Positions 1-64,000 of a DNA stretch of 64,000 bases are shown piece by piece. Origin of the DNA: Rhodospirillaceae bacterium (GTDB taxonomy: Bacteria; Pseudomonadota; Alphaproteobacteria; Rhodospirillales; JABJKH01). Both the position numbers and the translations under genes were made by a program. Numbering within the stretch: the stretch's first letter is position 1; each line of letters starts with the position of its first letter. The notes beneath the pieces are model-generated. The model searched no databases. It was given only the letters and a program-made list of their open reading frames with translations, and was not told the DNA's origin. The stretch is from the NCBI GenBank assembly GCA_018660465.1, contig JABJKH010000041.1, positions 6,650-70,649 of the forward strand. Reading direction: 5' to 3'.

Positions 1-640
1 GCTGATGGCCCTGGCCTTGGCGGCAATGTTCTTCGCCAGTGCCCTCGCCGTGTTCCAGAACAACGTCAAACGCATGCTGGCCTATTCTTCGTTGGCGCAA
101 ATTGGCTATATGGTCTTAGGGATCAGCTTTGTCTCGACCATTGGATTAACCGGCGGCATCATCCATCTGTTCAACCATGCCCTCGTCAAGTGCGCGTTGT
201 TCATGGCGATGGGATGTATCTTCTTTAAAATCAATTCGGTGAACATCAACGACATGGCCGGGATCGCGAAAAAAATGCCAGTGACCATGGCGGCGTTTGT
301 GATTGCCGGGCTGGGTTTGGTTGGTGTCCCCTTAACTGTTGGTTTTGTTTCCAAGTGGTACCTGATCCAGGCGTCTTTGGAAAAAGGCTCTTGGTTGATC
401 GCAGCGTTGATTGTCGGCAGCTCCCTGCTGGCAGTCGTTTATATATGGCGGGTAGTCGAAGTCGCGTACTTTAAGAAACCTTTGGGTCGCCCCAAGAAAG
501 GCATCGCCGAAGCCCCTGCCAGCATGTTGGTGCCGTTGTGGGTCATGACCGCAGCATCGGTTTATTTCGGAATTAATGCGACGACCACGGCGAATGTCGC
601 GGGGGCTGCGGCCAAGGCGTTGTTAGGGGGCACACCGTGA
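1..640 (+). CDS. MrpD/NuoN-type proton-translocating antiporter subunit, C-terminal part (5' end lies outside the window)
   Basis: The ORF is open to the window edge. The translation is polytopic and hydrophobic, with the LAYSS.AQ.GY and FNHA..K motifs of the NuoL/M/N-MrpA/D family. Its stop overlaps the next start (GTGATG at 637-642). Confidence 0.8.
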   Translation, partial: LMALALAAMFFASALAVFQNNVKRMLAYSSLAQIGYMVLGISFVSTIGLTGGIIHLFNHALVKCALFMAMGCIFFKINSVNINDMAGIAKKMPVTMAAFVIAGLGLVGVPLTVGFVSKWYLIQASLEKGSWLIAALIVGSSLLAVVYIWRVVEVAYFKKPLGRPKKGIAEAPASMLVPLWVMTAASVYFGINATTTANVAGAAAKALLGGTP

Positions 641-2103
641 TGTCACCAGAAACCGCCATCCTGACCGCCGTCGCCCTGCCGCTTATCGGCAGCGCTGGAA
701 TTTTGCTAACGGGCAAAGCTCCAAACCTGCGCGAAGCGGTGACGCTGATCACCGGCGTCGTGCTTACCTACATCGTTGTTGGCGTGTTGTTGCCTGTCGT
801 CATGGCGGGCGGACGGCCTGAAGTTAGCTTAGGTGAAATTCTGCCAGGGCTGAGCATCGCCTTTGCGTTGGAACCCTTGGGCATGATCTTCGCCTGCGTC
901 GCCAGTTTCCTTTGGGTGGTGACATCGATCTATTCCATCGGCTACATGCGTGGCCATCACGAAACCAACCAGACGCGGTTTTATTTCTTCTTCGCCGTCG
1001 CCATTTTCGCCGCTATGGGGCTGACGTTCTCCGGCAACATGCTGACGCTGTTTATTTTCTACGAAGTGCTGACGTTGAGCACTTTCCCGCTGGTCACCCA
1101 TGCGGGCACCGAAGATGCCAAGAAAGGCGGGCGGGTTTATTTAGGAATTCTCATTGGCTCCTCCATCGGCTTCTTGCTGGTCGCCATTATCTGGACCTAT
1201 GTCGCGGTTGGCACCTTGGACTTCAGCAAAGGTGGCATCTTGGAAAGCCATGTCAGCGATACGGTCGCGGGCGTTCTGCTGGCGCTCTACGTCTTCGGCA
1301 TTGGCAAGGCAGCCTTGATGCCGTTGCACCGTTGGTTGCCCGCCGCCATGGTCGCACCGACACCGGTCAGCGCGTTGCTACATGCGGTGGCCGTCGTGAA
1401 GGCGGGCGTGTTCACGGTTCTAAAAGTCACGATCTACATCTTCGGCATTGATTACCTGAAGGACATCGGCGTCAGTGAATGGCTGCAATATATGGCAGCG
1501 GCGACGATTATCTTGGCGTCCTTAGTCGCCATGACCAAAGACAATCTAAAAGCCCGGCTCGCCTATTCAACCGTATCGCAGCTGTCCTACATCGTGCTGG
1601 CGGCGATGTTGGTGACAGAGACCAGCATCATTGGCGGCGGCATGCACATTGTTACGCACGCATTCGGTAAGATCACCTTGTTCTTCTGTGCGGGTGCGAT
1701 CTTGGTTGCTGCCCACAAATCTGAAATCAGCACGATGCGGGGACTGGGCCGGGTTATGCCGCTGACGTTTATTGCGTTCTTTATCGGCAGTCTATCGATC
1801 ATCGGCCTGCCACCGTTCGGCGGACTATGGAGCAAGTGGTACATCGCCATCGGCGCGATGGAAGCGCAGCAGATTTTCTTCGTCGGCGTGCTGATGCTGA
1901 GTTCGCTATTGAATGTTGGTTATTTGCTGCCAATCCCCATCAGGGCCTTCTTTGGGCCGAAAGCGGTTATCAAGAATGCGAAGTATAAGGAAGCGCCGGT
2001 GGCGTGTTTAATTGCGATTGGAATTTCATCGATTGGGTGTGTGCTGCTGTTCTTCTACCCCAGTCAAATTTATGCCCTGTTAAAAACCATTATGGTGCCG
2101 TAG
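637..2103 (+). CDS. Monovalent cation/H+ antiporter subunit D family protein (NuoL/M/N-like)
   Basis: 488-aa polytopic membrane protein. Family motifs are present: WLPAAMVAPTPVSALLHA and LAYSTVSQLSYIV. It is translationally coupled to the upstream gene. Confidence 0.85.
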   Translation: MMSPETAILTAVALPLIGSAGILLTGKAPNLREAVTLITGVVLTYIVVGVLLPVVMAGGRPEVSLGEILPGLSIAFALEPLGMIFACVASFLWVVTSIYSIGYMRGHHETNQTRFYFFFAVAIFAAMGLTFSGNMLTLFIFYEVLTLSTFPLVTHAGTEDAKKGGRVYLGILIGSSIGFLLVAIIWTYVAVGTLDFSKGGILESHVSDTVAGVLLALYVFGIGKAALMPLHRWLPAAMVAPTPVSALLHAVAVVKAGVFTVLKVTIYIFGIDYLKDIGVSEWLQYMAAATIILASLVAMTKDNLKARLAYSTVSQLSYIVLAAMLVTETSIIGGGMHIVTHAFGKITLFFCAGAILVAAHKSEISTMRGLGRVMPLTFIAFFIGSLSIIGLPPFGGLWSKWYIAIGAMEAQQIFFVGVLMLSSLLNVGYLLPIPIRAFFGPKAVIKNAKYKEAPVACLIAIGISSIGCVLLFFYPSQIYALLKTIMVP

Positions 2104-2116
2104 TGGAGACCGACGC

Positions 2117-2371
2117 ATGAGCAATGCAAAAGAAAAGCACTGGCTTGTCCGACCGAAGACCATCCGTGGGTTGTGGATCGTTGGCCTCTTGGTATTGGCG
2201 GCACTGGCAATGGCGGACAAGTACATGCACGGCCACCCCAGCTTCGGGATCGACGGCACGTTTGGTTTTTATTCTTGGTACGGTCTCGTGGTTTGTGCGG
2301 CCATGGTCGTCTTCGCCAAGCTTCTCGGTTTCTTATTAAAGCGCCAGGACACTTATTATGATGAGCGGTGA
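2117..2371 (+). CDS. Small two-helix membrane protein embedded in the antiporter-like cluster
   Basis: 84-aa ORF with two hydrophobic segments. It sits between two MrpD-like genes and its 3' end overlaps the next start by 14 nt. No family was recognised. Confidence 0.5.
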   Translation: MSNAKEKHWLVRPKTIRGLWIVGLLVLAALAMADKYMHGHPSFGIDGTFGFYSWYGLVVCAAMVVFAKLLGFLLKRQDTYYDER

Positions 2372-4043
2372 TTTCCCCCCTGGCATTGTTCTGATCCTCG
2401 GCGCGTTCTTGCTGCCGTTTGTGGGGAAGACTCTGCGACCTGTCCTCATCCTCGGGCTGCCGCTGATTACGCTGGCACTGGTGTGGCGTCTGACGGATGG
2501 TGCCTCGGTTGTTGTGTCCCTGTTGCAATACGAACTCATCCTGGTACGAAGTGATTCACTCAGTCGACTTTTCGCGACGATTTTTTCCATCATGGCATTC
2601 GGCGGCGGGCTGTTCGCGCTTAAGCAAGAAAAGGTCTTGGAGTTGGTGGCGGCCTTCGTTTACGCCGGGTGCGCGATCAGTGTCGCCTTGGCTGGTGACC
2701 TAATAAGCCTGTTCGTCTATTGGGAAATTATGGCGGTGGCCTCCACCATGGTTGTGATTTCAGTTGGGGCGGCGAATTCAAACCGGACCGCGATGCGCTA
2801 TTTCCTCGTCCATATGTTCGGCGGTGCGCTTCTGATGACCGGCATTGTGATTCATATTGTTGATACCGGATCGACCGCGTTCGCCGCCATGGAACCAACC
2901 AGCATCGGCACCATGCTGATCTTGGCTGGGTTCTTGATCAACGCTGCAGCACCGCCGCTGTCGGCTTGGCTAGCCGACGCCTACCCTGAGGCCTCTTACA
3001 GCGGCACCGTCTTCCTTTCGGCCTTCACAACCAAGGCCGCGGTGTATGTCTTAATTCGCGGCTTCCCGGGCGCTGAGATTCTGATTTACGTTGGCGTGTT
3101 CATGATTTTCTACGGCATCATTTATGCCCTGCTGGAAAACGACATGCGGCGCATCCTCGCCTACAGCATTGTGAACCAGGTCGGCTTCATGGTGACGGCT
3201 GTAGGGATTGGGACGGAGATGGCGCTGAACGGTGCTGCCGCCCATGCCTTCACCCACATCATATATAAGGCGTTGTTGCTGATGTCGGCGGGGGCGGTGC
3301 TGTATCAAACCGGCAAGCGAAAATGTACCGACCTCGGTGGGTTGTTCCAGAGCATGCCGCTGACGATGATCTGTGGCGTCGTCGGCGCGCTTTCGATTTC
3401 ATCCTTCCCGTTAACGTCCGGCTTTATCAGCAAGTCGATGATCAGTCAGGCGGCCTCCGATGAAAAGATGTTCCTCGTTTGGATGCTGTTGATGGCGGCT
3501 TCTGCAGGCGTGTTCCTGCATGCCGGCATTAAGTTTCCGTGGTTCGTCTTTTTCCAGAAAGATTCTGGATTACGTCCAAAAGACCCGCCCTGGAACATGC
3601 GCTTAGCGATGATCTTATTCTCAGGATTGTGCATCGGTCTCGGCATTTGGCCGGAGCCGCTTTATGCGATCCTGCCGTTCACGGTGAACTACGTTCCCTA
3701 TACGGTGCCGCATGTGGTCAATATGTTGCAGCTCTTGCTGTTCTCAGGCTTGGCGTTCTTCCTGATGCTGCCGATGATGAAACGAACGCTGACCATTTCG
3801 CTGGATGTTGATTGGCTCTATCGGAAGCTCTTGCCGGTGACGGCGCGGGAATTCGTGCGGATTTTCTCACCCTTGGACCGCTTTCTCCGCGACACGTTCA
3901 AGGGCTGGATCAAAATCATCATCCAAGGCGTGCAACGCCAAAACGGCCCCGAAGGCCTCCTCGCCCAAACAGAACACGCCGGACACATGGCACAGTGGAT
4001 GGTGGTGCTGCTGGCGGTGTATTTGGTGCTGAACTTTTTGTAG
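2358..4043 (+). CDS. Monovalent cation/H+ antiporter subunit D family protein (NuoL/M/N-like), long form
   Basis: 561-aa polytopic protein with the motifs WLADAYPEASYSGTVFLSAF and LAYSIVNQVGFMV, which are typical of MrpD/NuoM-like modules. Confidence 0.85.
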   Translation: MMSGDFPPGIVLILGAFLLPFVGKTLRPVLILGLPLITLALVWRLTDGASVVVSLLQYELILVRSDSLSRLFATIFSIMAFGGGLFALKQEKVLELVAAFVYAGCAISVALAGDLISLFVYWEIMAVASTMVVISVGAANSNRTAMRYFLVHMFGGALLMTGIVIHIVDTGSTAFAAMEPTSIGTMLILAGFLINAAAPPLSAWLADAYPEASYSGTVFLSAFTTKAAVYVLIRGFPGAEILIYVGVFMIFYGIIYALLENDMRRILAYSIVNQVGFMVTAVGIGTEMALNGAAAHAFTHIIYKALLLMSAGAVLYQTGKRKCTDLGGLFQSMPLTMICGVVGALSISSFPLTSGFISKSMISQAASDEKMFLVWMLLMAASAGVFLHAGIKFPWFVFFQKDSGLRPKDPPWNMRLAMILFSGLCIGLGIWPEPLYAILPFTVNYVPYTVPHVVNMLQLLLFSGLAFFLMLPMMKRTLTISLDVDWLYRKLLPVTAREFVRIFSPLDRFLRDTFKGWIKIIIQGVQRQNGPEGLLAQTEHAGHMAQWMVVLLAVYLVLNFL

Positions 4044-4103
4044 GGGCTTCCCTCCGCCGCCGTTCAATCTGGACATACCAACGTAAGTACGCTAACCGAG
4101 AAG

Positions 4104-4895
4104 GTGTTTCAAAGAGGCATAGTCGGGGTGGTATCTGTGAGCGACCGTTTGGCGGGGAAATCCATTGTGGTGACGGGGGGCGAAAGCGGGATTGGCCGTT
4201 CTATTGTCCTGCGTTGTCTGAGCGAAGGTGCGTCCGTTGTCATCGCGGGCCTTGATGAAGCTCAGATGTCAGAGACCTTAGCCGATTGCAAAGCAGCAGG
4301 TGCGGACGAACGCGTGCTGGGCGTGCCGACTGATGTGACGGACTCAGCACAGGTTCAAACCGCCATCGACAGCGCGGTCGAAAGCTTCGGCAGGCTAGAC
4401 GCCGCAATCGCCAACGCGGGTGTATTCACCACAGAAACAGCCTTCGGGGATTGGGACATCAAGGAACTAGAGCGCGTGATCGCGGTCAACCTGACGGGCG
4501 TGTTCTATGTTCTGCAATCCGCAGCCAAAGTGCTGATCGCGCAGGGCGAAGGCGGTAGCTTGATGGCGACGGGGTCGTCGACGGCGCTTCGTCCAGTCGC
4601 TGGTTTAATGCCTTATGTCATGAGCAAAGGTGGCGTTCATAATATGCTGCGCGGACTTGCCGTCGAACTGGCCCCGCACAAAATTAAAGTCAACACCATC
4701 GTGCCTGGTCTGGCGGAAACGAAGCCGGTGACCAGCGTGGAGGGTTATGTCGAGACCATGCTAAAAGCCATCCCGATGAATAAGATCGTCCAACCCGACG
4801 AGCTGGCCGCCTTCGTTGCCTTCGCCTTAAGTGACGAGGCCCCACACATGACCGGCACGTTGCTTAAAGTCGACGCTGGCCGGACATCGGCATAA
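4104..4895 (+). CDS. Short-chain dehydrogenase/reductase (SDR)
   Basis: Carries VVTGGESGIGRS (TGxxxGxG), NAG and YVMSKGG (YxxxK). The true start may be the GTG at 4137. Confidence 0.85.
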   Translation: MFQRGIVGVVSVSDRLAGKSIVVTGGESGIGRSIVLRCLSEGASVVIAGLDEAQMSETLADCKAAGADERVLGVPTDVTDSAQVQTAIDSAVESFGRLDAAIANAGVFTTETAFGDWDIKELERVIAVNLTGVFYVLQSAAKVLIAQGEGGSLMATGSSTALRPVAGLMPYVMSKGGVHNMLRGLAVELAPHKIKVNTIVPGLAETKPVTSVEGYVETMLKAIPMNKIVQPDELAAFVAFALSDEAPHMTGTLLKVDAGRTSA

Positions 4896-4907
4896 GGGGA
4901 ACACAGC

Positions 4908-5669
4908 ATGGGAACCTACGATCTTTCAGGCAAGACAGTCCTGGTCACCGGCGGCGAAACCGGGATCGGTCGGGCGATTGTTTTACGCACCCTCACCGAC
5001 GGGGCTAACGTCGCTGCGGCTGGGATCAATACGGAATTGCTGGATGAGACAGTAACCTTAGCGCGTGATGTTGGTCCGGCGGATCGGATGGCGGCACTGC
5101 CCGTTGATATTCGTGATGTAGACCAAGTGCAAAAGATGATCGACGATACGGTTGCGAAATTTGGCCGTCTTGATGCGGTCATCGCCAATGCCGGTGTCAT
5201 GGTGATGCGCCGCCCGTTTATCGAATTAACGCACGAGGAATGGCACAACGTCGTAGCGGTGAATCTATTGGGGACATTCCACACACTGCAGGCCGCAACC
5301 CGCGTTATGAAGGCACAAGGCGACGGCGGTGATCTGCTGGTGACAACATCATCGAACGCGGTCAGGGCGGGTCCCATGGCGTCGGCCTACGTCGCAACAA
5401 AAGGTGCCATTCAACATATGGTCCGCGCACTGGCCGTAGAGTTGGCCCCCGAGATGATCCGCGTCAACGCCATCGTCCCAGGGTTAACACAAACCCCAGG
5501 CACCCTCTCCCGCCCCGGTCATATTGAACGCAGCAAGAAGAACATACCGATGGGTGAAGTGATGATGCCGGAAGAACACGCCGCCCTGGTCGCTTTTGCC
5601 TTGAGTGGAGAAGCCCCCCACATGACCGGCACTGATTTGAAAATTGACGGTGGGCGCACGTCTGGTTGA
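4908..5669 (+). CDS. Short-chain dehydrogenase/reductase (SDR), paralog of the upstream gene
   Basis: Carries VTGGETGIGRA, NAG and YVATKGA. It aligns along its full length with the 4104-4895 product. Confidence 0.85.
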   Translation: MGTYDLSGKTVLVTGGETGIGRAIVLRTLTDGANVAAAGINTELLDETVTLARDVGPADRMAALPVDIRDVDQVQKMIDDTVAKFGRLDAVIANAGVMVMRRPFIELTHEEWHNVVAVNLLGTFHTLQAATRVMKAQGDGGDLLVTTSSNAVRAGPMASAYVATKGAIQHMVRALAVELAPEMIRVNAIVPGLTQTPGTLSRPGHIERSKKNIPMGEVMMPEEHAALVAFALSGEAPHMTGTDLKIDGGRTSG

Positions 5670-5698
5670 GCGTGTGTTGAACCAAGTCAGAGCCAATA

Positions 5699-6904
5699 AT
5701 GGAAGACAGCCCTATGCAGCCACTTCGCGGCCTGAAGGTTATTGACCTCAGCAAGATTTTTGCCGGTCCTCACTGTGCACAGTATTTAGGTGACCTCGGC
5801 GCTGATGTCATCAAGATAGAACCCGTGGTCGGCGGTGACGACATACGGCACTGGGCACCGCAGAAAGACGGACAGTCTGCAACCTTCCTGGCCTTCAACA
5901 GAAACAAGCGGTCTCTCGCGGTTGATCTGAAAACCGACGAAGGCCGCGCCATCGTGCAAGCGCTCATCAAAGATGCTGACATCGTGCTTCAAAGTTTTAA
6001 AGGCGGCACGGCCAAGAAGCTTGGCGTCGACTATGAAAGCCTAAGCGCCCTCAACCCAAAGCTGATCTATTGTGAAATTTCCGGCTTTGGTCAAGAAGGC
6101 CCCTTGGGCGGGCAGCCGGGATACGATGTCATGTTGCAAGCCTTTAGCGGCATGATCAGCACCATGGGCGAAGCCGATGGCCCCTACGCACGGGTCAGCT
6201 TTTCACCGGTCGATATGAGCACCGGCCTCATGGGTGTCATCGGCATTCTGGCTGCACTTCAAGAACGCAATTTAACCGGCAAGGGCAGCCATGTTGAGCT
6301 TTCGCTGTTGGATACGTCGATGTCGATGCTGGGGTATCTCGCGCAGAATTACTGGACCACGGGCAAGGCCCCGGAACGCATGGGCACGGCCCACCCTTCC
6401 CTCGCCCCCTATCAGGCCTTTAAGGCATCAGACGGCAGCCTGATGGTTGGCGCTGGGAATGATGCGCAATGGCGGCGGCTGTGTTCCTTGCTCGGGCTGG
6501 AGGCGTATGCGGACGATCCACGCTTTGCCACAAATCAATCCCGCGTGAAGAATCTCGGCGAAACCGCAAAGCTGGTTCAGGATGCGTTACGCGACAACCC
6601 GGTTCAGCACTGGCTGGATTTGTTCATGAAAGAGGGTATTCCCTGTGCGCCGATCCAAACGCTGGACGCTGCCCTGGCGCATCCGCAAGTCGCCGCACGC
6701 GGGATCGTCACGACCGCGCAGCACCCGACCCTGGGTGAGATAAACCAGATCGGGTTCCCCGTACGGTTCAATCATGAAGATCGCGCCAATCCTAAGTCCG
6801 CTCCATTGCATGGTCAGCACACAGCTGAAATACTCAAACAAGCGGGTTATGATCAGGACGCAATTGAGGATTTTCTCGCACGCGATATCGTGCGCGAAAG
6901 CTAG
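5699..6904 (+). CDS. Family III CoA-transferase (CaiB/BaiF type)
   Basis: The N-terminus LRGLKVIDLSKIFAGPHCAQYLGDLGADVIKIEP is the hallmark of the CaiB/BaiF family. Length is 401 aa. Confidence 0.85.
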   Translation: MEDSPMQPLRGLKVIDLSKIFAGPHCAQYLGDLGADVIKIEPVVGGDDIRHWAPQKDGQSATFLAFNRNKRSLAVDLKTDEGRAIVQALIKDADIVLQSFKGGTAKKLGVDYESLSALNPKLIYCEISGFGQEGPLGGQPGYDVMLQAFSGMISTMGEADGPYARVSFSPVDMSTGLMGVIGILAALQERNLTGKGSHVELSLLDTSMSMLGYLAQNYWTTGKAPERMGTAHPSLAPYQAFKASDGSLMVGAGNDAQWRRLCSLLGLEAYADDPRFATNQSRVKNLGETAKLVQDALRDNPVQHWLDLFMKEGIPCAPIQTLDAALAHPQVAARGIVTTAQHPTLGEINQIGFPVRFNHEDRANPKSAPLHGQHTAEILKQAGYDQDAIEDFLARDIVRES

Positions 6905-6919
6905 GACTGAACGGAAGTA

Positions 6920-7720
6920 ATGATGAGCAAAACATCCTTGGTTGACTATGCGGTTTCAGATCATGTCGCGGAAATTACTCTGAACCGTGCGCCGGTCAAC
7001 GCTTTCAGCATCGCTTTCCTGGATGAGATCCTTGCCGCCTTTCAACGCGCCGCGGACGATGAAAATGTGCGCGCGGTTATCCTGCGGAGTGCGCTGCCCA
7101 AAATATTCTGTGCCGGCCTTGATCTTGATATCTTGCTGGATAAGCCAATTCTTGAGGTCCGGTCCTTTCTGGAAAAACTCTACATCGACCTTTGGGACAC
7201 CCAATATGCCATGGGCAAGCCCACCATCGCTGTCGTCAACGGGGCCGCGCGCGGCGGCGGCATGACACTGGCGATTTCCTGCGATGTGATCTTAGCGTCG
7301 GATAACGCCACGTTCGGCTATCCGGAAATTGACCTGGGGCTCCTGCCCGCCATTCACTTTACACATCTACCCCGCATTGTTGGTCGCTATCGTGCATTTG
7401 AATTGTTGTTTAGCGGGCGCACCTTCCCCGCCAGTGAAGCGGCAGCCCTGGGCTTGATCAGCAGGATGGTTCCGAAGGATGAACTTCTATACGAAGCGAG
7501 AGAGATGGCACAGACATTTGCTAACAAGTCCCCCACTGCCATGCGCTTGGGCCGCGCTGCCTTTATGCGCACCAATGATCTAGATTACCGGCGCGGGGTC
7601 GCCGTTGCGGTTGAAGACTTTTGTAACAGTGCGATGACCCCAGACGCCCAGGAAGGATTGAAGGCGTTCTTAGAAAAGCGCGAAGCCAACTGGCAAAATA
7701 AGAAAGAGAACCAAGGGTGA
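6920..7720 (+). CDS. Enoyl-CoA hydratase/isomerase (crotonase fold)
   Basis: Crotonase signature regions are present: ITLNRAPVNAF, FCAGLDL and VNGAARGGGMTLAISCD. Confidence 0.85.
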   Translation: MMSKTSLVDYAVSDHVAEITLNRAPVNAFSIAFLDEILAAFQRAADDENVRAVILRSALPKIFCAGLDLDILLDKPILEVRSFLEKLYIDLWDTQYAMGKPTIAVVNGAARGGGMTLAISCDVILASDNATFGYPEIDLGLLPAIHFTHLPRIVGRYRAFELLFSGRTFPASEAAALGLISRMVPKDELLYEAREMAQTFANKSPTAMRLGRAAFMRTNDLDYRRGVAVAVEDFCNSAMTPDAQEGLKAFLEKREANWQNKKENQG

Positions 7721-8205
7721 CAAAAGACGACCCCGAATTTAACGTCAAACGAGATCACAAATATGGTGAAAGCCGGTATTTGGAAGACTTCACGGTTGGC
7801 GAGACTTTCTATATTCCATCCCGCACCATGACTGAGGCAATTTTCGCGGCCTTTCAGTTGGCATCCGGTGACAATGACCCGATTCACTACGATGTTGAAT
7901 ACTGCCAAGAGCGCGGCCACAAGAACCTATTGGCCCATGGCATGCAAATCTTTATCCAGACCGCCGCAGGTGCCGGCACCTTTCCCCATCAAGTGGCAGA
8001 CAGCTTGCTCGGACTGCTTGAATTTTCAGGCAAAATGCTTGAACCGGTATACGCTGGCGACACCGTCTACCCGCTTCTGACCGTAGCCGACATCTTACCG
8101 CAAACCACGACGGGCATTCTTACGCTGAATGCCGCCGTTTGGAACCAGGACAGCGTCAAAGTGTTCGACGGCACCCACAAATACCTGATCCGCAAACGAC
8201 CCTAG
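7717..8205 (+). CDS. MaoC-like (R)-specific dehydratase/hydratase (hotdog fold)
   Basis: 162 aa with SGDNDPIHYD (the MaoC hydratase motif region). Its GTG start overlaps the stop of the crotonase gene. Confidence 0.75.
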   Translation: MTKDDPEFNVKRDHKYGESRYLEDFTVGETFYIPSRTMTEAIFAAFQLASGDNDPIHYDVEYCQERGHKNLLAHGMQIFIQTAAGAGTFPHQVADSLLGLLEFSGKMLEPVYAGDTVYPLLTVADILPQTTTGILTLNAAVWNQDSVKVFDGTHKYLIRKRP

Positions 8206-8436
8206 AATTTGGATTAATATTCCCGCTGTTTCAAAGAAAGTGGCTGCCGGGTAATTTCCCAAATAAATTACTTGAATTTTACTTAGGAAATTACACATAG
8301 ATTTATGTGTCGGGGGGATGTGTGTCTGATCGACTAATAGTTGCCGGTCAATTTAGATTTCATTTGCCTCGAAGGTTGACCGGAAGACGCCGTTGGGTGG
8401 CTCATCCAAGGTTCACGAACGATTTGAGATTGGCGA

Positions 8437-11400
8437 ATGAAAGACGACGACACAAAAAATTTTGAGATTCTAGAGAACAGCCCTATGGGCGTTGCCGTCG
8501 TCTCTCATGCGGATACAGACACCCGCCTGACCGGCGAACGATTGTTCATTAATGACGCACTCGTCAAAATGTATGGGGCAACATCACGCGAGAACTTCCA
8601 GAACGCTGAAATCGCTAAAAGTTGGGTTGACCTCAAACAGTTACGCGCTGTTGAGGAGGTTATGAAAAGGCGCGAAGACCTCGTTGATTTCGAGGCACGT
8701 CAGCGGCGGATCGATGGAACGGAGTGGTGGGTTTCAATGAATTCGCGCCCGATCCAATTTGGTGGCCGCGATTGCACCATGATCTGGCATTTCGATATCA
8801 CGCGTCGAAAGCAGGCGGAGTTAGACTTACAAAAATCACGCGACGAAGTGCAGATGCGTGTGGAGAAACGTTTCAGCTCCCTCTTGGATGGCTCAAACCA
8901 AGGTATTCTTATCCATCGCAATCGGGTCCCCTTATACGCCAATCCAATGTTGGCGGAAATGTATGGGTATTCGTCTCCAGAAGAAATTATGGCATTGGAG
9001 TCTACGGAAGTATTGACCCACCCATCGTATGAACGGGGCACTCACGAACTCAGAATTAACGGAGAGGACGTCGCAGCGGACTTCCAAACCAAAGGTCTGC
9101 GAAAAGACGGTTCGGAGTTTTGGGAGGAGCGCCGGTCATTTACCTTGGATTGGGAAGGTGAACCTGCTGTTTGTTCTATGCGATTAGACATCACCAAAAA
9201 GAAAGAGACCGAAGATCAGTTTTATAATGCGGTTCAAAGTTTATCGGAAGGCTTCGCATATTTTAATTCGGACGATCACCTGGTTATCTGGAACGAACAG
9301 TTTAGAAAGCGTCACTTCGGGCAAAACAAAACCCTTGAACCTGGAATCAGCTTTGAGGATTTATTCCGCGACAGGGTTGCTTCAGGGCTCGTTCCCAGCG
9401 CAGCCGGACGAGAAGAAGACTTTATCAAAGAGCGCATGGAACACCACAACAACCCCGGAGAACCGTTCATTAATATGCACGCCGACGGCACATGCATTTT
9501 GATTAATGAAGAAAAAACACCAGATGGGGGAACCGTCTTTACATCACACGACATAACCGATCAGAGAAATACCGAAGAGGCCATGCGGGTAAGTGAGGCG
9601 CGCCTCAAAAACATTCTCGATAATTCTCCAACACCTATATATTTCAAAGATACAGAAAGCCGAATCCAACTCGTTAATCGACAATTTGAAGAAACTTACG
9701 GTGTTCGCTGGGAAGATATTAAGGGAAAATCACCGGTGGATATGTATCCAGGTGAAAAAGGAGAACGGTTCCTCGAATTTGATATGGAGGTCCTAAAACA
9801 ACAAGAAACAATTAAGCAGGAAGAAGAAATTGACGGCAAAACATACGCCACTTCAAAGTTTCCAGTCTTTGACATTGATGGCGAACTCATTGGATTGGGC
9901 GGTGTTGAAATGGACATCACCGAACGCAAGCAAGCAGAGAAAAAAGTTCAAGACAGTGAGGCGCAATTTAGGGCGTTCATCGAGAACAGTCCGGCGCGGA
10001 TCATCTTAAAAGATACAAACCAGCGATATCTTCTCGCTAACAAAGCCTACACCGACGTTTTTGGTCGCAACGAAGAAGAGTTTGTCGGGAAAAAGTCAAG
10101 TGAACTTTCCTGGGTTTCAAAGGAAGCCGTCGAAACCAATGAACAAGCTGATGGTAAGGTACTTGAACACGGGGAAACTATTAGACTTGAAAGAGTAAAC
10201 GACCCCGGAGAGATCACAGAGAGTCACTGGAATATCACGAAGTTTCCGGTTGCAAATGAGTTAGGTGAGATTACCGGTATCGGCGGGATCGCGATCGATG
10301 TTACGGAAAAGAAAAAGGCCGAGCTATTACTTCAGCTTAGTGAAAATCGCTTTCGGGACTATGGCACGATTGCCTCTGACTGGTTCTGGGAAATGGATAA
10401 GAACCTGCGGTTTAGCTATTTTTCGAATCGGTTTGCCGACATCAGCGGCATTTCGCCCAACGATCTTCTTGGCAAAACCCGTCGCGACTCGGGTCTTGAT
10501 GGGAATGATGACGCCGTTATGCAGAATATAGCGGACTTGAAAGCGCATCGCCCCTTTAGGGACTTTGAACATTCCAGAACCTTACCCGACGGACACACTG
10601 TCTATATGTCGACGTCAGGCGTGCCTGTTTTTGATGCCGACGGTGAATTTCAAGGGTACAGAGGAACAGGACGAGATGTCACGGAGCAGAAGGTTGCTGA
10701 AATCGTGCTCGATCAAGCGAAGCAAGAGGCCGATGAAGCCAACCGCGCGAAGTCTGACTTTTTATCCTCCATGAGCCACGAACTCCGCACACCCCTAAAT
10801 GCAATTTTAGGCTTTAGTCAGTTGTTGGCAACAGACCCAGACTCGCCCTTGTCAGAAGCCCAGAAAATATCCTTGAATTATATTTCCAAGGGCGGTCATC
10901 ACCTTTTAGTTTTGATCGATGATGTGCTCGACCTGGCGAAGATCGAGTCAGGAAAGGTAGAGTATTCAATTGAGGATGTAGTCGTAGATCGTGTTTATAA
11001 AGACTGCCTGCCCCTTGTCGACGTAAAAGCCAAGGAACGAGGCATCACAATTACTTCCAATTCATCGGCCTCGGAAAAATTGGTTGTCCGCGCCGATCAC
11101 ACCCGCTTCAAGCAAATTTTTCTAAACCTTCTGTCGAACGCGGTTAAATACAATAAAAAGAATGGCACGGTATCGGTCTCTTTTGATCGCACGCCCGAAG
11201 GCATGTTGCGCACGAGCATCCAAGATACAGGCATTGGCATTTCGAAAAAGAACCACAAGGAATTATTCAAACCGTTCAATCGCCTCGGCCAAGAAACAAC
11301 GGAAACCGAAGGAACCGGAATTGGCTTGGTTGTAACCAAACAGCTGGTCACGGAAATGGGCGGCAACATTGGCTTCGAAAGCAAAGCCCACAAGGGAAGC

Positions 11401-11868
11401 ACCTTTTGGTTTGAACTCCCCCTATCTGAAGACGCAATGTCCAAGGTAAAAACAAGTGACCAAGAGAATGAAGCAATCAAAATTAAGGAACTCTCAGGAA
11501 AAGTCCTCTACGTAGAAGACAATCCGGCAAACCTGGACCTCATGGAAATGATCATTTCCCGCGTTGAGGACCTAAGCATGATTTCCACCCACACTGCCGA
11601 ATTGGGCTTGGATTTGGCCAAATTGGAGAACCCCGACGTCATCATCATGGACATTAATCTGCCGGGAATGGACGGATTCGAAGCACTTGCGAAGCTCCGG
11701 GTTATGAACTGCACTCTCAAAACACCGGTTATCGCCCTGTCCGCCAACGCGACCAAGCGCGATATAGCGGTCGGGCACGAAGCCGGGTTTTATGACTACC
11801 TAACAAAACCCGTCGATATTAATGCTGTCCTTGGCGCAATTAAGTCAGCTTTGGGTACGCCTGCGTGA
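8437..11868 (+). CDS. Multi-PAS hybrid sensor histidine kinase with C-terminal receiver
   Basis: 1143 aa with repeated PAS/PAC-like blocks (D.T.RK.AE junctions). It has the H-box SHELRTPLNAILGF, N/G boxes (LLSNAVKYN, GTGIGL) and a receiver (VLYVEDNPANL ... DINLPGMDG ... ALSANA). Confidence 0.9.
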   Translation: MKDDDTKNFEILENSPMGVAVVSHADTDTRLTGERLFINDALVKMYGATSRENFQNAEIAKSWVDLKQLRAVEEVMKRREDLVDFEARQRRIDGTEWWVSMNSRPIQFGGRDCTMIWHFDITRRKQAELDLQKSRDEVQMRVEKRFSSLLDGSNQGILIHRNRVPLYANPMLAEMYGYSSPEEIMALESTEVLTHPSYERGTHELRINGEDVAADFQTKGLRKDGSEFWEERRSFTLDWEGEPAVCSMRLDITKKKETEDQFYNAVQSLSEGFAYFNSDDHLVIWNEQFRKRHFGQNKTLEPGISFEDLFRDRVASGLVPSAAGREEDFIKERMEHHNNPGEPFINMHADGTCILINEEKTPDGGTVFTSHDITDQRNTEEAMRVSEARLKNILDNSPTPIYFKDTESRIQLVNRQFEETYGVRWEDIKGKSPVDMYPGEKGERFLEFDMEVLKQQETIKQEEEIDGKTYATSKFPVFDIDGELIGLGGVEMDITERKQAEKKVQDSEAQFRAFIENSPARIILKDTNQRYLLANKAYTDVFGRNEEEFVGKKSSELSWVSKEAVETNEQADGKVLEHGETIRLERVNDPGEITESHWNITKFPVANELGEITGIGGIAIDVTEKKKAELLLQLSENRFRDYGTIASDWFWEMDKNLRFSYFSNRFADISGISPNDLLGKTRRDSGLDGNDDAVMQNIADLKAHRPFRDFEHSRTLPDGHTVYMSTSGVPVFDADGEFQGYRGTGRDVTEQKVAEIVLDQAKQEADEANRAKSDFLSSMSHELRTPLNAILGFSQLLATDPDSPLSEAQKISLNYISKGGHHLLVLIDDVLDLAKIESGKVEYSIEDVVVDRVYKDCLPLVDVKAKERGITITSNSSASEKLVVRADHTRFKQIFLNLLSNAVKYNKKNGTVSVSFDRTPEGMLRTSIQDTGIGISKKNHKELFKPFNRLGQETTETEGTGIGLVVTKQLVTEMGGNIGFESKAHKGSTFWFELPLSEDAMSKVKTSDQENEAIKIKELSGKVLYVEDNPANLDLMEMIISRVEDLSMISTHTAELGLDLAKLENPDVIIMDINLPGMDGFEALAKLRVMNCTLKTPVIALSANATKRDIAVGHEAGFYDYLTKPVDINAVLGAIKSALGTPA

Positions 11869-11918
11869 TTAATTCTAGGCTTGAATTTACAGCCTGAGAA
11901 CACACCCAGTATTCCTCC

Positions 11919-12365
11919 CTAACTTAAATCCTCCAACACCTCGTCCGGATGCTGCTCCGGATCAGGCTTGGTGTAAGTCTTTACCACCTTCCCATCCGGC
12001 CCGATGAGCACAGATGCCCGTGTGGCCTTTTCCTGATCCGCCGTTTCAGCCGCACCATAGGCCATGGCAATAGATCGGTCAGCGTCACATAGAAGCTCCG
12101 CCGTCACGTCCATTTCATCTGCCCAGGTTTTCAGGTCTTCGGGCGTACTGAAGGTAATGCCGACGACTTCTGTGTTCTTGTCTTTAAGGTCTTGGATTCT
12201 ATCACGGAACCCTTTTACTTCCTTCGTTCACCCGCCGCCAAAGGCACGGGGGAAGAACCAGACCAGCACGTTTTTTCCTGCGTAATCAGCTAAGCTTACG
12301 TTTTCCCCATCCTGGTTGGGCAAATTAAAGCCAAGCGCGTCACTTCCAATTTCCGGTAGAGCCAT
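11919..12365 (-). CDS. Bcp/AhpC-TSA peroxiredoxin, predicted selenoprotein (in-frame TGA at 12228-12230 replaces the peroxidatic Cys)
   Basis: The ATG at 12365 opens a frame continuous with the listed 64-aa ORF except for one TGA. The joined product reads ...KNVLVWFFPRAFGGG-U-TKEVKGF...VVGITF..., which matches the Prx FYPKA.TPGCT.E active-site context. Confidence 0.8.
12194..12212 (-). promoter_or_regulatory. Candidate bacterial SECIS hairpin for the peroxiredoxin TGA
   Basis: On the minus-strand RNA the hairpin is GGGUUC-CGUGAUA-GAAUCC: a 6-bp stem with one G-U pair and a 7-nt loop containing GU. It starts 15 nt after the UGA. Confidence 0.35.
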
Positions 12366-12507
12366 CGAATCCTCCTAACTATTTTGCCTTGAATACTAGG
12401 CACTGGACCTAAGTGAAACCAGCCCAAATGTTTTTTGGGAAAAAGGCCCTAAACAGGACCCACTCATCCTTTTTTTCTATCCATCCTTGTTCTAGAATGT
12501 CCTGGCA

Positions 12508-13143
12508 ATGACTTCTTTCCCTGAAAAATTATTGAACGGTTACCGGACGTTTAAGGACGGGCGCTTTGCCCAAGAGCAACCGCTTTATCGTTCCTTGGCG
12601 CAACAGGGCCAAACCCCGGAAACCATGATCATCGCGTGCTGTGATTCACGGGCGGCACCGGACATTATCTTTGGCTCAACGCCGGGGGAGATTTTTGTCG
12701 TCCGCAATGTCGCCAATCTGGTGCCACCGTATGAGCCTGATGATACCTATCATTCAACCTCGGCCGCCTTGGAATTCGCGGTCCAGAGCCTGCGGGTTAA
12801 AAACATCGTGGTGCTGGGCCATGGGCGCTGTGGCGGTATCAACGCTGCCCTGAACCCCGCGTCCGAGCCCCTGTCGCCGGGTGACTTCATCGGCAAATGG
12901 ATGGACCTGATCATGCCGGCGGTCTCTGCCATCGCAGCTAACGACCTCAGCCCGCAAGAGAAACAATTGGAACTGGAACGCGCCGCGGTGCGCCATTCCC
13001 TGGCGAATCTCAGAACCTTCCCCTGCGTCAAAATCCTTGAAGACAAAGACCGCTTGACCCTGCACGGCGCTTGGTTCGATATCGCCGACGGCGATCTATG
13101 GGTAATGGATTCTGAGACTGGCGAATTTTCGCCAACGAGCTAG
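12508..13143 (+). CDS. Beta-class carbonic anhydrase
   Basis: CCDSR and GHGRCGG zinc-ligand motifs (CxDxR ... HxxC). Length is 211 aa. Confidence 0.85.
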   Translation: MTSFPEKLLNGYRTFKDGRFAQEQPLYRSLAQQGQTPETMIIACCDSRAAPDIIFGSTPGEIFVVRNVANLVPPYEPDDTYHSTSAALEFAVQSLRVKNIVVLGHGRCGGINAALNPASEPLSPGDFIGKWMDLIMPAVSAIAANDLSPQEKQLELERAAVRHSLANLRTFPCVKILEDKDRLTLHGAWFDIADGDLWVMDSETGEFSPTS

Positions 13144-13147
13144 GGGT

Positions 13148-14344
13148 ATGAAACTAGCTGAAACGCAATGGCCCGTTGTCTGGGTCGCCTTTGGGGCAGG
13201 CATCATTGCCGCGTCGCACATTGGCAAGCTGCCCCCTGCCCTGCCACAAATCAGCACCGAACTGGAAACAGGCCTGGTCCTTTCTGGCTGGATTGCGTCG
13301 ATGATTTCAACCATGGGATTTGCCCTGGGCCTCGTCGCCGGAGCCCTTGCCGACCGGCTGGGTCAACGGCGGGTCCTGATTTTTGGGCTGATGATGCTAA
13401 CGGCGGGAAGCCTCCTCGGTGCTTTCGCCGAATCCAGCACAATGATGCTGGTGGCGCGGTTTATCGAAGGGCTTGGGTTTACCGCGACCACCATTACCGG
13501 CGGCGCGATCATCGCACGGGCCACCATCGACCAAGACCGAAAATTTGCACTGGGCGTCTGGGCGGCCTATATGCCGATTGGTTTTGCCTGCATGATGATG
13601 TTCGCAGCGCTTATTCTGGATAGCTATGGCTGGCGGGTGTTATGGGGCGTCAGTGCCGCCCTGTCGTTAATTTGGACCGTCATTGTTCTGCGCTCGACGG
13701 CGACATGGCAGTTGAGCCAAATCCGCGCCGTTAATCGAGATTCGATCCTTGGTAATGTGAAGCGCTGTCTGTCCAAGGGTGGTGGCGTCTTGGTGGCTTT
13801 GTGCTTTGGGGTCTATGCGAGCCAGCATATTTCAATGATGAATTGGCTGCCCACCTATATGCTGGAAGTCTACGGCGTCAGCACCCTGATTGCCGCAACC
13901 GTGCCAGCCCTGGTGCTGGCCTTTAACGCGGTTGGAAGCCTCGTCGCCGCCCGCGCCATGGGTCGCGGTTGTCCCATCTGGTTGCTGCTGAGCATCGGTG
14001 CCAGCGGCATGGCGGTGACAGAGATCGGTATTTTCTCCGGCGTGTTACCGGATAGCGTCCGACTCGGCTTGGCATTTATATTTGGCATCTGCGGTGGATT
14101 GATTCCCGCGTCCGCCCTTGCCGCCCCGCCAGTCTACGCACCGACCCCGGCGCTGATTGGGACCATGGGTGGGTTGATGGTCACGGGCACCAACACCGGC
14201 CAGTTGTTTGGCCCCCCTGCCCTCGCCGCCGTCCGCGAAGCCGCCGGTAATTGGGACGGCACACTCTGGCTTCTACTTAGTTTAGCGATTGCGGGGATCG
14301 TCATGGCGTTGCTCTCCCGCCCTCTGGAAAAGCGTGCGTCCTAG
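13148..14344 (+). CDS. MFS transporter
   Basis: 398-aa protein with about 12 hydrophobic segments. It has the MFS loop motif ALADRLGQRRVL between TM2 and TM3. Confidence 0.75.
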   Translation: MKLAETQWPVVWVAFGAGIIAASHIGKLPPALPQISTELETGLVLSGWIASMISTMGFALGLVAGALADRLGQRRVLIFGLMMLTAGSLLGAFAESSTMMLVARFIEGLGFTATTITGGAIIARATIDQDRKFALGVWAAYMPIGFACMMMFAALILDSYGWRVLWGVSAALSLIWTVIVLRSTATWQLSQIRAVNRDSILGNVKRCLSKGGGVLVALCFGVYASQHISMMNWLPTYMLEVYGVSTLIAATVPALVLAFNAVGSLVAARAMGRGCPIWLLLSIGASGMAVTEIGIFSGVLPDSVRLGLAFIFGICGGLIPASALAAPPVYAPTPALIGTMGGLMVTGTNTGQLFGPPALAAVREAAGNWDGTLWLLLSLAIAGIVMALLSRPLEKRAS

Positions 14345-15546
14345 GTTAGTTTCCGCGCGTGCGCCAACAAACGATCAACATCGTCTTCATCATTATAAAG
14401 GTGAAGTGCCAGTCGGATCATGCCGCGGCGGATGGTGTGGATGAAGCCACCTTGAGACAGGTGATCTGATAAACGGCTGATCATCGGGTCTTCGGCTGTA
14501 TCGTGACCTTCGGCACCAAGGTTGCCAATACAAACGATGCTGGCAGTTTGTGGTCCGGCAGGGCCGCCTGGCACCGGCAGACCGAGTCCCAAAAGCCCAT
14601 CGATCAATCGGGCAGCGAGTCCCCCAACATGGGTTTCGATGGTCTGCGTGCCGACACGGTTGAGGATGTCCAAGGTCTTTTCTGCGACAACGACGCCGGG
14701 GTAGTTATAGTTGCCGAGATCAAACCGCCCGGCCGCCGGCATTAAGCGATAGTCCTCTGCTCCAAAGGCGGCTTCATGGGCACCGCCGCCCAGATCGACA
14801 CCGAACCGTGCGAGGTATGCGGGTGTCAGGCGCTCCGCCCATTCGGCACGGCAATACAAAAAACCCATGCCATAGAGCCCGCAGAGGCCTTTTTGAGTCG
14901 ATACCGCAAGGCCATCAACACCAAGCGCCATTACGTCGGTATCCAATATGCCTAACGATTGCACTGCATCGACAAGCAGAAAGATTCCGCGTTCGCGACA
15001 GATCTTTCCGACGGCGGCAACATCGGCGCGAAAGCCCGGCGAGAAGGTCACCGTCGGCATTGTTACAAGCCGCGTTTTCTCATCAATGGCATCGATCAAA
15101 AGTTCTGCATCAATGTGCCCTTCCCGGTGTGGCACGGAACGGACTGAAATGTCCTCGCGCTTGCGTTGGTTAAGCCAGGGATAGACGTTATTGGGGTGTT
15201 CCATCTCCAGGCAAACGACGGCGTTTTCGCCGGCCTGCCAATCAAACGCTGCCGCGATCATGTTCAGCCCTTCGGAAACGTTCTTCGTAAAGGCCACTTC
15301 ATTGGCATCGCTGTTGATCAATTTGGCGAAGGCGCGGCGCGTATCCTCTACAGTTGCGAACAACGCATCCTTATCTGTCAGCCCTGATTGCAGTCCCTCT
15401 AGATGCACGTCCAACGCCGCGCGCGCTGGGCTCGGCAACAGCCCCCGTGTACACGTGCTAAAATACGTCGTCGCTTCGTCCTTGAGGAACAGGGCCTGAG
15501 CGTCCTTCAGGGAGAGTTTTTCCGATGGAAGTGAAATTTTATTCAT
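14341..15546 (-). CDS. Class V aminotransferase-fold PLP enzyme (cysteine desulfurase / selenocysteine lyase-like superfamily)
   Basis: The translation has the class V pattern, including DAVQSLG and a VSTQKGL Lys region. I chose the start at the internal ATG 15546 (MNKISLP...), because the upstream extension looks non-coding. Confidence 0.7.
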   Translation of the reverse strand: MNKISLPSEKLSLKDAQALFLKDEATTYFSTCTRGLLPSPARAALDVHLEGLQSGLTDKDALFATVEDTRRAFAKLINSDANEVAFTKNVSEGLNMIAAAFDWQAGENAVVCLEMEHPNNVYPWLNQRKREDISVRSVPHREGHIDAELLIDAIDEKTRLVTMPTVTFSPGFRADVAAVGKICRERGIFLLVDAVQSLGILDTDVMALGVDGLAVSTQKGLCGLYGMGFLYCRAEWAERLTPAYLARFGVDLGGGAHEAAFGAEDYRLMPAAGRFDLGNYNYPGVVVAEKTLDILNRVGTQTIETHVGGLAARLIDGLLGLGLPVPGGPAGPQTASIVCIGNLGAEGHDTAEDPMISRLSDHLSQGGFIHTIRRGMIRLALHLYNDEDDVDRLLAHARKLT

Positions 15547-15840
15547 GATCCGACCGCACTTTTGGGATGGTTTCAATACTGGAGGCGACAAATTTACACG
15601 AGATATCGCCTCAGCAAAAGTCAGAATACCTCCTCCCGGCAAGGCGTGACGGACATCACATACCGTCCCCTCTAAATTATGCATACTCGCTGCCACGGTG
15701 GGAAATCTTAAGCCATATCGTAAGTCTCACATTTTTTGCTTCACCGATTTTACGGTTTGCAAACGTGTTAAATTTTTGATTTTTTACTCCCATCCAATTT
15801 ATCGAAGACAAAATTTGAATTAAGCATTTTAGAGGACCCA

Positions 15841-16083
15841 ATGAACGTAAATACACCCAAGCAAAACGGAATCGCAGATGAACTCGCCGCTCAAGAAGCC
15901 ATGGAGCGCGAAGAAAGAGACCGCAAGCGCCGCATGCAAATTCGCCGACGACAGAAGCTGGCGGAAGAACATAACAATAGAGAGAAAAATCGAACCCTTT
16001 CCGCCGTCACCAAGGCTTCCTTCTGGCTTCTTATCATCGGCGGTGGCGTTATCGGGATCGGTTGGACGATCGCGTCGCTTTAA
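15841..16083 (+). CDS. Hypothetical small protein with charged N-terminal half and a C-terminal transmembrane helix
   Basis: 80-aa ORF with a KR/E-rich coiled segment followed by FWLLIIGGGVIGIGWTIASL. No family was recognised and the call is weak. Confidence 0.3.
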   Translation: MNVNTPKQNGIADELAAQEAMEREERDRKRRMQIRRRQKLAEEHNNREKNRTLSAVTKASFWLLIIGGGVIGIGWTIASL

Positions 16084-16109
16084 TCGCAACAACACGTGTC
16101 GTTGTCTAT

Positions 16110-16365
16110 CTACGACGCCCCCAAGAATACTGAGTGCACGAAAGCGTTCCCGCCAACTCAACACCGCGGACGCACTTAGATCCGTGACATTCTTATCGAA
16201 CAATCGTTCCTGATAACAATAAGACGCGACCAAGCACCCTGGATGCCCTGTGGGCAGGTCAGCCATCATTTCCGGCAGCAGCTTCAGCCAAATGAGAAAG
16301 CCGTGTAGCGGGTCCTCGTTCAGTTCGTTGGCGCGATCAAAACGCCGCAGCAGATTCTCGGCCAA
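16110..16365 (-). pseudogene. Remnant of a TetR-family regulator (C-terminal ligand-binding domain only)
   Basis: The first ~85 residues of ORF 15829-16365 (LLRRFDRANELNEDPLHGFLIWLKLLPEMMADLPTGHPGCLVASYCYQERLF...) resemble a TetR C-terminal domain. No HTH-encoding N-terminus precedes it and the remainder of the ORF looks like noise. Confidence 0.35.
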
Positions 16366-16685
16366 CTCCCCCTTTATCTTTGAAATGATAGAAGAAGCCG
16401 CTAAGGATCAAGTTTGGGAGTTTTTCATAAAACTTCTAACTTGATCTGCGCTGCGCTCTGACGGAAGTCATAACGAAAGACATAAGACATGTGCACAAAG
16501 GACAGGTTATTGGTATCGAATTTCATTTTTAGACTCTAGCAACCTAAATCACCGCTAAAAATCGTTTGTATTTTCGTTTTGTGGACTCACATGGAGTCAT
16601 TAACAATTCAAAAAGAATGAATGCCGGGCAACGCCCCGGTCCTGGAGTGTGAATAATAATATTTGCATAAGGTGAGGCAACGAAA

Positions 16686-19592
16686 TTGAAGAAATTTCGA
16701 AAAACTGCCAAAGACCGAGTGCTCTGCGTGGAAGACGAGCCTGAAATCGCCGACCTGATTGGCGAAGTACTTCGCGCGAGGGGATACCAAGTCGAAATCG
16801 CCGCAACCGGAAAGGCGGCCATAAGCGCATTCTCCAAGGGCGACTTTGCCTTGGTGACGATAGATTACAGACTGCCTGACGTTACCGGGCTTGAGATTGC
16901 ACAAGAATTCATAGCCCTTAAGCCCGACGTTCCGTTGGTTATGGTAACCGGGCGCGGAAACGAGAGCATCGCCGCCAAGGCGTTGCGCCTGGGTGTGTCC
17001 GACTACATTATCAAAGACAATCTGAAGACCTTTCTTGAGCTATTGCCTACCATCATCGAGCAGGTTCTTAAAAGACAGGAAGTTCTTACCAAGAGCCGTA
17101 CTTACGACAAAAAATTGAACAAACAAAAGATTCAGTTGCAGAGCATTCTGGATACTGTCGTTGATGGCGTCATCACCATTAGCGAGACAGGGAAAATCCA
17201 GTCCTTCAACTTGGCGGCGGAAACGATCTTCGGCTACAAGGAAGACGAAGTAATAGGCAAGAACGTCAACGTTCTGATGCCCAACCCCCATAAGCGTAAG
17301 CACAATTCTTACCTAAAAAACTTTCTTAAATCGGGCGAGGTCAAGGTCATTGGCGTTGAACGCGAGGTAGTGGGATTAAGAAAAGACGGCGCAACCTTTC
17401 CCATGTCGGTCGCCGTAAGCGAACTCATGCAGGATGATTCATTCGTGTTCACTGGGATCGTTCGGGACATTACAAAACAAAAGAAAGCCGAAGAGGCGCT
17501 TCTGTTAAGCGAAGGCGCCACGGCGGAAGAACGCAAGACTCTCCAAGACGCAGTGGAATGTTTCACCGATGGATTCATTCTTTTTGATGCTGAGGAAAGA
17601 TACGTCCTTTGCAACCAAGACTTCCAGAATTCTATTTCTGATTTCGATAAAATATTTAAGCCCGGTCTTACGTTTGAAGAAATAACACGAACACGTGTTA
17701 AAGCGAAAAATTTTCGAGCAGAAATTGTTCGTGATGAGAACTGGATACAACAGCGTTTGAAAGAATACCGTACATGCCGAACCATCGAACGCCAAATAAG
17801 AGATGGCCGCTACATAGAACTCCGCCATCTAAAAACACCGAATGGCGGGACAGCCATGGTTCGGAGGGATATTACCGACCTCAAACATTCAGAAATAACG
17901 CTGCTCAAGAATACTGATACGATTAACTTGATGCAGAAAACTGCGGTGGCAGTCAATGAAGCGCCCACGGTTGAGAAAGCAATTCAGACCTGTCTCCGTT
18001 TGGTCTGCGCCTATGCCGGGTGGCCCGTGGGCCACGCCTACATGGTAGACGGGGAAGAAAGCGATAAACTGACCTCCACGCGCATTTGGCATTTCGACGA
18101 GCCCCAAAAGTTTAAGAATTTCCGTCGGACCACCGAGAAAACCAACTTCACCTCTGGCATTGGACTTCCGGGCCGTGTTTTCTCCAGCGGCCAGCCGGCC
18201 TGGATTGTCGACGTCACCACGAACAGCAACTTCCCCCGCGCCAAGCTGGCTAAGGACGCCGGCGTCAAAGGTGCCTTCGCCTTTCCCATACTGGTCGGCC
18301 AAAAAGTTGTTGCTGTCTTCGAATTTTTCGCAAGTGAGAAATATTTGCCCCGGGCTGAAATTCTCGAAATCATGCGCCACGTTGGTACGCAAGTGGGCCG
18401 CATCATTGAACGGAGGCGTGCCGAGGAAAACTTGGTTGAGGCCAGGGAGCAGGCTGACCAAGCGAACCGTGCGAAATCCGACTTCCTGTCCTCCATGAGC
18501 CACGAACTTCGCACCCCCTTGAATGCGATTCTCGGATTTAGCCAGTTGCTGAACAACGATCCAAAGGAAGCTCTGACGATCACTCAGGAAAAATCAGTAG
18601 GCTACATCATAAATGGCGGACATCATCTGCTGAAACTGATCGACGAAGTTCTCGACTTGGCGAGAATCGAATCCGGAAAACTGGATCTTTCCATGGAGAA
18701 CGTGGTGGCGTCACCCCTGATTGAAGAGTGCCTCACCACGATAGAAGTCAAGGCGCTGGAACGTAATATTCGCACACCTGACCATTCCATGTACATCGCC
18801 GACTCCGTAATTCGCACAGACATTACACGATTTAAACAGATCCTCTTGAACCTGCTTTCCAATGCCGTCAAATACAATCGGGAAGGAGGCGCATTGATTG
18901 TCGCCACGTATGAAACGCCAAAAGGCATGTTGAGGATAAGTGTCACCGATACCGGAGAGGGTATTCCTGAAGATAGACAATCAGAACTGTTTCAGCCGTT
19001 TAGCCGCCTCGGTCATGAAACGACGAGCACGGAAGGGACGGGCATCGGTCTCGTCGTGACGAAACGCCTGGTCGAGGAAATGGGCGGAAACATCGGTTTC
19101 GAGAGCGACGTTGGCAAGGGCACAACATTCTGGATTGAACTTCCATTATCTCAGAACGTAATGGGCGCCAACAAGATTGAGGCCCACAGCAAGAATGATG
19201 TCATCCTCAAAGAACTCTCAGGCAAGGTACTTTATGTGGAAGATAACCCAGCGAACTTGGATCTGATGAAATTGATCATATCTCGGGTTGATGGCCTGAA
19301 CATGATATCCACCAACACGGCGGAGTCAGGTTTGGACCTGGCCCGTGACGAGAACCCAGATATTATCATCATGGATATTAACCTGCCGGGAATGAATGGT
19401 TTTGAGGCTCTCAAACAACTTAAGAAAATGAATAGCACCCGCTCAACACCAATCATCGCGCTTTCAGCCAATGCGAGCCCGCAAGATATTGAGTCGGGAC
19501 GGAAGGCCGGATTTTACGACTACCAGACAAAACCAATTGATATCGGAAATTTTCTTCAGGTCGTTGAGACGGCTTTAGGTTTAGACGTGTAA
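16686..19592 (+). CDS. REC-PAS-PAS-GAF hybrid sensor histidine kinase with second C-terminal receiver
   Basis: 968 aa. N-terminal receiver ([13 protein letters not shown]...[11 protein letters not shown]), PAS blocks, a GAF-like region, and the H-box [18 protein letters not shown]. It also has [15 protein letters not shown] and a C-terminal receiver (DINLPGMNG). The annotated start is TTG. Confidence 0.9.
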   Translation: [968 protein letters not shown]

Positions 19593-19898
19593 GAGCACTT
19601 AATTAAATACGATAAAGCTCACGGTTCCATTATCAGCGTCGCCATTCTCGTTTTGGGTTTGAATAACCAACCGGAATATTCCTAATTTTGGGTTTTATTT
19701 CAAACCACAAATGTCCCACGCATCATCTTGCGCCGCGCTTTTCTCTGACGGTGGGATTAAATACAAAATTCGGAATCTTAGACGCGCACTGCAACAGTGT
19801 TTGACGAAGGGTCTTGGGTATTGGAAGGTTGAATTTATGACGTGTCCACGAGCCGACACGGTCTGGCAACACACAGATGCGGAGAAAAGGAAACTTAG

Positions 19899-20813
19899 AT
19901 GAGAGTGGGATTTTTAGGTCTTGGTGACATGGGGGAGATCATCGTCCCACGTTTAATCGATGCAGGGTATCAGGTAACAGGTTGGAACCGAACCCTTGAA
20001 AAGGCGAAGCCCCTTGCGGACAAAGGCATGGCCGTGGGGGATAGCCCGGCGGATGTCGCGGCAAAATCTGACGTAATTTTTTCCATCGTTACCGATGCGG
20101 CGGCGGTTGAGGCTGTTGCGCTGGGCGAAAATGGCGTGCTTTCCGGCATCGCCAAGGACAGTGTCTACATTGACATGAGCACGATTTCACCGGGCCGGTC
20201 GCGGGCAATTTCCACGGCATTCAGGGACGCCGGGCGGATCATGCTGGATGGCCCCCTATCAGGCAGCCCGGTATCAATTGTACAAAACAAAGCATCGATC
20301 ATGATTGGCGGTGACAAGGCGGCGTTTGAGCGCGTGAAGGATGTTCTGCTGGCGATCGGTCCCAATGCGACTTACATCGGCGAAAGCGGCACGGCGGCAA
20401 CCCTAAAGGTTTCCATCAACCTGACACTCGTCGCCGAAATGGTGGCGTTTTGCGAAGGCATGGCGCTCGCCGAAAAAGGCGGCGTTGACCCAGAGATCGC
20501 CTATGACGGCTTCATGAAAAGTGTCGCCGCATCCCCTGTCATGGGATACCGCGGCTTGTTCGTGCTGGATGGCAAGATGCCTGAAAAGCCCTTGGCCAAT
20601 GTTCGCTTGCAGCAGAAAGATGTTTTACTGGCGTTGGAATTCGCCCGCGAAATGGGCATGCCGGCACCGCTGATCGCCGCGACCAATCAAATGCTGAATG
20701 CCTGTCATAGCCTCGGCATCGGCCATCGTGACTTTGTCACTGTGATTGATGTGTATCGGTTGATGGGCGGAATCATCAAGCAATCTGATTTAGAGAAAAT
20801 TTCCCAGAACTAG
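19899..20813 (+). CDS. NAD(P)-dependent oxidoreductase, 3-hydroxyisobutyrate/6-phosphogluconate dehydrogenase-like family
   Basis: N-terminal Rossmann motif VGFLGLGDMG. Length (304 aa) and overall pattern fit beta-hydroxyacid dehydrogenases. Confidence 0.85.
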   Translation: MRVGFLGLGDMGEIIVPRLIDAGYQVTGWNRTLEKAKPLADKGMAVGDSPADVAAKSDVIFSIVTDAAAVEAVALGENGVLSGIAKDSVYIDMSTISPGRSRAISTAFRDAGRIMLDGPLSGSPVSIVQNKASIMIGGDKAAFERVKDVLLAIGPNATYIGESGTAATLKVSINLTLVAEMVAFCEGMALAEKGGVDPEIAYDGFMKSVAASPVMGYRGLFVLDGKMPEKPLANVRLQQKDVLLALEFAREMGMPAPLIAATNQMLNACHSLGIGHRDFVTVIDVYRLMGGIIKQSDLEKISQN

Positions 20814-20844
20814 AGGGAATAAATTTACACGGAGGCATTTAAGA

Positions 20845-21258
20845 ATGACTGGGACAAAACCCTATCGCACGAACATCAAAGACGTGCCGCTGGTCGGTGG
20901 ATTAAAAAAAGAAGATGGCTGGATCGACATGCAGGTTCAGTTCTTGATCGATGAGAAATCAGCTGATTCCAAACGCACCGTCGTTGGCTGGACTGTTCTC
21001 AAACCAGGTGCGGCCCACGAACGGCATAAGCATTCCAATGTTGATGAATTTTGGATTGTGCTCAAAGGATCTGGAACCATGTACACGACCGATGGCGAAG
21101 AATCATCCGTCGAAGGCGATGTCGTGTTCACCCCTTCGGGACACTGGCATGGGTTCAAGAACACGTCTGATGAAGACGTTGTCTTGGTCTGGGGCTGGAG
21201 CGGTGCCGGATCGCTAGAAGATGCAGGCTACGCCATTCCCGAAGGCGATAGCCATTAG
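20845..21258 (+). CDS. Cupin domain protein
   Basis: 137 aa with cupin motifs HERHKHSNVDEFWIVLKG and PSGHWHGF. Confidence 0.7.
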   Translation: MTGTKPYRTNIKDVPLVGGLKKEDGWIDMQVQFLIDEKSADSKRTVVGWTVLKPGAAHERHKHSNVDEFWIVLKGSGTMYTTDGEESSVEGDVVFTPSGHWHGFKNTSDEDVVLVWGWSGAGSLEDAGYAIPEGDSH

Positions 21259-21975
21259 ATGAATACTCCTGATATGAGCAGCGCCATTCAGCGCGGCATG
21301 CAAAAGCAATTTTCCCTGCGTCAGAAACAGATTAACCAAGGCGAAAGAAGGGTGGGTTGGAAGGCCGCATTTGGCGCGCCACAAGCACTCGAAAAATTCG
21401 GTATATCTGCGCCGCTTGTTGGGTTTTTGACAGACAAGACCCTGATGCAGGACGGCACAACGCTGGTGCAGGCCGACTACGCGAAGCCAGCGCTTGAGCC
21501 TGAAATCGCAATCCATATGGGAGCTGGCGTTTCACCGGGTGCCAGCCTGGCCGAAGCCAAGGCAGCCATTCGCGGGTTGGGTCCAGCTATTGAGTTGGCA
21601 GATGTCACCTTCCCACCCGATGACCCAGAAGAAATTCTAGCCCACAATATTTATCACCGCGGCCTGATCTTAGGTGATTGCGATACACGCTTTGCCGGTG
21701 GTGAAGTTTCGGGCCTAACCGGAATTTTGACCTGTAATGGAAACATCGTCATCGATACGTCTGATGTCGAAGCGATGACCGGGCGGCTTGGTGAAATCGT
21801 GCGCCATTTCGCAAATTTTCTCGCACCATTTGGCGGTACGATTGAAACAGGCGATGTCATTATCGCGGGTTCGTTGATCCCACCCTACTGGGTCGATCAG
21901 CCATTGGAATTTTCCTATGAACTGACTCCCATTGGACGACTTCAGGTGCTGTTCGACGCGGAGCAAGAAATCTAA
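21259..21975 (+). CDS. 2-keto-4-pentenoate hydratase-like / FAH-superfamily hydratase-decarboxylase
   Basis: 238 aa. GWKAAFG, EPEIA and related stretches resemble the MhpD/HpcG hydratase family. It starts directly after the cupin gene's stop. Confidence 0.55.
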   Translation: MNTPDMSSAIQRGMQKQFSLRQKQINQGERRVGWKAAFGAPQALEKFGISAPLVGFLTDKTLMQDGTTLVQADYAKPALEPEIAIHMGAGVSPGASLAEAKAAIRGLGPAIELADVTFPPDDPEEILAHNIYHRGLILGDCDTRFAGGEVSGLTGILTCNGNIVIDTSDVEAMTGRLGEIVRHFANFLAPFGGTIETGDVIIAGSLIPPYWVDQPLEFSYELTPIGRLQVLFDAEQEI

Positions 21976-21979
21976 CGCG

Positions 21980-22525
21980 TTAGAATGCCGTCCCTGGCGT
22001 ATTTATAAACTCTTCTTCCTCTGCCGTGTTCTCCCGCCCCAACACTTCATTTCGGTGCGGGAAGCGACCGAAGCGGGCAATGACGTCACGGTGCTTGATC
22101 GCATAGTCCAGTGTGCTGGCGTTGCCGTATTTTTCAAACAATGGGATACCTGCTTCTTGGTCTCTCAAATCTTCAGAATGCATCATCGGGGTGATCAGGA
22201 ACCTTGCGTGCTCCACGGGTAGATCGTCCAGCCACCCCTGCTCTATCGCGTGCTTGGTTAGGGCTAGGGCTTTCGCGTCAGACTCAAATGCGCGGGCATC
22301 CCCCCGGAACATATTTCGCGGGAATTGATCCAGCACGATGACCAAGGCCGCACACCCTTCTGGTGTCTCCGCCCATCCGTCATGAGTCCCTGCAACTGCG
22401 GCTTCATAGGTCGCACCGAAACGTTTCTGAATCTTGGCATCAAACGCGGCATTTTTTACAAACCACTGCTTTGGCTCAGTCTCTTCAAACCAAAAAGAAA
22501 GAATGTCAGCGATTTCTACGCTCAT
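21980..22525 (-). CDS. DUF924 family protein
   Basis: Starting from the ATG at 22525 the product reads MSVEIADILSFWF...WF...LDQFPRN.FRG...RFGRFPHRN..LGR, the characteristic DUF924 pattern. Confidence 0.7.
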   Translation of the reverse strand: MSVEIADILSFWFEETEPKQWFVKNAAFDAKIQKRFGATYEAAVAGTHDGWAETPEGCAALVIVLDQFPRNMFRGDARAFESDAKALALTKHAIEQGWLDDLPVEHARFLITPMMHSEDLRDQEAGIPLFEKYGNASTLDYAIKHRDVIARFGRFPHRNEVLGRENTAEEEEFINTPGTAF

Positions 22526-22660
22526 GATTACGCCCCTGAGAATAAGACTTACTTTATCTAACGACCTACACCGGGAAGGACCCTGTAAAATGTACTGTTC
22601 TCTTAGCAATAATACAGGTTATGGTTTCTACGAAAAAATAATTCTCTGGGAGAGATTGAG

Positions 22661-23002
22661 ATGTCAGGTTCAGCTGCAAGGGCTCACGTACATTTTGCAT
22701 TGAGTATGGAGCATGCGGTTCGGGTATCGAATCGCGAAGTTATGGTTGCCGAAATGGAACCCTTGACCGAGGAGCAGCTTTTATTGGTCTCCGTCCAGGT
22801 CGCAAAGGCACGCGCGGCCTATATGATTGCGGCAGTGAAAGTTGGCTTAACGGACGGCTCGGAGCCCTCTGCTTCTGAACTGCGGATACTACGTGAAACA
22901 TTCGAGGAAAAACGCGACGCTTTTGCCGCCCTTATGACCGCGATTGAACGGGGCTATGTTGATGGACCAGGAGACAATGACGACTGGGAAAATGACACCT
23001 AA
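22661..23002 (+). CDS. Hypothetical protein
   Basis: 113-aa helical, acidic ORF. No family was recognised, and it overlaps the start of the next ORF in another frame. Confidence 0.35.
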   Translation: MSGSAARAHVHFALSMEHAVRVSNREVMVAEMEPLTEEQLLLVSVQVAKARAAYMIAAVKVGLTDGSEPSASELRILRETFEEKRDAFAALMTAIERGYVDGPGDNDDWENDT

Positions 23003-23318
23003 CTTCCAATGCAACAGTTGCGGTAAATGCTGTCTTGAAGGTGCCGCAGAATTACAAGCCGTCGAAGAAGATATCGCGTACTGGGAAAGAAACGCCCCGG
23101 AACTTCTGCAATACGTCACGCTCCACGGTGAACCCGGCGCACGTACGGGCGATCTTTGGCGGACCAAGAAAACCACGCCGCGCTGCAAGTGGATAAAAAA
23201 ATATCCAGGGCGGGATAAATACTATTGCCGCATCTACGACCACCGCCCGCAAGTCTGCCGCCGCTATCCCATCTCAAAAGAACATGGACTGTTTACCGGG
23301 TGTGAGGGGTATTCCTGA
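22944..23318 (+). CDS. YkgJ-type cysteine-cluster (CxxCxxCC) zinc/iron-chelating protein
   Basis: Has the CNSCGKCC motif plus downstream CRIYDHRPQVCRRYP, which fits the YkgJ/UPF0153 family. The true start may be a later ATG. Confidence 0.6.
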   Translation: MNGAMLMDQETMTTGKMTPNFQCNSCGKCCLEGAAELQAVEEDIAYWERNAPELLQYVTLHGEPGARTGDLWRTKKTTPRCKWIKKYPGRDKYYCRIYDHRPQVCRRYPISKEHGLFTGCEGYS

Positions 23319-23444
23319 AATTTATCGTTCTTGCTGATAAAGCGCCGCCTCGCCTTCTTTCTTCACCGCCGCAAGCAACTCAGGAATAATCACCCCTCCA
23401 ACCCCATCGCCTTTGCCCCCTTCATTTGACTATTCTCACCCAGC

Positions 23445-25076
23445 ATGCCAAATATTTCTCCCCCTTCGTTGACAGGATTTCAAATGTTAGAACGTGATTA
23501 TTTCTCTCCTGGGCGCTCCACGGCTGTTGCTGAAAATGGGATGGCGGCGACGTCGCAGCCGATGGCGACGATGGCGGCTGTTGACGTGTTGAAAATGGGG
23601 GGCAATGCCATAGATGCAGCCCTTGCAGCCGTCGCGGTGCAGTGTGTTGTTGAACCCCAGATGACTGGCATCGGAGGCGATTGTTTTGCCCTGGTTGCCC
23701 CTGGTGATGGGTCCCCTGTCGCGTCGTTCAACGGATCAGGATTTGCGCCCGCCGGGATGACACCAGATACTTTAAGGGATGCGGGACATTCAGTTGTGCC
23801 GCCAACGTCGCCCCACGCGGTGACTGTTCCAGGCGCGATTGATACGTGGTGCAGGCTGCATGAAAAATATGGAACGATTGAGTTCGAACGCATTCTGGCC
23901 CCGGCCATTGACGCCGCTGAAAACGGCTACCGCGTTACCGGCAGGATCGGTTATGACTGGGCGATGAGCCGACCCCGGCTTGAAAGCAATGCGGAAGCCA
24001 CCAAATACTTTTTGCCAAACGGTGTGACGCCGAAGACCGGCGATAGAATGGTGAACCCGGCCCTCGCCAAGACTCTGAAGGCCGTCGCAAAAAACGGACG
24101 CAATGCCTTTTACCAGGGCGAAGTCGCAGAAGAAATCGTCACGGTACTAAACAGCTTCGGTGGCACCCATACGCTTGAAGACTTTGCCGAGTTCTCAGGC
24201 TTTGAGACAACGCCAATCTCCGCCCCCTTCCGCGACCATGTACTGACCGAATGCCCGCCCAATGGCCAAGGCCTCGCTGCCTTGATCATTGCACGTATCT
24301 TGGATGGTTTTGATTTGTCCGACGACGCGGTCAGCGAAGCCGACCGGATTCATCTTTTGGCAGAGGCAACAAAGGCAGGCTATCGCCAGCGCGATTTGTT
24401 GGTTGCTGATCCTGACCACGTGACATTTGATATGGATGAGGTCTTGGGTGATGCCTTCATTGGTGATTTACGAAACCGTATAAAACTTGATGTCGCCTCT
24501 GGTCCCGCAGTATGGGACGGCCCTGTGCACAAGGATACAGTCTACCTGACCGTGGTCGATAAGGACCGAAATGCGGTGTCGCTGATCAATTCGATCTTCG
24601 ACGGTTTTGGCAGCGGCATTTTTGCGCCAGGGTGCGGTGTGCTCCTGCACAATCGCGGCCAAGGGTTTTGCCTCATCCCTGATCACCCGAACGAAATCGG
24701 CCCGCGCAAGCGCCCGATGCACACAATCATTCCGGCGATGCTGTCCAAGGGCGACAAAGTTGTCATGCCCTTCGGCGTCATGGGTGGACAGTTCCAGGCA
24801 ACCGGCCACGCACATTTTATCTCTCACGTGCTTGATCGCGGCTACGATATCCAACGCGCCAATGAAGCGCCGCGTAGTTTTTGGTTTAATGACGTCTTGT
24901 CTCTTGAGCCCGCGTTTGGAAATGGCATCCGCGCGGACCTGGAAGCCAGGGGCCATACTGTCGATTGGGCAGAAAAACCGACTGGCGGCTGTCAGGCGAT
25001 TTACATTGATCATGACCGCGGCGTGTTAATTGGCGGCTCTGATCACCGAAAAGATGGCATGGCGTTAGGATATTAG
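23445..25076 (+). CDS. ggt: Gamma-glutamyltransferase
   Basis: 543 aa. [20 protein letters not shown], the processing-site region KRPMHTIIP and the [10 protein letters not shown]-terminal motif fit the GGT family. Confidence 0.85.
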
Positions 25077-25196
25077 AGTACAGTCAGTTCTTCGAAGTAT
25101 TTATCCATTGTCAATGCTTTAACTGCCGCCATATTGTTACTGTGCGGCGGTAAAAAGGTGCAGTTACATTATTTTGCTACTTCTAGGGAAAAGAAA

Positions 25197-27296
25197 ATGA
25201 ATTTTGGTGGACTTAAGTCAAAAATTCTCGTTGGGGTGGGCGTCCCGGTCTTAATGCTGTTTATCCTTTGTGTCGTCACCATAACCAGTATCAATTCTAT
25301 TAAAAATACAGAGGCTTGGGTTGAGCATACGAACGAGGTAATCACCACAGCGGACAAAATACTGGTCAGTGCGATTAATATGGAAACCGGTATGCGCGGC
25401 TATCTTCTCGCTGGAAAAGACAATTTTCTGGCTCCCCTAATTAAAGGGGAGAAAAATATCGCCCAATTGATCGGCCCTTTGCAGAAGAAAGTCAGTGACA
25501 ATCCCAAACAAGTCCAGCGTCTGGTAACGCTAGAAAAACTATTAGGCCAATGGAAGAACAACGTCGTTGACTCGAATGTTTCTCTCCGCCGTGAAATCAG
25601 CGGTGCAACGACGGTTAATGATTTGGCTAGTATTGTCGGACAGGCAAAAGGCAAACGCTATTTCGACAAGTTCCGCAGCCAGATCGACACCTTTATCAAC
25701 CGCGAAAGGAATCTTTTAGATAAACGAAAATCCGATTACAAGGTATCCCAAGAGAAAAACAAACAAATCGATTCGGCCATCGATTGGATCACCCATACCT
25801 ACAGTGTGATCAATGAGGCCCAAGGCCTTCTGGCAAACGGCATTGATATGGAAACCGGCATGCGCGGTTACCTATTGACTGGAAAAATGGAATTTTTGGA
25901 GCCTTACAATCGTAGCTCTGGCATATTTTCTGATAAAGCATCGGCACTCGCTAAAACGGTCGGCGACAACCCGGCTCAAGTAAAGCTATTAGACGACATT
26001 CAGGCCACAATTGGGACTTGGCGAAAAGATGTTGTCGATCCCTTGATTGCCCTTCGTGGCGAAGTACAAAGTGGCAAGTCTATGGATGATCTGGCCATTT
26101 TGATCGGGCAGGAAAAGGGCAAAGTCTACTTTGACAAAATTCGTAAAACCCTATTAGCCTTCGTCAGTGAAGAAACCGAATTATCGGCCCTGAGAAAAAC
26201 TGAGAATCATTCCGTCACAAGTAATACCATTTTAACGACATTGATTATCTTCATCTCAGGCTTTTTACTGAGTGTGTTAATCGGCCTATACCTTGCCAAC
26301 CATGTGCTTAGGCAAGTTGGCGGTGAACCAAATGAGATCGCAGTTCTTGCAACAAAAATATCCGATGGTGACCTGACAACGAAATTTGACTCAAATCAGA
26401 AAGTAGAAGGCATTAATCACGCTGTCCAAGTTATGTCGGAGAATCTGAAGCAGCTTACCGGCAATATTCGGGAAGCCAGCATCAAAGTTTCCACCACAGT
26501 CAGGCAAATTACAGGGGCGATTTCATCGCTGACATCAGCGGCCGCTGAGCAGGCAGCCGCCATCAATCAAACAACCTCAACTCTGGAGGAAATTAAGGCG
26601 ACCTCCAATCAAACCTTGCTGAAAGCACAGGCGTTGGGCGAAACCGCAGATCGCACTAGCGAAGAAGGCGACAGAGGCGAAGAGAAATTGCAGCAGACCG
26701 TTGGCGCCATGCAATCCATCCGCGAGAAAGTACAGGCGATTGCCGATACCAATCTGGAACTGAGCGAACAAACCAAGCAGATCGGCCAAATTACCGCCGC
26801 CGTTAATAATATTTCCCATCAATCGAAAATGCTTTCCATCAACGCGTCGATTGAGGCCGCCAAGGCTGGGGAAGCCGGCAAAGGGTTTTCGGTCGTTGCC
26901 GAAGAAATTGGAAACCTGGCCGAACAATCCGAGGAATCCACAGGCCAGGTAGAGAAAATCTTGGAAAGCATCCAAGCCGCCACAAGTCGCGCCCTGATGG
27001 CGACAGAGGAAGGCACAAATGAAGTCGACCAGGGTGTCGAATTGGTCGAACAGACCAGTGAAATTATGGTCACCCTGAGCGAAGCAATCCATGAAACCGG
27101 AACGTCATGTCAGCAAATCGTCGCCGCCGTCCGTCAGGAATCGGTTGGTATTGAACAAATTGCAACGGCAATGAATGATATCAACGAGGCAACGACACAA
27201 TCGCTCACAACTGCCAATGATACCAAACAGGCAACCGAGAATTTGGGTGAAGCCGTTGAAGATTTGGAATCCAACATTAACGCTTATAAGATTTAG
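25197..27296 (+). CDS. Methyl-accepting chemotaxis protein with two CHASE3-like periplasmic repeats and HAMP
   Basis: After the N-terminal TM the [10 protein letters not shown](A/T)GK motif occurs twice. This is followed by a second TM, a HAMP domain and the conserved MCP hairpin ...[34 protein letters not shown]. Confidence 0.85.
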
Positions 27297-27314
27297 CAAG
27301 CGCGCTTCGCCTGC

Positions 27315-28061
27315 CTACTTCGGCAAAAATGGCTTGAATTGACTTCTTGTGCGACCGCCTTTCCCGAGGCCGCCCGGTCGGTCCAGACTGGGTCGGTCTA
27401 GGCTGGGTCGATCTAGGCTGGGTCGGTCCACGCTGGGTCGGTCTAGGGGACGGGCAATGGGGCTGGGCTTCTCTTCGGTTCGTTGACCTGGCGCAAGATG
27501 CACCGTCCCAATTGGGGAAGCTTCTGCAGAAACCTTCTTCGAAGGGTTCCAGGAGGCGACGGTGACGGCTTTGCCTTCTTGGGTGCGCATGAGCTTAGGC
27601 TTCACGACTTGGTCTACGGCAGGGGTATTGTCGGCGCGGGTAAACGACAACATCATCTCATCCAAGGTGATCTCACTCCGCTTACCGACTTTAATCGCCT
27701 TCTTAAACGCCAGCGTTCCGTTGCAGAGTTTATTCAATCGGTCTGCTGACATGTTGCCGAAACGCCGCCAAATGTTCTCAAGAAAGCTTTCCACATCAAT
27801 CGGCAGGAACAATTCGGCTTCTATATTGGGCCGTCCACGGGTGAAGGCGCGATAGATGTTAGGCTCCAACGGCCCGACTTCTTCGGCAATAAACACGGCA
27901 GGCATTAATTTTTGGCCCTCATAAGCCACAGCAAAATAGGCCTGCGCCAAAAACAAAAGCCGGTGCAGCTTTTGGGGTTGCAGGTACTCGTTATTTTCCA
28001 GCGCCGTGTCGCTGAACCAAAACGCAATATCAAAACTGGAATCAACAGCAGACCGCATCAA
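27315..28061 (-). CDS. Panacea/DUF4065 (GepA/SocA-like) domain protein with C-terminal (L/V)DRPS pentapeptide repeats
   Basis: The N-terminal region ...LQPQKLHRLLFLAQAYFAVAY... resembles the DUF4065 antitoxin-type domain. The C-terminus reads PLDRPSVDRPSLDRPSLDRPSLDRPGG. Confidence 0.6.
   Translation of the reverse strand: MMRSAVDSSFDIAFWFSDTALENNEYLQPQKLHRLLFLAQAYFAVAYEGQKLMPAVFIAEEVGPLEPNIYRAFTRGRPNIEAELFLPIDVESFLENIWRRFGNMSADRLNKLCNGTLAFKKAIKVGKRSEITLDEMMLSFTRADNTPAVDQVVKPKLMRTQEGKAVTVASWNPSKKVSAEASPIGTVHLAPGQRTEEKPSPIARPLDRPSVDRPSLDRPSLDRPSLDRPGGLGKGGRTRSQFKPFLPK
27376..27450. repeat. 15-bp tandem repeat, about 5 copies (GGTCGGTCYAGRCTG)
   Basis: Read directly from the sequence: ggtcggtccagactg / ggtcggtctaggctg / ggtcgatctaggctg / ggtcggtccacgctg / ggtcggtctagggga. 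It encodes the pentapeptide repeat of the Panacea-domain gene. Confidence 0.9.
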
Positions 28062-28294
28062 AACTCCTCAGAGGCAACGAATTAGGTTAATTACCCAATC
28101 TAAATCCGAGAGTTCAAAAATATCATTAACAGGACGGAGAAAATAGAGAAAATTTTGGAATTGTATCCAAACTGGGTGTATCGCCTAATCGAATATGAAA
28201 TTTATAATGTTAAAAGAAGAGAGACCTCGCATGTAGACAAACAAATCTTTTTAGGATCAATTGTATGAGAACTTAGCTTTCTAATAATTGAAGA

Positions 28295-30619
28295 ATGGTA
28301 GTTGTGCTGGTAAATCGCATGCGAGAATATTTCCGGAACCGGTACAAAGCTACAACGACTGCTATTCGCAGTTGGACCAAGATAGCAAAAAGGAAGATTC
28401 GGGTTGGGTACGCACACCTATGGCATAGGTTTTATTTCATTCGGAGCTGGTTAACTCGCCTGTTATTACGCCACAGCGGGATTGCAATTTTTTCTTTACT
28501 GATCGTTCTTTTCACAATCTCAGCCTTCTGGCTTCCTGAAACTCAAGTGGCGCTTCAACCTAACTTCGCTACAACCGAAAGTCTGGGAAGTTTTAGATCC
28601 TTGATACTCACCATTGGGGGGGCGTTAATAGGAGCGACTGCTATCGCGTTCACTCTCGTCATGTTTGCTATTCAAGTAAATATCGAACGCATGCCTCATG
28701 GATTATTTCGCAAACTAAGCTCAGACCGTTACTTACTCGGTGCATTCGGCATCACATTTTTACTCGCCATCACAATTGCAACACTATCTATGATTCCCGA
28801 CAAGTCTTGGGTCGCCGTCGCTGTTTATGGAACAGTCTGGGGAACCTTTTTGGTTCTGGGCCTGTTCCTTTATGCTTATCGTCGCGCCCTGTCCCTTATT
28901 AATCCCATTCAGCAACTAAACTTCATCGTAGAAGCCACCCAAAAAGATTTTCGGCGCTGGGTACGTAACGCGCAACATGCTGCGCCAATTCTTGAAGAAA
29001 TTAGTAATGAGCACGCCGACCCGACATTAGAGACTCAATCTACTTACGACTTAGAGCGGTTTAAGTATTTTCAAATTAACCCGCACTGGAGCAATCAGGC
29101 GCAAAACGCCATTTTACATGCTATTACTTTTGCTCGACGTTATGCGGAAGATGGTGACTATGAAGTCTCTGGTGCTGCGTTGACGGCAATAGTGGGTATT
29201 AATGCTGGGTATATCGAAGCGAAGGGAAAAACCTTTGTTGCCCAAAACCCTTTGATCAATAATTCACTCTCCACTGACGGATTTATCAACGTAACATTAG
29301 AGCATTTACGACAAAACTTGCACATTGGAGTTGAGCGCGGTGATGAAAACCAAATAGAGCAAACGTTACAGACCATAGCACAACTTGCTAAATTGTATCT
29401 GAGAATTGACTACTCTCAAGAATTCGAAACTAAAACACACGCAAATCTTGCCGCTAGCTACCTTTCCGGGTCAGCAAAATCAATATTGCCAAAGGTCATG
29501 CCTGATGTGCTAATGGAATGGATGCGTCTTATGGGCCAAACTGCGCAACTTTTCATTCTTCAGGCAGATCACAATGATATTAGAACACTGACCGAAAGGA
29601 TTGGCATGATCGCAGGAGCCTGCGCAACCAAAGATGACTACCGCCCAGTTACCCAAGTTGGCGTTGAGCAGTTGACGAATTTAACGAAAAACTTAATCTA
29701 TAGTGAGCACCACGACGTTAGATATGCTTTGGAAGACGTAAAAAGAAACATCAATTTTATTGCAGAATTTTTATTCGCCGTACCTGAGACGCTACTCAAT
29801 AAAGTCCTCAGCACAAATATGGGTCCGTATTATTCAGGAACTACTCCTGATAGTTTTCTTCAATGGCTTACCGACCTTGCCCATGCGCTTTCTGAAAATT
29901 CAACAAGCGATGAACGCTGCCAAAACATTATCCGAAAAATTGAGGAATGGGCTCAGAGTTTATCTAAAACAGAAAAAGAATTATTTCTGTTATCCATCAA
30001 GAATAAATCATTTTTTACATTTGATATCATTCACTGGATTTCCAGTATCACAAAACTTCTTTTGTTTATTTCAAATACTAAGTCTTGTCCTGAGCACACT
30101 CGTGAGGAACTTAAAAAGCACGCACTCTGGCTTGTATCAGTATTGACCTGGATTCCAGATAACAATGAATCCGTGAGGCACGTGGAAAATTTTTCGGTGA
30201 CAGAAATACTTTTTGATGTAGCGTTAGATTCTAACCAACGAGAATTTGAGGAATTTTCCCTGCAAGTTGGCAAAATTCTTTTATCATGGGGCTTCAAGGG
30301 TGGAAAATACGGGTCGGGCTGGGGAACACTAGATAAATCAATATATGGGCTTGCTGCTCTCGCTATTATCAGAAAAGAAAAGGTATTTGGAGAACAACTA
30401 AAAAAAGAAATTTCAAATCGGCAAAACAGTAAGGACGCAGTGGGACAGGAGATATGTGACATCGCCGCTCGAAATATTCGAGATAAGGCTGCAACACTTT
30501 ACCAGCAGGGATATAGCCACTCACGCATTGATAATGTAATGCACTCAATTGACCATGAGCAGTTGGCCCCATTACTCAATGAAATCGCAGATATTCTCTC
30601 GCCGCCCGTCGCGGAATAG
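28295..30619 (+). CDS. Orphan 774-aa protein: N-terminal ~4-TM membrane anchor plus large helical cytoplasmic region, function unknown
   Basis: Long uninterrupted ORF in an AT-rich stretch, with hydrophobic helices within roughly the first 200 aa. I could not find a Walker A, HExxH or other catalytic motif by eye. The start could instead be the ATG at 28319. Confidence 0.6.
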   Translation: MVVVLVNRMREYFRNRYKATTTAIRSWTKIAKRKIRVGYAHLWHRFYFIRSWLTRLLLRHSGIAIFSLLIVLFTISAFWLPETQVALQPNFATTESLGSFRSLILTIGGALIGATAIAFTLVMFAIQVNIERMPHGLFRKLSSDRYLLGAFGITFLLAITIATLSMIPDKSWVAVAVYGTVWGTFLVLGLFLYAYRRALSLINPIQQLNFIVEATQKDFRRWVRNAQHAAPILEEISNEHADPTLETQSTYDLERFKYFQINPHWSNQAQNAILHAITFARRYAEDGDYEVSGAALTAIVGINAGYIEAKGKTFVAQNPLINNSLSTDGFINVTLEHLRQNLHIGVERGDENQIEQTLQTIAQLAKLYLRIDYSQEFETKTHANLAASYLSGSAKSILPKVMPDVLMEWMRLMGQTAQLFILQADHNDIRTLTERIGMIAGACATKDDYRPVTQVGVEQLTNLTKNLIYSEHHDVRYALEDVKRNINFIAEFLFAVPETLLNKVLSTNMGPYYSGTTPDSFLQWLTDLAHALSENSTSDERCQNIIRKIEEWAQSLSKTEKELFLLSIKNKSFFTFDIIHWISSITKLLLFISNTKSCPEHTREELKKHALWLVSVLTWIPDNNESVRHVENFSVTEILFDVALDSNQREFEEFSLQVGKILLSWGFKGGKYGSGWGTLDKSIYGLAALAIIRKEKVFGEQLKKEISNRQNSKDAVGQEICDIAARNIRDKAATLYQQGYSHSRIDNVMHSIDHEQLAPLLNEIADILSPPVAE

Positions 30620-30663
30620 ACAATTTTAGCAACCGTAGGATTTTGGTTAGGCCTGATACGTCC

Positions 30664-31197
30664 CTACCCCTGCGGCGTCAAATTCAGTGTCCGAATAAAA
30701 ACCTGCATGCCGTAGTTGATGGTCATGTAGTTGCCGAGTTCCATGATTTGGGCTTCGGAGAAGTGGGTCTTACCTTCGTCGTAGAACGCCTTATCGACCT
30801 TTGCGGGTTCCCGGTACATCAGGTAGCCGTAGCGGAACGCCCATTTGTGGGCGTCGCTAAACTGGGGTTCGTTTTCAAAGTCGCCACAGGCAGCCTCAAT
30901 CAATTCTTCAGTCAGGCCCCGTTTCATGGCCTTCTTCGATCTGAGGGAGGCGAAGTACTTGTCCCCTGCCAGCCTGGCCAACTGAATGCGAATGGCTTCT
31001 TTCAGGCGCACGTCCAAGCCACCGTTTTCATACGCCTGGCGCATGGCGTTGAACAGGGCCTCGGCATAATTGGGCGCGTGAGCCAACACCTCAAAGAACT
31101 GCTTATCGGCAATCCCCAGGTCTTCGGCCAAGGCCATGTATTCCTTAATCTTCGGCTTCTCTAAGTTTTCAGCCGGCGCGGAGTCAATGTAAGCCAT
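30664..31197 (-). CDS. Carboxymuconolactone decarboxylase (AhpD-like) family protein, Cys-less paralog
   Basis: 177 aa, colinear with the neighbouring AhpD-like selenoprotein. KEAIRIQLARLAGDKYFASLRS aligns with KEIIRIQLSRHAVCNYUGNVRS. Confidence 0.75.
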   Translation of the reverse strand: MAYIDSAPAENLEKPKIKEYMALAEDLGIADKQFFEVLAHAPNYAEALFNAMRQAYENGGLDVRLKEAIRIQLARLAGDKYFASLRSKKAMKRGLTEELIEAACGDFENEPQFSDAHKWAFRYGYLMYREPAKVDKAFYDEGKTHFSEAQIMELGNYMTINYGMQVFIRTLNLTPQG

Positions 31198-31212
31198 AGA
31201 GTCTCTATCTTC

Positions 31213-31869
31213 CTATTCAGCAGCCGAGTCGGGCGCTAAATCTAAAGCGCGCTCCATCGCCCCTTCGGTGTGGGATATTGGCGTCGTGCCATAGATTTCT
31301 TTTGATTCTTCCTGGCTGACCAGCCGTCCGTCCGGCGAGAACATCGGATAGAAATCCAATGTCCCAAAGAACGTGTGGAAACCAATGTTAACGCCAATGT
31401 AGGTGCCGAGCTCGACAATTTCTTCCGACGAATAATACTTTTTCAAGTCGTCGTAGAACGCTTCGTCGATCTTGTCTAAATCCGACGCCATGTATTCGCT
31501 ATAACGCAGCGCTGCCTTTTCGGCATCGGTAAACCGGTCGCTGGCTTCATAGTTATTGATGCCTTCGTCGATGTCTTCTTCCGTCAATCCTTGCTGCTTC
31601 GCCGAAGCAGACCGCACGTTGCCTCAATAATTACAGACGGCGTGCCGGGACAGTTGGATTCGAATGATCTCTTTTAGCTTGTGATCGACCACGCCGGAAT
31701 TAAACACCGTGCCCCACGCCACATACATGGCTTCGGACAGGTCCGGGTTGTGGCCCTGCATGGCATGGAACGCCGGGTCCGGCGCACGGTGCTTCAGGGC
31801 CTTCTTAATATAAGGCGCAAGCTTGGTCTTATTCAGCTCATCGATATCAAGCATCGAAATATTAGGCAT
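31213..31869 (-). CDS. AhpD-like (carboxymuconolactone decarboxylase family) predicted selenoprotein with C-x-x-U motif (TGA at 31624-31626)
   Basis: ORFs 31624-31869 and 31213-31617 share one frame and are separated only by TGA. The joined sequence is ...LSRHAVCNY-U-GNVRSASAKQQGLTEEDI.... It aligns with the downstream paralog across the stop, and the CxxU sits where AhpD has CxxC. Confidence 0.8.
31594..31610 (-). promoter_or_regulatory. Candidate SECIS hairpin for the AhpD-like TGA
   Basis: On the minus-strand RNA the hairpin is CUGCUUC-GGC-GAAGCAG (perfect 7-bp stem, or 6 bp with a CGGCG loop). It begins 13 nt after the UGA. Confidence 0.4.
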
Positions 31870-32085
31870 TCAAGTTCCCCCCAGAATGCGGGTTAAGTAT
31901 GCGGTGTTAGGCATCCAAATCTATATACAACAGTATGGTTAATGCCCCGTATTTAGCAGAAGGAACTGTCCCCACACTGTCGTGAATCGCCGGGATGGTA
32001 ACCGAAGTGGATGATCGGGGGAAGAGGTTCTTTTTCACAAAGTCTTGAGGTGGAGTTTGAGACAAGATGGAGACTTTACTCAGGC

Positions 32086-32203
32086 CCTTCGAGACGCGCT
32101 CAAGTGAGCGCTCCTCAGGATGAAGTAATATTTAGGTCCATTGATACAAAGAAATTTTATTTAACTTCATCCTGAAGAGCGCGAAAATCGCGCGTCTCGA
32201 AGG
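32086..32203. repeat. Intergenic nested-palindrome element, copy 1
   Basis: Outer arms are CCTTCGAGAC (32086-32095) and GTCTCGAAGG (32194-32203). Inner arms are TCCTCAGGATGAAG and CTTCATCCTGAAGA around an AT-rich loop. Side hairpins are GCGCTCAAGTGAGCGC and GCGCGAAAATCGCGC. Confidence 0.9.
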
Positions 32204-32216
32204 ACGCGTCGCAAAG

Positions 32217-32732
32217 TTATCCCGAAACACCACCCCACCAGCGCTCAAGCGCTTCCACTTCCACCGGCAACACACCGCCCATGCCACCTGTCCGCTCCTT
32301 CCAAATCTCCAACGCCGTTTCAGGAACGCTGATCAGAAAGGGGATTCCGTCGCTAATCGCCAACATAATTTCATCAGACAAGCCGCGCCCTTTTTGCTCT
32401 TCAACACCGAATTTATCAAATACGATCAATTCGGCTTTGCTCTTAATCGCATCGCGCAGCACGCCGCTTGTCCCGACCAATACAGACGCATCAAGCGCGC
32501 AGGCGTTCTTATCGTAGTCATGCTTTGGAACTCTTTTAATAGGGCTGCGCGCGCCTGTCACAACATCAACCGCATCGATCCCAGCGTAAGTACCATCATC
32601 ATTAAGCACCTTTTCCTGCACCAACCCGGCGACCCGGACGCCGTGCTTTTTACGTTCCTCAGCAAATGCCGCCAAGAAGCCGACGCCGTTGGACCGCGGC
32701 GTGTAGACGACGGCAGCAAATGAGGGCCGCAT
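32217..32732 (-). CDS. DUF2478-like (THEP1/NTPase-related) protein
   Basis: 171 aa. The overall pattern (AGLVQE..., LIVFDKFG..E..G.G) recalls the DUF2478 family, but this is a from-memory match only. Confidence 0.45.
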   Translation of the reverse strand: MRPSFAAVVYTPRSNGVGFLAAFAEERKKHGVRVAGLVQEKVLNDDGTYAGIDAVDVVTGARSPIKRVPKHDYDKNACALDASVLVGTSGVLRDAIKSKAELIVFDKFGVEEQKGRGLSDEIMLAISDGIPFLISVPETALEIWKERTGGMGGVLPVEVEALERWWGGVSG

Positions 32733-32887
32733 TAAGGTTCTCTCCTCCGGGCTCGCGCGAATTGCATACTTATAACTTATTCATTCAGGGAACAGTATCA
32801 CCGAGTTGAAATCTGACTTCCTTGACCTACGTCACATGGGCGGTCAATTTCTCTGTTAAGTACATGGATGAAAGAAGGATACCCCCC

Positions 32888-33814
32888 ATGAGCGACAGCC
32901 AGATCATACTCCACCACTACCCGCAATCCCCGGTCAGTGAAAAAGTCCGGGTGGTGCTTGGTATCAAGGGGCTGGACTGGAAATCTGTGGAAATTCCAAG
33001 GCTGCCGCCGAAACCGAATTTGATGCCGCTGACCGGCGGTTATCGTTTAACCCCGGTGATGCAAATCGGTGCCGACATCTTTTGTGACAGCTTGGCGATT
33101 ATCCGCGAAATTGACCGCCGCCACCCGACCCCCACACTATTTCCCGGCGGCGCGGAAGGCATGGCCTGGGGTGTGGCGCGGTGGACCGATGGGCCGATGT
33201 GCAAGGATGTAACGACCATCGCCATGGTTGAGATGAGCGACACCATGCCAACAGAATTTTTGGCTGATCGTGGTCCGCTCTACTTCGGCGCGGATTTCAC
33301 CCTCGATGGACTCAAAGCCAAATACACGGAATCCTTGGTGAATGTTCGGGCACAACTTGGTTGGCTGAACGAACGGGTCGCGATCCGTCAATTTATGCTG
33401 GGGTCAGAGCCCGGCCTGCCGGATGCACTGTGTTATTATCTGGTCTGGTTCCTGCGCGATCGCATGGCCGAAGCCGAGCCGTTCTTATCACAATTCAAAA
33501 ATATCATTGCTTGGGAACAACGCATGAAAGATATCGGCCACGGCACTCCGGACGATATAAGCGATCTCGATGCCCTCGCTATCGCTAAGAATTCTACTCA
33601 CCAGACACCCGAACGCGCCGACCCTGGCGATCCGCAAGGCCTGAACGTTGGCGATAAGATTACGATTGAACCCGCCGACGGCGGCGTGCCGGTCGAGGGA
33701 ATTCTTCGAAATCTATCGGCCAGCACCATCGCCATTCTGCGCGAAGATGACCAAGTAGGCCAAGTCTGCGTTCACCTCCCCAGGCTGGGGTACCGGGCTA
33801 CTCGCGTTAGTTAA
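32888..33814 (+). CDS. Glutathione S-transferase family protein with extra C-terminal domain
   Basis: From the ATG at 32888 the product starts MSDSQIILHHYPQSPVSEKVRVVLGIKGLDW...TPVMQIGADIFCDS, a GST N-terminal thioredoxin-like fold. The ORF-track start at 32822 is probably too early. Confidence 0.7.
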   Translation: MSDSQIILHHYPQSPVSEKVRVVLGIKGLDWKSVEIPRLPPKPNLMPLTGGYRLTPVMQIGADIFCDSLAIIREIDRRHPTPTLFPGGAEGMAWGVARWTDGPMCKDVTTIAMVEMSDTMPTEFLADRGPLYFGADFTLDGLKAKYTESLVNVRAQLGWLNERVAIRQFMLGSEPGLPDALCYYLVWFLRDRMAEAEPFLSQFKNIIAWEQRMKDIGHGTPDDISDLDALAIAKNSTHQTPERADPGDPQGLNVGDKITIEPADGGVPVEGILRNLSASTIAILREDDQVGQVCVHLPRLGYRATRVS

Positions 33815-33838
33815 TGGCCGATTTAGTTAAAATCCGTG

Positions 33839-34030
33839 TTAGTTAAATGCGGAACTTAAGCGGTTAAAATTAGTTTCCATTTTATTCATCTCAGCCCTCA
33901 ATTCACTCAGCACGATTTGTAACGCATCGACCGAATTGGATTGGCCATCAAGCGAGGATATCATCTGGCCAATCGGCCGGTTGAGCGTTGAAATACGAGA
34001 GGGAACGGAAAATTTAATAACTTCATTCAT
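33839..34030 (-). CDS. Hypothetical small protein (weak call)
   Basis: This is the only ORF in an AT-rich 520-bp gap and its start is ambiguous (34195, 34078 or 34030). No family was recognised. Confidence 0.2.
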   Translation of the reverse strand: MNEVIKFSVPSRISTLNRPIGQMISSLDGQSNSVDALQIVLSELRAEMNKMETNFNRLSSAFN

Positions 34031-34336
34031 AATCTTAATCCAATAAACAATTAAAGCACTTCGTTCATTAATCATTTGGATTCTATACCCCCCTGTTACT
34101 TGAAAATAGCTGTCTAGAAGCATCAGGCGAACATGACAAAAGATATGAATACCCCCCTTTCGATATAAAATAAGATTAGTGTCTGAAAGCGCCAAGAGTT
34201 ACTGTATTTACACTCGACGTTTTGATAAAAGAACTACCTGACTGTTTTGTCAGTTTTAGCTACATATAATCTCATTCATATAGATAATTATAAAATCCTT
34301 TTAGGATGGCGATAAGCCGGTCGATAAAAATTTAAA

Positions 34337-36838
34337 ATGAAGCGAATTAACTCCCTTGTTCTCATCATGGCTGCCATTGCCATTATTGTCGGTGGTATTT
34401 CCATTGTTGTGCTCTACAACACCGCCTATGAGGTTAAGCGCCAGGACCTGATTCAAATGGCGCAGAGCCAAGCGCGCTTGATTGAAGCCATCGCTCGGTT
34501 CGATCAAAAATATAGCGCTAAAGATCATCCACTGGGAGCCGCGGCAGCGACGATTTCTCAAGTCAACGATGCAATTTCGGCCTACAAAGGGTTTGGGGAA
34601 ACCGGTGAATTTGTGCTGGGGAATCGTAAGGCTGATAAAATTATCTTCCTACTAAGTTTTCGCCACCCCACGCCCAACAAACAAGGTCGCCCCACAGAAG
34701 AGGGGGCACGGTACGTTCCTTATAATTCTAGTCTAGCTGAGCCCATGCGGCGTGCCCTTTCCGGGCAGTCGGGAACTGTCGTCGGATCTGACTATCGCGG
34801 CGAAGAGGTATTGGCGGCTCATGAACCGATCAAAGAGCTCGGCCTTGGCATTGTCGCGAAGATCGACCTTGCAGAGATCCGCGCCCCTTATTTGAAAGCC
34901 GCCTTAATTGTCATCGGTTTTGGCCTATTGATTATCTTTTTTGGGTCCCTGTTGTTCTTCCGAATAAGCAGCCTCATCGCCACACAAATCATTAAAGGCG
35001 AAGAAACATTGGCCGCCACGACCAGCGAGCTTGAATTTCAAAAATTGGCTCTTGATGAACACGCCATCGTTAGCATTACAGACGTTGACGGCAACATCAC
35101 CTACGTCAACGACAGGTTCTGCGCAATAAGTGGACATACCCGTGACGAATTAATCGGCCAGAATCATCGTATTCTTAAATCCGGCGAACACGACCAGGCG
35201 TTCTATCAAGATTTATGGCAGACCATCACCAGCGGTAAAACCTGGGAAGGTGAGATTAAGAATCAGAAGAAAAACGGCGACTACTATTGGGTAAGAGCCA
35301 CCATCGTTCCGTTCCTGGATGAACAAGGAACGCCGTTCCAATATGTTGCGATCCGAACCGACGAAACAGAGCGCCTTGAGACCGTCACCAAGTTAGCCGA
35401 GAGCCAAATCATGATTTCTGCAGTTTTGGAAAATTCACCATCTGCCATCAGTGTGAAAGGTTTGGATGGTCTATATTTGATCGTCAATAAGGTTTGGAAC
35501 GACTGGTTCAACCCAACACATAAAGAAGCCGTCGGAAAAGCCGTTGGTGATTTTTTTGAGCCCGCCCATGTGTCAGGAATTGACGCCCAAGACACCGAAG
35601 TCTTGGAATCAGGAAACGCCGTCAGCACGGAAACTCAGACACCACATTCGGACGGAACCATCAGAACATCCATCCTACAAAAATTCCCCGTAAGAGATGC
35701 CAATAACAAAATATTTGGGATCGGCTCCATGAACACTGATATCTCTGACCGAGTTCGCGCAGAGAAAGAAGTTACACAATTTAGAACGACCCTCGACCAT
35801 ACCCAGGACTGCATCTTTATGTTTTGGCCTGATCCGTTGCGGTTCTTTTACGTCAACCAGGGCGGCATGACTCAAGTCGGATACACCCAGGACGAGCTTT
35901 ATAAAATGGCCCCGTTCCAAATTAAACCTGAGTTCACGGAAGCGGAGTTCCGTAACATGATCCAGGGACTGATGGAGGGGCCAGAACACGCGACGACATT
36001 CGAAACAATTCATCAGCATAAAAACGGCAATCAAGTCCCGGTCGAAATATTTTTGCAGTATATCTTCCCCCTCAACGAAAATCCGCGCTTTGTCGCTATC
36101 GTGCGCGACATAACCGAGCGCAAGGAAGTCGACCGCATGAAAAGCGAATTCGTCTCCACCGTCAGCCACGAACTTAGAACCCCCCTGACATCCATCAAGG
36201 GGGCTCTCGGGATGGTCAAAAGCGGTGCCCTGGGTGACATCTCGGAAAGTGCGTTGGACATGGTGGATGTTGCCCACAAGAACAGCGACCGCCTGATCCA
36301 ATTGGTCAATGATATCTTGGATATGGAAAAGCTTCAGTCCGGCAATATGGAACTCGATCTCGAAAACCTTGACCTCACAGCTCTTGTGCGGGAGGCGGTT
36401 GAGACCAATCAAGGCTACGCCCAAGAGCAGAATTCAAAATTCGTTTTTGGGGACCTGGCGTCTGGGGTGACGCTGCAGGCAGATGCGGGTCGCCTGACCC
36501 AAGTGATCGCCAACCTGCTTTCCAATGCCGCCAAGTTTTCACCAGATGGTGGGATCGTCAAAATTTCGATCACCCATGATGAGAGGGAAGCAACCGTTTC
36601 GGTCACTGATTCAGGACCCGGCATAGATGAAGAAATGACGGATCTTATATTCGGAAGATTTACTCAGGTGGATTCTTCCGACACTCGAGAAAAGGGCGGT
36701 ACCGGTTTGGGCCTGAATATCTCCAAATCAATCGTCGAGCTGCACGGCGGCACAATCGGATTTAAGTCCGAAGTTGGTACTGGCAGCACGTTCTTCTTCA
36801 CGTTACCGGTCACACCCGCCGGACGACTCCAAACATAA
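34337..36838 (+). CDS. Sensor histidine kinase with periplasmic Cache-like domain, three PAS domains, HisKA and HATPase_c
   Basis: 833 aa. An N-terminal TM, a ~170-aa extracytoplasmic region and a second TM are followed by PAS/PAC blocks. It has the H-box VSHELRTPLTSIKGAL, LLSNAAKFSP and GGTGLGLNISKSIVELHGG. Confidence 0.9.
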   Translation: MKRINSLVLIMAAIAIIVGGISIVVLYNTAYEVKRQDLIQMAQSQARLIEAIARFDQKYSAKDHPLGAAAATISQVNDAISAYKGFGETGEFVLGNRKADKIIFLLSFRHPTPNKQGRPTEEGARYVPYNSSLAEPMRRALSGQSGTVVGSDYRGEEVLAAHEPIKELGLGIVAKIDLAEIRAPYLKAALIVIGFGLLIIFFGSLLFFRISSLIATQIIKGEETLAATTSELEFQKLALDEHAIVSITDVDGNITYVNDRFCAISGHTRDELIGQNHRILKSGEHDQAFYQDLWQTITSGKTWEGEIKNQKKNGDYYWVRATIVPFLDEQGTPFQYVAIRTDETERLETVTKLAESQIMISAVLENSPSAISVKGLDGLYLIVNKVWNDWFNPTHKEAVGKAVGDFFEPAHVSGIDAQDTEVLESGNAVSTETQTPHSDGTIRTSILQKFPVRDANNKIFGIGSMNTDISDRVRAEKEVTQFRTTLDHTQDCIFMFWPDPLRFFYVNQGGMTQVGYTQDELYKMAPFQIKPEFTEAEFRNMIQGLMEGPEHATTFETIHQHKNGNQVPVEIFLQYIFPLNENPRFVAIVRDITERKEVDRMKSEFVSTVSHELRTPLTSIKGALGMVKSGALGDISESALDMVDVAHKNSDRLIQLVNDILDMEKLQSGNMELDLENLDLTALVREAVETNQGYAQEQNSKFVFGDLASGVTLQADAGRLTQVIANLLSNAAKFSPDGGIVKISITHDEREATVSVTDSGPGIDEEMTDLIFGRFTQVDSSDTREKGGTGLGLNISKSIVELHGGTIGFKSEVGTGSTFFFTLPVTPAGRLQT

Positions 36839-36873
36839 AACTTCAATAAACAGGGGAATCTTTTGATCATTGC

Positions 36874-36909
36874 CCCCCAATTGTCCCCCAATTGTCCCCC
36901 AATTGTCCC
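36874..36909. repeat. 11-bp tandem repeat CCCCCAATTGT x3.3, each unit containing the palindrome CAATTG
   Basis: Read directly from the sequence: ccccccaattgt cccccaattgt cccccaattgt ccc. It lies 36 nt downstream of the kinase stop. Confidence 0.9.
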
Positions 36910-37034
36910 TATGAATAAGATTTTCTTAGGTCAGGTCTTTGGGCTGGCGGCGGCCTATGCTCTGTTCGGCTGGCTGGGATTGTTATCAGCGTTGGAGTTC
37001 AACTCACCTGTAACTCGAGGGGACCGAGCAGAGC

Positions 37035-37472
37035 CTAAAGAATAAGGCTGAGCGAAGAGCCAAGTTTTTCGAAGCTGCCGGTAATGACGCGGACGGTGTC
37101 TTCGTAGACGGCGATGGCTTTCTTGAAATCGCCGGGTCCACCCTTGAACCCATTTCCGGTGTCGCTTTTTTCCCCGCGTTCGTTGATTTCCAGCAACGAC
37201 ACGAACAAATCCGTCGGCGCGTTAAAGCTGCCAGGGTTTTCGGCCCGAGGCCGATTGTTTCTACGGTCTTGATTGGTGTTATCGGCGAGCGCCCGCTCCT
37301 GCTCCTGGAAAATCAGCGCTGTATTATCAAACGAGATAGAGCCGGAGGTGTTGATCTCCTCAACCTGTCCCCGATCACTGGCATTTCCCCGAACAGACGC
37401 AACCGTACGCCCCGCCGTTGGGGCGGTGGGTGCTGTCGCTACCGGTTGTTGCACTCTTGCAATCAGGGCCAT
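37035..37472 (-). CDS. Hypothetical protein
   Basis: 145-aa ORF, low complexity at the N-terminus. No family was recognised. Confidence 0.4.
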   Translation of the reverse strand: MALIARVQQPVATAPTAPTAGRTVASVRGNASDRGQVEEINTSGSISFDNTALIFQEQERALADNTNQDRRNNRPRAENPGSFNAPTDLFVSLLEINERGEKSDTGNGFKGGPGDFKKAIAVYEDTVRVITGSFEKLGSSLSLIL

Positions 37473-37691
37473 TCTGGCTCTTTCCTCGTCTCATTTTCAG
37501 GCTGCCAACCCCATCGAAAACCCCACGCAAACACACATGCGCAGACCCATCGCGGGCTAACATACACTTCTCTACGTCCTAATATATCAAAAAACCGAAA
37601 GAAGTCAATAGCTTAGGGTGAATTTAGGCGCGCAAAATCCACCGCTGTCCAAGTTATTGAATCCATTCACTGATTCGATTTGCTATTTCAG

Positions 37692-38522
37692 CTACCGGGC
37701 CGCCAAAGCCCGGGCTAAAAAGCCATCAATGACTTCGGCGGCAGGGGAATCGTAAAGGTTGTTGTGGCCCGCCAGTTTAATCCAGTGGGCGGTTTTAGGC
37801 TCGGAAGCGGCGTTAAAAAGAGCCTGACCAAACTTGACGGGGACGGTCCCGTCCAGGGTACCGTGCACGATGATCAAGGGGGTATTGATCTCACTGATAA
37901 TCGCCGCTGAATTGAAACGATCTCGAACCAGCCACTGGGCCGGTACAATCGGGTAATGATGCTGTGCGACATCTGCCAGGGTCGTGTAGGGCGCTTCCAA
38001 GACCAGCGCTGCCACTGGGGTATTCTGTTTTGCGAATTCCCAAGCCATCCGAACCGCCGGACCGGAGCCCAGAGATTCGCCGTAGATCACCAAATTGTCT
38101 GGCCCAAGACCTTGGTCATCAGCAAATTTCAGCCACGCCCTGGCATCCGCATATAAGCCCTCCTCGCTCGGGTTGCCGGGGTTGCCGCCAAAGCCTCTGT
38201 ATTCGGCCAGCAACACCCCATAGCCCCAATCCATATAACGCCGAGCCTTAAAGGCGCGGTCCGCTACCGATCCCGCATTGCCATGGAACAGCACGATCAG
38301 CGGCTTTTCGGGTTTGGGTGGGGCGAACCAACCTGACAGTTCCAACCCATCCGCTGTCGACGCACTCACGACCTTCATCTCAGGCACACGCATCTGAGTT
38401 GGAGATGGCGGTGCACTGCCTGGGTGATAAATCATGGAGCGCTGCAACGCGAACAAGGCGATCACAAAGACCAAATACGCGCCCAGAAGGCTACTAACGA
38501 TGCTGATCATTTTTCCCCTCAC
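37692..38522 (-). CDS. Alpha/beta hydrolase (membrane-anchored, S9/S33-like)
   Basis: N-terminal TM, an HGNAG oxyanion region, the GESLGSG nucleophile elbow, and downstream D and H (GHNNL). Confidence 0.8.
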   Translation of the reverse strand: MRGKMISIVSSLLGAYLVFVIALFALQRSMIYHPGSAPPSPTQMRVPEMKVVSASTADGLELSGWFAPPKPEKPLIVLFHGNAGSVADRAFKARRYMDWGYGVLLAEYRGFGGNPGNPSEEGLYADARAWLKFADDQGLGPDNLVIYGESLGSGPAVRMAWEFAKQNTPVAALVLEAPYTTLADVAQHHYPIVPAQWLVRDRFNSAAIISEINTPLIIVHGTLDGTVPVKFGQALFNAASEPKTAHWIKLAGHNNLYDSPAAEVIDGFLARALAAR

Positions 38523-38532
38523 AACAGCCCCT

Positions 38533-39285
38533 TCACAGTAACCACAACTTCTTCATCAGTCGCGCCAGTTCTGGGTCATGTTTTTCCAAATCGCGGCGGT
38601 TGTAGGGGTAGTGGTCGTTTTGTCCGAAGTAGGCTTCGGTGCCTTCGGCAAAGTACTCACGGACGTTGCGCATCGCATAGTGCTTGGCCTTCTTTCCATC
38701 AATGCGATCGACATTATCATAGCTGCCATTGGCGCTGGCCTTTTTATATGCAGCGATAAGTTCCGGATGGTCGTATCCCAGAACCTGTTCGTGGTAGGCA
38801 TGGGACAATTCGTGCAGCAACAACAATGGCGCGCCGTCCTCCGATTGTAAAAAGTAACCACCATCACTGATGGAAATGCCGCCGGCCTTATCCTTGTTGA
38901 TGCCGTTCTTGATCAGCCACGGCCCGGCCTGGGTGTGAAAATAATGAAACTTGAATTCATCAAACTTTTCCCAGCGTGCATCGTGCTGCACCCAGATCGG
39001 AATCAGGCGCAAGAATGTCGTGACATTTGGCGGTACAAGTTTGCTGATTCGAATGAGATCGCGGCGCAATTTCTGCCGCACTCTGGTTGCTAATCTTTTT
39101 CGCTGATAGTGCAGTTCCTTGTTCACCCGAAGGGTCCAACCGGCGATGTTCTCGCTGAGATAGCTGGCGGTCGGTTGAACGCCTTTCGCTTGAGCAAACA
39201 CCGACGATGGCAAGGCTAAAACCGCCACCATGAAAAGCCATAAAATGATTAAGAGCCGCGCCACCTTACTCCACCGGACGAGCAT
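38533..39285 (-). CDS. Secreted putative zinc metallopeptidase (HExxH)
   Basis: Signal-peptide-like N-terminus ending in AQA, and an LLLLHELSHAYHEQ motif. Confidence 0.6.
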   Translation of the reverse strand: MLVRWSKVARLLIILWLFMVAVLALPSSVFAQAKGVQPTASYLSENIAGWTLRVNKELHYQRKRLATRVRQKLRRDLIRISKLVPPNVTTFLRLIPIWVQHDARWEKFDEFKFHYFHTQAGPWLIKNGINKDKAGGISISDGGYFLQSEDGAPLLLLHELSHAYHEQVLGYDHPELIAAYKKASANGSYDNVDRIDGKKAKHYAMRNVREYFAEGTEAYFGQNDHYPYNRRDLEKHDPELARLMKKLWLL

Positions 39286-40099
39286 TGGTGACCTTGGTTA
39301 GGGGCGCTTTATTGTTACTCTGGATGACATCGAAAGCATAACGCCAAGAGACGCCGGGGCCGGTCACGGTCGCTTGGCAGGTGCGAAGTACCTTGATCGC
39401 ATCAAAACTAAGATCCTTATATCCGGAGACGCTAAAACGGCTGATGGTGGTTTTGTCTGGCACCCGGTCGCGGACCGCGATGCGCAGCAACAATCCCGCC
39501 TGCTCGCGGACAATATCATCGGTGCAGGTCGGCAATTCAACAGCACTCCCCTGCCACAACCGCATCCATTGTGCCTGCGCCTCACCCTCGCCCCTAGGGA
39601 TCAACCCCCACCCAAGGGCGGCGATAAAGCCCGCCACCGCGTAGGCGCTCCACGATGTGCCGCCGCGCCTCAGGATCGCGTCTTCGCGTTGCATCTGGGA
39701 AATTGTATCGCCATAGATCTCCTCCAGTTTCTCAACGCTACGAGTCACATAGACATAATTGGCAACCATCGCCAATACGGCAAAGACCAGCGGCGTGCCG
39801 ATGATTGCCACCCGGGGCGAGATCAGCCACAACACCGCCGGCACAAACATCAAACACGCACCGATGGTCGCCATGCGGCGGTAGAAATACCAAGGAACAG
39901 ACAACAAAAACGCCGACCAATTCCATGAAATAAGGCCGCCCAGAAACGCTCCACCGCCGGCAGAAATCTTTTGATATTGGGAGAAATAATAAGTGTCGTT
40001 GCGGCCAAAAAATTGCCGTAGATCTTCTTCGTCCGGCGGGTTCTTTCCCAATCCGCCAACACCATTCGATCTACCGTTCGCACTCACTTCCGCCATCAT
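39266..40099 (-). CDS. DUF2628-like membrane protein with C-terminal soluble domain
   Basis: YYFSQYQKI....WNWSAFLLSVPWYFYRRM is typical of DUF2628 and is followed by additional TMs. The 3' end overlaps the next gene's start by 20 nt. Confidence 0.5.
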   Translation of the reverse strand: MMAEVSANGRSNGVGGLGKNPPDEEDLRQFFGRNDTYYFSQYQKISAGGGAFLGGLISWNWSAFLLSVPWYFYRRMATIGACLMFVPAVLWLISPRVAIIGTPLVFAVLAMVANYVYVTRSVEKLEEIYGDTISQMQREDAILRRGGTSWSAYAVAGFIAALGWGLIPRGEGEAQAQWMRLWQGSAVELPTCTDDIVREQAGLLLRIAVRDRVPDKTTISRFSVSGYKDLSFDAIKVLRTCQATVTGPGVSWRYAFDVIQSNNKAPLTKVTNARPVE

Positions 40100-40359
40100 C
40101 CCCCCCAGGACAAATCAATGGAAATATTCAATCGGATAAATCAATGGGATTTATCGATTTACAATCTTGAGCAACACCATCCTGCCGCGAACCCGTTTAA
40201 AGGGCAATATGTTAGAAATTTCGCCCGTATTCAATCGTATTGAATCATTTGCAGCATAACGTTCTCTGCATTAAAACTAATACAAATTGCATAGACCAAT
40301 AAATAAATGTTATGCTTAAAGTAATACTTCTCAAATAAATATAGATTTTTCTTAAAATT

Positions 40360-40378
40360 AATAATGATTATCATTGTA
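40360..40378. promoter_or_regulatory. Fur-box-like palindrome
   Basis: aATAATGATtATCATTgTa matches the classical consensus GATAATGATAATCATTATC at 15 of 19 positions. It lies about 150 nt upstream of the dual-PAS chemoreceptor, in a 420-bp AT-rich gap. Confidence 0.3.
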
Positions 40379-40524
40379 TTTTATGCGAAGAACATCAAAT
40401 AGCTTGATTAATTATCAACGCCTAAGGCCCTAAAGATTTTAAAAATTGGATAAATGCGCTGCTCCATTAGGGGGAGAGTGCCGATTGTTTATCATATAAC
40501 GCGATTTATTTTAAGGAGTGCGCC

Positions 40525-42006
40525 ATGCTTAGAAAAACCCCAACCCATGCTAAAATGCAGGGACAGATGCTGGAAAATATGCCGGTCAACATCATGATGT
40601 TGGAGATTCAGGATTACCGCATCACTTACATGAACAAAACCAGCGAAAACACCTTGAAAAGTCTAGAACACTTGTTGCCGTGCAGAATCGACGACTTGGT
40701 CGGGCAATGTGTTGATATTTTCCACAAAAACCCAGCCCACCAACGCCAGATGTTGGCTGATCCCAGCAATCTTCCGCATCAGGCGATTATTCAACTTGGC
40801 GATGAGTACCTAGACCTTTTGGTCACGGCGATGAATGACAGTTCCGGCAACTATGTCTCTGCAATGCTGACATGGAGCGTGGTCACCGATAAAATTAAAT
40901 CGGAAGAAAGCAGCAACCGGCAACTCCAGGTCATCAACCAAATTCCAGTTGGCGTGATGCTGGCCGATCCAGAATCCTTGGAAATTACCTATATTAACGA
41001 ATTCACCAAGACCACACTGAAATCGCTGGAACATCTTATTCCGTGCACGGTGGATAGCTTAATCGGGCAATGCATCGATATATTCCATAAAAATCCCGCC
41101 CATCAGCGGCAAATGTTGAAAGATCCTGCCAACCTCCCGCATGTGGCAAAAATCAACCTCGGCGGAGAAACTCTGGATCTTCGGGTTTCGGCAATCACCG
41201 GTGCAGACGGTGGCTATGAAGGTATTCTGTTGGTCTGGAGCGTTGTCACTGGCCAAGTCAAAATGGCCGACGACTTTGAGTCGAATGTTAAGTCGGTTGT
41301 AGAAACCCTGGCGGCTGCGGCCACTGAAATGCAGGCGACGTCTGAATCCATGGCCGCAACGGCGGAGGAAACCACCAATCAGGCGAGTACTGTTGCAGCA
41401 GCGACAGAACAATTAAGTGCCTCGGTCAATGAGATTTCCTCACAGGTGTCCGTATCAGCGACCGCTGCTTCCAACGCGGTCGAGGAAGCCGAACGCTCAA
41501 ATCAAATGGTCCAAGGTCTGGCCGATGCGGCAGACAAGATCGGACAAGTGGTGAACCTGATTAAGGACGTCGCTGATCAGACCAACCTTCTGGCCTTGAA
41601 TGCAACAATTGAAGCTGCCCGCGCCGGTGATGCTGGTAAAGGCTTTGCGGTTGTCGCGTCTGAAGTTAAGAACTTGGCCAATCAGACCGCCAAGGCAACT
41701 GAGGAAATTGCGGCCCAGATCAGTTCGATCCAAGGGGCAACGAAAGAGTCGGTAGACGCCATTCAGACCATCAGCAAAACCATCAACGAGATCAGCGAAA
41801 TTCAAACCACGATCTCATCGGCGGTGGAAGAACAAAGCGCCTCTACCCAGGAAGTTAACGTCACGATTAACGGCGTTAGCCAAGCATCCCAGGAAACAGG
41901 TATTGCCGCCTCCAACGTTATGGAATCAGCTGGCGACTTGGCCAAACAGGGCGAAATTCTGGCCCAGGAAGTTGAGAAATTCCTGGTTGAAGTCCGCGCA
42001 ATGTAA
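40525..42006 (+). CDS. Soluble methyl-accepting chemotaxis protein with two tandem PAS-like sensor domains
   Basis: No TM segment. Two ~125-aa repeats share [39 protein letters not shown]. These are followed by the MCP hairpin [34 protein letters not shown]. Confidence 0.85.
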
Positions 42007-42035
42007 AATTAGAACGAAGTCTTCGAGTGACGAGA

Positions 42036-42064
42036 AAGGGGCCCTTCGTGGGCCCCTTTTTATT
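42036..42064 (+). terminator. Rho-independent terminator of the dual-PAS MCP gene
   Basis: GGGGCCC-TTCGT-GGGCCCC (42038-42056) followed by TTTTTATT. Confidence 0.75.
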
Positions 42065-42098
42065 GCGTGTAATTCCTGAAGACGTGGTGCCAATGAGT

Positions 42099-42222
42099 GT
42101 CCTTCGAGACGCGCCTAAGCAAGCGCTCCTCAGGATGAAGAGTTTTCATAAGCAATTGATAATAAACTTAATTTTAATATATCTTCATCCTGAGGAGCCG
42201 CGCCAGCGGCATCTCGAAGGAC
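42099..42222. repeat. Intergenic nested-palindrome element, copy 2
   Basis: Outer arms are GTCCTTCGAGA and TCTCGAAGGAC. Inner arms are TCCTCAGGATGAAG (42127-42140) and CTTCATCCTGAGGA (42183-42196). Side hairpins are GCGC-CTAAGCAA-GCGC and GCCGC-GCCA-GCGGC. Confidence 0.9.
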
Positions 42223-42259
42223 GCTCAGCGGTACAAACTCACCTTATATACAGACCAAT

Positions 42260-42523
42260 CTAATGAATAATAAACTCACCATCTGCCAAGCGAACTTCGG
42301 CCGGTTTGATCAGCTGGGCATTGGCGACGCGCACTGAATGCAATTTGCCATCAAGCCGCTGTTCCCAAAAATCCAGGAACTTTTTTAATTCAGGAAATTG
42401 CGGGGCTAGGTCCAGCTTCTGCCACACGAAACTTTGCAGCAAACTAGGAAGATCCGGCATGTGGTACAGGATTTCCGCTGTCGTCAGGCGGTAGTCTTTA
42501 AGTTGGCGTTTCAGATCAGACAT
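42260..42523 (-). CDS. usg: Usg-family protein
   Basis: From the ATG at 42523 (GGAG 6 nt upstream) the product is MSDLKRQLKDYRLTTAEILYHMPDLPSLLQSFVWQKLDLAPQFPELKKFLDFW..., the Usg-like family pattern. The longer ORF-track start is unlikely. Confidence 0.55.
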   Translation of the reverse strand: MSDLKRQLKDYRLTTAEILYHMPDLPSLLQSFVWQKLDLAPQFPELKKFLDFWEQRLDGKLHSVRVANAQLIKPAEVRLADGEFIIH

Positions 42524-42646
42524 GATGCATCTCCTTATCCACTGGGCAGTGTGCAGGAAACGCCATAAGAGTTCAACAATTATGTAATAATTCCAAGGGA
42601 TTAGCAGCCGCCGCACGAGAGTGCTGCCAATCCCTTGAGAGGCGTT

Positions 42647-43267
42647 TTAAAGCCCGTTGTCGGTGATATGAGTCTTGTATCCCGGGCGTGCCTTCAGACG
42701 GTCATGCCAAGCGTCCAAGTTCGCCAATGCGGGATGATCCAGGTCCAACAGCTTCCAGCGATTAATAAAAAAGCCGACGGGAATATCGCCCATGGTGAGG
42801 TTCTCACCGGCGACGAAGGGTCTATCAGCCAAATGTGCATCCAACATTTTTATGTACACAATGGCGGCTTGCTTGGCTTCGGCGATGGCGTCTTGGTCCC
42901 AGTCCGCTTCTTCCTTGCGGGTGGTTTCACGGAAAATAAAGCCAACCGTGGAATTCAGCGCAAATAACTGCCAGTCCATCCACCGGTCTGCCTCAGACCG
43001 TTCTGCCGGGTCTTCCGGCCACAAGGTGCCCTTGCCGTGAATGGAGCTGAGGTAGCGAATAATAGAATTAGATTCCCAGATGATTGTGTCGCCGTCTTCC
43101 AGGGTCGGGACGAGTCCATTTGGGTTTATCGCCCGGTACGCCGGATCATCGTTGCCGCCAAACGGGCCCCCAAGATCCACTCGGTCAAATTCCAAGTTTA
43201 ATTCTGCCAGACACCACAAAACCTTGCGCACGTTGCTGGATGTTTTTCGTCCCCAAACTTTTAACAT
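42647..43267 (-). CDS. Glutathione S-transferase
   Basis: 206 aa. SSNVRKVLW...NPNGLVPTLEDGD..IWESN.IIRYL is the canonical GST N-terminal domain. Confidence 0.8.
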   Translation of the reverse strand: MLKVWGRKTSSNVRKVLWCLAELNLEFDRVDLGGPFGGNDDPAYRAINPNGLVPTLEDGDTIIWESNSIIRYLSSIHGKGTLWPEDPAERSEADRWMDWQLFALNSTVGFIFRETTRKEEADWDQDAIAEAKQAAIVYIKMLDAHLADRPFVAGENLTMGDIPVGFFINRWKLLDLDHPALANLDAWHDRLKARPGYKTHITDNGL

Positions 43268-43558
43268 TTTTTCGCCTCAATCTTTAAATACCATACGATA
43301 GGATGCGAAGGTGCGTCCTTGCGGGTAAAAGCGCAACATATAAGTTAACTTTATCGTACTCATTTGACCGTCTGACATGATTTTGACTTGATTTTTGGGT
43401 CTTCTTTGGCAGTATAGAGGATACCGGTCCGAATTTCAGGGAGGATTGGTGGAAAGATCGCTATCTCGGTTCTGAAAACGAGGATAGACTTGATCTAAAT
43501 AGCCTGGGAACGTCACTCGGAGTTTCACCCGAATGACTCTTCCAGCTTGCGATAGGGA

Positions 43559-44173
43559 TTGACGATGCGAAGACTTTTTTCTGCCGGTGTTTTTGCTTTA
43601 TTCATGGCCGTGGTTTGGAGCCCGGACAACGCGCGCGCTGACGCGTTTTCTGATGGCGCCCTGAAATTCATCGAAAACCTGGCCCATAAATCACTGACGA
43701 CCCTGACCGGGGATAACATAAATGTAAAAGAGCGGCGGCGTCGCTTTAAAATTCTCCTGCACAAAAATTTTGCCGTGAAAACCATCGGACGCTGGGTGCT
43801 GGGGCGCTATTGGCGGAAGGCCAAGCAACCCCAGAAAGACGAGTATTTCGACCTGTTCGAAAGCCTTATTATCAAGACCTACGCCGACCGCTTTGCAAAA
43901 CTATCTGGCTCCAGTTTGATTGTGAAGAAAGCCATCTCCAAGGGCAGCAAGGACACGGTGGTTTATTCGGAATTTCGGGAAGGCAAAAAAGTAGCGGCTA
44001 AAATCAACTGGCGGCTGCGCGCCAAGGAAGGCCAGTTCCGGATCATCGACGTGATGGTCGAAGGCATCAGCATGGGTATGACCCAGCGCGACGAGTTCGC
44101 TTCGGTCATTCGCAAAAGCGGCCGCGGTGTTGAGGGCTTGCTCAGGGAACTCCGCAAGAAGAAGACTCTCTAA
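43559..44173 (+). CDS. MlaC/Ttg2D-family lipid-binding periplasmic protein (HpnM-like position next to hopanoid genes)
   Basis: Signal peptide, 204 aa, and MlaC-like motifs (F.....I.R.VLGRYWR, F...Y..Y...F). It is located directly upstream of hpnC. Confidence 0.6.
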   Translation: MTMRRLFSAGVFALFMAVVWSPDNARADAFSDGALKFIENLAHKSLTTLTGDNINVKERRRRFKILLHKNFAVKTIGRWVLGRYWRKAKQPQKDEYFDLFESLIIKTYADRFAKLSGSSLIVKKAISKGSKDTVVYSEFREGKKVAAKINWRLRAKEGQFRIIDVMVEGISMGMTQRDEFASVIRKSGRGVEGLLRELRKKKTL

Positions 44174-44182
44174 CTCGAGGTC

Positions 44183-45040
44183 ATGAACACCCCATTGGCG
44201 ACACAGGATTCGGTCGAAACTCCTTCAGGTAAAGACGCCGCCTACGAGAACTTTCCGGTGGGCTCATGGCTGTTGCCAGCGCATCTCCGCCCACATATCG
44301 CTGTGTATTATAACTTTGCCCGTGCGATTGATGACATCGCCGATAATCCTGACACCCAGCCCGACGAAAAAATTAAACGCCTCAGTGAATTTGAACGCGC
44401 CGTGCTGGGCGAAGGCGACCCCGACCCGCTCTATGCGACCGGCCACCGTATGCGCGACAGCCTGAATGAAACCGGCACCACGCCCCAGCACTGCCTGGAC
44501 TTGGTCGATGCTTTTAAACAAGACGCGGTCAAAGGGCGCTACGACGACTGGGACGATCTGATGCACTACTGCATTCGCTCAGCAGCCCCCGTTGGACGCT
44601 ACCTATTGGATATTCACGGCGGATCAGTCGATGGCTATGGCCCGTCGGATGCGCTGTGTAATGCGCTGCAAGTGATCAATCATCTTCAGGACTGCCAGGA
44701 CGATTATCAGACCATGGACCGGGTGTATCTGCCGGGCGACTGGATGGCGGCACATGGTGGCACGGTCGAACAATTGGATCAGGACAAGGCATCCCCCGGG
44801 ATCAGAAAAGTCATTGATCAGTGCCTAGACGCAACAGACGAACTCATGATCGAAGCGCGGCGTTTGCCCGCGGGATTAAAGTCCAAACGTCTGGCCATGG
44901 AATCCGCCTTCATCGTCCGTATTGCCGATGCCTTGATTAAGCGCTTGCGGAATGAAGACCCGGTGGCGGGGCGGGTGCAGTTAAGTAAGCCCCAGTTTGT
45001 CTGGTGTGGCATTCGGGGCGTTGGTTCGGTTTTATTTTGA
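44183..45040 (+). CDS. hpnC: Hydroxysqualene synthase HpnC (squalene/phytoene synthase family)
   Basis: ENFPV, ARAIDDIADNP and LQDCQDDYQ.DRVYLP Asp-rich motifs. Context with hpnD, hpnE and shc supports the call. Confidence 0.8.
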   Translation: MNTPLATQDSVETPSGKDAAYENFPVGSWLLPAHLRPHIAVYYNFARAIDDIADNPDTQPDEKIKRLSEFERAVLGEGDPDPLYATGHRMRDSLNETGTTPQHCLDLVDAFKQDAVKGRYDDWDDLMHYCIRSAAPVGRYLLDIHGGSVDGYGPSDALCNALQVINHLQDCQDDYQTMDRVYLPGDWMAAHGGTVEQLDQDKASPGIRKVIDQCLDATDELMIEARRLPAGLKSKRLAMESAFIVRIADALIKRLRNEDPVAGRVQLSKPQFVWCGIRGVGSVLF

Positions 45041-45065
45041 GGGAGATGTTGGAGCTTAACAATGC

Positions 45066-45165
45066 GTCCTTCGAGACGCCGCTTTGCGGCTCCTCAGGAT
45101 GAAGAATATTATTGAATAAAAAATCTTCATCCTGAGGAGCGCGAGAATTGCGCGTCTCGAAGGGT
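45066..45165. repeat. Intergenic nested-palindrome element, copy 3 (between hpnC and hpnB)
   Basis: Outer arms are CCTTCGAGAC (45068-45077) and GTCTCGAAGG (45154-45163). Inner arms are TCCTCAGGATGAAG and CTTCATCCTGAGGA. Side hairpins are GCCGC-TTT-GCGGC and GCGC-GAGAATT-GCGC. Confidence 0.9.
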
Positions 45166-45190
45166 CTGAGCGAAACTCACTAGATATATC

Positions 45191-46330
45191 ATGATACAAC
45201 GCCTCCTCCCCTTCCTCCCCTTCGCCATCTGGATCGGTCTCATCCTGTTCAGAGGCAACTTTTGGCGCTCGGATCAAATTACGTCCGGAGAAGCCAAAGA
45301 CTTGGACTCATGGCCCAACGTCACCGCTGTCATACCGGCGCGCAACGAGGCCCCTTCCATCGGGGCGACGGTCGAGACCTTGTTGGCGCAGGATTATCCG
45401 GGCTCCCTCTCAGTCGTAGTCGTTGACGACAACAGCGACGATGGCACGGCAGACGTCGCACGTGCCGCCGCAGGAGATCGGGCAGACAAACTCACGGTCG
45501 TCAGCGGCAAGCCCTTGGAAGCTGGATGGAGCGGTAAGCTGTGGGCCGTAAGCCAAGGCATCGAAGGCGCCACCACGTCCGACTACATTTGGCTGACCGA
45601 TGCCGACATCACGCACACGCCGGGAAACCTGCGCTGGCTGGTGGCCAAGGCGGAGGTAGAAAAACTCGATCTGGTTTCCGAAATGGTCATGCTGCGCTGT
45701 GAAAGCTTTTGGGAGCGCTTGCTGATCCCGGCCTTTATTTTCTTTTTCCAAAAGCTGTATCCCTTCCCCCAGGTTAACAACCCGGACCATGCTGTCGCCG
45801 CAGCCGCCGGCGGTTGTGTATTGGTCAAGCGGAAGGCCTTGGCAGATGCGGGCGGCATTGCCGCGATTAAGGACAAGTTGATCGACGATTGCGCCCTGGC
45901 GGCGATCATCAAGGCTCGCGGGCCGATTTGGTTGGGCCTGACCGAACGCGCGCACAGTTTGCGAGTCTATAATCATTTGAGCGAAATCTGGCACATGGTC
46001 GCCCGCACCGCGTTCGTGCAGTTGGATCATTCGGTCCTGCAACTGATCGGCACCGTCGTCGGCATGGCAATCATTTATCTGGCGGCACCGATCATGGCGA
46101 TCTGGAGCGGCATCACGGGAGATGAACTTTTAGGGCTTGCCGGCGGTGGTGCTTGGCTGGTGATGGCGATCACATTTTTGCCAACGCTGAGACTGTATAA
46201 AATGAACCCAGCCTGGGCGATGGCGTTGCCGCTGGCCGGGTTGATTTATACAGCCATGACCGTTGATTCCGCTCGCCAACATTGGGCCGGGCGCGGCGGG
46301 GCCTGGAAGGGGCGGAGTTATAGTTCTTGA
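45191..46330 (+). CDS. hpnB: Hopene-associated family 2 glycosyltransferase (HpnB-like)
   Basis: N-terminal TM, then the GT2 motifs VIPARNEA and VVVVDDNSDDGT, then C-terminal TMs. It sits inside the hpn cluster. Confidence 0.7.
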   Translation: MIQRLLPFLPFAIWIGLILFRGNFWRSDQITSGEAKDLDSWPNVTAVIPARNEAPSIGATVETLLAQDYPGSLSVVVVDDNSDDGTADVARAAAGDRADKLTVVSGKPLEAGWSGKLWAVSQGIEGATTSDYIWLTDADITHTPGNLRWLVAKAEVEKLDLVSEMVMLRCESFWERLLIPAFIFFFQKLYPFPQVNNPDHAVAAAAGGCVLVKRKALADAGGIAAIKDKLIDDCALAAIIKARGPIWLGLTERAHSLRVYNHLSEIWHMVARTAFVQLDHSVLQLIGTVVGMAIIYLAAPIMAIWSGITGDELLGLAGGGAWLVMAITFLPTLRLYKMNPAWAMALPLAGLIYTAMTVDSARQHWAGRGGAWKGRSYSS

Positions 46331-46370
46331 CCCGTGACGTTCAGTAAAAGGTGGTGTATCCATACTCGTC

Positions 46371-47237
46371 ATGAATGAGATAGCGACAAATACTGAGATC
46401 GAGACTGATCCAGCAGCCCATGCAGAAGAAGTCGTGCGCCGATCTGGCTCATCATTCTTCTGGGCGATGCGGCGCTTACCGACGGAAAAGCGTCAGGCGA
46501 TGTATGCCATCTATGCGTTCTGCCGCGAAGTCGATGACATTGCCGATGATCCGGGCGAGGAAGAAACCAAGCGCTTCCAACTTGGTCAATGGCGCGGTGA
46601 AGTCACCCGCATATTCGCCGAAAGTGCCCGCCTCCCCACGGCCAAAGCCTTGATCCAACCCGTGGAACGCTACAACCTGCCGCAGCAAGATTTCCATGCC
46701 ATGATCGACGGCATGGAGATGGATGCTGGCAACTCTGTGCGCATTGCCAATATGGCTGAGCTGGAACTTTATTGTGACCGGGTCGCGTGCTCGGTTGGGC
46801 GCATGTCGAACATGGTTTTCGGTATTGAAAAAGAATTGGGAGACAAGGTCGCCTTCTCCCTCGGTCAAGCACTGCAACTCACGAACATCCTCCGCGATGT
46901 TGCCGAAGACGCCGAACGCGACCGGCTGTACCTGCCCCAGGATTTGCTCATCGCCCACGGCATCGACAGCACGAACATTGATGAAGTGCTGACCCATCCG
47001 CGCCTGTCGGATGTGTGTGAGCTGTTGGCTGAAGTCGCCAAACGCCGGTTCACGGAATCTCGCGAGCTCTTAGCACAGTGCAACCGCGTTCAAATGCGCC
47101 CGGCGATCATGATGATGGAAGTCTATGATGCGATCATGAAACAGTTGTTTGTGCGTGGCTGGAAAAATATCGATATCCCCGTCAAGCTGAGCAAAGTCAA
47201 GAAGCTGTGGGTCGCCTTCCGCTACGGCATGTTGTAG
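46371..47237 (+). CDS. hpnD: Presqualene diphosphate synthase HpnD (squalene/phytoene synthase family)
   Basis: SSFFWAMR, YAFCREVDDIADDPG and NILRDVAEDAERDRLYLP motifs. Confidence 0.8.
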   Translation: MNEIATNTEIETDPAAHAEEVVRRSGSSFFWAMRRLPTEKRQAMYAIYAFCREVDDIADDPGEEETKRFQLGQWRGEVTRIFAESARLPTAKALIQPVERYNLPQQDFHAMIDGMEMDAGNSVRIANMAELELYCDRVACSVGRMSNMVFGIEKELGDKVAFSLGQALQLTNILRDVAEDAERDRLYLPQDLLIAHGIDSTNIDEVLTHPRLSDVCELLAEVAKRRFTESRELLAQCNRVQMRPAIMMMEVYDAIMKQLFVRGWKNIDIPVKLSKVKKLWVAFRYGML

Positions 47238-47241
47238 CACG

Positions 47242-48489
47242 GTGGCTGGCCATATTCATATCATCGGGGCTGGGGTGGCAGGGCTTTCGTGCGCTGTATC
47301 CCTCACCGAACGAGGCGAGTCTGTAACGCTGTATGAAGCCGCCGGCCACGCCGGTGGGCGGTGTCGTTCCTATGAAGATGCGGCTCTGGGTCGGCGCATC
47401 GACAACGGCAATCACTTGTTGCTGAGTGGTAACAGCTCAGCCATGGCCTACCTGAAAATAATTGGTGCGTCCGATAGCCTGACAGGACCAGAGACGGCAA
47501 GCTATCCTTTCGTCGATTTAAAGTCCGGCGAACGCTGGACCGTGCGCCCCAACAAGGGGGTGCTGCCGTGGTGGGTGTTTTGTGAAAACCGCCGGGTGCC
47601 AGGAACGAATGCCTGGGATTACCTGAAGGCACTGCGTCTGGCACTTGCCGGCAAGAACGACACACTCGCCAAATGCCTCGGCAACAGCGGCCCGCTGTTC
47701 GAGCGGTTTTGGGAACCGTTAGGAGTTGCTGTCCTGAACACCGATGCGAACGAAGCGGCGGCGGCGCTCTTGTGGCCCGTCATGAAAGAAGCTTTTGGCA
47801 AAGGCGAAGACTTCTGCCGCCCGCGCATTGCCCGCGAAGGCTTGAGCGAAAGCTTTGTTGACCCTGCCCTCGCCTATTTGAAGGGGCACGACGCGGACGT
47901 TAATCTCAACACCCGGGTCCGGACAATCACGTTAGACAACGAACGGACAACATCCTTAGACTTGGGCGACAAAACGGTGAGCTTGGACGAAGATGATGTC
48001 TTGGTGCTTGCGGTACCGCCTGCAGTCGCGTCTTCGTTACTGCCCGACCTTACCGTTCCTCTGGAAACCCGGGCGATTGTGAACGGGCATTTTATTTTGG
48101 ACGCGCCCAGAAGTGACGAGCTCAGTTTCATGGGCCTTGTCGGCAGCGTCAGTCAGTGGCTGTTCGTGCGCGGTGAAGTCGCCTCGGTCACGGTCAGCGC
48201 CGCAGATAAGCTGGCCGAACAACCCGCCGAAGAAATTGCCGAGACTCTCTGGAAAGAGGTTGCGAAAGCCCTGGAACTGGGCGATAAGCCCCTTCCGGCG
48301 CACCGCATTGTTAAGGAAAAGCGCGCGACTTTTGCGCAAACGCCGGAAGACGTTTCGAGACGACCAGGCCCTGTTACTGCCTGGTCGAATTTGTTTCTGG
48401 CAGGAGATTGGACCAACACAGGCCTGCCCGCTACCCTTGAAGGGGCGATTAGGTCGGGCCGAATCGCTGCAAATAGAATCACTCAATAA
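47242..48489 (+). CDS. hpnE: Hydroxysqualene dehydroxylase HpnE (FAD-dependent amine-oxidase fold)
   Basis: IIGAGVAGLS dinucleotide-binding motif at the N-terminus and LAGDWT near the C-terminus. Its position between hpnD and shc supports the call. Start codon is GTG. Confidence 0.8.
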   Translation: MAGHIHIIGAGVAGLSCAVSLTERGESVTLYEAAGHAGGRCRSYEDAALGRRIDNGNHLLLSGNSSAMAYLKIIGASDSLTGPETASYPFVDLKSGERWTVRPNKGVLPWWVFCENRRVPGTNAWDYLKALRLALAGKNDTLAKCLGNSGPLFERFWEPLGVAVLNTDANEAAAALLWPVMKEAFGKGEDFCRPRIAREGLSESFVDPALAYLKGHDADVNLNTRVRTITLDNERTTSLDLGDKTVSLDEDDVLVLAVPPAVASSLLPDLTVPLETRAIVNGHFILDAPRSDELSFMGLVGSVSQWLFVRGEVASVTVSAADKLAEQPAEEIAETLWKEVAKALELGDKPLPAHRIVKEKRATFAQTPEDVSRRPGPVTAWSNLFLAGDWTNTGLPATLEGAIRSGRIAANRITQ

Positions 48490-48520
48490 GGCACTAGACT
48501 CTTGACAAACATGGACCTTT

Positions 48521-50623
48521 TTGGCCATTTTGAGAGCTTGGGACCAAGTGTTAAACGGGATTTACGGGGTCGACGTGAATTTATTAGACTCAGCACTGCA
48601 ATCCGATCGTTCTTCGGTCGTAGAGCAACTGCGCCCGGATCACGTCCAAAACCCCCAGCAAAACCCCCAGCAAAACCCCCAAAAAAACCCTCAGCAAAGC
48701 CCTCGGAATAACCAAGATCAAAATCAAAAAATCGACGCGATTATCGCCAAGGCCAAGGCCTGGATGGAAGACCAACAGGCCGAAGATGGGTCCTGGTCGT
48801 TTGAGCTGGAAGCCGACGTCACCATCCCCGCTGAATACATTCTTCTGAACCATTTCCTAGGCACAATCGACGACGAAATTGAAGCCAAGCTGGCAGAATA
48901 CATCCGCCGCACCCAAGGCTCACACGGCGGCTGGCCGCTGTATCACGACGGTGATCTCAACATGAGCGCGTCGGTAAAGGCTTATCTGGCACTGAAATTA
49001 ACCGGCGAAGACCCTGAAGCCCCGCACATGACCTGGGCGCTGAACGCCATTCGTAATCACGGTGGTGCTGAAAGGGTCAATGTCTTCACGTTGTTTGCCC
49101 TGGCGTTGTTTGGGCAAGTCCCCTGGAGTGCGGTACCGGTGATGCGGGTCGAGGCGATGCTGCTGCCGAAATGGGCGCTGTTCCATATCGATAAAGTTTC
49201 GTATTGGTCGCGGACCGTGATGGTGCCGTTGTTGGTCTTGGCGGCGTTGCGTCCCGAAGCCAAGAACCCGCGCAATGTCGATATCAAGGAATTGTTCCTA
49301 ACGCCGCCGGATGAGGTGAAAACCTTTCTGACAAACCCGACCGGCAGCTGGCTCGGCCGGGTGATGTTGGGGGTTGATAAGCTTGCTCGGTATGTCGAGC
49401 CCTTCGTGCCGCAATCTTGGCAGCAGAAAGGCATCGATAAGGCCCTGGTATTTATCGAAGAACGCTTGAACGGTGAAGACGGTCTGGGCGGTATCTTCCC
49501 GGCGATGGCCAATGCGCTGATGATGTACGATACGTTGGGCCACGATAAAAACGACGAAAAATGCAAAATCATCCGTAAATCCATCGACAACCTTTTAATT
49601 CTGCATGACGACTGGGGCTACTGCCAGCCGTGTCTGTCGCCGGTCTGGGATACAGGTCTTGGCGCGTTAGCGATGCAGGAAGCCGGCGTCACCCACGACG
49701 ATGAGCGCCTGCGTAAAGCCTGCGAGTGGTTGGTCAACCGACAGATCACCGAAGTTGAAGGCGACTGGACTGCCAACCGTGGTAATATCCGCCCTGGCGG
49801 CTGGGCGTTCCAATATTGGAACGACTATTACCCTGATGTTGATGACACGGCAGTCGTGGTGATGGCACTGCATCGCGCTGATCCTGAAAAATATAAGGAC
49901 GCCATTGACCGTGGTACGGAATGGATCATCGGCATGCAGTCCAAAAATGGTGGCTGGGGTGCCTTCGATGCGGACAACGAACATTACTTCTTACAGAACA
50001 TCCCGTTCGCCGATCATGGCGCGTTGCTGGACCCACCAACAGCAGATGTGAGTGCGCGCTGCATCTGCATGCTGGCGCAATTGGGCTATGACAAAAATCA
50101 CCCGGTGGTTAAAAAAGCTCTTAAGTATCTTCGCGCTGAACAGGAAGACAACGGCTCCTGGTTCGGACGCTGGGGCAATAACTATGTGTACGGGACTTGG
50201 TCGGTATTGAACGCCTATTGCGCACTCGGCAAAGACATGTCGGCACCGCACATCCAAAAAGCCAAAGACTGGTTGATCTCTTGCCAGCGGCCCGATGGCG
50301 GCTGGGGCGAAGACTGCGCCACTTATTGGCAGCACCGCCGCGATGAAGTTAAGACCAGCACGCCGTCACAAACATCCTGGGCAATGTTGGGCCTGATGGC
50401 GGTCGGCGAAGTCGACAATGACGCCGTGCACCGCGGTGTTGAATATCTACTGGAAGCACCGCGCAACGGCAAATGGGTCGAAGAATATTTCAACGCCGTC
50501 GGCTTCCCGCGGATCTTCTATCTCCGCTACCACGGATACAGTGGCTATTTCCCGCTGTGGACCCTGGCACGCTACCGCAATCTGATGGACAGCAACGATA
50601 AGTTCCCTAAGTTTGGGATGTAA
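48521..50623 (+). CDS. shc: Squalene-hopene cyclase with an N-terminal Q/N/P-rich repeat extension
   Basis: DGSWSFELEADVTIPAEYILLNHFLG, repeated QW-type motifs (GGWG...), and the catalytic DVDDTAVVVMAL (DxDD). The start codon is uncertain. Confidence 0.9.
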   Translation: MAILRAWDQVLNGIYGVDVNLLDSALQSDRSSVVEQLRPDHVQNPQQNPQQNPQKNPQQSPRNNQDQNQKIDAIIAKAKAWMEDQQAEDGSWSFELEADVTIPAEYILLNHFLGTIDDEIEAKLAEYIRRTQGSHGGWPLYHDGDLNMSASVKAYLALKLTGEDPEAPHMTWALNAIRNHGGAERVNVFTLFALALFGQVPWSAVPVMRVEAMLLPKWALFHIDKVSYWSRTVMVPLLVLAALRPEAKNPRNVDIKELFLTPPDEVKTFLTNPTGSWLGRVMLGVDKLARYVEPFVPQSWQQKGIDKALVFIEERLNGEDGLGGIFPAMANALMMYDTLGHDKNDEKCKIIRKSIDNLLILHDDWGYCQPCLSPVWDTGLGALAMQEAGVTHDDERLRKACEWLVNRQITEVEGDWTANRGNIRPGGWAFQYWNDYYPDVDDTAVVVMALHRADPEKYKDAIDRGTEWIIGMQSKNGGWGAFDADNEHYFLQNIPFADHGALLDPPTADVSARCICMLAQLGYDKNHPVVKKALKYLRAEQEDNGSWFGRWGNNYVYGTWSVLNAYCALGKDMSAPHIQKAKDWLISCQRPDGGWGEDCATYWQHRRDEVKTSTPSQTSWAMLGLMAVGEVDNDAVHRGVEYLLEAPRNGKWVEEYFNAVGFPRIFYLRYHGYSGYFPLWTLARYRNLMDSNDKFPKFGM
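48647..48705. repeat. 12-bp tandem repeat (CAAAACCCCCAG-like, about 4-5 degenerating copies) inside the shc 5' region
   Basis: Read directly from the sequence: caaaacccccag caaaacccccag caaaaccccca aaaaaaccctcag caaagccctcgg. In the shc frame it encodes NPQQNPQQNPQKNPQQSP. Confidence 0.85.
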
Positions 50624-50763
50624 TTGACGGGTTTGGTTTCTCCCGTTCTCTCCTCTTTTCGTTTCGCCCAATCAAATATAAATAGTTTTGTTGATCGTCG
50701 ACCATATATGTAAGATTGAGGCGAAATTTTAGATGAGCACATTCCTAATTGCAGTGGGGAAAA

Positions 50764-51531
50764 ATGCGTTTCTTAGTGTTAGCAGTTTTCATAATTTTCT
50801 CATTTGGCCAGCAAGCGATCTCAGCGGAGTCGGTTGTTCTGGTAACGCCGGTGAATTCCGTCGACACAGTGACGAGCGAGGTCATCCTAAGAGAAGCCTA
50901 CCGTCGTATCGGAATAAATCTGGTCATAAAAAAGTATCCAGCCGAACGCGCCCTTAAACTCGCCAACCAGGGTAAAGTGGACGGAGAAGTTCAGCGCATT
51001 AATGGCATTGCCGCTAAATATCCGAATTTAATCCAAGTCCACCCAAAGATAAACTTCATCGAAGGCGTTGTTTTTTCCAAATCTGTGACCTTCGATGTCA
51101 AGGGCTGGGAAAGTTTGCGCCCCTATCGAATTGGAATTATCCGCGGCATAAAATTCGCCGAGCGGAATACGGCCGGCATGAAAGTATTGCCTGCCGGAAA
51201 TTATGCCACCCTGTTCAAGATGCTCGATAGAAAAAGATTTGATATCATCGTTTCACCAAGTCTGAATGGACGCTACCAGATGTTACAGGCCGGAGTAAAA
51301 GGGTTACGCGAGTTGTCCCCGCCAATAATGCGGTTCGATCTTTTTCACTACTTACATAAAAAGAATAAGGCGCTACTCCCTAGAATTTCGAAGGTACTCC
51401 AAAGCATGAGAGAGTCTGGAGACCTTAAAAAAATCCGTCGTCACGTAAATATTATTTTATTGAAACGCGTCGAAAAACACCTGCCAATCTGCGATAAGGA
51501 CTATAGTTGTTTTGAGGGAAAGTCTGGCTAA
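50764..51531 (+). CDS. Periplasmic family 3 solute-binding protein (stand-alone)
   Basis: From the ATG at 50764 there is a signal peptide (MRFLVLAVFIIFSFGQQAISA), followed by a ~230-aa SBP_bac_3-like sequence. Confidence 0.7.
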   Translation: MRFLVLAVFIIFSFGQQAISAESVVLVTPVNSVDTVTSEVILREAYRRIGINLVIKKYPAERALKLANQGKVDGEVQRINGIAAKYPNLIQVHPKINFIEGVVFSKSVTFDVKGWESLRPYRIGIIRGIKFAERNTAGMKVLPAGNYATLFKMLDRKRFDIIVSPSLNGRYQMLQAGVKGLRELSPPIMRFDLFHYLHKKNKALLPRISKVLQSMRESGDLKKIRRHVNIILLKRVEKHLPICDKDYSCFEGKSG

Positions 51532-51568
51532 TTTTGGGGTAGATCATGTGGGCAGGGGGTTTGACGGA

Positions 51569-54373
51569 ATGAAGCGGCTTCTTTGCCCGGTGTTCATTCT
51601 GCTAGCGGGGGTGCTTGTTGCCTTTTCATCTTTGGCTATTGCCGCAGATAATACAAAGAAATCTTTAAACAAAATCATCGCGGCCATGCCGCAAAATTTC
51701 CCGCCTCACTATTCCATCGATTCATCGGGCCAACCTACCGGGTTTGCGGTCGACGTTATGAACGCAATCGCAAAGAAAGCGGGCATCGAAGTATCCTACG
51801 ACATCAAGGAGAACTGGAGAGAGACCCAAGGGGCCTTGAAATCTGGCAAGGCTCACGTAATTCCAAATCTAGGCATCTCAATCAAGCGCAAAGAATTTGC
51901 AATATTCACCACACCGCTGGAAAAATTTCACATTTCCATTTTCGTTAGTAAAGAGCGAACTGATCTCAAAAACCTAGCGGATATGAAAGGTATCATCGTC
52001 GGCGCCGTTGACGCCAATGTGGGGGCGCGGCTGCTTGCCAAAAGAACCGACTTAGAATTGCGCATATTCGCAACCTTTCACGAAGCCATGTTGGCGCTTT
52101 TGAGTGGTCGTGTAGAGGCATTGGCTTATCCAGAATCGGTCACTTGGAAGTCATCTCGTAAAATGAAGTTAGACGGTCAAATCCGTGTTCTTGCCCCTCC
52201 CCTTAAAACGATCAAGAGGGCCATTGCCGTCAGAAAGGATTTGCCCGAACTTCTGAAACGTCTGCAAGTCGCAATGGATGGATTCATCGGTTCTACAGCG
52301 TACAAAGAAATTTACTCCAAGTGGTATGATGCGGACCGACCGATTTGGACGGCGGACCGATTTCTTCTGATTGCCCTGGTCATTATGGGCCTGATCGTGG
52401 TGGGCTTTGCCGGATGGCCTCTCATTAACAGGGTGCGTGCCAACGCTTGGGCTCAATTGGCGGAGGACGGCAGCCAAGCCACAGAAAGGAATGAGCCGTT
52501 TAGGTCTCTGACCTCAAAACTATTGAGCATCTACGTGCCTTTGGTAACACTTGCCGCTGTCGTTTTGTTTTTATACTTGGAATTTCTTTTTTATCAGAAA
52601 GAACGTGACCAATTAATCTCATCGCTGAATAACGTTGTTACCATCCAGAGCCCAGCGTTCCAGGCAGCGGCATGGGAATATGATGTAGATCAGGTGCGCC
52701 AACTCCTTGGGGAATTTCTGCTTTTACCGCACATCCAAGGCGCTGTCATCTATGACACGGCTGGCGAAGTGATGGGCCAGGTGGGTGACATTAAAACAGA
52801 ACCCGAGATTCCAGAGTTCAGGGTAAATCAGACCCTGCTCTCTTCATACCAAGGTGTTAAGGAGCCGATTGGTCGCTTGGTTATGACGGTCAACAGCAAA
52901 CAAATCTGGCTCCGCGTATACGAACATCTTCAGGTTAACGCGATTATTTTGCTGGTCCTGCTCATCAGCCTTATCACCAGCACTTTATTTGCCGTCAGCA
53001 GGGTCATTGGCCGCCCCCTGCTCCAACTCCGCAATGCCATAGAACAAACCAAGCTGGAAAGTGTTAGAACCCCTGTGCAGTGGGAAAGCGGCGATGAATT
53101 GGGCCAGGTCGTTCGCGCCTACAATGAAATGCAGGAAAAGGAAGAGGCAGCGAAAAATGAAGTTAGGGAATACCAGGAGAACCTCGAAAATCTTGTTGAT
53201 GAAAGAACCCAGGAATTAGAACACAAATCGACCCTTCTCGAGGCCGTTCTGGGCAGCATCAATCAGGGTCTGGTCGCTTATGATAATAAATTGATGCTGA
53301 TCATTTCCAATAAGCGGTTCCAGGAAATTCGCGATGTGCCAGAAGAAATGACGCGTCCCGGATCAGCCTTCATTGACTGGGTCAGGTTCGATGCCGAACG
53401 TGGCGAATTCGAAGACGGCGATCCAGAGAAAGTCGTCCATCAGAAAATTCTCCAAGCCGAAAAATTCGTTGCTCACAGTTTTGAACGCAAAAGGCCCGAC
53501 GGTACGATCATTGAAGTCGAGGGCGGGCCGCTACCAAATGGTGGATTTGTTAGCACCTTCACGAACATCACGGAACGTAAGACTGCCGAAATCAAACTGT
53601 CTGACGCGTACAATGTAATTTCCGATTCAATTGATTATGCGGCCCGAATTCAACGTTCCGTCCTTCCCGATGACGCCTTGTTCTCCTCTCTTCTCTCTGA
53701 TCATTTTGTCTTGTGGGAACCGCGTGATGTCGTCGGCGGTGATATCTATTGGAGCAGAATGTGGGGCGATGGCTTCCTTATTATCTTGGGCGACTGTACC
53801 GGCCACGGCGTTCCCGGAGCCTTTATGACGCTGATCGCCACCGGTGCCTTAGACAACGCCTTGTCAGATGTCGCCGGGGGTCAGGTAGCGGAATTGATGC
53901 AGCGCCTTCACCAGTTGGTACAGGTCACTTTGGGCCAGTATGGAGAGAAAGGAGAGTCCGACGACGGCATGGAACTGGGCATCTGTTATGTCGGCCCTGA
54001 TATGGAAAACATGATATTTGTCGGAGCCCGGTTCGAGCTGTATCTGGTTCAAGATGGCGCGATCAGTATCATTAAAGGAACAAAAAAAGGTATTGGCTAT
54101 CACGGAATTCCCCACAACCAAGTATTCGAAGAACATGAAATTGTAAATTTAGCTGACAAATCTTTTTACATGACTTCCGACGGGTTGGTCGATCAGGTCG
54201 GCGGCGAAAAAAATCGAATGTTTGGAAAAAAACGTTTCCGCAATCTCTTGCTGGAAATACAAGATCAATCCATGAAAGATCAAAGAGACCGCCTACATCA
54301 ATCCCTAACCGAGTATCAAGGCGATCAAACCCGCCGCGATGACGTCGCGGTCATTGGGTTTAGGGTTGAGTGA
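51569..54373 (+). CDS. Membrane sensor phosphatase: periplasmic SBP3 domain, TM, second extracytoplasmic-like region, HAMP, coiled coil, PAS and PP2C/SpoIIE phosphatase
   Basis: Signal/TM, then an SBP3-like region (PPHYSID..G.PTGFAVDV), TM helices and a HAMP domain (RPLLQLRNAIEQ...). These are followed by a PAS domain and the SpoIIE motifs VGGDIYW, LGDCTGHGVPGAFMT and DDVAVIGFRV. Confidence 0.8.
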   Translation: MKRLLCPVFILLAGVLVAFSSLAIAADNTKKSLNKIIAAMPQNFPPHYSIDSSGQPTGFAVDVMNAIAKKAGIEVSYDIKENWRETQGALKSGKAHVIPNLGISIKRKEFAIFTTPLEKFHISIFVSKERTDLKNLADMKGIIVGAVDANVGARLLAKRTDLELRIFATFHEAMLALLSGRVEALAYPESVTWKSSRKMKLDGQIRVLAPPLKTIKRAIAVRKDLPELLKRLQVAMDGFIGSTAYKEIYSKWYDADRPIWTADRFLLIALVIMGLIVVGFAGWPLINRVRANAWAQLAEDGSQATERNEPFRSLTSKLLSIYVPLVTLAAVVLFLYLEFLFYQKERDQLISSLNNVVTIQSPAFQAAAWEYDVDQVRQLLGEFLLLPHIQGAVIYDTAGEVMGQVGDIKTEPEIPEFRVNQTLLSSYQGVKEPIGRLVMTVNSKQIWLRVYEHLQVNAIILLVLLISLITSTLFAVSRVIGRPLLQLRNAIEQTKLESVRTPVQWESGDELGQVVRAYNEMQEKEEAAKNEVREYQENLENLVDERTQELEHKSTLLEAVLGSINQGLVAYDNKLMLIISNKRFQEIRDVPEEMTRPGSAFIDWVRFDAERGEFEDGDPEKVVHQKILQAEKFVAHSFERKRPDGTIIEVEGGPLPNGGFVSTFTNITERKTAEIKLSDAYNVISDSIDYAARIQRSVLPDDALFSSLLSDHFVLWEPRDVVGGDIYWSRMWGDGFLIILGDCTGHGVPGAFMTLIATGALDNALSDVAGGQVAELMQRLHQLVQVTLGQYGEKGESDDGMELGICYVGPDMENMIFVGARFELYLVQDGAISIIKGTKKGIGYHGIPHNQVFEEHEIVNLADKSFYMTSDGLVDQVGGEKNRMFGKKRFRNLLLEIQDQSMKDQRDRLHQSLTEYQGDQTRRDDVAVIGFRVE

Positions 54374-54381
54374 CGGCACCC

Positions 54382-54786
54382 TCAATAAAGCGTACTCCCG
54401 TCCGTTGTTGATACATGCGCGCTAACGACTTTCCAGCCAACGTCCGGGAATTTGATCCAGGTTTGGGTTTGTCGACCGATAAGGTCTTGGCCGCGGACTT
54501 TGAATTCTAGATTGACGGTGGCTGTGTCATCACCAATTGTCAGGATTTCGAGCCGAATTCTTTTTTCCTTAATGCCGGGCCCTGGCTTTCGAGCGACGCG
54601 GAAAGCGTGGATGGCATCGAAGCCGTAGCCGTGTTCACCCATGGCGAGGCGCACGGTAAAAGGGCTGTTCCAAAATGTGTCGTCGAGAACGTCCACATTT
54701 TTCTCAACCAGTGCGACTTCATAAGCTTCGAATTTCTGGCGCACTTCCTCGACCACTTCGGGGATGTTGGGGGTGTAATCTTTCAT
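54382..54786 (-). CDS. NTF2-like AtzH/HpxZ-like (DUF3225) protein
   Basis: 134 aa. The F.AYE.AL...NV..LD..FW.SP.TVR....E..YGF.AI.AFR.AR pattern matches the family from memory. Confidence 0.5.
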   Translation of the reverse strand: MKDYTPNIPEVVEEVRQKFEAYEVALVEKNVDVLDDTFWNSPFTVRLAMGEHGYGFDAIHAFRVARKPGPGIKEKRIRLEILTIGDDTATVNLEFKVRGQDLIGRQTQTWIKFPDVGWKVVSAHVSTTDGSTLY

Positions 54787-54810
54787 CGTGATTCCTCTGG
54801 AAATTCAAAT

Positions 54811-54840
54811 AAAAAAAGGCCCGCCTTTATTGAGCGGACC
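54811..54840 (-). terminator. Rho-independent terminator after the GrdB-like gene
   Basis: On the minus-strand RNA: GGUCCGC-UCAAUAAAG-GCGGGCC followed by UUUUUUUAUUU. It lies 29 nt past the stop at 54869-54871. Confidence 0.6.
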
Positions 54841-54868
54841 TTTCTTTAAGCAGTCTACTTTAGTTCCG

Positions 54869-56086
54869 TCAAACGTGTTTCAACATTGCGTTCGGAACGT
54901 AGGCCGTTCGTCCCATTGTTTGCAGGGCCTCGGTCTCATGACCCAGGCACAGTTCCCGCAATTTGATGAACAGCTTTCCGGCAAGGGTTTCTCCGTAATA
55001 CCAATCACTGATTTGAACATCGGAAACACTTCCGGGTTTCGCCATTGCCGCCTGATAATAGAAATATTTCAGATCATCAGCGGTTAGCTTCAACGCACGG
55101 CCAATTGGCTGGCCTTCCATGAAGCTGTCGATGCTCGGGTCGTCAACAAAGCTAACTAGGAAATCGATGATCTCCTCGGGCGAATATTCGGTCAGACCAT
55201 CTAATCTCCGACCCTTAAAGTTCTTGATCGATTCTTCATACCACGGACGCAGCAGGACGACTTCTTGCTTCAAATCCAAGGCGAGTTTTTCTGCATCGCT
55301 TAGATCATTCTGTGGAGCCGCCAAGTTTACCGGGCAGGTCCAGCCTTCCATATCCGCCGGTGGCCCCGGAGGCGCATCGGGGAAATCTTCGATGAACGGC
55401 CCGTCATTGCGTTCGAGCAATTTAAGCGCACCCAACAGGACCCGGCGTTGAAAATCCGGCTCATTCGGCGCGCCAAACGGACGCCCCAGTTCAAACGGTA
55501 CGAACAGTGCCCGCGGTGGACGCAGGCCTTCGGTGTGTTTTCGGATCAAGCTGATTTGCGTCGTCGGCAAACCTTCGCGTTCCAAGTAGTGTGCCAGCCC
55601 GCCCACGGCGCGCGTGCATTGAGGTCAAACGCCAGCGAGGATAACCCCGGTCACGTTGTCACTTTTCAAAAGTCCCGCCAGATCCTTGGAAACAGCAGCA
55701 TGTGCCATCGGCGGTGTCGCCCCCATAAAGGCGTAATGATAGTCGGCAACTTCGCCAACATCGCCACTTGCTGCCAGTTCTCTCAAACGCTCAATCGGGA
55801 AGACAATGTTGAGGTCCTGTTGAAATCCCGTGCGATCAAAGTTGGTGGAAACGTGGCTCATGATCAGATCATCCATATCCGTATCGTTGGGGATGATTCG
55901 GTATTCACCGACACCTGGGGTGAATTCTTTATCTTCGCGGCGGTGCAAACCTGCCGTTGTAATGATCGCGACTTTTCGTTCGTTGAGCGCCGGGCCATCA
56001 GCGCAAGTTGTATCGTCATAATCAGGCAGATCCTGATTGACGATCATGTTGCGCTGCTTTTCCGGCATGTCTGATAAATGGGCCAT
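54869..56086 (-). CDS. GrdB/PrdB-like (glycine/sarcosine/betaine/D-proline reductase selenoprotein B family) predicted selenoprotein, U-x-x-C (TGA at 55625-55627)
   Basis: ORFs 55625-56086 and 54869-55606 are in one frame, and the 18-nt gap has no other stop. The joined sequence is ...NVTGVILAGV-U-PQCTRAVGGLAHYLEREGLPTTQ.... Family-typical stretches VAIITTAGLH, MSHVSTNFDRTGFQQD.N and FPIERLRELA are present. Confidence 0.75.
55592..55618 (-). promoter_or_regulatory. Candidate SECIS stem-loop for the GrdB-like TGA
   Basis: On the minus-strand RNA, UGCACGCGCGCC-GUG-GGCGGGCUGGCA can form an interrupted GC-rich stem of about 11 bp with a GUG apical loop. It starts 6 nt after the UGA. It was folded by eye only. 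Confidence 0.3.
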
Positions 56087-56200
56087 AATAATCCTTTGGC
56101 TATGCCTAAGTTAAGTTGTTGGGAATTGAGCGAATAGTCCTGTGCGGGGGCCTTTCGATCAAGGTCTCATCGCAAAAATTTATGCGGACTTTGTTCACAT

Positions 56201-56521
56201 TTACGAGAACGTTGCCAATTCTTTGGTTTTGACCGCAGTCGACTGCCGCATCATTTCTTCGGCGATCTCGATCAGGTCTTTCTTATAGGCGTCTGCATCA
56301 AAGCCATCTTCAAAATAGCCTTCTTCGACGCCCCGGTCGACCGTGCTCAGCGCGTACCAGATCACTTCATATACCTTGTCATAGCAAAATGAGTTCGCAC
56401 CGCCTTCAAGAACCTGTATTCCTGCGAGATCAAACAGGCCGGCATCCTCTCTGTTTGATCCATTTGAAAGGGCCGTGGCCGTGGCTTCTTGGGTCAAGCG
56501 CAAGATCAAGTCGGTATTCAT
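56201..56521 (-). CDS. Hypothetical protein between selU and the GrdB-like gene
   Basis: From the ATG at 56521 the product is 106 aa (MNTDLILRLTQEATATALSNG...). The longer ORF-track version would overlap selU. No family was recognised. Confidence 0.4.
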   Translation of the reverse strand: MNTDLILRLTQEATATALSNGSNREDAGLFDLAGIQVLEGGANSFCYDKVYEVIWYALSTVDRGVEEGYFEDGFDADAYKKDLIEIAEEMMRQSTAVKTKELATFS

Positions 56522-56558
56522 ATTGCTGTCCTTAAAATGTGGATTTTGTACGCAGCGC

Positions 56559-57671
56559 TCACAATAGGCTTCTTTCTTTGGCCCACTCAAGCACCTCATC
56601 ATACGATCCGTGAAATATGATTTTATCGGATTGTTTGCCGAGTTGGTATTCACACATCGGGTCGTAATAATCAGCCAACAGCGCCACGATCCAGCCTTCG
56701 TGATCACTGGTGTCGTCCTGTTCTTCCTGCTTCTTCAGCGCGGCGTCCATCAAGGCCGAAATCTTTTGGTATCTTTCCAGCCCCAGCCGCCGTTTCACGC
56801 GCATAAGACTTTGAGTTAAATAATCGACAAACAGCTCAAACCCATTGTCTGGATGCGCCTCCAGGAACTCCTGCGTCATTTCAATGACATACTCCCGCAA
56901 GATGCATTGCACCCGGTCCGCCACCGGCATTTCCACGATCGCCACATCAGCCGCGCGCATTTTATCGTAGAAATCTTTTGGGATTGTACTGGGGCCAATC
57001 GACTGGCTTTCATCTTCGACGATTAAAGTGCGGCCTTGAAAGGCGTGGCGCTTCTGCAGCAATTCAATGCCGAGAGCGTTCTCAAAATCAATTTGTGACG
57101 GCACACCGGAAACCCTGTAGCCAAAGCTTGAGCCGCGATGATTGGCATGACCTTCCAAATCGATGCTGAAGTCGACGGCATTGACCAGGGCCGTCTTCCG
57201 GGTGCCCGTCTTGCCGCCGATCCGGATGATCGGCACTTCTGCCGCCGCCTTATCAATTGTGTCGATCAACAGCCGCCGGAGCGCCTTGAACCCACCATCG
57301 ATCAAGGGCACATCGACCCCTGCTTCATGCATCCATTGTCGGGCATAATTGGACCGCATGCCGCCGCGCCAGCAATACATGTGGGTGTTCGCGTTGGCCT
57401 TGGCGAAGTCGCACCAGGCTTGAATGCGTTGATCCTTGGTGTCGCCCGCGACCAACTTGTGGCCCAGTTCGACCGCGGCTTCCCGACCCTTCTGCTTATA
57501 GCAGGTGCCGACCAATTGACGTTCGTCGTCGTTTAGGATTGGGATGTTTTTAGACGTTGGAAAACCACCCTTGGCAAATTCAACCTCCGCCCGCACATCC
57601 AAAAACGGCGTGTGCGCCAGAAACAGATCCCTAAATTCTTCAGAACGAACGATGTGGTCTAGCATTTTCAA
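56559..57671 (-). CDS. selU: tRNA 2-selenouridine synthase (SelU/MnmH/YbbB)
   Basis: N-terminal rhodanese domain with the active-site loop YCWRGGMRS, then the P-loop GGKTGTRKT. Length is 370 aa and the overall pattern matches the YbbB family. Confidence 0.85.
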   Translation of the reverse strand: MKMLDHIVRSEEFRDLFLAHTPFLDVRAEVEFAKGGFPTSKNIPILNDDERQLVGTCYKQKGREAAVELGHKLVAGDTKDQRIQAWCDFAKANANTHMYCWRGGMRSNYARQWMHEAGVDVPLIDGGFKALRRLLIDTIDKAAAEVPIIRIGGKTGTRKTALVNAVDFSIDLEGHANHRGSSFGYRVSGVPSQIDFENALGIELLQKRHAFQGRTLIVEDESQSIGPSTIPKDFYDKMRAADVAIVEMPVADRVQCILREYVIEMTQEFLEAHPDNGFELFVDYLTQSLMRVKRRLGLERYQKISALMDAALKKQEEQDDTSDHEGWIVALLADYYDPMCEYQLGKQSDKIIFHGSYDEVLEWAKERSLL

Positions 57672-57867
57672 AGTCGTATTTCCGGCAGGTGAGCCTAGGA
57701 CATACCGGAAACGACCGACCTTTTAAATGAAAACTAGATAACGACATAGTGAATATCTAATTATAAACCATCACGTGACCTAAAAGCAGACAGCGGTATA
57801 TTTTATGGATTAGGTAGCAAATTGGGATTAAATTGATATCGGCACAAGGGTTCGGGAGCTGAAGATT

Positions 57868-59004
57868 TTGAATTTATCGAGCAAAAGCAAAGACTTGGAA
57901 GGAATTAAAGAACTCAAGAGTGAGTTGAAAGACCTCCGCGCGCGCCTTGCTCAGTCCGAAGAAAACCTTAGCCAGCTTCGTGATCTTGCTGCCCGCGAAG
58001 ATGCACAGCGCGACATAAATGAAGCAAAAACCAATAAGTCGATGAATGATCTGGCGACTGAGGTCTTCGCCCGAATTCAAGCAGAAGAAAAATTAAAGGC
58101 GAGTGAGCAACATCTTCTTGATGCAATTGAAAGCCTACAGGAAGGGTTTGCGCTGTTTGATAAGGACGACAAGCTGGTCCTCTACAATGAGGAATATGTA
58201 CGGTTGCACGCGTTCATGGGCGATTTCCTAAAGCTCGGGAACTCTTTTGAAGAAATGGTTCGTTATAATGTGAAGCGTGGAAAAATCCTGACAGCCATCG
58301 ATCGAGAGGAAGATTTTGTAAAAGAGCGCGTCCAGCTGCACCGCAATCCCAGCGGTCCGATCATTCGGGCCTGGGAACATGGGACGTGGTACATCATCAA
58401 CGAATCAAAAACGCCCGACGGCGGGATTATTCAGACCTTTAGTGATATTACCGATTTAAAACGCGCCGAGGAACAAATCAGCCACATGGCGAACCACGAT
58501 GCGTTGACGGGACTTCCAAGTCTGCGCCTCGGCAAAGACCGGCTGACCAGCGCTGTCGCCCATGCCCACCGCCATGACTCTAAGGTAGCATTGATGTTTG
58601 TTGATTTGGACGGCTTTAAGGAAGTGAACGACACGATCGGTCACGATGCCGGCGATGAAGTGCTGGTGGGTGTCGCCAAGCGGCTTACAGATTGCGTCCG
58701 GGAAACAGATACGGTCGCCCGAATTGGCGGCGATGAATTTACCGTCGTGATTACAGAAGTTTCAGACAAAGACGCCATCGCCAATGTGGCCAAAAAGATT
58801 ATCGACAGTGTCTCGGAACCGTTTATCCTAAGCGATGGCGCTGCCCAGACAACCATCGGGGCCAGCGTCGGCATCGCCATTTATCCCGACCATGGCAAAA
58901 ACGCCGAAGCCCTTGTTCGATTGGCCGATAAGGCAATGTATACGGTGAAACGGCGTGGCAAAAACAACTACGTCTTTGTCGATGAAATAGACCCAGAAGA
59001 CTAA
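57868..59004 (+). CDS. Coiled-coil-PAS-GGDEF diguanylate cyclase
   Basis: N-terminal coiled coil, a PAS block similar to those of the big kinases (LQEGFALFDKDDKLVLYNE), and a GGDEF domain (RIGGDEF). The annotated start is TTG and is uncertain. Confidence 0.85.
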   Translation: MNLSSKSKDLEGIKELKSELKDLRARLAQSEENLSQLRDLAAREDAQRDINEAKTNKSMNDLATEVFARIQAEEKLKASEQHLLDAIESLQEGFALFDKDDKLVLYNEEYVRLHAFMGDFLKLGNSFEEMVRYNVKRGKILTAIDREEDFVKERVQLHRNPSGPIIRAWEHGTWYIINESKTPDGGIIQTFSDITDLKRAEEQISHMANHDALTGLPSLRLGKDRLTSAVAHAHRHDSKVALMFVDLDGFKEVNDTIGHDAGDEVLVGVAKRLTDCVRETDTVARIGGDEFTVVITEVSDKDAIANVAKKIIDSVSEPFILSDGAAQTTIGASVGIAIYPDHGKNAEALVRLADKAMYTVKRRGKNNYVFVDEIDPED

Positions 59005-59040
59005 CCCTATACAGATAAGTACAGGTTCAGCTAAGAGGTC

Positions 59041-59361
59041 TTAGTTGAACAAGCTAAGGATTGTTTTCTCTGATTCGCCAGCGAACGATTGGCCGTCGTT
59101 ATCTAGTTTTTGACGAACATCAAGCGCCAGCAACTTAGCCGCTTCTTCGGAAATGCTCGGGCCATTTTCTATGTCTTCGATTGATGGCGCAGCATCGGCT
59201 AACTTTTTGGCCCCCGCATCAACGTTAACGCGCGCCGCGTCATCGTCACGTTTATCTTCCGCCTGTCGAGAATCATCTTCGGCCTTTTTTTCGAAAACCG
59301 CTGTCTTACGGAGGGCGACGAGATCGCTGGCCAGCGCGGTCGAGACTTTAATGTCTACCAT
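59041..59361 (-). CDS. Hypothetical acidic protein
   Basis: 106-aa ORF rich in D, E, A and K. No family was recognised. Confidence 0.4.
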   Translation of the reverse strand: MVDIKVSTALASDLVALRKTAVFEKKAEDDSRQAEDKRDDDAARVNVDAGAKKLADAAPSIEDIENGPSISEEAAKLLALDVRQKLDNDGQSFAGESEKTILSLFN

Positions 59362-59477
59362 CTTTTTTCTGCCTATTACTTCGTGCTTTCAGCACGACAA
59401 CACATATCACTAAGACCGCATACTATTACCTAAGTGCCTCATTTTGCAACAAAAATTTAATAGACCGCAAGTTATAC

Positions 59478-60287
59478 CTAAATAGGTGGCATATACCCAC
59501 ACGTCAGTCCGCCGTCGATTACGAACTCTGACCCGGTCATCATCCGCGATTCGTCGGATGCCAAATAGACAATGCCGTAGGTGACATCTTCGGTTTCCAG
59601 AATTTCGCCCAGCGGCACCAAGTCGGCCAATGTTTGATAGGCTTCTTCTTCATTGCCGACCGCATCGGTAAATCGTTGCAACAAAGGTGTCTTGATAAAC
59701 GTCGGATGCACCGAATTGCAGCGGATATTGTACTTGTGACGGGCACAATGAAGGGCAATGGATTTTGTCATGGAGCAAACCGCCGCCTTCGCCGTGCCAT
59801 AGCCAAGGGTTAAAGGATTGCCCAGAATCCCAACGGTGGAAGAGATATTGATAATCGAGCCGCCGCCGCTGTCTCTCATATATGGAAGCGCCAGTTTACA
59901 GCCCCAGAACACGCTATCGACGTCAATTTCCTGAAGTTTTTTCCACTCCGCAAAGTCGGTGGATTCGATATCGCCGCCGATGCTGATGCCGGCGTTGTTG
60001 ACCAGCACGTTCAGGCCGCCGAATTCTGACTGGACGAGGTCCAGCGCCGTCTTCCAATCGTTTTCGTTCGTCGCATCATGCTTCGCAGCAATCGCGGCGC
60101 CAGCCCCGTCTGTACTAGGCCGCTCTGCGTTTATCATCTCCGCCGTCTCCTTGGCGGTCTCTTCATTGAGATCAGAAGCAACAACGCTTGCGCCTTCCTT
60201 TGCAAGGTGGCGCGCAGCGGCACGGCCCAGCCCTGATCCTGCTCCGGTCACCAACGCAATTTTCCCCGCGACACGACCTGAATTCAT
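59478..60287 (-). CDS. Short-chain dehydrogenase/reductase (SDR)
   Basis: VTGAGSGLGRA, NNAG and YGTAKAA motifs. Confidence 0.85.
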   Translation of the reverse strand: MNSGRVAGKIALVTGAGSGLGRAAARHLAKEGASVVASDLNEETAKETAEMINAERPSTDGAGAAIAAKHDATNENDWKTALDLVQSEFGGLNVLVNNAGISIGGDIESTDFAEWKKLQEIDVDSVFWGCKLALPYMRDSGGGSIINISSTVGILGNPLTLGYGTAKAAVCSMTKSIALHCARHKYNIRCNSVHPTFIKTPLLQRFTDAVGNEEEAYQTLADLVPLGEILETEDVTYGIVYLASDESRMMTGSEFVIDGGLTCGYMPPI

Positions 60288-60433
60288 TTTTTCCTCCAGC
60301 GATAATTAACCTGAATAGTTTTTAGGCTTTTATCGACCGGCTTACACGACGAAAGCGGGCGACCGACCTAAAAAGCGTGGACATCGTATTGGGATCAGGC
60401 TTTTATCTGGCCAAATTCATAGGAGGATATTTC

Positions 60434-61120
60434 ATGAGCTTAGTATTTTCGTCTGTTGGCACGCCGTCGGTTGCCATCGAAGGATCAGAGGATCGTTACC
60501 CCGCCCGTCGTTTATATTGCATCGGCCAGAATTACGCCGAGCACGCCCGTGAAATGGGCTACAACCCGGACCGGGAACCGCCGTGCTTCTTTATGAAGCC
60601 TGCGGATTCCCTGTTGCCCAGCGGCGAAGACTTCCCCTATCCCCCTGCCACCAACGACGTTCACCATGAAATCGAACTGGTCGTCGCCCTTGGCAAGGAA
60701 GGCCATGATATTTCAGCAGACGACGCGCTCGACTACATCTACGGCTATGCGGTCGGCCTGGATATGACCCGGCGGGATTTACAAGGCCAAGCCAAGGAAC
60801 AAAGATTCCCATGGGAAACCGGCAAAGCCTTCGATAACTGCGCGCCCATCGCGCCGATCGTTCCGGCATCAAAAATCGGCCATCCGACCGAGGGACGGAT
60901 TTGGTTGGACGTCAATGGCGAGCCACGTCAGGAAGGCGACATCAATCAATTGATCTGGGATATTCCGGAAACCATCTCATATCTCTCGAAACAATACACG
61001 CTCATGCCCGGCGACTTGATCTTCACCGGCACCCCCGCAGGTGTTGGCCCGATCAGCAAAGGCGAAACCATGGAAGGCGGCATCGAAGGCGTCGGCACCA
61101 TCAAGATCGCCGTGGTTTAG
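60434..61120 (+). CDS. Fumarylacetoacetate hydrolase (FAH) family protein
   Basis: ATG at 60434 preceded by AGGAGG. RLYCIGQNYAEHAREMG, HHEIELVV and PGDLIFTGTPAGVG are typical of the FAH family. Confidence 0.8.
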   Translation: MSLVFSSVGTPSVAIEGSEDRYPARRLYCIGQNYAEHAREMGYNPDREPPCFFMKPADSLLPSGEDFPYPPATNDVHHEIELVVALGKEGHDISADDALDYIYGYAVGLDMTRRDLQGQAKEQRFPWETGKAFDNCAPIAPIVPASKIGHPTEGRIWLDVNGEPRQEGDINQLIWDIPETISYLSKQYTLMPGDLIFTGTPAGVGPISKGETMEGGIEGVGTIKIAVV

Positions 61121-61160
61121 GAGACGGCTCAATTTGAGCGAATAAAAACGGAGTGCGTTT

Positions 61161-61586
61161 CTATTTCTCATCCAACCATACATTGCCGGCCTCATTCGTG
61201 TTCCCGACACCAATGTAGCAGAAGACCAAGACGGATTCTTCATCCTCCGAAGGGTTAGCGATGACGTGAACGGTGCCTGCGGGAATGAAAATGAAGTCGC
61301 CAGCTTCCAGCACCATGTCTTTCCGATGGCTCAAATCGCTGCGCGCGAACCACGCTTTGATCTTTCCTGAAACAACATGCCAGCAAACATTATTATTACC
61401 ATGATAGTGAGTTGGGTCGGGCTCCCCACCCGGGGGCAGTATGGTACGCCCCATGATCGCGTTGGCACCTTCAACGGTTTCATCATTAATTCCAAACCCG
61501 ATCTGTAGGGGAGGTTCATATTTTACATCCGTCCCGATCTCGCTTGGACGAATAATCGTTGGATTTTGTTGCTCCAAGGGAACCAT
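61161..61586 (-). CDS. Cupin domain protein
   Basis: 141 aa with THYHGNNNVCWHVVSG and AGDFIFIPAGTVH cupin motifs. Confidence 0.7.
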   Translation of the reverse strand: MVPLEQQNPTIIRPSEIGTDVKYEPPLQIGFGINDETVEGANAIMGRTILPPGGEPDPTHYHGNNNVCWHVVSGKIKAWFARSDLSHRKDMVLEAGDFIFIPAGTVHVIANPSEDEESVLVFCYIGVGNTNEAGNVWLDEK

Positions 61587-61660
61587 ATCTGTCTCCTTCT
61601 ACCTGATATATTTTTGTCAATCTATATGTTAGGCGTGTGTTCCTGGGGATCTAGAGCCCC

Positions 61661-62518
61661 CTAATTTGACCGCGCAAGAACCGACTTTGCTTGCTTATAC
61701 ATGGCGTAGTCGATGAGCTTGCCATTCACTTGAACTGCGGCCTCGCCATTTTTTTCTGCCACTTCGAATTCTTCCACGGCTTTTTGGTAGTGGGCAAGTT
61801 CAACTTCGGGCAAAGCATACGCTTCTCGTGCAACCGCAATGTGCGACGGATGGATCAGGGTCCGGCCATCATATCCAAGACGACGGGACAGCGTACAATC
61901 CGCCCGCAATGCATCAAGGTCCTTAACCGCGCTGAACGCGCCATCAAGAACATAAGGCAGCTTCGCCGCGCGGGCTTCTAATAAAACCTTGGATCGGGCA
62001 TACATCATTTCCGTCCCTTCGATTGAAAACCCACAGCCCAGTTCACGTTGCAAATCACCATCTTCGGCGCTGCCAAAAGCGACGCTTTCAACACGCGTGG
62101 CAGAGGTCGCCAGATCGTAGCAGCGCATCACGCCGAGCACAGATTCCATCATCAATATGAATTTGATCGAGTCAGGCTCATACCCTTGGTCTTTTTCGAT
62201 CTTGGTCACAATTCGGTCCGCGTCCTTAATCACATCCACATCTTCAGCCATGGGAATAAGAATGCAGTTGATCTTATCAGACGCGACCGCCTTCAGATCG
62301 TCTTCGATAAGGTCAGGTTCGTTGTTGATGCGAACAATCGGCGGCAGGGAAAGTTGCGGAATGAGATCAGCAATTCGGGTGCGCGTTTCCGCCTTCATAT
62401 CCATCGGAACGGTATCCTCAAGGTCGATGATGATCGCGTCCGGTTCGTACTTTGCCGATTTGAGGATCATGTCCTCACGAGTTCCGGGAATATAAAGGGT
62501 GATCAGCGGTTTTGACAT
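61661..62518 (-). CDS. HpcH/HpaI aldolase / citrate lyase beta (CitE)-like acyl-CoA lyase
   Basis: 285 aa. PG...DMILKS..Y.PDAIIIDLEDTV, VRIN and MMESV motifs of the CitE/malyl-CoA lyase family. Confidence 0.8.
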   Translation of the reverse strand: MSKPLITLYIPGTREDMILKSAKYEPDAIIIDLEDTVPMDMKAETRTRIADLIPQLSLPPIVRINNEPDLIEDDLKAVASDKINCILIPMAEDVDVIKDADRIVTKIEKDQGYEPDSIKFILMMESVLGVMRCYDLATSATRVESVAFGSAEDGDLQRELGCGFSIEGTEMMYARSKVLLEARAAKLPYVLDGAFSAVKDLDALRADCTLSRRLGYDGRTLIHPSHIAVAREAYALPEVELAHYQKAVEEFEVAEKNGEAAVQVNGKLIDYAMYKQAKSVLARSN

Positions 62519-62986
62519 TCAGGCGCTCCGATCTTCATCAGCAGGCTTGCGCTTGATCAGGAAGGCCAGAACCCCTTCCTGCACGACTTCGCCGCGTTGG
62601 TTGATAACTTCCATTGCGCGTTTCATGACGCCGCGGTCAGGCTTGGAGGTTTCGCGCTTCTCCAGAACCTTGACGCGGACGTGGAGGGTGTCCCCAGGAA
62701 TTGTATGCTTGGTAAATTTCAAACTGTCGAAGCCAAGAAAGGCAATCAGCGTGTCATCATAAAGGTGCAACTGAAACAGCAACCCGGCCGAAATTGCGTA
62801 GACGAGGGGCCCTGGCAAAATACGTGTGCCAAACTGGGTCGTTTTGCAATATTCCTCATTGACATGCAGCGGGTTGTGATCCCCTGACAGAGCCGTGAAA
62901 TTGACCATATCGGTTTCGGTAACCGTTCTCTGGGCGGTTACGAATTCCGCGCCGACGTCCCATTCTTCCCAGTATAAACCTGTCAT
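62519..62986 (-). CDS. MaoC-like hydratase (hotdog fold)
   Basis: 155 aa with LSGDHNPLHVNEEY. Its stop abuts the lyase start (62518/62519). Confidence 0.8.
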   Translation of the reverse strand: MTGLYWEEWDVGAEFVTAQRTVTETDMVNFTALSGDHNPLHVNEEYCKTTQFGTRILPGPLVYAISAGLLFQLHLYDDTLIAFLGFDSLKFTKHTIPGDTLHVRVKVLEKRETSKPDRGVMKRAMEVINQRGEVVQEGVLAFLIKRKPADEDRSA

Positions 62987-63024
62987 TCTTATCTCCTCGT
63001 TCGAGCGACATTCGCAAAATAAAA

Positions 63025-64000
63025 TTATTTAATGACACCCTTGTCATGCAATTCTTTAAGCCTGTCAGGTGACAAATTCAAAAGCCCCCCCAGCACCTCG
63101 TCGGTGTGTTCACCTAAAAGCGGTGCCGGGTTGGAAATCACTTCTGCCAAGCCGGTCATTTTGATCGGATTTCCGGGCAGGCGAACCTTGCCGACTTCCG
63201 GGTGATCGTATTCGACGATCATATTTCTTTCCGCAACAGGCGGTTCGGCAAAGGCGCCTTCTAGATCAAGCAGCGGCGATGCCGGAACGTCGGCGGCACG
63301 AAGATTTTTAATCCAATCATCGACTGTCCGTTTTTCAAAAATTTCTCTGATGAGAGGGATCAAAATTTTACCGTTCTTGGTTCGGTCAATATTGGTGGCA
63401 AACCGTTCATCATCAACAAGGTCCGGCGCGTCCATAACCTTGCAGAGATTTTGCCAAGAAATTTCTTCGCGCACAGCAAGCACGACAAAGCCGTCCTTGG
63501 CGGCGAAAGCGCCCCACGGCACGGTGTATTCATGAGCCGACCCCATGCGCTCGGGAACTTCTCCGTTGCTTAGATACATCGTCCCGATATAGGTGAGCAG
63601 GTTCAGCATGGCGTCGAACATCGACAGTTCGATGCAGCGTCCCTTGCCATTGCGTTCGCGATCAAAAAGCGCCGCGAGGATCGCCTTGCAGGAGAATATC
63701 CCGCCGCTCAAATCGCCAAAGGGAACCCCAAGCCGCACTGGCGGTCCATCGTTCTCGCCGGTAATCGACATGTGTCCGCTCATTGCCTGAACAATGATGT
63801 CCCAGGCAGGAAAATTCTTGTAGGCCCCTTCTGTCCCGAAGCCGGTCACGGTGCATTGAATGATGCGTGGATTGACCTTGCTCAAACTTTCGTAATCGAC
63901 CTTCAACCGCTTGAGAACGCCGGAGCGAAAATTATCAATGACGACGTCTGCGGTCTTGACGAGATCGTAAAACAGCTCCCGTCCTTCGTCGGTTTTAAGA
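63025..64000 (-). CDS. Family III CoA-transferase (CaiB/BaiF type), N-terminus beyond the window edge
   Basis: The frame stays open upstream of the listed ATG to position 64000 (LKTDEGRELFYDLVKTADVVIDNFRSGVLKRLKVDYESL...). It is colinear with the CoA-transferase at 5699-6904. Confidence 0.85.
   Translation of the reverse strand, partial: LKTDEGRELFYDLVKTADVVIDNFRSGVLKRLKVDYESLSKVNPRIIQCTVTGFGTEGAYKNFPAWDIIVQAMSGHMSITGENDGPPVRLGVPFGDLSGGIFSCKAILAALFDRERNGKGRCIELSMFDAMLNLLTYIGTMYLSNGEVPERMGSAHEYTVPWGAFAAKDGFVVLAVREEISWQNLCKVMDAPDLVDDERFATNIDRTKNGKILIPLIREIFEKRTVDDWIKNLRAADVPASPLLDLEGAFAEPPVAERNMIVEYDHPEVGKVRLPGNPIKMTGLAEVISNPAPLLGEHTDEVLGGLLNLSPDRLKELHDKGVIK

Follow-up and report, generated by a model that had tools for sequence, protein, structure and literature searches.

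A 64-kb stretch of DNA, referred to below as the window, carries one intact gene on its minus strand (positions 12365-11919) that very probably encodes a 148-residue Bcp/PrxQ-like selenoprotein of the AhpC/TSA family, with a UGA, codon 46, that is read as selenocysteine (Sec). In its kind, the protein belongs to a long-known marine family, and the clade to which it belongs, marked by a glycine at position 43, departs from the motif by which that family is defined. The features of the gene and its selenium-related surroundings are compiled in Table 1.

Table 1. Positions in the window of the predicted Sec-peroxiredoxin gene, its elements, and selenium-related genes
Feature	Position	Strand	Remark
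Predicted Sec-containing Bcp/PrxQ-like CDS	11919..12365	-	Based on translation, Pfam, and full-length orthologs
Start codon ATG	12365-12363	-	Read from the sequence
Stop codon TAG	11921-11919	-	Closes the frame of 148 sense codons
Shine-Dalgarno AGGAGG	12371..12376	-	5-nt spacer before the ATG at 12365; read from the sequence
UGA codon 46, putatively read as Sec	12228..12230	-	Aligns with the peroxidatic Cys of Bcp/PrxQ
Codon 43, Gly (GGC)	12237..12239	-	At the Thr/Ser position of the Pxxx(T/S)xxC Prx motif
SECIS-type hairpin	12194..12212	-	Starts 15 nt after the UGA
Hairpin stem GGGUUC	12212-12207	-	Pairs with GAAUCC, 12199-12194
Hairpin apical loop CGUGAUA	12206-12200	-	Contains GU
Codon 93, Cys (TGT)	12087..12089	-	Only other Cys in the protein; possible, non-conserved resolving residue
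Codon 116, Arg (CGG)	12018..12020	-	Conserved Prx active-site Arg; aligns with the Arg of A. pernix Bcp
selU/mnmH	56559-57671	-	473 bits vs. cutoff 361
GrdB-family (GrdB/PrdB-like) TGA-at-Cys gene	TGA 55625-55627		Context GV-U-PQC
CMD/AhpD-family TGA-at-Cys gene	TGA 31624-31626		Context VCNY-U-G

One gene with a single in-frame UGA

The preliminary description had proposed a minus-strand frame of 148 residues that opens with the ATG at 12365 and is interrupted once, by a TGA at 12228-12230, and this turned out to be exact on translation. The joined product consists of 147 standard residues and U46, codon 46 is the only in-frame TGA, and the Shine-Dalgarno sequence in front of the frame is strong. 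It is also correct that ORF calling had missed the gene, as the ORF list contains only the fragments 12228..12365 (45 aa) and 11919..12113 (64 aa). Gene callers cut the gene in two because the presumed catalytic Sec is encoded by a UGA "stop". The closest NCBI entry, which is near-identical (P0011), is a 92-aa "redoxin domain-containing protein", and dozens of orthologs in public data are either 82-aa stubs or carry Trp at the catalytic site. The ortholog entries comprise 82-aa C-terminal fragments, N-terminal fragments that end with ...FFPRAFGGG, and full-length proteins with a W at the site; the W at the codon-46 position of entries P0001, P0008, and P0010 is probably due to code-4 gene calling. 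A scan for promoters and terminators around the gene gave nothing meaningful, and a conserved operon partner or reductant gene was not found, synteny being limited to the near-identical relatives L021-L023.

Among unique orthologs, codon 46 is TGA in 64 cases, TGC in 5, and TAA or TAG in none. The Cys forms and the many TGA forms align at exactly this codon, in agreement with the earlier proposal that the TGA occupies the position of the catalytic Cys, and at the protein level the same position is a Cys in the homologs P0002-P0014 and in A. pernix Bcp (2cx3). The orthologs contain no frameshifts, and their identity is 55-93% over the full length, on both sides of the TGA. These alignments strongly support the reading of codon 46 as selenocysteine.

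The hairpin downstream of the UGA

A hairpin with a GU-containing loop had been described 15 nt past the TGA, and it is present exactly as claimed. Its interpretation as a putative bacterial SECIS also gained support, as the sequence is under RNA-level constraint in TGA forms only. In these forms, the third-position entropy at codons 52-57 is 0-0.2 bits, compared with about 1-1.9 bits in the flanks, and the hairpin is near-invariant even at four- and six-fold degenerate sites. Arg54 is encoded by CGT in 64/64 sequences, whereas six codons are used for the invariant Arg40 and four for Gly69. The five Cys forms have the same peptide, x-F-R-D-R, but encode it by CGC/GAC/CGC, and the hairpin cannot form; this control set of Cys-form DNA is small (n=5) and comes from more GC-rich genomes, which could explain part of the codon differences. 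In the RNAalifold consensus, the stem comprises 6 bp with 287 of 288 cells paired (99.7%), and substitutions in the stem keep the pairing. The window contains the pattern UGA-N15-GGGTTCCGTGAT a single time, against 0 occurrences expected from 100 shuffles, and the pattern is found in 78 of 100 loci, each time at a Prx UGA and always with the 15-nt spacer. Among these loci are a paralog from a second clade, termed clade B (see below), and a Marinimicrobia gene, so that the hairpin core is shared with clade B and with Marinimicrobia genes.

Folding of the RNA past the UGA of the window gene yielded a 6-bp hairpin of about -6 kcal/mol that was no better than shuffles, and single-sequence folding of this gene and of the two other TGA-at-Cys genes gave z-values of +0.1 to +0.7. 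Single-sequence folding is uninformative for hairpins as short as these. Covariation scores in the upper stem were matched by column shuffles because the stem barely varies, its variation consisting of one-sided G-C/G-U changes and a single A-U. The SECIS assignment is based on the constraint at synonymous sites and on the contrast between Sec and Cys forms. A lower helix that would extend the hairpin (columns 10-13 with 42-45) was considered and rejected, with 72% pairing and covariation within the range of shuffles. Rfam gave no match, either for the whole window at the gathering threshold or for the gene at E <= 10.

The fdhF-type SECIS of E. coli is a SelB-binding hairpin inside the coding sequence. 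The window hairpin resembles it in being short, in its location within the ORF just 3' of the UGA, and in its apical G-U, but it differs in sequence, in its 6-bp stem without an evident bulged U, and in its loop of 7 nt. By analogy with established bacterial Sec decoding, UGA46 would be recoded as Sec in translation, and the hairpin GGGUUC-CGUGAUA-GAAUCC would serve as the SECIS through which SelB·GTP·Sec-tRNA(Sec) is brought to a ribosome that has stalled at this codon.

Selenium use and other readings of the UGA

Further indications of selenium use come from the same window. The preliminary description had listed selU, which was borne out by an mnmH profile match above the cutoff, and two further genes with a TGA at Cys-homologous positions, which we also find and assign to the GrdB and CMD/AhpD families. 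Each of the latter has a G-loop hairpin 14-16 nt after its own UGA, and both are candidate selenoproteins of known families. SelU needs the product of SelD, and selU, as judged by its profile match, shows that the organism has a selenium metabolism. Neither selA nor selB nor selD was found among the approximately 50 window ORFs with NCBIfam and Pfam, and the 64-kb window is without any tRNA gene, including selC (tRNA-Sec). A class-V aminotransferase gene (14341-15696) was considered as selA and rejected, as its product is SufS/CsdA-like and below all cutoffs. As none of selA, selB, selC, and selD is found in the window, the decoding capacity of the organism is inferred. In Alphaproteobacteria, a location of tRNA-Sec within selB has been reported (Mukai 2021, cited in PMC13188914).

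The fragmented public annotation (P0011) and the split ORF list would in principle be compatible with a pseudogene, that is, a nonsense mutation in an ordinary Cys-Bcp gene, or with an assembly or sequencing error. This explanation is effectively refuted by the recurrence of the same TGA, never replaced by another stop codon, in orthologs from independent assemblies and several lineages, by the intact frames and the protein-level conservation of both halves, and by the conservation of the downstream RNA in TGA forms only. Termination at the UGA, with production of a 45-residue peptide and of a separate C-terminal protein by internal re-initiation, is extremely improbable and was rejected: gene callers do find internal starts (the ATG at 12113, or M, L, or V in orthologous fragments), but these vary among orthologs in residue and codon and have no Shine-Dalgarno sequence, neither half constitutes a complete Trx/Prx fold, the AF2 model needs residues 14-147, and Arg116 would be separated from residue 46, each on its own polypeptide. 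In other systems, Cys is known to be misincorporated at Sec codons when selenium is limiting, and a decoding of the UGA without selenium could also be brought about by near-cognate read-through or by a code 4/25 reassignment to Trp or Gly, for which the W in the three database entries might be cited. We reject selenium-free decoding as very improbable, since TGA is a normal stop codon in the window, where it ends 13 of 52 genes, and since the approximately 17,000 codons of these 52 genes contain in-frame TGA at only three sites, as compared to 271 TGG codons. All three in-frame TGAs align with redox Cys residues and not with Trp or Gly, and the conserved SECIS-type element and the presence of selU also speak for the selenocysteine reading.

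Active site and the Gly43 clade

The family assignment to Bcp/AhpC-TSA proteins, already made in the preliminary description, is well founded. Pfam AhpC-TSA (PF00578) matches residues 6-129 over profile positions 1-123 of 124 (E = 5e-31, 107.6 bits vs. a cutoff of 26), and together with Redoxin (E = 1.6e-22) the match extends over residues 6-140. The NCBIfam equivalog cutoffs were missed both for Bcp (NF006960, 91 vs. 140 bits) and for PrxQ (NF053650, 69.6 vs. 260 bits). Among relatives of known structure, A. pernix Bcp scores best (9.5e-19). An AF2 model of the Cys ortholog P0005, which is 63% identical, has a pLDDT of 96.5 and a helix at positions 44-55, and its top Foldseek matches are Bcp, BcpB, and PrxQ proteins with TM values of 0.85-0.92. 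Judged from this model, the protein has a Prx/Trx-like fold with the predicted catalytic residue at the N-terminus of helix alpha-2. The same fold is found in A. pernix Bcp (2cx3), S. solfataricus Bcp1 (3drn), M. tuberculosis BcpB (5epf), and X. campestris PrxQ (5ima), and these structures share with the window protein the FFP-x-A-F...C-T-K-E context and the conserved Arg. However, they use Cys and have Ser or Thr at the motif position (P-A-A-F-S-P-V-C in A. pernix), whereas the clade has Sec and Gly43, and many of them possess a resolving Cys at CP+5 or in helix alpha-3, whereas the clade has no conserved one.

In one respect, the preliminary description needs correction: it had quoted the context as F-Y-P-K-A-x-T-P-G-C, but the actual sequence is F-F-P-R-A-F-G-G-G-U, without the Thr. 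The motif Pxxx(T/S)xxC has been called "definitive" for peroxiredoxins (PMC5302317), and its Sec version PxxxTxxU "crucial" (PMC13188914). In the window protein, this segment reads P39-R-A-F-G43-G-G-U46, with the Pro and the Sec in place and Thr/Ser absent. Gly43 is invariant in 65/65 Sec forms and in 4/4 Cys forms of the clade (69/69), and Pro39 is found in 62/65 Sec forms, with Ser in the other 3. Arg116 does not vary in alignments A1, A3, and A4, nor among the clade members (69/69). Position 93, the last residue of strand 90-93 in the P0005 model, is Cys in 33/65 Sec forms and S, Y, F, Q, or H in the others, and the clade lacks a conserved resolving Cys.

We infer from these features that the protein could act as a peroxidase. 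Sec46 would be placed at the N-terminus of helix alpha-2, as is the peroxidatic Cys in peroxiredoxins, with the invariant Arg116 opposite, and its selenolate would attack a hydroperoxide to yield a selenenic acid. Because of the missing conserved resolving Cys, Sec46 would most likely be recycled by an external thiol reductant such as thioredoxin, glutaredoxin, or glutathione in a "1-Sec" mechanism. Alternatively, Cys93 might form a transient selenenylsulfide in the window protein.

Gly43 in place of the motif Thr/Ser renders the peroxidase chemistry less certain than the family name suggests. It is conceivable, albeit rather unlikely, that the Gly-Gly-Gly-Sec clade represents genuine selenoproteins that carry out another redox chemistry on a Prx scaffold, such as thiol-disulfide or selenylsulfide exchange or the reduction of a different electrophile. 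Besides the invariant Gly43 at a position considered essential in the above-cited studies, this would fit the NCBIfam scores below the Bcp and PrxQ cutoffs, the existence of several "Prx-like" selenoprotein families with other motifs (PMC2398784), and the retention, in many lineages, of a canonical DTPG-U paralog immediately 5' of the gene from the window's clade (clade A), an arrangement suggestive of non-redundant functions. On the other hand, Pro39, Arg116, Thr47 next to the Sec, and the Bcp fold in its entirety are kept. The Sec coincides precisely with the peroxidatic position, a second redox residue that would form a CxxC-like arrangement is lacking, and Cys93 is not conserved. A peroxidase function remains our preferred view for the window protein.

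Selenoprotein peroxiredoxins are already well documented (PMC1088965, PMC2398784, PMC13188914), and Sec-Prx proteins (COG1225/pfam00578) are among the most abundant marine selenoproteins (PMC1088965, PMC2398784). The window protein shares with these marine proteins the AhpC/TSA Bcp-type sequence, the Sec at the peroxidatic position with widespread Cys homologs, and, behind the UGA, an in-frame hairpin that has a G in its loop; they likewise occur on metagenomic contigs of marine Alphaproteobacteria type, together with PrdB-like and AhpD-like selenoproteins (PMC1088965, PMC2398784). L091, a member of the window clade, is one of the GOS/Sargasso AACY contigs. For the marine Sec-Prx of the Sargasso Sea and GOS selenoproteomes, the published motif is T-x-x-U (PxxxTxxU), which sets the window clade with its G-x-x-U apart. 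The canonical TxxU form is a separate paralog, clade B, that immediately precedes the clade A gene in at least 8 loci and is absent from this window. No paper was retrieved when the literature was searched for selenocysteine in combination with the PxxxTxxC motif. PrxU of Eubacterium acidaminophilum, described as experimentally characterized with reference to Sohling et al. 2001 (PMC13188914), is another bacterial peroxiredoxin whose peroxidatic residue is selenocysteine, but it belongs to a different Prx subfamily: the PrxU model (NF040737) matches residues 13-128 only, out of a 233-position profile, with 37.9 bits vs. a cutoff of 270.

It is possible, and we suggest it only tentatively, that clade A (P-R-A-F/Y-G-x-x-U) is a distinct, ancestrally Sec-dependent branch of Bcp/PrxQ without the supposedly universal Thr/Ser. 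If so, this could explain the tandem arrangement with the canonical PxxxTxxU paralog in many genomes, and the few Cys forms, likewise without the Thr, would represent a single secondary reversion from Sec to Cys. The loss of the Thr may be read in two ways: the intrinsic reactivity of Sec may make the Thr unnecessary, or there may have been a shift to a different substrate or chemistry.

With its mis-annotation in public data, the gene exemplifies why inventories of redox and selenium proteins in marine Alphaproteobacteria are undercounted. It would be the third selenoprotein gene, in addition to selU, within 64 kb, which points to an organism that is a committed selenium user. The SECIS core that is common to two paralogous clades and a different phylum provides a simple and specific search pattern, UGA-N15-GGGUUCCGUGAU. 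All textbook peroxiredoxins carry Thr or Ser at the position that is a conserved Gly in the clade. If the members of the clade are fast peroxidases, this would bear on how far Prx catalysis needs the Thr/Ser when Sec replaces Cys; if they are not, the family name would be misleading for a widespread marine protein.

The selenocysteine peroxiredoxin gene and its orthologs

Translation placed the start, the stop, the in-frame TGA at codon 46 and the downstream hairpin exactly at the positions proposed in the preliminary description. The gene had been missed by ORF calling, as the mechanical ORF list holds only two pieces of it, 12228..12365 (45 aa) and 11919..12113 (64 aa). It stands alone, with a convergent histidine kinase gene on one side and a divergent carbonic anhydrase gene on the other. 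The class-V aminotransferase gene 2 kb away is related to SufS/CsdA and selenocysteine lyase; all of its NCBIfam matches were below cutoff, and its N-terminal extension of ~110 residues had no match. It may be linked to the mobilisation of selenium or sulfur.

Features of the window discussed in the text
Feature	Position	Strand	Description
Sec-Prx reading frame	ATG 12365 to TAG 11921-11919	minus	148 sense codons, by translation
Shine-Dalgarno AGGAGG	12376-12371	minus	strong, upstream of ATG 12365
In-frame TGA	12230-12228	minus	single interruption of the frame
Candidate SECIS hairpin	12212-12194	minus	starts 15 nt past the TGA
Class-V aminotransferase	14341-15696	minus	
CMD/AhpD-family frame	31213-31869	minus	218 codons, single in-frame TGA 31624-31626
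Hopanoid biosynthesis cluster	45191-50623	plus	
GrdB/PrdB-family frame	54869-56086	minus	405 codons, single in-frame TGA 55625-55627
selU/mnmH	56559-57671	minus	473 bits vs cutoff 361

The assignment to the Bcp/AhpC-TSA peroxiredoxins (Prx) held. With U46 replaced by Cys, the full length of the product matched Pfam AhpC-TSA (5e-31, 107.6 bits; cutoff 26), and Redoxin was also matched. The best NCBIfam equivalogs, Bcp (91; cutoff 140) and PrxQ (69.6; cutoff 260), were both below cutoff, as was the NCBIfam PrxU selenoprotein model (37.9; cutoff 270). The nearest solved structure by sequence was Aeropyrum pernix Bcp (9.5e-19). A structure model was made for the natural Cys ortholog P0005 (63% identical, with the same PRAYGRGC and LLCD features), standing in for the window protein. 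It had a pLDDT of 96.5 and showed the catalytic residue where helix 44-55 begins, and it gave Bcp, BcpB and PrxQ proteins as top structural matches (TM 0.85-0.92). By homology and fold, the window protein belongs to the Bcp/PrxQ lineage, with one defining active-site feature lacking.

In the protein databases, position 46 is Cys in full-length homologs of ~148 aa (P0002-P0007, P0009, P0012, P0014) and 'W' in the full-length entries P0001, P0008 and P0010, where code 4 was probably used to translate the TGA. There are also dozens of C-terminal stubs of ~82 aa, which begin at varied internal M/L/V codons, and every N-terminal stub ends with ...FFPRAFGGG. The 99% identical P0011, which comes from an NCBI 'Rhodospirillaceae bacterium' MAG, has a public annotation as a redoxin domain-containing protein of 92 aa. 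The public entries (P0001, P0008, P0010, P0018, P0019, P0023, P0025, P0011) come in three mis-called forms, namely full-length with Trp at the Sec site, C-terminal stubs of 82-92 aa, and N-terminal stubs that are spuriously extended upstream. Judged from the sequences, this pattern is a classic sign of a mis-called selenoprotein.

In a species-representative genome set, TGA was found at the same codon, in intact frames, in six Alphaproteobacteria/Rhodospirillales MAGs and also in two Marinimicrobia Bcp-like genes; a metagenome scan contributed 80 further loci. After de-duplication, the window protein and its orthologs (clade A, 55-93% identical to the window protein over the full length) had TGA at codon 46 in 64 unique members and TGC in 5, with no TAA/TAG and no frameshift. 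The two Marinimicrobia / Neomarinimicrobiota genes (L006 and L007, both 10001-10450) are distant, at 36-38% identity, and also carry the catalytic-site TGA (FFPKASTSG-U-T). In L007 the spacing to the GGGUUCCGUGAU core is unchanged, and Thr replaces the motif Pro (FFTKA).

A pseudogene or an assembly error is excluded, as the orthologs carry the same TGA in intact frames. A genome-wide reassignment of UGA is likewise ruled out, because TGA terminates 13 of the 52 window genes and occurs in frame only 3 times, versus 271 TGG, in ~17,000 codons; the genetic code of this organism is standard. The search for Cys- and Sec-type orthologs returned both, without consistent termination at this position. 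The 64 TGA versus 5 TGC codons and the Cys in protein homologs support Sec at the peroxidatic position, and we regard the gene as a confirmed, mis-annotated selenoprotein gene.

Constraint on the downstream hairpin

The SECIS hairpin proposed 15 nt past the UGA, GGGUUC-CGUGAUA-GAAUCC, folds no better than shuffled sequences (about -6 kcal/mol; z = +0.1 to +0.7) and is thermodynamically unremarkable, but it is under comparative constraint specific to the TGA forms. No Rfam family matched it. The block GGGTTC CGTGAT(C/A) GAA(T/C)CC is near-invariant across the 64 TGA forms, with third-position entropies of 0.12, 0, 0, 0.2, 0 and 0 bits at codons 52-57 and roughly 1-1.9 bits at neighbouring codons. 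Arg54 is CGT in 64/64, whereas all six codons are in use at Arg40, which is just as invariant, and all four at Gly69. The five TGC forms, a comparison set that calls for caution since it is small and GC-richer, encode the same (G/S/A)-F-R-D-R peptide via CGC, GAC and CGC, so that no hairpin is possible and the loop G-U is gone. RNAalifold returned a 6-bp stem with a 7-nt loop, in which 287/288 cells were paired and all substitutions (G-C to G-U, U-A to U-G, one A-U) kept pairing. The stem varies too little for covariation to rise above that of shuffles. A lower helix extending the hairpin was only 72% paired and therefore is not claimed. The window has a single copy of the signature UGA-N15-GGGTTCCGTGAT, against 0 expected; of 100 fetched loci, 78 have it, every time at a Prx UGA. 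Taken together, the sequence comparisons provide strong evidence for the hairpin, and the contrast between Sec and Cys forms, added by this analysis, is a clean demonstration of RNA-level constraint on this gene's SECIS.

Evidence for selenium use and other genes in the window

The presence of selU/mnmH was verified. Its neighbours are a GGDEF diguanylate cyclase gene and a GrdB-like gene, with no selD adjoining; the SelU product depends on selenophosphate from SelD. Both further TGA-at-Cys genes were recovered, each at a redox-Cys position and with a G-loop hairpin 14-16 nt downstream. The GrdB-like frame reads ILAGV-U-PQC; its Pfam GRDB match (PF07355, 7.8e-9) runs up to the TGA, and ~14 nt past the TGA begins a GC-rich hairpin that has GUG in its loop. 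This is probably a PrdB/GrdB-like UxxC selenoprotein gene close to selU, called as two ORFs (153 + 245 aa). The second frame (Pfam CMD, PF02627, 1.7e-8) reads HAVCNY-U-GNV, with a perfect 7-bp hairpin (CUGCUUC-GGC-GAAGCAG) beginning 16 nt past the UGA, and is probably the gene of an AhpD-like CxxU selenoprotein that ORF calling overlooked. Prx, PrdB-like (UxxC) and AhpD-like (CxxU) proteins all rank very high in abundance among marine selenoprotein families (PMC1088965, PMC2398784). None of selA, selB, selC and selD lies within the 64-kb window; we infer that the organism possesses the Sec-decoding machinery.

The hopanoid cluster encodes the HpnB glycosyltransferase (564 bits), the HpnE hydroxysqualene dehydroxylase (417 bits) and squalene-hopene cyclase (762 bits). 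At the thresholds applied, several sizeable ORFs, one of 774 aa, matched no family: 28295-30619 (+), 27315-28061 (-), 38533-39285 (-), 39266-40099 (-), 21259-21975 (+) and 15829-16365 (-), the last scanned against NCBIfam at 1e-5 and most against Pfam at 1e-6.

A non-canonical active site and its possible ancestry

The F-Y-P-K-A-x-T-P-G-C context quoted in the preliminary description does not apply to the window protein, which has P39-R-A-F-G43-G-G-U46, with Gly instead of Thr. For peroxiredoxins in general, Pxxx(T/S)xxC has been called the 'definitive' active-site motif (PMC5302317), and a selenoproteome review from 2026 describes PxxxTxxU as 'highly conserved ... crucial' (PMC13188914). Gly43 is invariant in 69/69 unique clade A members, Sec and Cys forms alike. 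In a few Sec forms (L056-L058, L078), Pro39 is also replaced, by Ser (FFSRAFGSN-U-T), leaving only Sec and Arg of the canonical active-site residues. We take the protein to work as a Sec-Bcp would, with an active site that departs from the canonical one.

In at least 8 loci (L032, L042, L043, L045, L079, L084, L087, L094; for example, 1464-1907 and 2034-2480 in L043), the gene of a separate paralog, clade B, precedes the clade A gene by ~120-145 nt; clade B has the canonical motif W-W-Y-P-(R/K)-A-D-T-P-G-U. Both tandem genes share the SECIS core GGGUUCCGUGAUNGAAUCC at the same spacing; the window has the clade A gene only. In a rough neighbor-joining tree without bootstrap, clade A was monophyletic, its Cys forms were one group nested among Sec forms, and its sister groups were largely Sec forms. 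This tree, together with the SECIS core that the two clades share and that also occurs in Marinimicrobia, suggests that Sec is ancestral in clade A and that a single later switch to Cys occurred.

By analogy with established bacterial Sec decoding, SelB·GTP·Sec-tRNA(Sec) would bind the hairpin and bring Sec to UGA codon 46. Sec46 would then occupy the peroxidatic position, across from Arg116, which is invariant. Its selenolate would be expected to reduce peroxide, yielding a selenenic acid that thiols then reduce; we infer peroxidase activity. The sole other Cys, Cys93, is Cys in 33/65 Sec forms and otherwise S, Y, F, Q or H, and the +5 position is Cys only in rare members. Since there is no conserved resolving Cys, clade A overall resembles a '1-Sec' enzyme whose recycling depends on an external reductant; in the window protein itself, Sec46 and Cys93 might form a selenenylsulfide. 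No conserved gene neighbour hinted at the reductant, and synteny was confined to near-identical relatives.

As a kind, a Sec peroxiredoxin from a marine alphaproteobacterium has precedent. Among the known selenoprotein families of the Sargasso Sea, Sec-Prx ranked second in abundance, with 43 genes, and it had 253 members in GOS (PMC1088965, PMC2398784); one clade A member, L091, sits on a GOS/Sargasso AACY contig. The main texts of the literature examined contained no mention of the Thr-less clade or the paralog pairing. This analysis adds the confirmation of a real, mis-annotated selenoprotein gene and a clade that lacks the canonical Thr/Ser and is often paired with a canonical Sec paralog.

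Follow-up and report, generated by a model that had tools for sequence, protein, structure and literature searches.

A conserved two-gene cassette combines a predicted CxxU selenoprotein of the AhpD/CMD fold with a paralog lacking the redox residues

Introduction

Does an in-frame TGA terminate a gene, or does it encode selenocysteine (Sec)? This question is raised by a minus-strand reading frame in a stretch of 64,000 nucleotides from a Rhodospirillaceae bacterium (contig JABJKH010000041.1, in the following "the window"), in which a gene of the AhpD/CMD type is interrupted by TGA and followed by a paralog. An earlier note on this DNA had proposed that the gene is read through the stop as C-x-x-U and that the neighbour is a redox-dead copy. 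Comparison with related loci leads us to the reading that both genes very probably form one cassette, composed of a SECIS-decoded CxxU selenoprotein (gene A) and a non-catalytic paralog (gene B). The knowledge added is modest and comprises a Sec-only clade, a fixed partner, a compact putative SECIS and a lead towards the debrominase Bmp8.

Results and Discussion

The features of gene A are the following:

31213..31869, minus strand: gene of subunit A, the proposed selenoprotein; one frame with 218 codons and a TAG stop, AhpD/CMD fold, PF02627
31624..31626, minus strand: in-frame UGA, proposed selenocysteine U82; TGA in 80 of 80 related loci and in the window
31624..31635, minus strand: C-N-Y-U redox motif (TGT AAT TAT TGA); Cys and Tyr invariant

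The upstream half of the gene, ORF 31869..31624 on the minus strand, finishes with HAVCNY. The TGA at 31626..31624 is followed by GGC AAC and then by an ORF starting with GTG (31617..31213), all in a single shared frame, and it is the sole interruption of the minus-strand frame 31869..31213. The split into two ORFs with only TGA and two sense codons in between had been reported before, and all coordinates check. The products of both genes match the Pfam family CMD (PF02627), the gene A protein with 34.8 bits compared to a cutoff of 23. Its residue pattern is E67-x11-C79-N-Y-U82-x3-R86.

Of 254 genome matches, 80 loci from species-representative genomes were examined in addition to the window. 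The in-frame TGA is present in 81 of these 81 sequences and Cys in none, which defines a Sec-only clade covering at least six lineages (Rhodospirillales, Hyphomicrobiales, Nitrospinota, Tectomicrobia, Acidimicrobiia and Burkholderiales). In the alignment of the loci, amino acids stay conserved and the codon periodicity persists across the TGA without a break. More distant relatives carry CxxC in the equivalent columns (59 representative clusters), and 10 clusters are N-terminal fragments that stop exactly at C-x-Y. The cassette also occurs in closed chromosomes, for example OZ243926.1. The survey of CxxC and CxxU among orthologs that had been suggested earlier thus places C-N-Y-U at the site of the CxxC motif, as the note had assigned it. 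Judged from the alignment, the conservation of the in-frame TGA is far beyond chance.

A lone in-frame stop in a metagenome-assembled genome (MAG) could result from a sequencing or assembly error or mark a pseudogene, but this reading is effectively refuted by the comparative data: the same codon recurs in 80 assemblies obtained independently from several phyla, the sequence to either side of it is under purifying selection, and the Sanger reads of 2005 and 2008 contain the TGA as well. Hardly more credible is a true stop that would leave two small genes of 81 and 134 aa next to the paralog. Gene callers and NCBI do split gene A, the C-terminal fragment being recorded as 'hypothetical protein HOB79_18415' (P0007), and the window has a GTG two codons past the TGA. 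Of 80 homologs, however, 56 have GTC, GTA or GTT instead of this GTG, while the surrounding G-N-V-R-S-A-S-A-K is invariant; the GTG is therefore no conserved start codon. Moreover, the internal stop is always TGA, whereas the terminal stop of gene A differs among the loci (TAA, TAG or TGA), and the paralog as well as the CxxC relatives run as one polypeptide through the TGA position. The two fragments are thus best regarded as one protein, as had been claimed, and not as halves that normally exist as separate genes.

An alternative code or near-cognate suppression might also insert a standard residue such as Trp or Cys at the UGA. In several database proteins, the U82 site is occupied by W, and the Sec assignment is drawn from sequence comparison. 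We consider this highly improbable nonetheless, since many of these genomes use TGA as the real stop of gene A and the triplet is hence no general sense codon there, while the W is a gene-caller artefact of short contigs. Sec is indicated instead by the frozen hairpin, which lies at SECIS distance from the UGA, by the adjacency of selA, selB and tRNA-Sec in other genomes, and by the Cys homologs. That gene A is a genuine selenocysteine-encoding gene is well supported, and insertion of Sec at the UGA is very probable. The consequence is mainly a correction of annotation: for hundreds of MAGs, public records give gene A as two 'hypothetical proteins' or translate its Sec codon as Trp.

The signal for such decoding would lie directly downstream of the UGA:

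31594..31610, minus strand: SECIS-like hairpin; 7-bp stem of 31610-31604 with 31600-31594, GGC loop at 31603-31601

The hairpin (CUGCUUC-GGC-GAAGCAG, 17 nt) has a perfect stem and a spacer of 13 nt to the UGA, exactly as noted earlier. Across the loci, 98.6% of the cells in the hairpin columns are paired. Pair 24-38 shows compensatory changes, with U-A in 56, C-G in 23 and U-G in 2 of the 81 sequences; one of its two bases falls on a synonymous site of a Ser codon, the other on a Gln/Arg site, and the U-G pairs are intermediates. It is the single covarying pair of the stem, and four invariant pairs speak neither for nor against pairing. Codons +6 to +10 have a synonymous entropy of 0, flanking conserved codons one of 1.5–1.9 bits; this freezing of four- and six-fold degenerate sites is confined to the stem-loop. 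RNAalifold finds the hairpin independently. Folded alone, the hairpin variants reach -8 to -10 kcal/mol with the exception of locus L060 (-2.8), and in the divergent locus L085 the hairpin is remodelled yet kept. As a single sequence, the 73 nt past the UGA fold no better than shuffles (z = 0.03), and the minimum-free-energy structure of this region differs from the hairpin. A search for Rfam SECIS families yielded no match, neither for the whole window at gathering thresholds nor for 301 nt at E values up to 10; the 301-nt search returned just a chance match to osmY. Of the SECIS prediction and covariation analysis proposed in the note, the covariation part thus gave support by RNAalifold and one covarying pair, whereas no Rfam model recognised the element.

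In bacteria, the apical loop of a SECIS lies 16-37 nt past the UGA and has a G within its first two bases, and for E. coli fdhF a minimal stem-loop of 17 nt, 11 nt past the UGA, suffices. Position and loop G's of the hairpin fit this pattern. Common with the fdhF SECIS is a stem-loop with loop G's within the coding sequence just past the UGA. Unlike fdhF-type elements, the element here consists of the 17-nt hairpin only; its loop is the GGC triplet, a bulged U is absent and the spacing amounts to 13 nt. It is near-identical across phyla, that is, nearly the same in Proteobacteria, Nitrospinota and Actinobacteriota-class genomes.

Constraint on the protein, or on translational regulation in the form of a pause site or mRNA stability element, could in principle shape the hairpin without recruitment of SelB. 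The encoded S-A-S-A-K-Q peptide is itself conserved, and the hairpin is small with a loop of only 3 nt and is missed by Rfam. Against this, degenerate sites are frozen inside the stem-loop only, and the covarying pair alters an amino acid (Gln to Arg) so that pairing holds. The paralog, devoid of UGA, has neither peptide nor hairpin, and position and loop G's agree with the bacterial SECIS pattern. We regard such a role as very unlikely. The comparative evidence supports that the hairpin behaves as a SECIS and predicts binding of SelB. As a bacterial SECIS, 31610..31594 would recruit SelB with Sec-tRNA(Sec), and UGA would be read as Sec. In that case, Sec insertion would depend on a naturally compact element that is evidently usable by diverse SelB proteins and could be of use in engineering.

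With respect to the Sec machinery, selA, selB and selD were not found among the 20 large ORFs of the window, and its 64 kb contain no tRNA, tRNA-Sec included. In two other genomes (loci L060 and L071), selA, selB and tRNA-Sec adjoin the cassette. The window also holds a second split gene of Sec type, which is PrdB-like with a UxxC motif and has Cys-bearing homologs. Indirectly, both observations suggest that this organism possesses the Sec machinery.

Downstream of gene A the following features were assigned:

30664..31197, minus strand: gene of subunit B, a 177-aa CMD-fold paralog without redox residues; starts 15 nt past the gene A stop
30952..30963, minus strand: D79-K-Y-F82, the counterpart of CxxU in gene B; DxxF conserved

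The alignment of B with joined A is gap-free over the stop (37% identity, E 2e-37), in agreement with the colinearity described before for 31197..30664. The description of the paralog as Cys-less was likewise borne out, D-K-Y-F standing in place of C-N-Y-U. DxxF occurs in 116 of 120 partner-lineage sequences and also in 19 representative clusters. Gene B is located directly downstream of A in 78 of 79 assessable loci, and the order A-B with 5-40 nt spacing is retained across phyla and likewise in divergent cassettes. A fusion of A and B in a single frame, with a full length of 426 residues, was found in a SAR324 MAG (locus L081), and fusions are also present among Betaproteobacteria proteins. 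For the three nearest CxxC relatives, no partner gene was detected. A scan for promoters and terminators (30400-32400) gave none on the minus strand and none above shuffle expectation. As side observations, genes A and B of the window stand in the same frame, and the database fusion protein is missing its first 84 residues.

These data suggest that gene B is an ancient paralog that would have lost both redox residues while keeping D-x-Y-F, and that its product is most likely a non-catalytic partner subunit of A. A physical association of A and B, to which synteny and fusion point, appears reasonably probable. Alternatively, the selenoprotein is real and B is merely a co-transcribed, diverged tandem duplicate with an independent role. 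For this speaks that tandem paralogs often persist without interacting, that CMD proteins are usually homo-oligomers, and that synteny and fusion are the whole basis of the proposed complex. Other neighbours, however, are not conserved in the way that order and spacing of A and B are, divergent cassettes have the same arrangement, independent fusions occurred in the same order, and the nearest Cys-form relatives have no partner. An independent role of B is thus the less likely reading, though it is the most serious of the alternatives considered here. With B as partner subunit, a conserved and sometimes fused redox-dead protein would suggest a hetero-oligomeric AhpD-like enzyme; in the searchable literature texts, we found no description of the partner gene, its D-x-Y-F, the fusions or such an arrangement.

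The selenoprotein itself is already known. Its family was published in 2005 from Sargasso Sea metagenomes as a 'CMD domain-containing protein' selenoprotein (Zhang, Fomenko & Gladyshev, PMC1088965) and again in 2008 in the GOS selenoproteome (Zhang & Gladyshev, PMC2398784). A 2026 review lists a 'CMD-like protein, PF02627, CxxU' (PMC13188914). CxxU motif and PF02627 are shared with gene A, and the published reads carry the block ...QLSRAADCNYuGNVRSASAKQQGLTEE... in the supplements of PMC1088965 and PMC2398784. Over 164 residues, the window protein shares 73% identity with a GOS read (E 4e-95), and both begin with MPNISM. Gene A is accordingly a member of this family. The Sargasso and GOS entries are short-read fragments, which tables and supplements list under 'candidate redox proteins'; taxonomic hosts and SECIS statistics of the family are not described in the searchable literature texts.

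The gene A protein stays below the cutoff of every NCBIfam model. The AhpD-like selenoproteins (COG2128/TIGR01926 'AhpD-like 1', NF053654 and NF041047) resemble gene A in belonging to the CMD/AhpD superfamily, in a CxxU motif with Sec in second position and in their abundance in marine metagenomes. Assignment to TIGR01926, the peroxidase-related enzyme named 'AhpD-like protein' in the 2026 review, was rejected at 30.1 compared to 81.8 bits, as was NF053654, the YciW-related (seleno)protein (67.1 bits, cutoff 310). The score for the GSU3128 family NF041047 is likewise far below the cutoff (21 bits, cutoff 110). By profile score, all three are sister subfamilies of the gene A family.

The catalytic signature of AhpD of the M. 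tuberculosis type is E-x11-C-x-x-C-x3-H. In the enzyme of M. tuberculosis, the second Cys (Cys133), whose place is taken by Sec in gene A, is the nucleophile. Gene A shares with this AhpD (1KNC, 1GU9) the fold class and a Glu 11 positions before the CxxC at a helix start, but the structural match is weak (TM 0.37-0.45, E above 0.2). An AhpD of the M. tuberculosis type was rejected, as E67-x11-C79-x2-U82 is present but the +4 position is an invariant Arg86 and not His. M. tuberculosis AhpD is, in addition, a single gene, in contrast to the hetero-paralog pair described here.

The AF2 model of a homolog (P0001) is all-helical with a pLDDT of 95.2, and Foldseek confirms the AhpD/CMD fold; helix 75-79 carries C-N-Y-U at its N-cap. 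Among solved structures, Bmp8 (PDB 6OHI / 6OHJ) matches best, with a profile E value of 5.5e-11 and the top Foldseek rank (TM 0.64/0.72); AhpD-type proteins are also among the nearest folds. Its C-M-Y-C aligns on C-N-Y-U at ~21% identity. According to a review (PMC5577590), two cysteines of this tetrabromopyrrole debrominase are oxidised to a disulfide in the course of its reaction. Like gene A, Bmp8 is marine and CMD-fold; it differs in using Cys instead of Sec and in having no dead partner subunit. At such identity, the function of Bmp8 is not transferable to gene A, and the likeness provides a hypothesis on the biochemistry of this family, to which no function has been assigned in twenty years.

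The product of gene A would be a 218-residue selenoprotein of the AhpD/CMD fold with a C79-x-x-U82 centre at a helix start. The conserved family Glu E67 precedes this centre, and Arg86, at the position of the His in M. tuberculosis AhpD, follows it. Taking the CxxC enzymes of the AhpD/CMD fold as a model, one would expect Sec82 to attack as the nucleophile and Cys79 to resolve the intermediate; the resulting selenenylsulfide would be recycled by an external thiol reductant. We infer from this analogy the chemistry of a thiol/selenol oxidoreductase, with a peroxide/peroxiredoxin partner or reductive dehalogenation as concrete candidates. More speculative, and in our view improbable, is an obligate heteromeric selenoenzyme of CxxU and D-x-Y-F pseudo-subunits that would catalyse a Bmp8-like, thiol/selenol-dependent reductive dehalogenation. 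If true, the Sec-dependent chemistry of the thyroid deiodinases would have a widespread counterpart in bacteria, namely in marine Rhodospirillales, Nitrospinota, SAR324 and others.

The neighbourhood of the 81 loci was analysed for conserved genes. Apart from gene B there is no universal neighbour, and neither ahpC nor a bmp- or halogenase-type cluster is among the conserved ones. Genes for a CoA-transferase III, an FAH-like protein and a class-III aminotransferase recur mainly in the Nitrospinota-like group and vary in position elsewhere; they were judged to reflect lineage synteny and rejected as a functional hint.

Results and Discussion

Coordinates and sequence were re-read, and the earlier note proved accurate in all details in describing a split gene with one frame around a TGA. 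The gene, its hairpin and the adjoining paralog are arranged as follows:

31869..31624, minus strand: N-terminal part of the Sec gene, ATG start, ending ...HAVCNY
31626..31624, minus strand: in-frame TGA, followed by GGC AAC
31617..31213, minus strand: C-terminal part, in the same frame as the N-terminal part and the TGA
31610..31594, minus strand: hairpin CUGCUUC-GGC-GAAGCAG, perfect 7-bp stem, 13 nt after the UGA
31197..30664, minus strand: partner gene, the next gene beyond the Sec gene

The joined product comprises 218 residues and, like the partner protein, matches Pfam CMD PF02627. A genome scan with one genome per species revealed a relative in 254 genomes, and the best 80 loci were analyzed (Rhodospirillales, Hyphomicrobiales, Nitrospinota, Tectomicrobia, Acidimicrobiia, Burkholderiales and unclassified MAGs). 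TGA stands at the Sec codon in each of the 80, and no Cys-form ortholog was found among these best 80 of 254, where an unbroken match should rank at least equally high. An independently initiated downstream gene is ruled out, since its GTG "start" in the window is GTC, GTA or GTT in 56 of the 80 sequences, the terminal stop varies between TAA, TAG and TGA, and the flanking residues G-N-V-R-S-A-S-A-K are invariant.

To find cysteine homologs, 1.84 billion cluster representatives were searched exhaustively with a profile, and the matches were realigned to it. CxxC occupied the Sec-motif columns in 59 clusters (e.g. C-E-Y-C-G-N-Q-R-S), CxxW in three and DxxF, the partner lineage, in 19; ten further clusters were N-terminal fragments whose last residues are exactly C-x-Y. 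Judged by alignment, this is the classical Sec/Cys relationship. Conserved UGA, CxxC homologs and the constrained hairpin together support the selenoprotein reading put forward earlier.

Protein searches returned mainly C-terminal fragments of 120–140 residues starting with MRSASAK, together with a few "full-length" proteins with C-x-Y-W-G-N-V-R-S, where W results from a gene caller applying the TGA=Trp code to the contigs. In the database proteins P0001–P0005, P0009 and P0019, public calls from short metagenomic contigs, the Sec codon is rendered as Trp (CNYW). Such variants are a database artefact of apparently full length and able to mislead Sec/Cys surveys.

The perfect 7-bp hairpin noticed earlier 13 nt past the UGA was confirmed, and its stem was found unaided by RNAalifold in an ungapped alignment of 81 sequences. 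Standard pairs fill 98.6% of the stem cells, compared with 25–68% when the 3' arm is shifted by 1–3 columns. The strongest signal is the freezing of synonymous sites: third-position entropy is 0 at codons +6 to +10 after the UGA (GCU UCG GCG AAG CNG; 80 distinct sequences) and 1.5–1.9 bits at the equally conserved Gly+1, Val+3, Arg+4, Gly+12, Leu+13 and Thr+14. Four of the seven stem pairs show no variation. One pair covaries, with U-A in 56, C-G in 23 and U-G in two of all 81 sequences (50, 21 and two over 73 distinct rows). On its 5' side the base is the synonymous third position of a Ser codon, on its 3' side the middle base of a Gln/Arg codon, and pairing is thus maintained at an amino-acid cost. 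Both the U-A and C-G states occur inside Rhodospirillales and inside Nitrospinota, so the switch was not one single inherited event. Folded alone, all variant hairpins take on one common shape with energies of −8 to −10 kcal/mol, with the exception of that of the alphaproteobacterial locus L060 (−2.8); a G·G-mismatch variant gains an extra base pair at the stem foot. Locus L085 has a divergent hairpin, GCUGCUU-CGUGC-AAGCAGC, and there the peptide reads R-A-A-S-C-K-Q. The 73-nt region around the hairpin did not fold better than shuffles, and the Rfam SECIS models matched neither the hairpin region nor the window. The geometry of the hairpin, a 17-nt stem-loop with G's in the loop and 20 nt between UGA and loop, fits the published bacterial SECIS pattern and is similar to that of the minimal E. 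coli fdhF element. These observations support the conserved 17-nt hairpin as a putative SECIS, near-universal among the loci.

The neighboring paralog was thought to be colinear across the stop and Cys-less there. Its alignment with the joined Sec protein is indeed gap-free (37% identity, E 2e-37), with D-K-Y-F opposite C-N-Y-U. Of the 79 loci with sufficient sequence, 78 have this DxxF paralog beginning 5–40 nt past the Sec-gene stop, and at the single locus without it just 523 nt of contig remain beyond the TGA. Across the loci, no universal neighbors besides these two cassette genes were found. Retention of D-x-Y-F in 116 of 120 partner sequences argues that the partner is not decaying, and even highly divergent DxxF proteins have a Sec-type gene before them. 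The three nearest CxxC relatives examined are standalone, with no partner. In a SAR324 MAG (L081) both genes form one 426-codon frame, in the order CNY-TGA-GNVRS domain with the same hairpin, linker of ~45 residues and DPYF domain; comparable fused products are encoded in MAGs of Betaproteobacteria. From conserved order, tight spacing and repeated same-order fusion we infer that the two subunits would form a physical complex. The partner gene was not mentioned in the literature that could be searched. P0097, a chimeric protein of 201 residues from a 795-bp ENA contig, joins a partner-type N-half (…GDPYFAHLRS…) to a Sec-subunit-type C-half (…FIGFNIGYHTFFGTLKFYPMFAPDGRLVSQEES…) and is either a tandem-paralog recombination or an assembly chimera.

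Further genes flank the cassette in the window and in the SAR324 MAG:

27315-28061, minus strand: SocA/Panacea-domain protein, just past the partner gene
28295-30619, plus strand: DUF2254-like membrane protein of 774 residues, just past the partner gene
32217-32732, minus strand: DUF2478/NTPase-like gene, upstream
32822-33814, plus strand: GST-like gene (GST_N_3, GST_C_2), upstream
L081 3557-5518, opposite strand: Metallophos/5'-nucleotidase-C (UshA-like) gene of 653 residues, just upstream of the fused cassette

The first two resemble an insertion of toxin-antitoxin or defence type and are not conserved beside the cassette in other loci. A GST adjoining a selenol/thiol oxidoreductase is suggestive; neither it nor the DUF2478/NTPase-like gene is a conserved neighbor at the other 80 loci. 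A "COG0737 UshA-like, CxU" selenoprotein family is included in the GOS paper (PMC2398784).

The 64-kb window contains no tRNA gene, and selA, selB and selD were absent among 20 of its large ORFs. Two related loci and a second split gene, revealed by an in-frame TGA scan of the window, compensate for this absence:

L060 2326-5838, divergent from the cassette: selA-selB-tRNA-Sec operon, alphaproteobacterial MAG
L071 7819-11561, convergent with the cassette: selA-selB-tRNA-Sec operon, Burkholderiales MAG
56086..54869, minus strand: PrdB/GrdB-like gene, TGA at 55627..55625

At L060 and L071, ARAGORN placed tRNA-Sec (anticodon UCA) beside the cassette, and Pfam identified the adjacent ORFs as SelB and SelA (SelA E 1e-153 to 1e-156); the flanks of no further locus contained these genes. 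The PrdB-like gene reads A-G-V-U-P-Q-C around its TGA, and the joined protein of 405 residues matches PF07355 (GRDB) and TIGR04483 (PrdB) across it. In the majority of homologs the split falls on this codon too, and remoter full-length relatives have V-C-P-N-C-T-R at that site. The RNA downstream showed no significant fold by itself (z = 0.91). By its sequence the gene belongs to "PrdB" (UxxC), a marine selenoprotein family already in the literature. Within 64 kb, the organism thus has at least two genes of Sec type.

The CMD selenoprotein also has published relatives. The 2005 Sargasso Sea selenoproteome paper (PMC1088965) lists AACY01716242 and AACY01688758 as "CMD domain-containing protein" (...QLSRAADCNYuGNVRSASAKQQGLTEE...) within a CMD family of four sequences (Pfam02627, CXXU, "candidate redox protein"), and a 2026 review (PMC13188914) still carries "CMD-like protein, PF02627, CxxU". 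The GNVRSA/NYUGN block appears verbatim in the supplements of PMC1088965 and PMC2398784, and one GOS read (PMC2398784) shares 73% identity with the window protein across 164 residues. Novelty is accordingly limited to another member of a family published twenty years ago. Added here are the obligate conserved partner with its fusions, the quantified 17-nt putative SECIS, the selA/selB/selC linkage in two genomes and the relationship to Bmp8. Against the AhpD-like selenoprotein models NF053654, TIGR01926 and NF041047 the window protein scores far below the cutoffs; by sequence, these represent sister subfamilies. The window family itself stays below the cutoff of every current NCBIfam model, and this accounts for its annotation as split "hypothetical protein" entries.

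A full-length homolog with W at the Sec site was modelled with AlphaFold2; the model is confident (pLDDT 95.2, pTM 0.90) and all-helical, and a short helix has CxxU at its N-cap. By sequence profile and fold, the closest solved proteins are Bmp8, PA0269-type AhpD, 2PRR and D. radiodurans AhpD, whereas M. tuberculosis AhpD is merely a distant match. The window family keeps a Glu 11 residues ahead of the Cys; its invariant Arg takes the place of the catalytic His in the signature of M. tuberculosis AhpD. Most likely, Sec82 would act as nucleophile and Cys79 as resolving residue, forming a selenenylsulfide. The C-M-Y-C of the marine debrominase Bmp8 aligns on C-N-Y-U (E 5.5e-11; TM 0.64/0.72), and according to a review (PMC5577590) its two cysteines are oxidised to a disulfide during bromine removal. 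Reductive dehalogenation is therefore a concrete candidate activity, albeit one of low probability.

The Sec subunit has a conserved C-terminal extension, F-Y-P-M-F-x-P-D-G-x-L-x-x-Q-x-E-x-x-x-I-Y-G (31216-31350, minus strand; residues ~172-218), which is missing in the partner, whose end is near residue 177, and may serve as an interface or substrate lid.

Follow-up and report, generated by a model that had tools for sequence, protein, structure and literature searches.

The three intergenic elements in the window (the whole 64-kb stretch of DNA that was analyzed) probably belong to a REP/BIME-like family of palindromic repeats, in which they are inverted pairs of a ~50-nt module. Since each element consists of two inverted copies of a scattered ~50-base hairpin repeat, it would be an ordinary genomic repeat of the REP/BIME type rather than a dedicated four-way-junction RNA, as an earlier note on this DNA had proposed.

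The repeat unit and its six copies in the window

In every copy, two units of a single ~50-nt imperfect-palindrome module stand tail to tail as an inverted pair: 5'-(CC)TCATCC-TTCGAGAC-(GC hairpin, variable in sequence and length)-TCCTCA-GGATGA(GG)-3'. A single strand of the module is predicted to fold into one nearly continuous hairpin. Its closing stem (CATCCT/AGGATG) is followed by a 2-nt bulge, GAG/CTC and a 2x2 internal loop; the GC stem beyond them is in most cases capped by a T-N-C triloop. Isolated units adopt the same fold in fold prediction; like REP units, they are thus short imperfect palindromes that can form a stem-loop.

The copies were found at 32086-32203, 42101-42220 and 45068-45163, where the earlier note had placed them with ends off by 2 nt or less in copies 2 and 3. 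The motif CTCCTCAGGATGAAG at up to 3 mismatches gives 8 matches in the window, 6 of them within the three copies (shuffled sequence has a mean of 1.3, and none of 100 shuffles reaches 8), and CCTTCGAGACGC picks out the same six ends. The loop lengths (39, 42 and 20 nt) and all six side-hairpin sequences given there were reproduced, all three copies are indeed intergenic, and the mechanical ORFs across them (42027-42263 and 45056-45277), called spurious in that note, are present and have no Pfam match. The inverted repeat extends ~12-14 nt past the ends first given, and the terminal inverted repeats are ~23 nt long. Compared with shuffles on both strands, the elements fold with z scores of -8.6 to -11.3 as RNA and -8.1 to -9.1 as DNA.

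A covariance model (R1), constructed from 70 units taken from other genomes only, finds exactly six units in the 64 kb of the window (E 6e-13 to 7e-9; next match E 0.27), all of them intergenic. In copy 1, the left unit is of type A (32078..32131, core 32086-32123, + strand; 38.1 bits, E 7.4e-9; also recovered by regex extraction) with the hairpin GCGCTCAAGTGAGCGC. The right unit is of type B (32159..32211, core 32167-32203, - strand; 51.9 bits, E 6.7e-13) with the hairpin GCGCGATTTTCGCGC on its own strand, and ends 13 nt from the stop codon of a DUF2478 gene (32217-32732, - strand). An AT-rich spacer of 43 nt, read from the sequence, separates the unit cores (32124..32166). Copy 2 combines a decayed type A unit on the left (42093..42146, core 42101-42138, + strand; hairpin GCGCCTAAGCAAGCGC; 41.2 bits, E 9.1e-10) with a type C unit on the right (42177..42228, core 42185-42220, - strand; hairpin GCCGCTGGCGCGGC; 44.4 bits, E 1.1e-10). 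Upstream of it, and outside the repeat, the MCP gene has a hairpin and T-run in the form of an intrinsic terminator (GGGGCCCTTCGTGGGCCCCTTTTTATT, 42034..42067, + strand). This hairpin aligns with a similar hairpin and T-run in a sister-species locus, L126, where the repeat is missing; it is not among the terminators listed by a terminator scan.

Copy 3 lies, as the earlier note had it, between HpnC (44183-45040) and HpnB (45191-46330), both of which score above the NCBIfam cut-offs. Its left unit is of type C (45060..45110, core 45068-45102, + strand; hairpin GCCGCTTTGCGGC; 52.2 bits, E 5.6e-13) and is 27 nt past the hpnC stop; its right unit is of type B (45119..45171, core 45127-45163, - strand; hairpin GCGCAATTCTCGCGC; 43.0 bits, E 2.7e-10) and is 27 nt upstream of the hpnB start codon. 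Across copies 1, 2 and 3 the hairpin types form a mosaic: (A,B), (A,C) and (C,B). Copies 1 and 2 share 90% identity in their left units, and copies 1 and 3 share 92% in their right units; thus, the six hairpins are not independent sequences. The hairpins of the copy 2 left and copy 3 right units have just 4 clean pairs each.

Distribution, gain and loss

The module is part of a repeat family found across many alphaproteobacterial orders. A scan of a genome collection found at least 120 stretches with units, in Reyranella, Bradyrhizobium, Bosea, Methylocystis, Sphingomonas, Devosia, Zavarzinia and others. R1 finds 221 units in 100 ascertained loci (746 kb; loci chosen from that scan), and units are present on 96 IMG/VR contigs. 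About 22 nucleotides are invariant across the whole bacterial class, an uncommon degree of conservation for REPs, which as a rule differ from genus to genus.

Outside the window, 56 pairs are arranged head-to-head and 43 tail-to-tail, ~3 pairs are direct, and 36 units are single; on viral contigs the arrangements are 39 head-to-head, 23 tail-to-tail and 4 direct. Inverted dimers in both orientations thus predominate and direct pairs are rare, which is the REP/BIME pattern. Different stem subtypes are combined in 41 of the 99 dimers found elsewhere, and the gap between paired units is typically 11-77 nt. The surrounding intergenic regions are convergent in 39 cases, tandem in 62 and divergent in 9, against a background of 103, 284 and 112 (chi-square ~21.7, 2 d.f., calculated by hand with genes from a crude GC3-based finder). 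Units therefore favor the 3' ends of genes, again as REP/BIME elements do, and are depleted from divergent regions; the median distance from the upstream stop to the unit is 32 nt. Orientation relative to transcription is unbiased, both for dimers (27 vs 20) and for singles (8 vs 6). Neither the window nor the units in 18 other loci match an Rfam 15 family at the gathering score, and a search at permissive E-values returned generic miRNA-hairpin and sRNA models alone, far below their gathering scores.

The elements are insertion-polymorphic between sister species. Alignment of the filled site of copy 2 with the empty orthologous site in L126 shows 188 extra nt (42064..42251, ends approximate) with TAAT at both ends, in AT-rich DNA. 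In the gene tables of another relative, the hpnC-hpnB spacing is 5 nt. The earlier note had favored selection over a decaying MITE, a preference that a clean empty site and a 5-nt gap do not bear out. In a species whose HpnB is 89% identical, the orthologous hpnC-hpnB site has identical invariant blocks, and both hairpins are swapped for different perfect palindromes.

No transposase domain was found within ~10 kb of any copy, in agreement with the earlier note; REP-type repeats normally lie far from any enzyme that moves them, so this absence is uninformative for them. A tblastn search with E. coli RayT, one distant query of low power, gave nothing significant in the 2.0 Mb and 0.8 Mb of repeat neighborhoods searched (best E 0.42-0.44); the ORF of the best match, read by eye, is presumably a MarR-type regulator. 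No gene family recurs beside the units except generic paralogues.

The conserved structure and its alternative readings

The structure of the side hairpins is retained through changes in their sequence, as had been claimed from the window copies: the 239 units from other genomes contain 207 distinct hairpin sequences, and at least 5 contiguous hairpin pairs are formed in 188 of the 239 (~2.5% of shuffles). Base pairs inside the unit covary strongly as well, the covariation score being 0.31-0.32 against 0.10-0.11 in shuffled sequence, with 0 of 500 shuffles as high. Over the 17 modelled pairs per unit, 88-91% of cells are paired compared with 76-78% in shuffles. At the two pairs that determine the stem type, 243 of 245 units are complementary internally; between partner units, these positions clash in 41 of 99 dimers. 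No covariation was found among these 99 dimers for the outer and central inter-unit stems described in the earlier note. The conserved object is the half-element, with its own closing stem and GC hairpin. Which strand folds is ambiguous: the hairpins contain 8 G.T and 13 A.C pairs, and one closing-stem position contains 65 G.T and 4 A.C.

A four-way junction can be drawn because two units stand tail to tail: the left blocks would pair to form the outer stem and the right blocks the central stem, with the hairpin of each unit protruding. It is the minimum-energy fold in one of six strand-copies, the + strand of copy 2, where the side-hairpin pair probability is ~0.75. In the other five a long bent hairpin is favored over it by 3-8 kcal/mol, and the side hairpins have a pair probability of 0.07 or less.

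The units could instead be a chromosomal binding site maintained by the host, though this is unlikely. The two blocks would be joined by extrusion of the palindrome, in cruciform form or on DNA that is single-stranded during replication, and read by a conserved alphaproteobacterial protein of the gyrase, IHF or nucleoid-organizing type. The blocks are invariant class-wide and the intervening spacer differs in length (7 to 30 nt) but is self-complementary in every case, which fits recognition of a folded form and not of duplex DNA; pairing is also equally good on both strands. The spacer of copy 2 matches the IHF consensus WATCAANNNNTTR (TATCAATTGCTTA, - strand, 42149-42161; by eye), but this is true of one spacer in three, and the protein is a hypothetical candidate only. 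The copies are, moreover, dispensable between sister species, and the unit was not found in the 942 kb of related marine genomes scanned.

An ordinary MITE, that is, a non-autonomous element of ~125-150 bp with ~23-bp terminal inverted repeats (CTTTACTCAGCGTCCTTCGAGAC) that is moved in one piece by a DDE transposase from another locus, is improbable. The terminal inverted repeats do reach 12-14 nt past the universal blocks in this lineage, the center is AT-rich like that of Correia/ERIC-type elements, and copy 2 has its clean empty site flanked by TAAT. However, no clean target-site duplication was seen, and in this single comparison with an empty site a duplication is not established because the extra 188 nt exceeds the element and the 4-nt repeat sits in AT-rich DNA. 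The halves of one element differ in hairpin and reassort between copies, single units and both inverted arrangements are not predicted by a transposon with fixed ends, and the lack of a transposase domain nearby also counts against a MITE.

A dedicated cis-regulatory or structural RNA, with selection on the whole cloverleaf as the earlier note read it, is very improbable: the junction can be drawn for all three copies in the window, one strand-copy prefers it and the side hairpins covary, but the half-element occurs alone and head-to-head as frequently as tail-to-tail, the inter-unit stems carry mismatches in 41 of 99 dimers whereas the intra-unit stem is kept in nearly all units, the junction is the poorer fold in five of six strand-copies, and the units have no orientation bias, no Rfam family and no necessity in the sister species.

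The REP/BIME-like reading has against it that no mobilizing enzyme, GTAG tag or clean target-site duplication was found, that the blocks are invariant class-wide, and that the folding strand is ambiguous. As such a repeat, the family would spread or swap sites as single-stranded DNA hairpins, with the two invariant blocks, juxtaposed by the hairpin, recognized by some enzyme. All effects of the units at the RNA level are inferred. In transcripts that carry it in a 3' UTR or between the genes of an operon, the stable stem-loop could be a barrier to 3'-exonucleases or a target for a double-strand RNase, and would let the mRNA on its two sides, such as that of hpnC and of hpnB, differ in level.

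Comparison with known repeat systems

Correia/NEMIS, ERIC and similar MITEs are 100-150 bp long, with terminal inverted repeats and an AT-rich center. They have fixed ends and a TA duplication, and are co-transcribed as long hairpins that RNase III can cleave, altering mRNA levels. They lack the mosaic build from an autonomous half-unit that the present family has. Integron attC sites were ruled out: the invariant blocks lack R''/R' boxes (RYYYAAC...GTTRRRY), the copies are scattered rather than arrayed with gene cassettes, and no integrase domain was found among the neighboring genes scanned.

Enterobacterial REP and BIME elements, as in E. coli (Stern 1984; Gilson/Bachellier; summarized in PMC3733652), are likewise imperfect palindromic extragenic units with an outer stem, non-complementary residues and an inner GC self-complementary part. 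They too occur as singles, inverted pairs or clusters of alternating orientation, often pairing different subtypes, after the 3' ends of genes and between convergent genes. Enterobacterial REP units are transcribed within mRNAs. Sequence similarity to them is not established, and the present unit differs in having no GTAG tag, larger invariant internal loops, a hypervariable apical hairpin, conservation that is class-wide rather than family-wide, and no RAYT gene found.

In REPIN-RAYT systems (Bertels and Rainey, PMC3116915, PMC3337134), an inverted REP doublet with a short spacer similarly forms a long hairpin, and the doublet is gained or lost as one unit. REPIN halves are near-identical, whereas the present halves differ in hairpin in all three window copies and often in stem subtype (41 of 99 dimers mixed), which rules out identity with REPINs. 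Furthermore, both head-to-head and tail-to-tail pairs are common in the present family and no RAYT was detected; Group 1 RAYTs are reportedly rare in Alphaproteobacteria (PMC5581495).

Br-REP1 and Br-REP2 of Bradyrhizobium (Hahn et al. 2016, PMC5082802) are palindromic repeats found between genes in the same group of hosts, located where the 3' UTRs of convergent genes overlap and detected as small transcripts, but their consensus sequences (CCGGAATCTCGAGATTCCGG; CGAGATTCCGGG...CCCGGAATGA) differ from the present unit. Dimers of REP units, some of mixed subtype, and REP classes of Alphaproteobacteria that have no transposase of their own have been described (PMC3733652). The CGTC-tagged super-family (Di Nocera et al. 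2013, PMC3733652) resembles the present one in occurring in all alphaproteobacterial orders, mainly as inverted and often mixed dimers, without a dedicated transposase. CGTC-tagged REPs have a terminal CGTC, an 8-9 bp stem starting from A-T, a 4-5 nt loop and a CCA tail (PMC3733652); this architecture differs, and CGTC can be read (as CGT followed by CC) at the 5' end of 64-65 of 239-245 units (~27%), so identity was ruled out. The unit also lacks the conserved unpaired GTAG at one end that marks the GTAG-tagged super-family, counts over the flanks giving no conserved motif outside -6..-1 and +1..+2. [quoted passage not shown]

The repeating unit and its spread

The three intergenic elements in the window each consist of two REP/BIME-like units joined tail to tail, and such units are common in Alphaproteobacteria. 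On direct sequence reading the elements occupy 32086-32203 (copy 1), 42101-42220 (copy 2) and 45068-45163 (copy 3), and the loop lengths and side-hairpin sequences described in the earlier note were confirmed. The copies are real and non-random. The inner-arm motif occurs six times within copies 1-3; with two unrelated 3-mismatch occurrences this makes eight matches against 1.3 expected, and none of 100 shuffles gave eight or more. The outer-arm motif falls at the identical six ends. On both strands the copies gave folding energies far beyond those of shuffles, at z = -8.6 to -11.3 as RNA and z = -8.1 to -9.1 as DNA.

All three copies are intergenic, as the same note had it. Copy 1 lies 13 nt past the stop of a DUF2478 gene; copy 2 lies between convergent MCP and Usg genes, 3' of a hairpin and T-run shaped like an intrinsic terminator; and copy 3 lies 27 nt past hpnC and 27 nt ahead of hpnB, both genes passing NCBIfam cut-offs.

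Each copy consists of two inverted copies of the module CCTTCGAGAC-[GC hairpin]-TCCTCAGGATGA. When 185,579 species-representative genomes were scanned with this half-pattern, at least 120 stretches matched; those listed include Reyranella, Bradyrhizobium, Bosea, Methylocystis, Beijerinckia, Pseudolabrys, Rhodopseudomonas, Afipia, Devosia, Roseibium, Sphingomonas, Zavarzinia, Caulobacterales and others. From 120 loci among the matches listed, 239 units were extracted, and 70 of the extracted units, none from the window, were used to train R1, a covariance model of a single unit. R1 recovered exactly six units in the window (E 5.6e-13 to 7.4e-9; next best match E 0.27) and 221 units in 746 kb of the matched loci listed. 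It found none in 942 kb around hpnB of relatives with HpnB identity of 65% or less, so the family is widespread but patchy. BLAST against plasmids gave a single half-unit match, in Methylobacterium bullatum, and 'empty' units, with the two blocks joined by 0-6 nt, were found in none of 208 loci.

Typical units were also seen on contigs of MAGs labelled Parcubacteria and Akkermansiaceae (loci L042, 2480-2568 and 7631-7667, and L059, 948-1039), which are probably mis-binned. Another 217 units lie on 96 IMG/VR viral or prophage contigs (L210-L305; mean GC 66%), where inverted pairs are again preferred; this means either that prophages are invaded by the repeat or that the viral calls take in flanking host DNA.

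Pairing within and between units

Pairing is maintained within the single unit. In its closing stem, the bases directly 5' of the first block, together with the CC of that block, pair with GG-ATG of the second. Among the matches listed, the two inner closing pairs occur as C-G (199-215 units) and as G-C (28-43 units), each being non-standard in only 2 of 245, and the next pair occurs as T-A (219 units) and as C-G (14 units). The apical hairpin, whose loop is mostly a T-N-C triloop, takes 207 distinct sequences in the 239 units listed, 188 of which have at least five contiguous hairpin pairs (about 2.5% of shuffles do). The earlier note's view that the side hairpins keep their structure while changing in sequence thus extends to the whole family: covariation scores of 0.321 and 0.312 compare with 0.110 and 0.101 for shuffles (0/500 as high) and with 0.02-0.10 for slid partners.

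Hairpin pairs among the matches listed are Watson-Crick in 1194 of 1269 cases, with 8 G.T and 13 A.C, and pairing is therefore equal on both strands. One closing-stem position shows 65 G.T vs 4 A.C in the same matches, which may be the mark of a subfamily (GTGCGT directly before CC) rather than of RNA selection. The spacing of the invariant blocks varies from 7 to 30 nt and is always self-complementary, which argues that the folded single strand, not duplex DNA, is the relevant form of the unit. Units taken in isolation adopt the modelled hairpin fold.

The earlier note had also proposed a conserved four-way junction with outer and central stems joining the two halves. This does not hold for the family. 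Stem subtypes are mixed in 41 of the 99 dimers among the matches listed (CC/GG with GG/CC or GC/GC), and in these the inter-unit 'outer' and 'central' stems are mismatched while the stem of each unit is intact. In the window, a long bent hairpin is favoured over the four-way fold by 3-8 kcal/mol in five of six strand-copies. Nor is the window arrangement the only one: the matches listed comprise 139 clusters, 56 head-to-head, 43 tail-to-tail (the window type) and 36 apparently single, direct pairs being rare, with gaps of 11-77 nt between units (43, 46 and 24 nt in copies 1, 2 and 3). The outer 10-bp and inner 14-bp inverted repeat arises by construction in any tail-to-tail pair, and joining two units in this way produces the four-way junction as a side effect.

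A case of the rare direct arrangement is found at locus L091 (7118-7295), where three head-to-tail units start 63 and 78 nt apart and all hairpins differ. A likeness to hammerhead or kink-turn motifs on the reverse strand (CUGAGGA...GAA) was rejected by eye, as the unit is topologically one hairpin and forms no three-way junction.

Placement, turnover and possible function

Gene context was derived with a crude GC3-based gene finder. Among the matches listed, the spacers that hold elements are convergent in 39 cases, tandem in 62 and divergent in 9 (background 103, 284 and 112); the elements lie at a median of 32 nt past the upstream stop, with no orientation bias relative to transcription. 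Copies 1-3 conform to this after-gene placement. Neighbouring genes cluster only into ABC ATPases, short-chain dehydrogenases, permeases and similar families. A role as intrinsic terminators was rejected, since no T-run follows the units 3'. In transcripts the units would probably form a stable 3' stem-loop and might uncouple hpnC and hpnB.

The copies are mosaics. Copies 1 and 2 have left units that are 90% alike, copies 1 and 3 have right units that are 92% alike, and the copy 2 right hairpin shares a GCCGC...GCGGC stem with the copy 3 left hairpin. With A, B and C denoting hairpin types, the copies therefore read as (A,B), (A,C) and (C,B) and did not diverge from a single master element. 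In the source lineage the inverted repeat reaches 12-14 nt further out (CTTTACTCAGCGT abutting CCTTCGAGAC).

Copies have been gained or lost among close relatives. A sister species (loci L126-L128; HpnB 89% identical) has a clean empty site in place of copy 2, the window carrying an extra 188 nt, and the unrelated loci L054 and L121 form a comparable filled/empty pair. In a relative with HpnB 91% identical, the gene table gives an hpnC-hpnB gap of 5 nt, and by that table copy 3 is absent there. The repeat in the hpnC-hpnB spacer is dispensable and not a hopanoid-specific regulator. The AAACTCACC similarity beside copies 2 and 3 and a TAAT repeat gave no consistent target-site duplication.

Copy 3 is kept at the same position in L126-L128, with identical invariant blocks and alignable neighbouring unique DNA. 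Both of its hairpins are different perfect palindromes there, GCCGCTTTGCGGC being replaced by GCGCTTTCAGCGC and GCGCGAGAATTGCGC by GGCTGCAACGCAGCC. Taken with the mosaic make-up, this replacement of whole hairpins suggests that they turn over by exchange between copies or by re-templating rather than by slow compensatory drift.

Two features are unusual: both blocks are invariant across the class, and the perfect palindromes between them are replaced fast. It is conceivable, if unlikely, that the unit goes beyond selfish repeat DNA and serves as the recognition module in a system, so far undescribed, that extends across the class Alphaproteobacteria. The hairpin, free in sequence and with its palindromy actively maintained, would then show invariant single-stranded TTCGAGAC and TCCTCA, with the closing stem, to a conserved enzyme or binding protein. 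Candidates would be a single-strand DNA transposase that has been domesticated and has no relation to known RAYTs, or an RNA-binding factor at 3' ends; either would explain the ~22-nt class-wide conservation, the wholesale hairpin replacement at orthologous sites and the patchy presence among lineages. The unit offers a large natural data set, in which hundreds of independent hairpins vary on a constant scaffold, suited both to asking whether palindromy is kept up by selection, templated repair or inter-copy exchange and to phylogenetic profiling for a factor that reads the scaffold.

The unit also yields spurious ORFs and false N-terminal extensions; a permease call starting MVRDARPCRAPHHEE, for example, runs through a unit. 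In the loci L116 (3578-4594, - strand) and L007 (4514-5006), ORFs across units give the recurring pseudo-peptides MVRDARPCRAPHHEE..., ...PHPEEPRLARCLEGWP... and ...RDAPQGE.... Where ORFs run through units in this way, annotations of Alphaproteobacteria are likely to acquire false starts and false small proteins.

Several further observations concern the window. Copy 1 sits at the left edge of a ~5.2-kb block (31870-37034; DUF2478, GST-like and PAS histidine kinase genes) whose flanking 81-aa and 145/146-aa genes are only 261-813 nt apart in the gene tables of two relatives with 91% HpnB identity; it marks the border of a lineage-specific gene block. In the AT-rich spacer of copy 2 (42149-42161, - strand), TATCAATTGCTTA is by eye a full match to the IHF consensus WATCAANNNNTTR, to which the spacers of copies 1 and 3 show partial matches only. 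A tandem array of at least five 15-nt periods (GGTCGGTCYAGRCTG) lies at 27376-27447. The stretches 10727-11687, 18451-19411 and 36132-36534 are paralogous (75-82% alike), the first two being exactly 7724 nt apart; since the third falls within a PAS/HisKA histidine kinase gene (34337-36838), the first two are probably duplicated sensor kinase genes.

Relation to known repeat families

At gathering thresholds, Rfam gave no match on the window and, in 18 other loci, only two unrelated matches, a TPP riboswitch and an SRP RNA. A permissive Rfam scan of 41900-45400 brought up nothing beyond generic miRNA-precursor and sRNA models, whose scores stayed far under the gathering level. The unit is abundant in the well-studied Bradyrhizobium, Rhodopseudomonas, Bosea, Methylocystis and Reyranella, yet has no Rfam model; a covariance model such as R1 would cleanly mask it in annotation. 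A literature search with the four invariant blocks gave primer coincidences only.

Br-REP1 and Br-REP2 have sequences other than that of the unit (PMC5082802). In REPINs the two halves are near-identical and a RAYT gene is present, whereas the halves here differ and no RayT homologue was found in the repeat neighbourhoods. There a tblastn search with RayT gave no significant match, which is weak evidence against a RAYT link; its best match sits in an ORF that, by eye, we take to resemble a MarR-type regulator.

In its behaviour the unit matches REP/BIME repeats, and also the alphaproteobacterial REP classes described in PMC3733652, which form inverted, often mixed, dimers without a dedicated transposase. 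It lacks the tags that define those classes. The motif is absent from the text and supplements of PMC3733652 and PMC12306157. In the GTAG-3 and GTAG-14 classes, as described in PMC3733652, the GC 'loops' are variable and self-complementary, of up to 27 bp in Bradyrhizobium GTAG-14, an architecture shared with the unit. On that description the unit is possibly a member of GTAG-3 or GTAG-14, and hence already catalogued.

Follow-up and report, generated by a model that had tools for sequence, protein, structure and literature searches.

We consider it probable that selU (mnmH), a small orphan gene (ORF106), and a PrdB/GrdB-like selenoprotein gene, found together in the 64-kb stretch of DNA analyzed here (the window), constitute a lineage-restricted block assembled by genome rearrangement, neither ancestral as a selenium operon nor widely conserved. 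The rearrangement that grouped them is recent and occurred in one narrow bacterial lineage. The three genes follow each other in this order on the minus strand with gaps of 37 and 114 nt, as the first-pass annotation had described, and, judged from their sequences, form one compact unit that is closed by a terminator and preserved as a discrete block (Table 1).

Table 1. Features of the selU/ORF106/PrdB-like block and its downstream neighbor, in window coordinates
Feature	Positions	Strand	Basis
mnmH/selU, tRNA 2-selenouridine synthase gene	56559..57665	minus	NF008751 match, rhodanese and P-loop motifs, dN/dS
37-nt selU–ORF106 spacer, which includes the ribosome-binding site of ORF106 itself (AAGGA)	56522..56558	minus	sequence
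ORF106, gene for an orphan acidic all-helical 106-aa protein	56201..56521	minus	homologue search, dN/dS, AF2 model
114-nt spacer at the rearrangement junction, degenerate 3′ remnant of PrdB-like gene A, a paralogue since lost	56087..56200	minus	local alignment
PrdB/GrdB-like selenoprotein gene (B), 405 codons, motif GV-U-PQC-TRAVGG	54869..56086	minus	Pfam GRDB, conserved TGA
UGA selenocysteine codon, codon 154, single in-frame TGA	55625..55627	minus	conservation, Cys homologues
SECIS-like hairpin, 11-pair stem, GUG loop starting 18 nt past the UGA	55592..55618	minus	92-sequence alignment
Intrinsic terminator, GC-rich hairpin and T/U-run, closing the block	54810..54848	minus	folding energy, conservation in L099
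AtzH-like/HpxZ-like NTF2-fold gene, neighbor outside the block	54382..54786	minus	PF11533 match

The origin of the block is recorded in the 114-nt spacer. In the closest selenoprotein outgroups (70–90% identity), the upstream genes are a paralogue and one for an AhpD-like selenoprotein; the nearest outgroup cluster runs from an AhpD-like CxxU selenoprotein gene through PrdB-like gene A to PrdB-like gene B, the last of the series, which starts 54–67 nt behind A, with a divergent HxlR regulator gene beside the cluster. Aligned locally with the end of gene A in L028, the window spacer scores 26 (shuffled sequences, 9.1 ± 1.4), and the corresponding spacer of the related locus L099 scores 40 (shuffled sequences, 9.0 ± 1.3), values reached by none of 1000 shuffles in either case. 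In the window's lineage, A has thus been reduced to about 100 nt of its 3′ end, which follow the ORF106 stop codon without a break. Because this spacer is the relic of a paralogue that lies directly upstream in the nearest outgroups, the block is best read as a rearrangement product, in which B, formerly an internal operon gene, would have been cut from its native cluster and placed behind selU.

The distribution of the linkage agrees with such an origin. In the set of 80 species-level PrdB-like loci (69 informative with at least 1.6 kb of upstream and 69 with at least 500 bp of downstream sequence), SelU, ORF106, and the AtzH-like gene occur at none of the 80. Likewise, neither ORF106 nor a PrdB-like gene was found at any of 79 loci with SelU of at most 75% identity, of which 75 were informative; the selenoprotein gene is absent behind selU at all 59 whose downstream flank extends for 1.7 kb or more. 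The first-pass annotation had named a neighborhood not conserved in relatives as grounds against its reading, and what was found is selU or ORF106 upstream of the PrdB-like gene at 0 of the 69 informative PrdB-like loci, and ORF106 downstream of selU at 0 of the 75 informative SelU loci. Three loci alone show the linkage, L006, L092, and L099, with SelU identities of 81–87%. In L099, homology extends from the selU start to the terminator end (57669..54809 of the window) and the flanks differ on both sides; the block has stayed intact over a dS of 0.5–1.0 in at least two genomic contexts, with a dN/dS of 0.03–0.09 for all three genes.

The first gene is a bona fide selU, in agreement with the initial identification from the rhodanese and P-loop motifs. 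The mechanical open reading frame starts at a TTG (57671), and gene callers pick the ATG at 57665, giving a protein of 368 aa that matches the equivalog model NCBIfam NF008751 over its full length (473.4 bits; cut-off, 361) and also the second profile, TIGR03167 (320.8 bits; cut-off, 219.75). The rhodanese loop YCWRGGMRS is intact with respect to the motif C-x-R-G-G-x-R-S. The Walker A variant, GGKTGTRKT, carries an Arg, shared by the window and L006, at the position that is Gly in most SelU proteins (GGxTGTGKT) and Ala in the nearest clade. Purifying selection is evident from a dN/dS of 0.09 against both L099 and L006. No SelD-like sequence is present in the 64-kb window or at any of 20 loci from the same SelU clade; selD adjoins selU at 54 of 60 loci with SelU of at most 53% identity.

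ORF106, noticed at first reading as an unrecognised 106-aa frame between the two selenium genes, matches no Pfam or NCBIfam family, has homologues in only three clusters (81–95% identity), and showed no remote relative among the 1.84 billion representatives searched. By its dN/dS of 0.05–0.08, with differences mostly at third codon positions, it is nevertheless to be taken as a real gene under purifying selection. The structure prediction proposed as a check for this protein was run and gave an AF2 model of five helices (pLDDT, 84) with no fold match in the PDB; Cys46 is its single invariant Cys. The 81%-identical homologue is flanked by an HxlR regulator gene on one side and Lin0512-family genes on the other, with no selU or PrdB-like gene anywhere near it, and the free-standing homologue in L090 shows similarity to the window from 28 nt ahead of the start codon onward. 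Most simply, ORF106 is a passenger gene; its earlier casting as a candidate new partner found no support, given the unrelated context of the 81% homologue.

An alternative reading is that the block is a selected selenium-utilization module, in which selU and the selenoprotein gene are co-expressed for their shared selenophosphate and ORF106 is a dedicated accessory factor (under this reading e.g. a chaperone, a selenium-delivery protein, or a redox partner using Cys46). Selection for co-expression would also yield a block retained over the observed divergence and kept as a unit despite the different flanks in L099, under strong purifying selection on every member and with no convincing terminator among the three genes, the only candidate being a weak stem of 5 pairs that falls within the selU coding sequence. 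In other lineages, too, selenium-metabolism genes lie near PrdB-like genes above chance: SelD or an Ndh-SelD fusion is encoded within 10 kb at 7 of the 80 loci, in about three independent cases, and clustering of a selenoprotein gene with Sec-machinery genes is known for fdhA (PMC1794560). We nevertheless regard this module as unlikely. The linkage is missing from every informative locus of both sets, the junction that made the block destroyed a paralogue, the 81% homologue of ORF106 has no link to any selenium gene, and ORF106 has no other relatives although the selenoprotein family spans many phyla. Moreover, the selenocysteine and selenouridine traits are described as independent in function, SelD excepted (PMC2398784). 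What ties selU to the selenoprotein functionally would be no more than a common need of selenophosphate made by SelD, which is not encoded in the window. Co-regulation by selenium supply, which the first-pass annotation had suggested from the physical linkage, is not borne out, as the sequence holds no sign of selenium-responsive regulation.

The assembled block is most probably expressed as one transcript. Under the rearrangement reading, B was once an internal operon gene and no usable promoter was found in the relic spacer, for which reasons its transcription most probably starts at the selU promoter and reaches it by read-through; the three genes would therefore be co-expressed, and their transcript would end at the terminator. 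This hairpin (16 pairs) folds with −25.3 kcal/mol (shuffled sequences, −17.9 ± 3.0; z = −2.5), confirming the strong terminator seen earlier; the last T of its run lies 23 nt ahead of the ATG of the AtzH-like gene, close to the ~25 nt first estimated. L099 shares this hairpin, and its homology to the window ends right past the T-run.

The following gene is correctly identified as an NTF2-like AtzH/HpxZ-type gene (Pfam PF11533, 140.4 bits; cut-off, 27), scoring 130.5 bits with the HpxZ equivalog NF033625 (cut-off, 135). Its inclusion in the gene string does not hold: synteny with L099 breaks directly after the terminator, and the gene is absent 3′ of the block in L099 and from all 69 informative PrdB-like loci. 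We therefore place it outside the block on grounds of gene context.

It is also conceivable, and in our judgment quite unlikely, that the genes are merely adjacent and independently transcribed, with promoters in the 37- or 114-nt spacer or in upstream coding sequence and no operon at all. Within an operon, a gap of 114 nt would be long, ORF106 came with 28 nt of its own upstream sequence, and the sigma-70 consensus scan that we used is a poor detector in Alphaproteobacteria. Against independent transcription, the 114-nt gap is a coding-sequence relic and not a native promoter region, and the sole promoter-like match upstream of B overlaps its start codon. A terminator scan from selU to B gave nothing convincing, its one minus-strand match being the stem within selU mentioned above, and the strong terminator stands after the third gene. 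In the outgroups, B is an internal operon gene closely spaced behind A.

The selenoprotein itself is an ordinary member of the known, abundant marine "PrdB" UxxC family. It belongs to the PrdB-like family by its match to Pfam GRDB (PF07355; 35.7 bits; cut-off, 22) and the U-P-Q-C motif, in accordance with its earlier description as a Sec-containing GrdB-like gene. Residues 33–225 align with positions 26–219 of the 238-position PrdB model, and the extra C-terminal domain of ~180 aa has no Pfam match. D-proline reductase PrdB proper was rejected as an identity (TIGR04483, 95.4 bits; cut-off, 300; 405 aa in length vs ~240 aa; no PrdA-type Pfam label nearby), as was glycine reductase GrdB proper (TIGR01917, 43.9 bits; cut-off, 602; UPQCTRA without the second Cys; no grd Pfam labels nearby); the score with subfamily TIGR01918 is also below its cut-off (51.3 vs 65.45 bits). 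Among the Pfam labels of genes within ~8 kb, there is no PrdA/GrdE-type pyruvoyl partner and no GrdA, GrdC, or GrdD. By analogy to the distant clostridial enzymes, the protein is probably a PrdB/GrdB-type reductase subunit, in which Sec154 may act as the nucleophile and Cys157 may resolve the intermediate into a selenenylsulfide, to be re-reduced by a thiol or selenol partner.

The TGA at codon 154 is, by comparative evidence, a genuine Sec codon. It occupies the identical codon, within a U-x-x-C motif, in all 93 homologous copies (80 species-level loci, many phyla), and the full-length homologues P0018, P0067, P0070, P0073, P0078, and P0083 have Cys in the Sec column; database homologues are mostly C-terminal fragments of 245–251 aa. 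In the 92-sequence alignment, 80% of the cells of the SECIS-like hairpin are paired, as compared with 29–57% with a slid partner, and compensatory changes occur at three pairs, the observed covariation score being reached by 1 of 500 shuffles; in the window itself, the hairpin contains two mismatches, and the fold of the whole region is no better than that of shuffles. The contrary reading of the TGA as a true stop or an inactivating mutation, leaving two fragments or a pseudogene, draws on the public gene calls, which break the gene into products of 153 and 245 aa, and on the lack of selA, selB, selC (tRNA-Sec), and selD in the 64-kb window, and is effectively refuted by the conserved TGA, the Cys homologues, the compensatory changes 3′ of the codon, purifying selection over the whole gene (dN/dS, 0.03–0.08), and the documented selenoprotein family (PMC1088965, PMC2398784).

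Of the three Sec codons earlier predicted in the window, two were verified, that of the PrdB-like gene and that of an AhpD-like/CMD gene with a TGA in a CNY-U motif (31869..31213); a scan of the window did not find the third. The accompanying statement that standard annotation would report six fragments or pseudogenes is correct for the PrdB-like gene with its two calls. In annotation, the PrdB-like gene should be given as one 405-codon selenoprotein, and the AhpD-like gene needs a like correction.

The locus provides a clean, datable case of how a selenoprotein gene can be cut from the operon to which it belonged and come to lie behind a second gene of selenium-dependent function. Given such an origin, two physically linked selenium functions should be called a selenium regulon only where comparison with other genomes backs this. 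The larger question is the role of the abundant marine PrdB-like selenoproteins, for which no PrdA/GrdE partner is evident nearby, and a lead is that relatives repeatedly pair them with AhpD-like selenoproteins. In the closest relatives, the AhpD-like CxxU gene lies directly upstream of one or two PrdB-like genes, with the HxlR gene beside. By analogy to GrdA (CxxU) and GrdB (UxxC), the family may represent an uncharacterized two-selenoprotein reductase system in aerobic marine bacteria; if so, the window locus is a derived fragment rewired onto the selU promoter. Taken jointly, we hold it rather improbable that the block is either a selected module with ORF106 accessory to SelU or the selenoprotein, or a new Sec-dependent reductase system.

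The AtzH-like gene shares the NTF2-like AtzH-like domain PF11533 with AtzH (1,3-dicarboxyurea amidohydrolase family) and HpxZ, but falls just under the HpxZ cut-off, stands behind the terminator, and is unlinked to the block in relatives. As in the selD–selU operon (selD and ybbB "almost always form an operon"; PMC1794560), the window selU is selenophosphate-dependent, but the genes that come after it are the orphan ORF106 and the selenoprotein gene, and the window has no selD.

The selenoprotein has a core homologous to clostridial D-proline reductase PrdB and the glycine/sarcosine/betaine reductase subunits GrdB/F/H, with the catalytic Sec in UxxC, but differs from them in scores far below the cut-offs, in its additional C-terminal domain, in having UxxCxxA where UxxCxxC is cited for GrdB (PMC13188914), and in the hosts of its family, which include presumably aerobic marine bacteria. 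No essential difference separates it from the marine "PrdB" UxxC selenoproteins of the Sargasso Sea and GOS surveys, which are among the most abundant marine selenoprotein families (PMC1088965, PMC2398784; listed under pfam07355 in Table 2 of the latter): the GRDB match, Sec in U-x-x-C, the SECIS hairpin after the UGA, the prevalence of Sec forms far above Cys forms, and the spread over marine Alphaproteobacteria and many other phyla are all shared. Neither of these two reports deals with the gene neighborhoods, the C-terminal extension, or the tandem paralogue pairs of the family. Finally, the block resembles selenoprotein operons such as grdA–grdB and fdhA near selABC in that a selenoprotein gene is clustered with another selenium-dependent function; those operons are conserved over many taxa and encode proteins of one pathway, whereas the block in the window belongs to a narrow lineage (SelU of at least ~81% identity) and brings together two pathways without known interaction.

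The minus-strand string was borne out in all the details in which the first-pass annotation had described it, including gene order, coordinates, gaps, and family identities. SelU matches the NCBIfam model NF008751 with 473 bits (cut-off, 361), and the TGA-split gene matches Pfam GRDB with 35.7 bits (vs 22), its residues 33–225 aligning to positions 26–219 of the 238 in the PrdB model with a score of 95 (equivalog cut-off, 300). The last gene carries an AtzH-like domain (140 bits) and falls just short of the cut-off for the HpxZ equivalog (130.5 vs 135). The Walker A loop of SelU (GGKTGTRKT; residues 152–160; window 57195–57221, minus strand) has Arg at the position occupied by Gly in most SelU proteins (GGxTGTGKT) and by Ala in the nearest clade (GGKTGTAKT); this form is not a sequencing error, since it is also present in L006, a homologous locus from another genome (87% identity). 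The components were known before (SelU, an AtzH-like protein, and a selenoprotein from the marine PrdB-like family); their arrangement in this string is new, but narrow and derived.

Features of the selU–selenoprotein string and of the AhpD-like gene (window coordinates)
Feature	Position	Strand	Remarks
selU/mnmH	57671..56559	-	ORF extent; ATG at 57665 is the start chosen by gene callers
Gap selU/ORF106		-	37 nt
ORF106	56521..56201	-	106 codons
Gap ORF106/selenoprotein gene		-	114 nt
GrdB/PrdB-like gene	56086..54869	-	405-codon frame, single TGA at 55627..55625
SECIS-like hairpin	55618..55592	-	11-pair stem; GUG loop begins 18 nt 3' of UGA
Terminator	54848..54810	-	Hairpin and T-run
AtzH-like gene	54786..54382	-	Start 23 nt past T-run
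AhpD-like/CMD selenoprotein candidate	31213-31869	-	PF02627, 34.8 bits; TGA 31624-31626, motif C-N-Y-U (CxxU)

The block formed by selU, ORF106, and the selenoprotein gene is lineage-restricted and rearranged. The selU/small ORF/GrdB-like order, whose conservation the first-pass annotation had proposed to examine in related genomes, was absent from 80 PrdB-like and 79 SelU loci. SelU, ORF106, and the AtzH-like gene were found at none of the 80 species-level PrdB-like loci (the best 80 of at least 563); the upstream flank was 1.6 kb or longer in 69 of these, and the downstream flank 500 bp or longer in 69. A metagenome scan with SelU gave 80 loci, only one of which, L099 (SelU identity, 85%), has ORF106 (92%) and the selenoprotein gene (89%) downstream; neither follows SelU in the other 79 (SelU identity, ≤75%), where the downstream flank was at least 500 bp in 75 and at least 1.7 kb in 59. 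The block order is also kept in L006 (SelU, 87%) and L092 (81%), both located via ORF106. The genes flanking the block in the window (GGDEF, SDR, SpoIIE-sensor, and others) show no synteny with the SelU or PrdB-like relatives.

In the nearest outgroups of the selenoprotein gene (70–90% identity), a divergent HxlR regulator gene is followed by an AhpD-like/CMD gene, itself TGA-split (motif C-A-Y-U), then by a paralogous PrdB-like gene (A; 44–48% identity), and, 54–67 nt after A, by the orthologue of the window gene (B). The spacer between ORF106 and B aligns to the final ~100 nt of gene A, stop codon included; against gene A of L028, a locus of a close relative, the score is 26 for the window (null, 9.1 ± 1.4) and 40 for L099 (null, 9.0 ± 1.3), reached by none of 1000 shuffles in either case. 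The reading frame of the spacer is now interrupted by stops, and the similarity to A starts right at the ORF106 stop codon. At the other end of ORF106, 28 nt upstream are common to a free-standing, 81%-identical homologue, whose neighbours are an HxlR gene on one side and two Lin0512-family genes on the other, selU and PrdB-like genes being absent from the vicinity. The A-derived spacer, together with ORF106's own upstream sequence, indicates that the string is a composite with two junctions, one between selU and ORF106 and the other between ORF106 and the remnant of A joined to B. The composite has taken the place of what originally lay upstream in the selenoprotein operon. ORF106 was rejected as the remnant of the lost paralogue A, because it has no similarity to any PrdB-like locus and occurs intact in another, unrelated context. 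A link through HxlR between this other context and the PrdB-like cluster was also discarded, the two HxlR proteins being only ~30% identical.

It is probable, in our judgment, that the string is a rearranged, contingent operon. A selected selenium module, the reading nearest to the co-regulation by selenium supply suggested in the first-pass annotation, is unlikely; on the one side stands purifying selection on all three genes over dS 0.5–1.0 (dN/dS: SelU, 0.09; ORF106, 0.05–0.08; selenoprotein, 0.03–0.08), and on the other the confinement of the order to one lineage. Selenium-responsive regulation of the block is not supported.

The rearranged block is probably a unit. At the nucleotide level, the window and L099 are homologous over window positions 57669 to 54809, a stretch that begins exactly at the selU start and closes with the terminator, whereas both flanks differ; the terminator hairpin is kept in L099, its changes being limited to the loop and one G-U to A-U replacement. 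No convincing terminator-like site was found between the block genes, the sole minus-strand match being a 5-pair stem within the selU coding sequence. Near gene B, a single promoter-like match (56114..56085) came up and was rejected because of the overlap between its -10 element and the start codon. Given the lack of a convincing internal terminator or promoter and the position of B inside an operon in the outgroups, a single selU–ORF106–B transcript is the most economical inference, and independent transcription of the genes is quite improbable. The selU promoter would then drive all three genes, and the transcript would stop at the terminator. The HpxZ-like gene counted in the string by the first reading is indeed present on the same strand after the terminator; it lies outside the block, being missing in L099 and absent from the other PrdB-like loci. 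The 82-nt intergenic region before it (window 54787–54868, minus strand) is mostly hairpin and leaves almost no room for a promoter of its own, so that its expression may need terminator read-through or a promoter inside the selenoprotein gene.

ORF106 is a real gene: its length is conserved, its differences show a third-position bias, and its dN/dS is low. It has only three close clusters, no remote homologue among 1.84 billion representatives, and no match in Pfam, NCBIfam, PHROGs, or PADLOC. The product is a soluble, acidic protein (pI 4.2) in which a single Cys is invariant; its AF2 model is a five-helix bundle (pLDDT 84), for which a Foldseek search of the PDB returned only generic helical bundles, none significant (best E, 0.25; TM, ~0.4). 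ORF106 had been put forward as a candidate new partner; nothing ties it to selenium beyond its place in this one lineage, and a dedicated role is not supported. A second 106-aa ORF without a Pfam match (window 59041–59361, minus strand), located between the GGDEF and SDR genes, is called as a gene in every close relative and shows no sequence relationship to ORF106.

Comparison among homologues shows the TGA of the PrdB-like gene to be a selenocysteine codon, with Sec predicted at codon 154. Hundreds of homologues were found in the protein search, the majority being C-terminal fragments of 245–251 aa, as is typical where a conserved TGA truncates the gene calls, and the few full-length ones have Cys in the TGA column (PV-C-PNC-TRA vs GV-U-PQC-TRA). 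In the best 80 of the at least 563 PrdB-like loci obtained by scanning one genome per species, the TGA lies at exactly the same codon in all 93 gene copies, the hosts being Alpha-, Beta-, Gamma-, and Deltaproteobacteria, Chloroflexi, Entotheonella, and others. As had been predicted, standard annotation fragments the gene: public calls on JABIUR010000004.1 (MAG GCA_018700815.1, matching the window) give 153-aa and 245-aa products. Related MAGs occur in the Saanich Inlet "SI" series, from an oxygen-minimum zone. A pseudogene, as such split calls might be read, is barely credible beside the 93 identical TGA positions. The SECIS-like hairpin is detectable only by comparison of 92 aligned sequences, in which 80% of cells pair, vs 29–57% with a slid partner. 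Compensatory changes occur in three pairs, including GC/CG and UA swaps that change even an encoded Arg, and the covariation score was reached by one of 500 shuffles. Two mismatches occur in the copy of the window, and the window's post-UGA region folded alone is no better than shuffles. No Rfam family reached its gathering score in the whole 64-kb window, so that none of the curated SECIS or riboswitch models is applicable, and no tRNA, tRNA-Sec included, was found anywhere in the 64 kb. In another locus (L026:11723-11790), the orthologue loses all similarity 2 codons past the TGA (…LAGV*PP, then unrelated sequence); either a chimeric joint in the assembly of this MAG contig or a true rearrangement at the Sec codon may account for this.

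Of the three Sec codons originally proposed for the window, those of the PrdB-like gene and the AhpD-like candidate stand, the latter probably being one of the "other two TGA genes"; the third was unseen in motif and ORF-pair scans. Directly downstream of the AhpD-like gene, an ORF (30664–31197, minus strand) encodes a 37%-identical paralogue, aligned without an in-frame stop. The closest relatives have three to four selenoprotein genes within ~4 kb (L011, L017, L018, L019, L026, L027, L028, and L096/L097; e.g., L028:8077-11572), in which two AhpD-like TGA genes (CAY-U) lie on either side of an HxlR regulator, the forward copy immediately preceding one or two PrdB-like UxxC genes; in L019, the divergent AhpD-like copy alone was detected. 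MFS transporter genes occur upstream of these clusters. Tandem head-to-tail PrdB-like pairs, 30–90 nt apart and each with its own TGA, are frequent (L012, L020, L021, L027, L029, L033, L043, L063, L072, L080, and L089; also L026, L028, and L039), suggesting a hetero-oligomer; clustering of neighbouring ORFs over the 80 loci found nothing else common to more than 10. Seven of the 80 loci have a SelD-like sequence no more than 10 kb from the PrdB-like gene (~0.4 expected by chance; cases few and partly non-independent), namely L020, L021, L023, L024, and L025 (e.g., L021:11791-14019, minus strand), L081:1648-2598, and L056:53-826. In the five related loci, the SelD-like part falls within a ~740-aa ORF convergent with the PrdB-like gene, which looks like a candidate Ndh-SelD fusion as described for GOS; in L081, it is directly upstream.

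By PrdB/GrdB-type chemistry, Sec154 would act as the nucleophile and Cys157 as the resolving residue; the selenenylsulfide so produced would in turn be reduced by a thiol or selenol partner. The natural partner candidate in relatives would be the adjoining AhpD-like CxxU selenoprotein, by analogy with GrdA/GrdB. It is a doubtful proposal that an uncharacterised Sec-dependent reductase system is represented by the block or, with more plausibility, by the AhpD-like/PrdB-like cluster ancestral to it.

With regard to known systems, selD and ybbB almost always form one operon (PMC1794560). In our survey, selD adjoins selU in 54 of 60 more distant SelU loci and in 0 of 20 from the clade to which the window belongs; in contrast to the selD–selU operon, the window selU has no adjacent selD, nor is selD found in the window. 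The "proline reductase PrdB" UxxC family is among the most abundant marine selenoproteins, with 42 Sargasso Sea and 235 GOS genes (PMC1088965, PMC2398784), and the window gene is a member of this family, not PrdB or GrdB proper. A PDB sequence search with the family profile gave no matching chain, and the structure model (pLDDT 54, from a 7-sequence alignment) was too low in confidence for a fold search. None of the neighbouring genes is labelled PrdA, GrdE, or GrdA in its Pfam annotation. Unlike PrdB and GrdB proper, the window protein scores far under the equivalog cut-offs and has an extra C-terminal domain of ~180 aa without a Pfam match, and its motif is UxxCxxA, as opposed to UxxCxxC.
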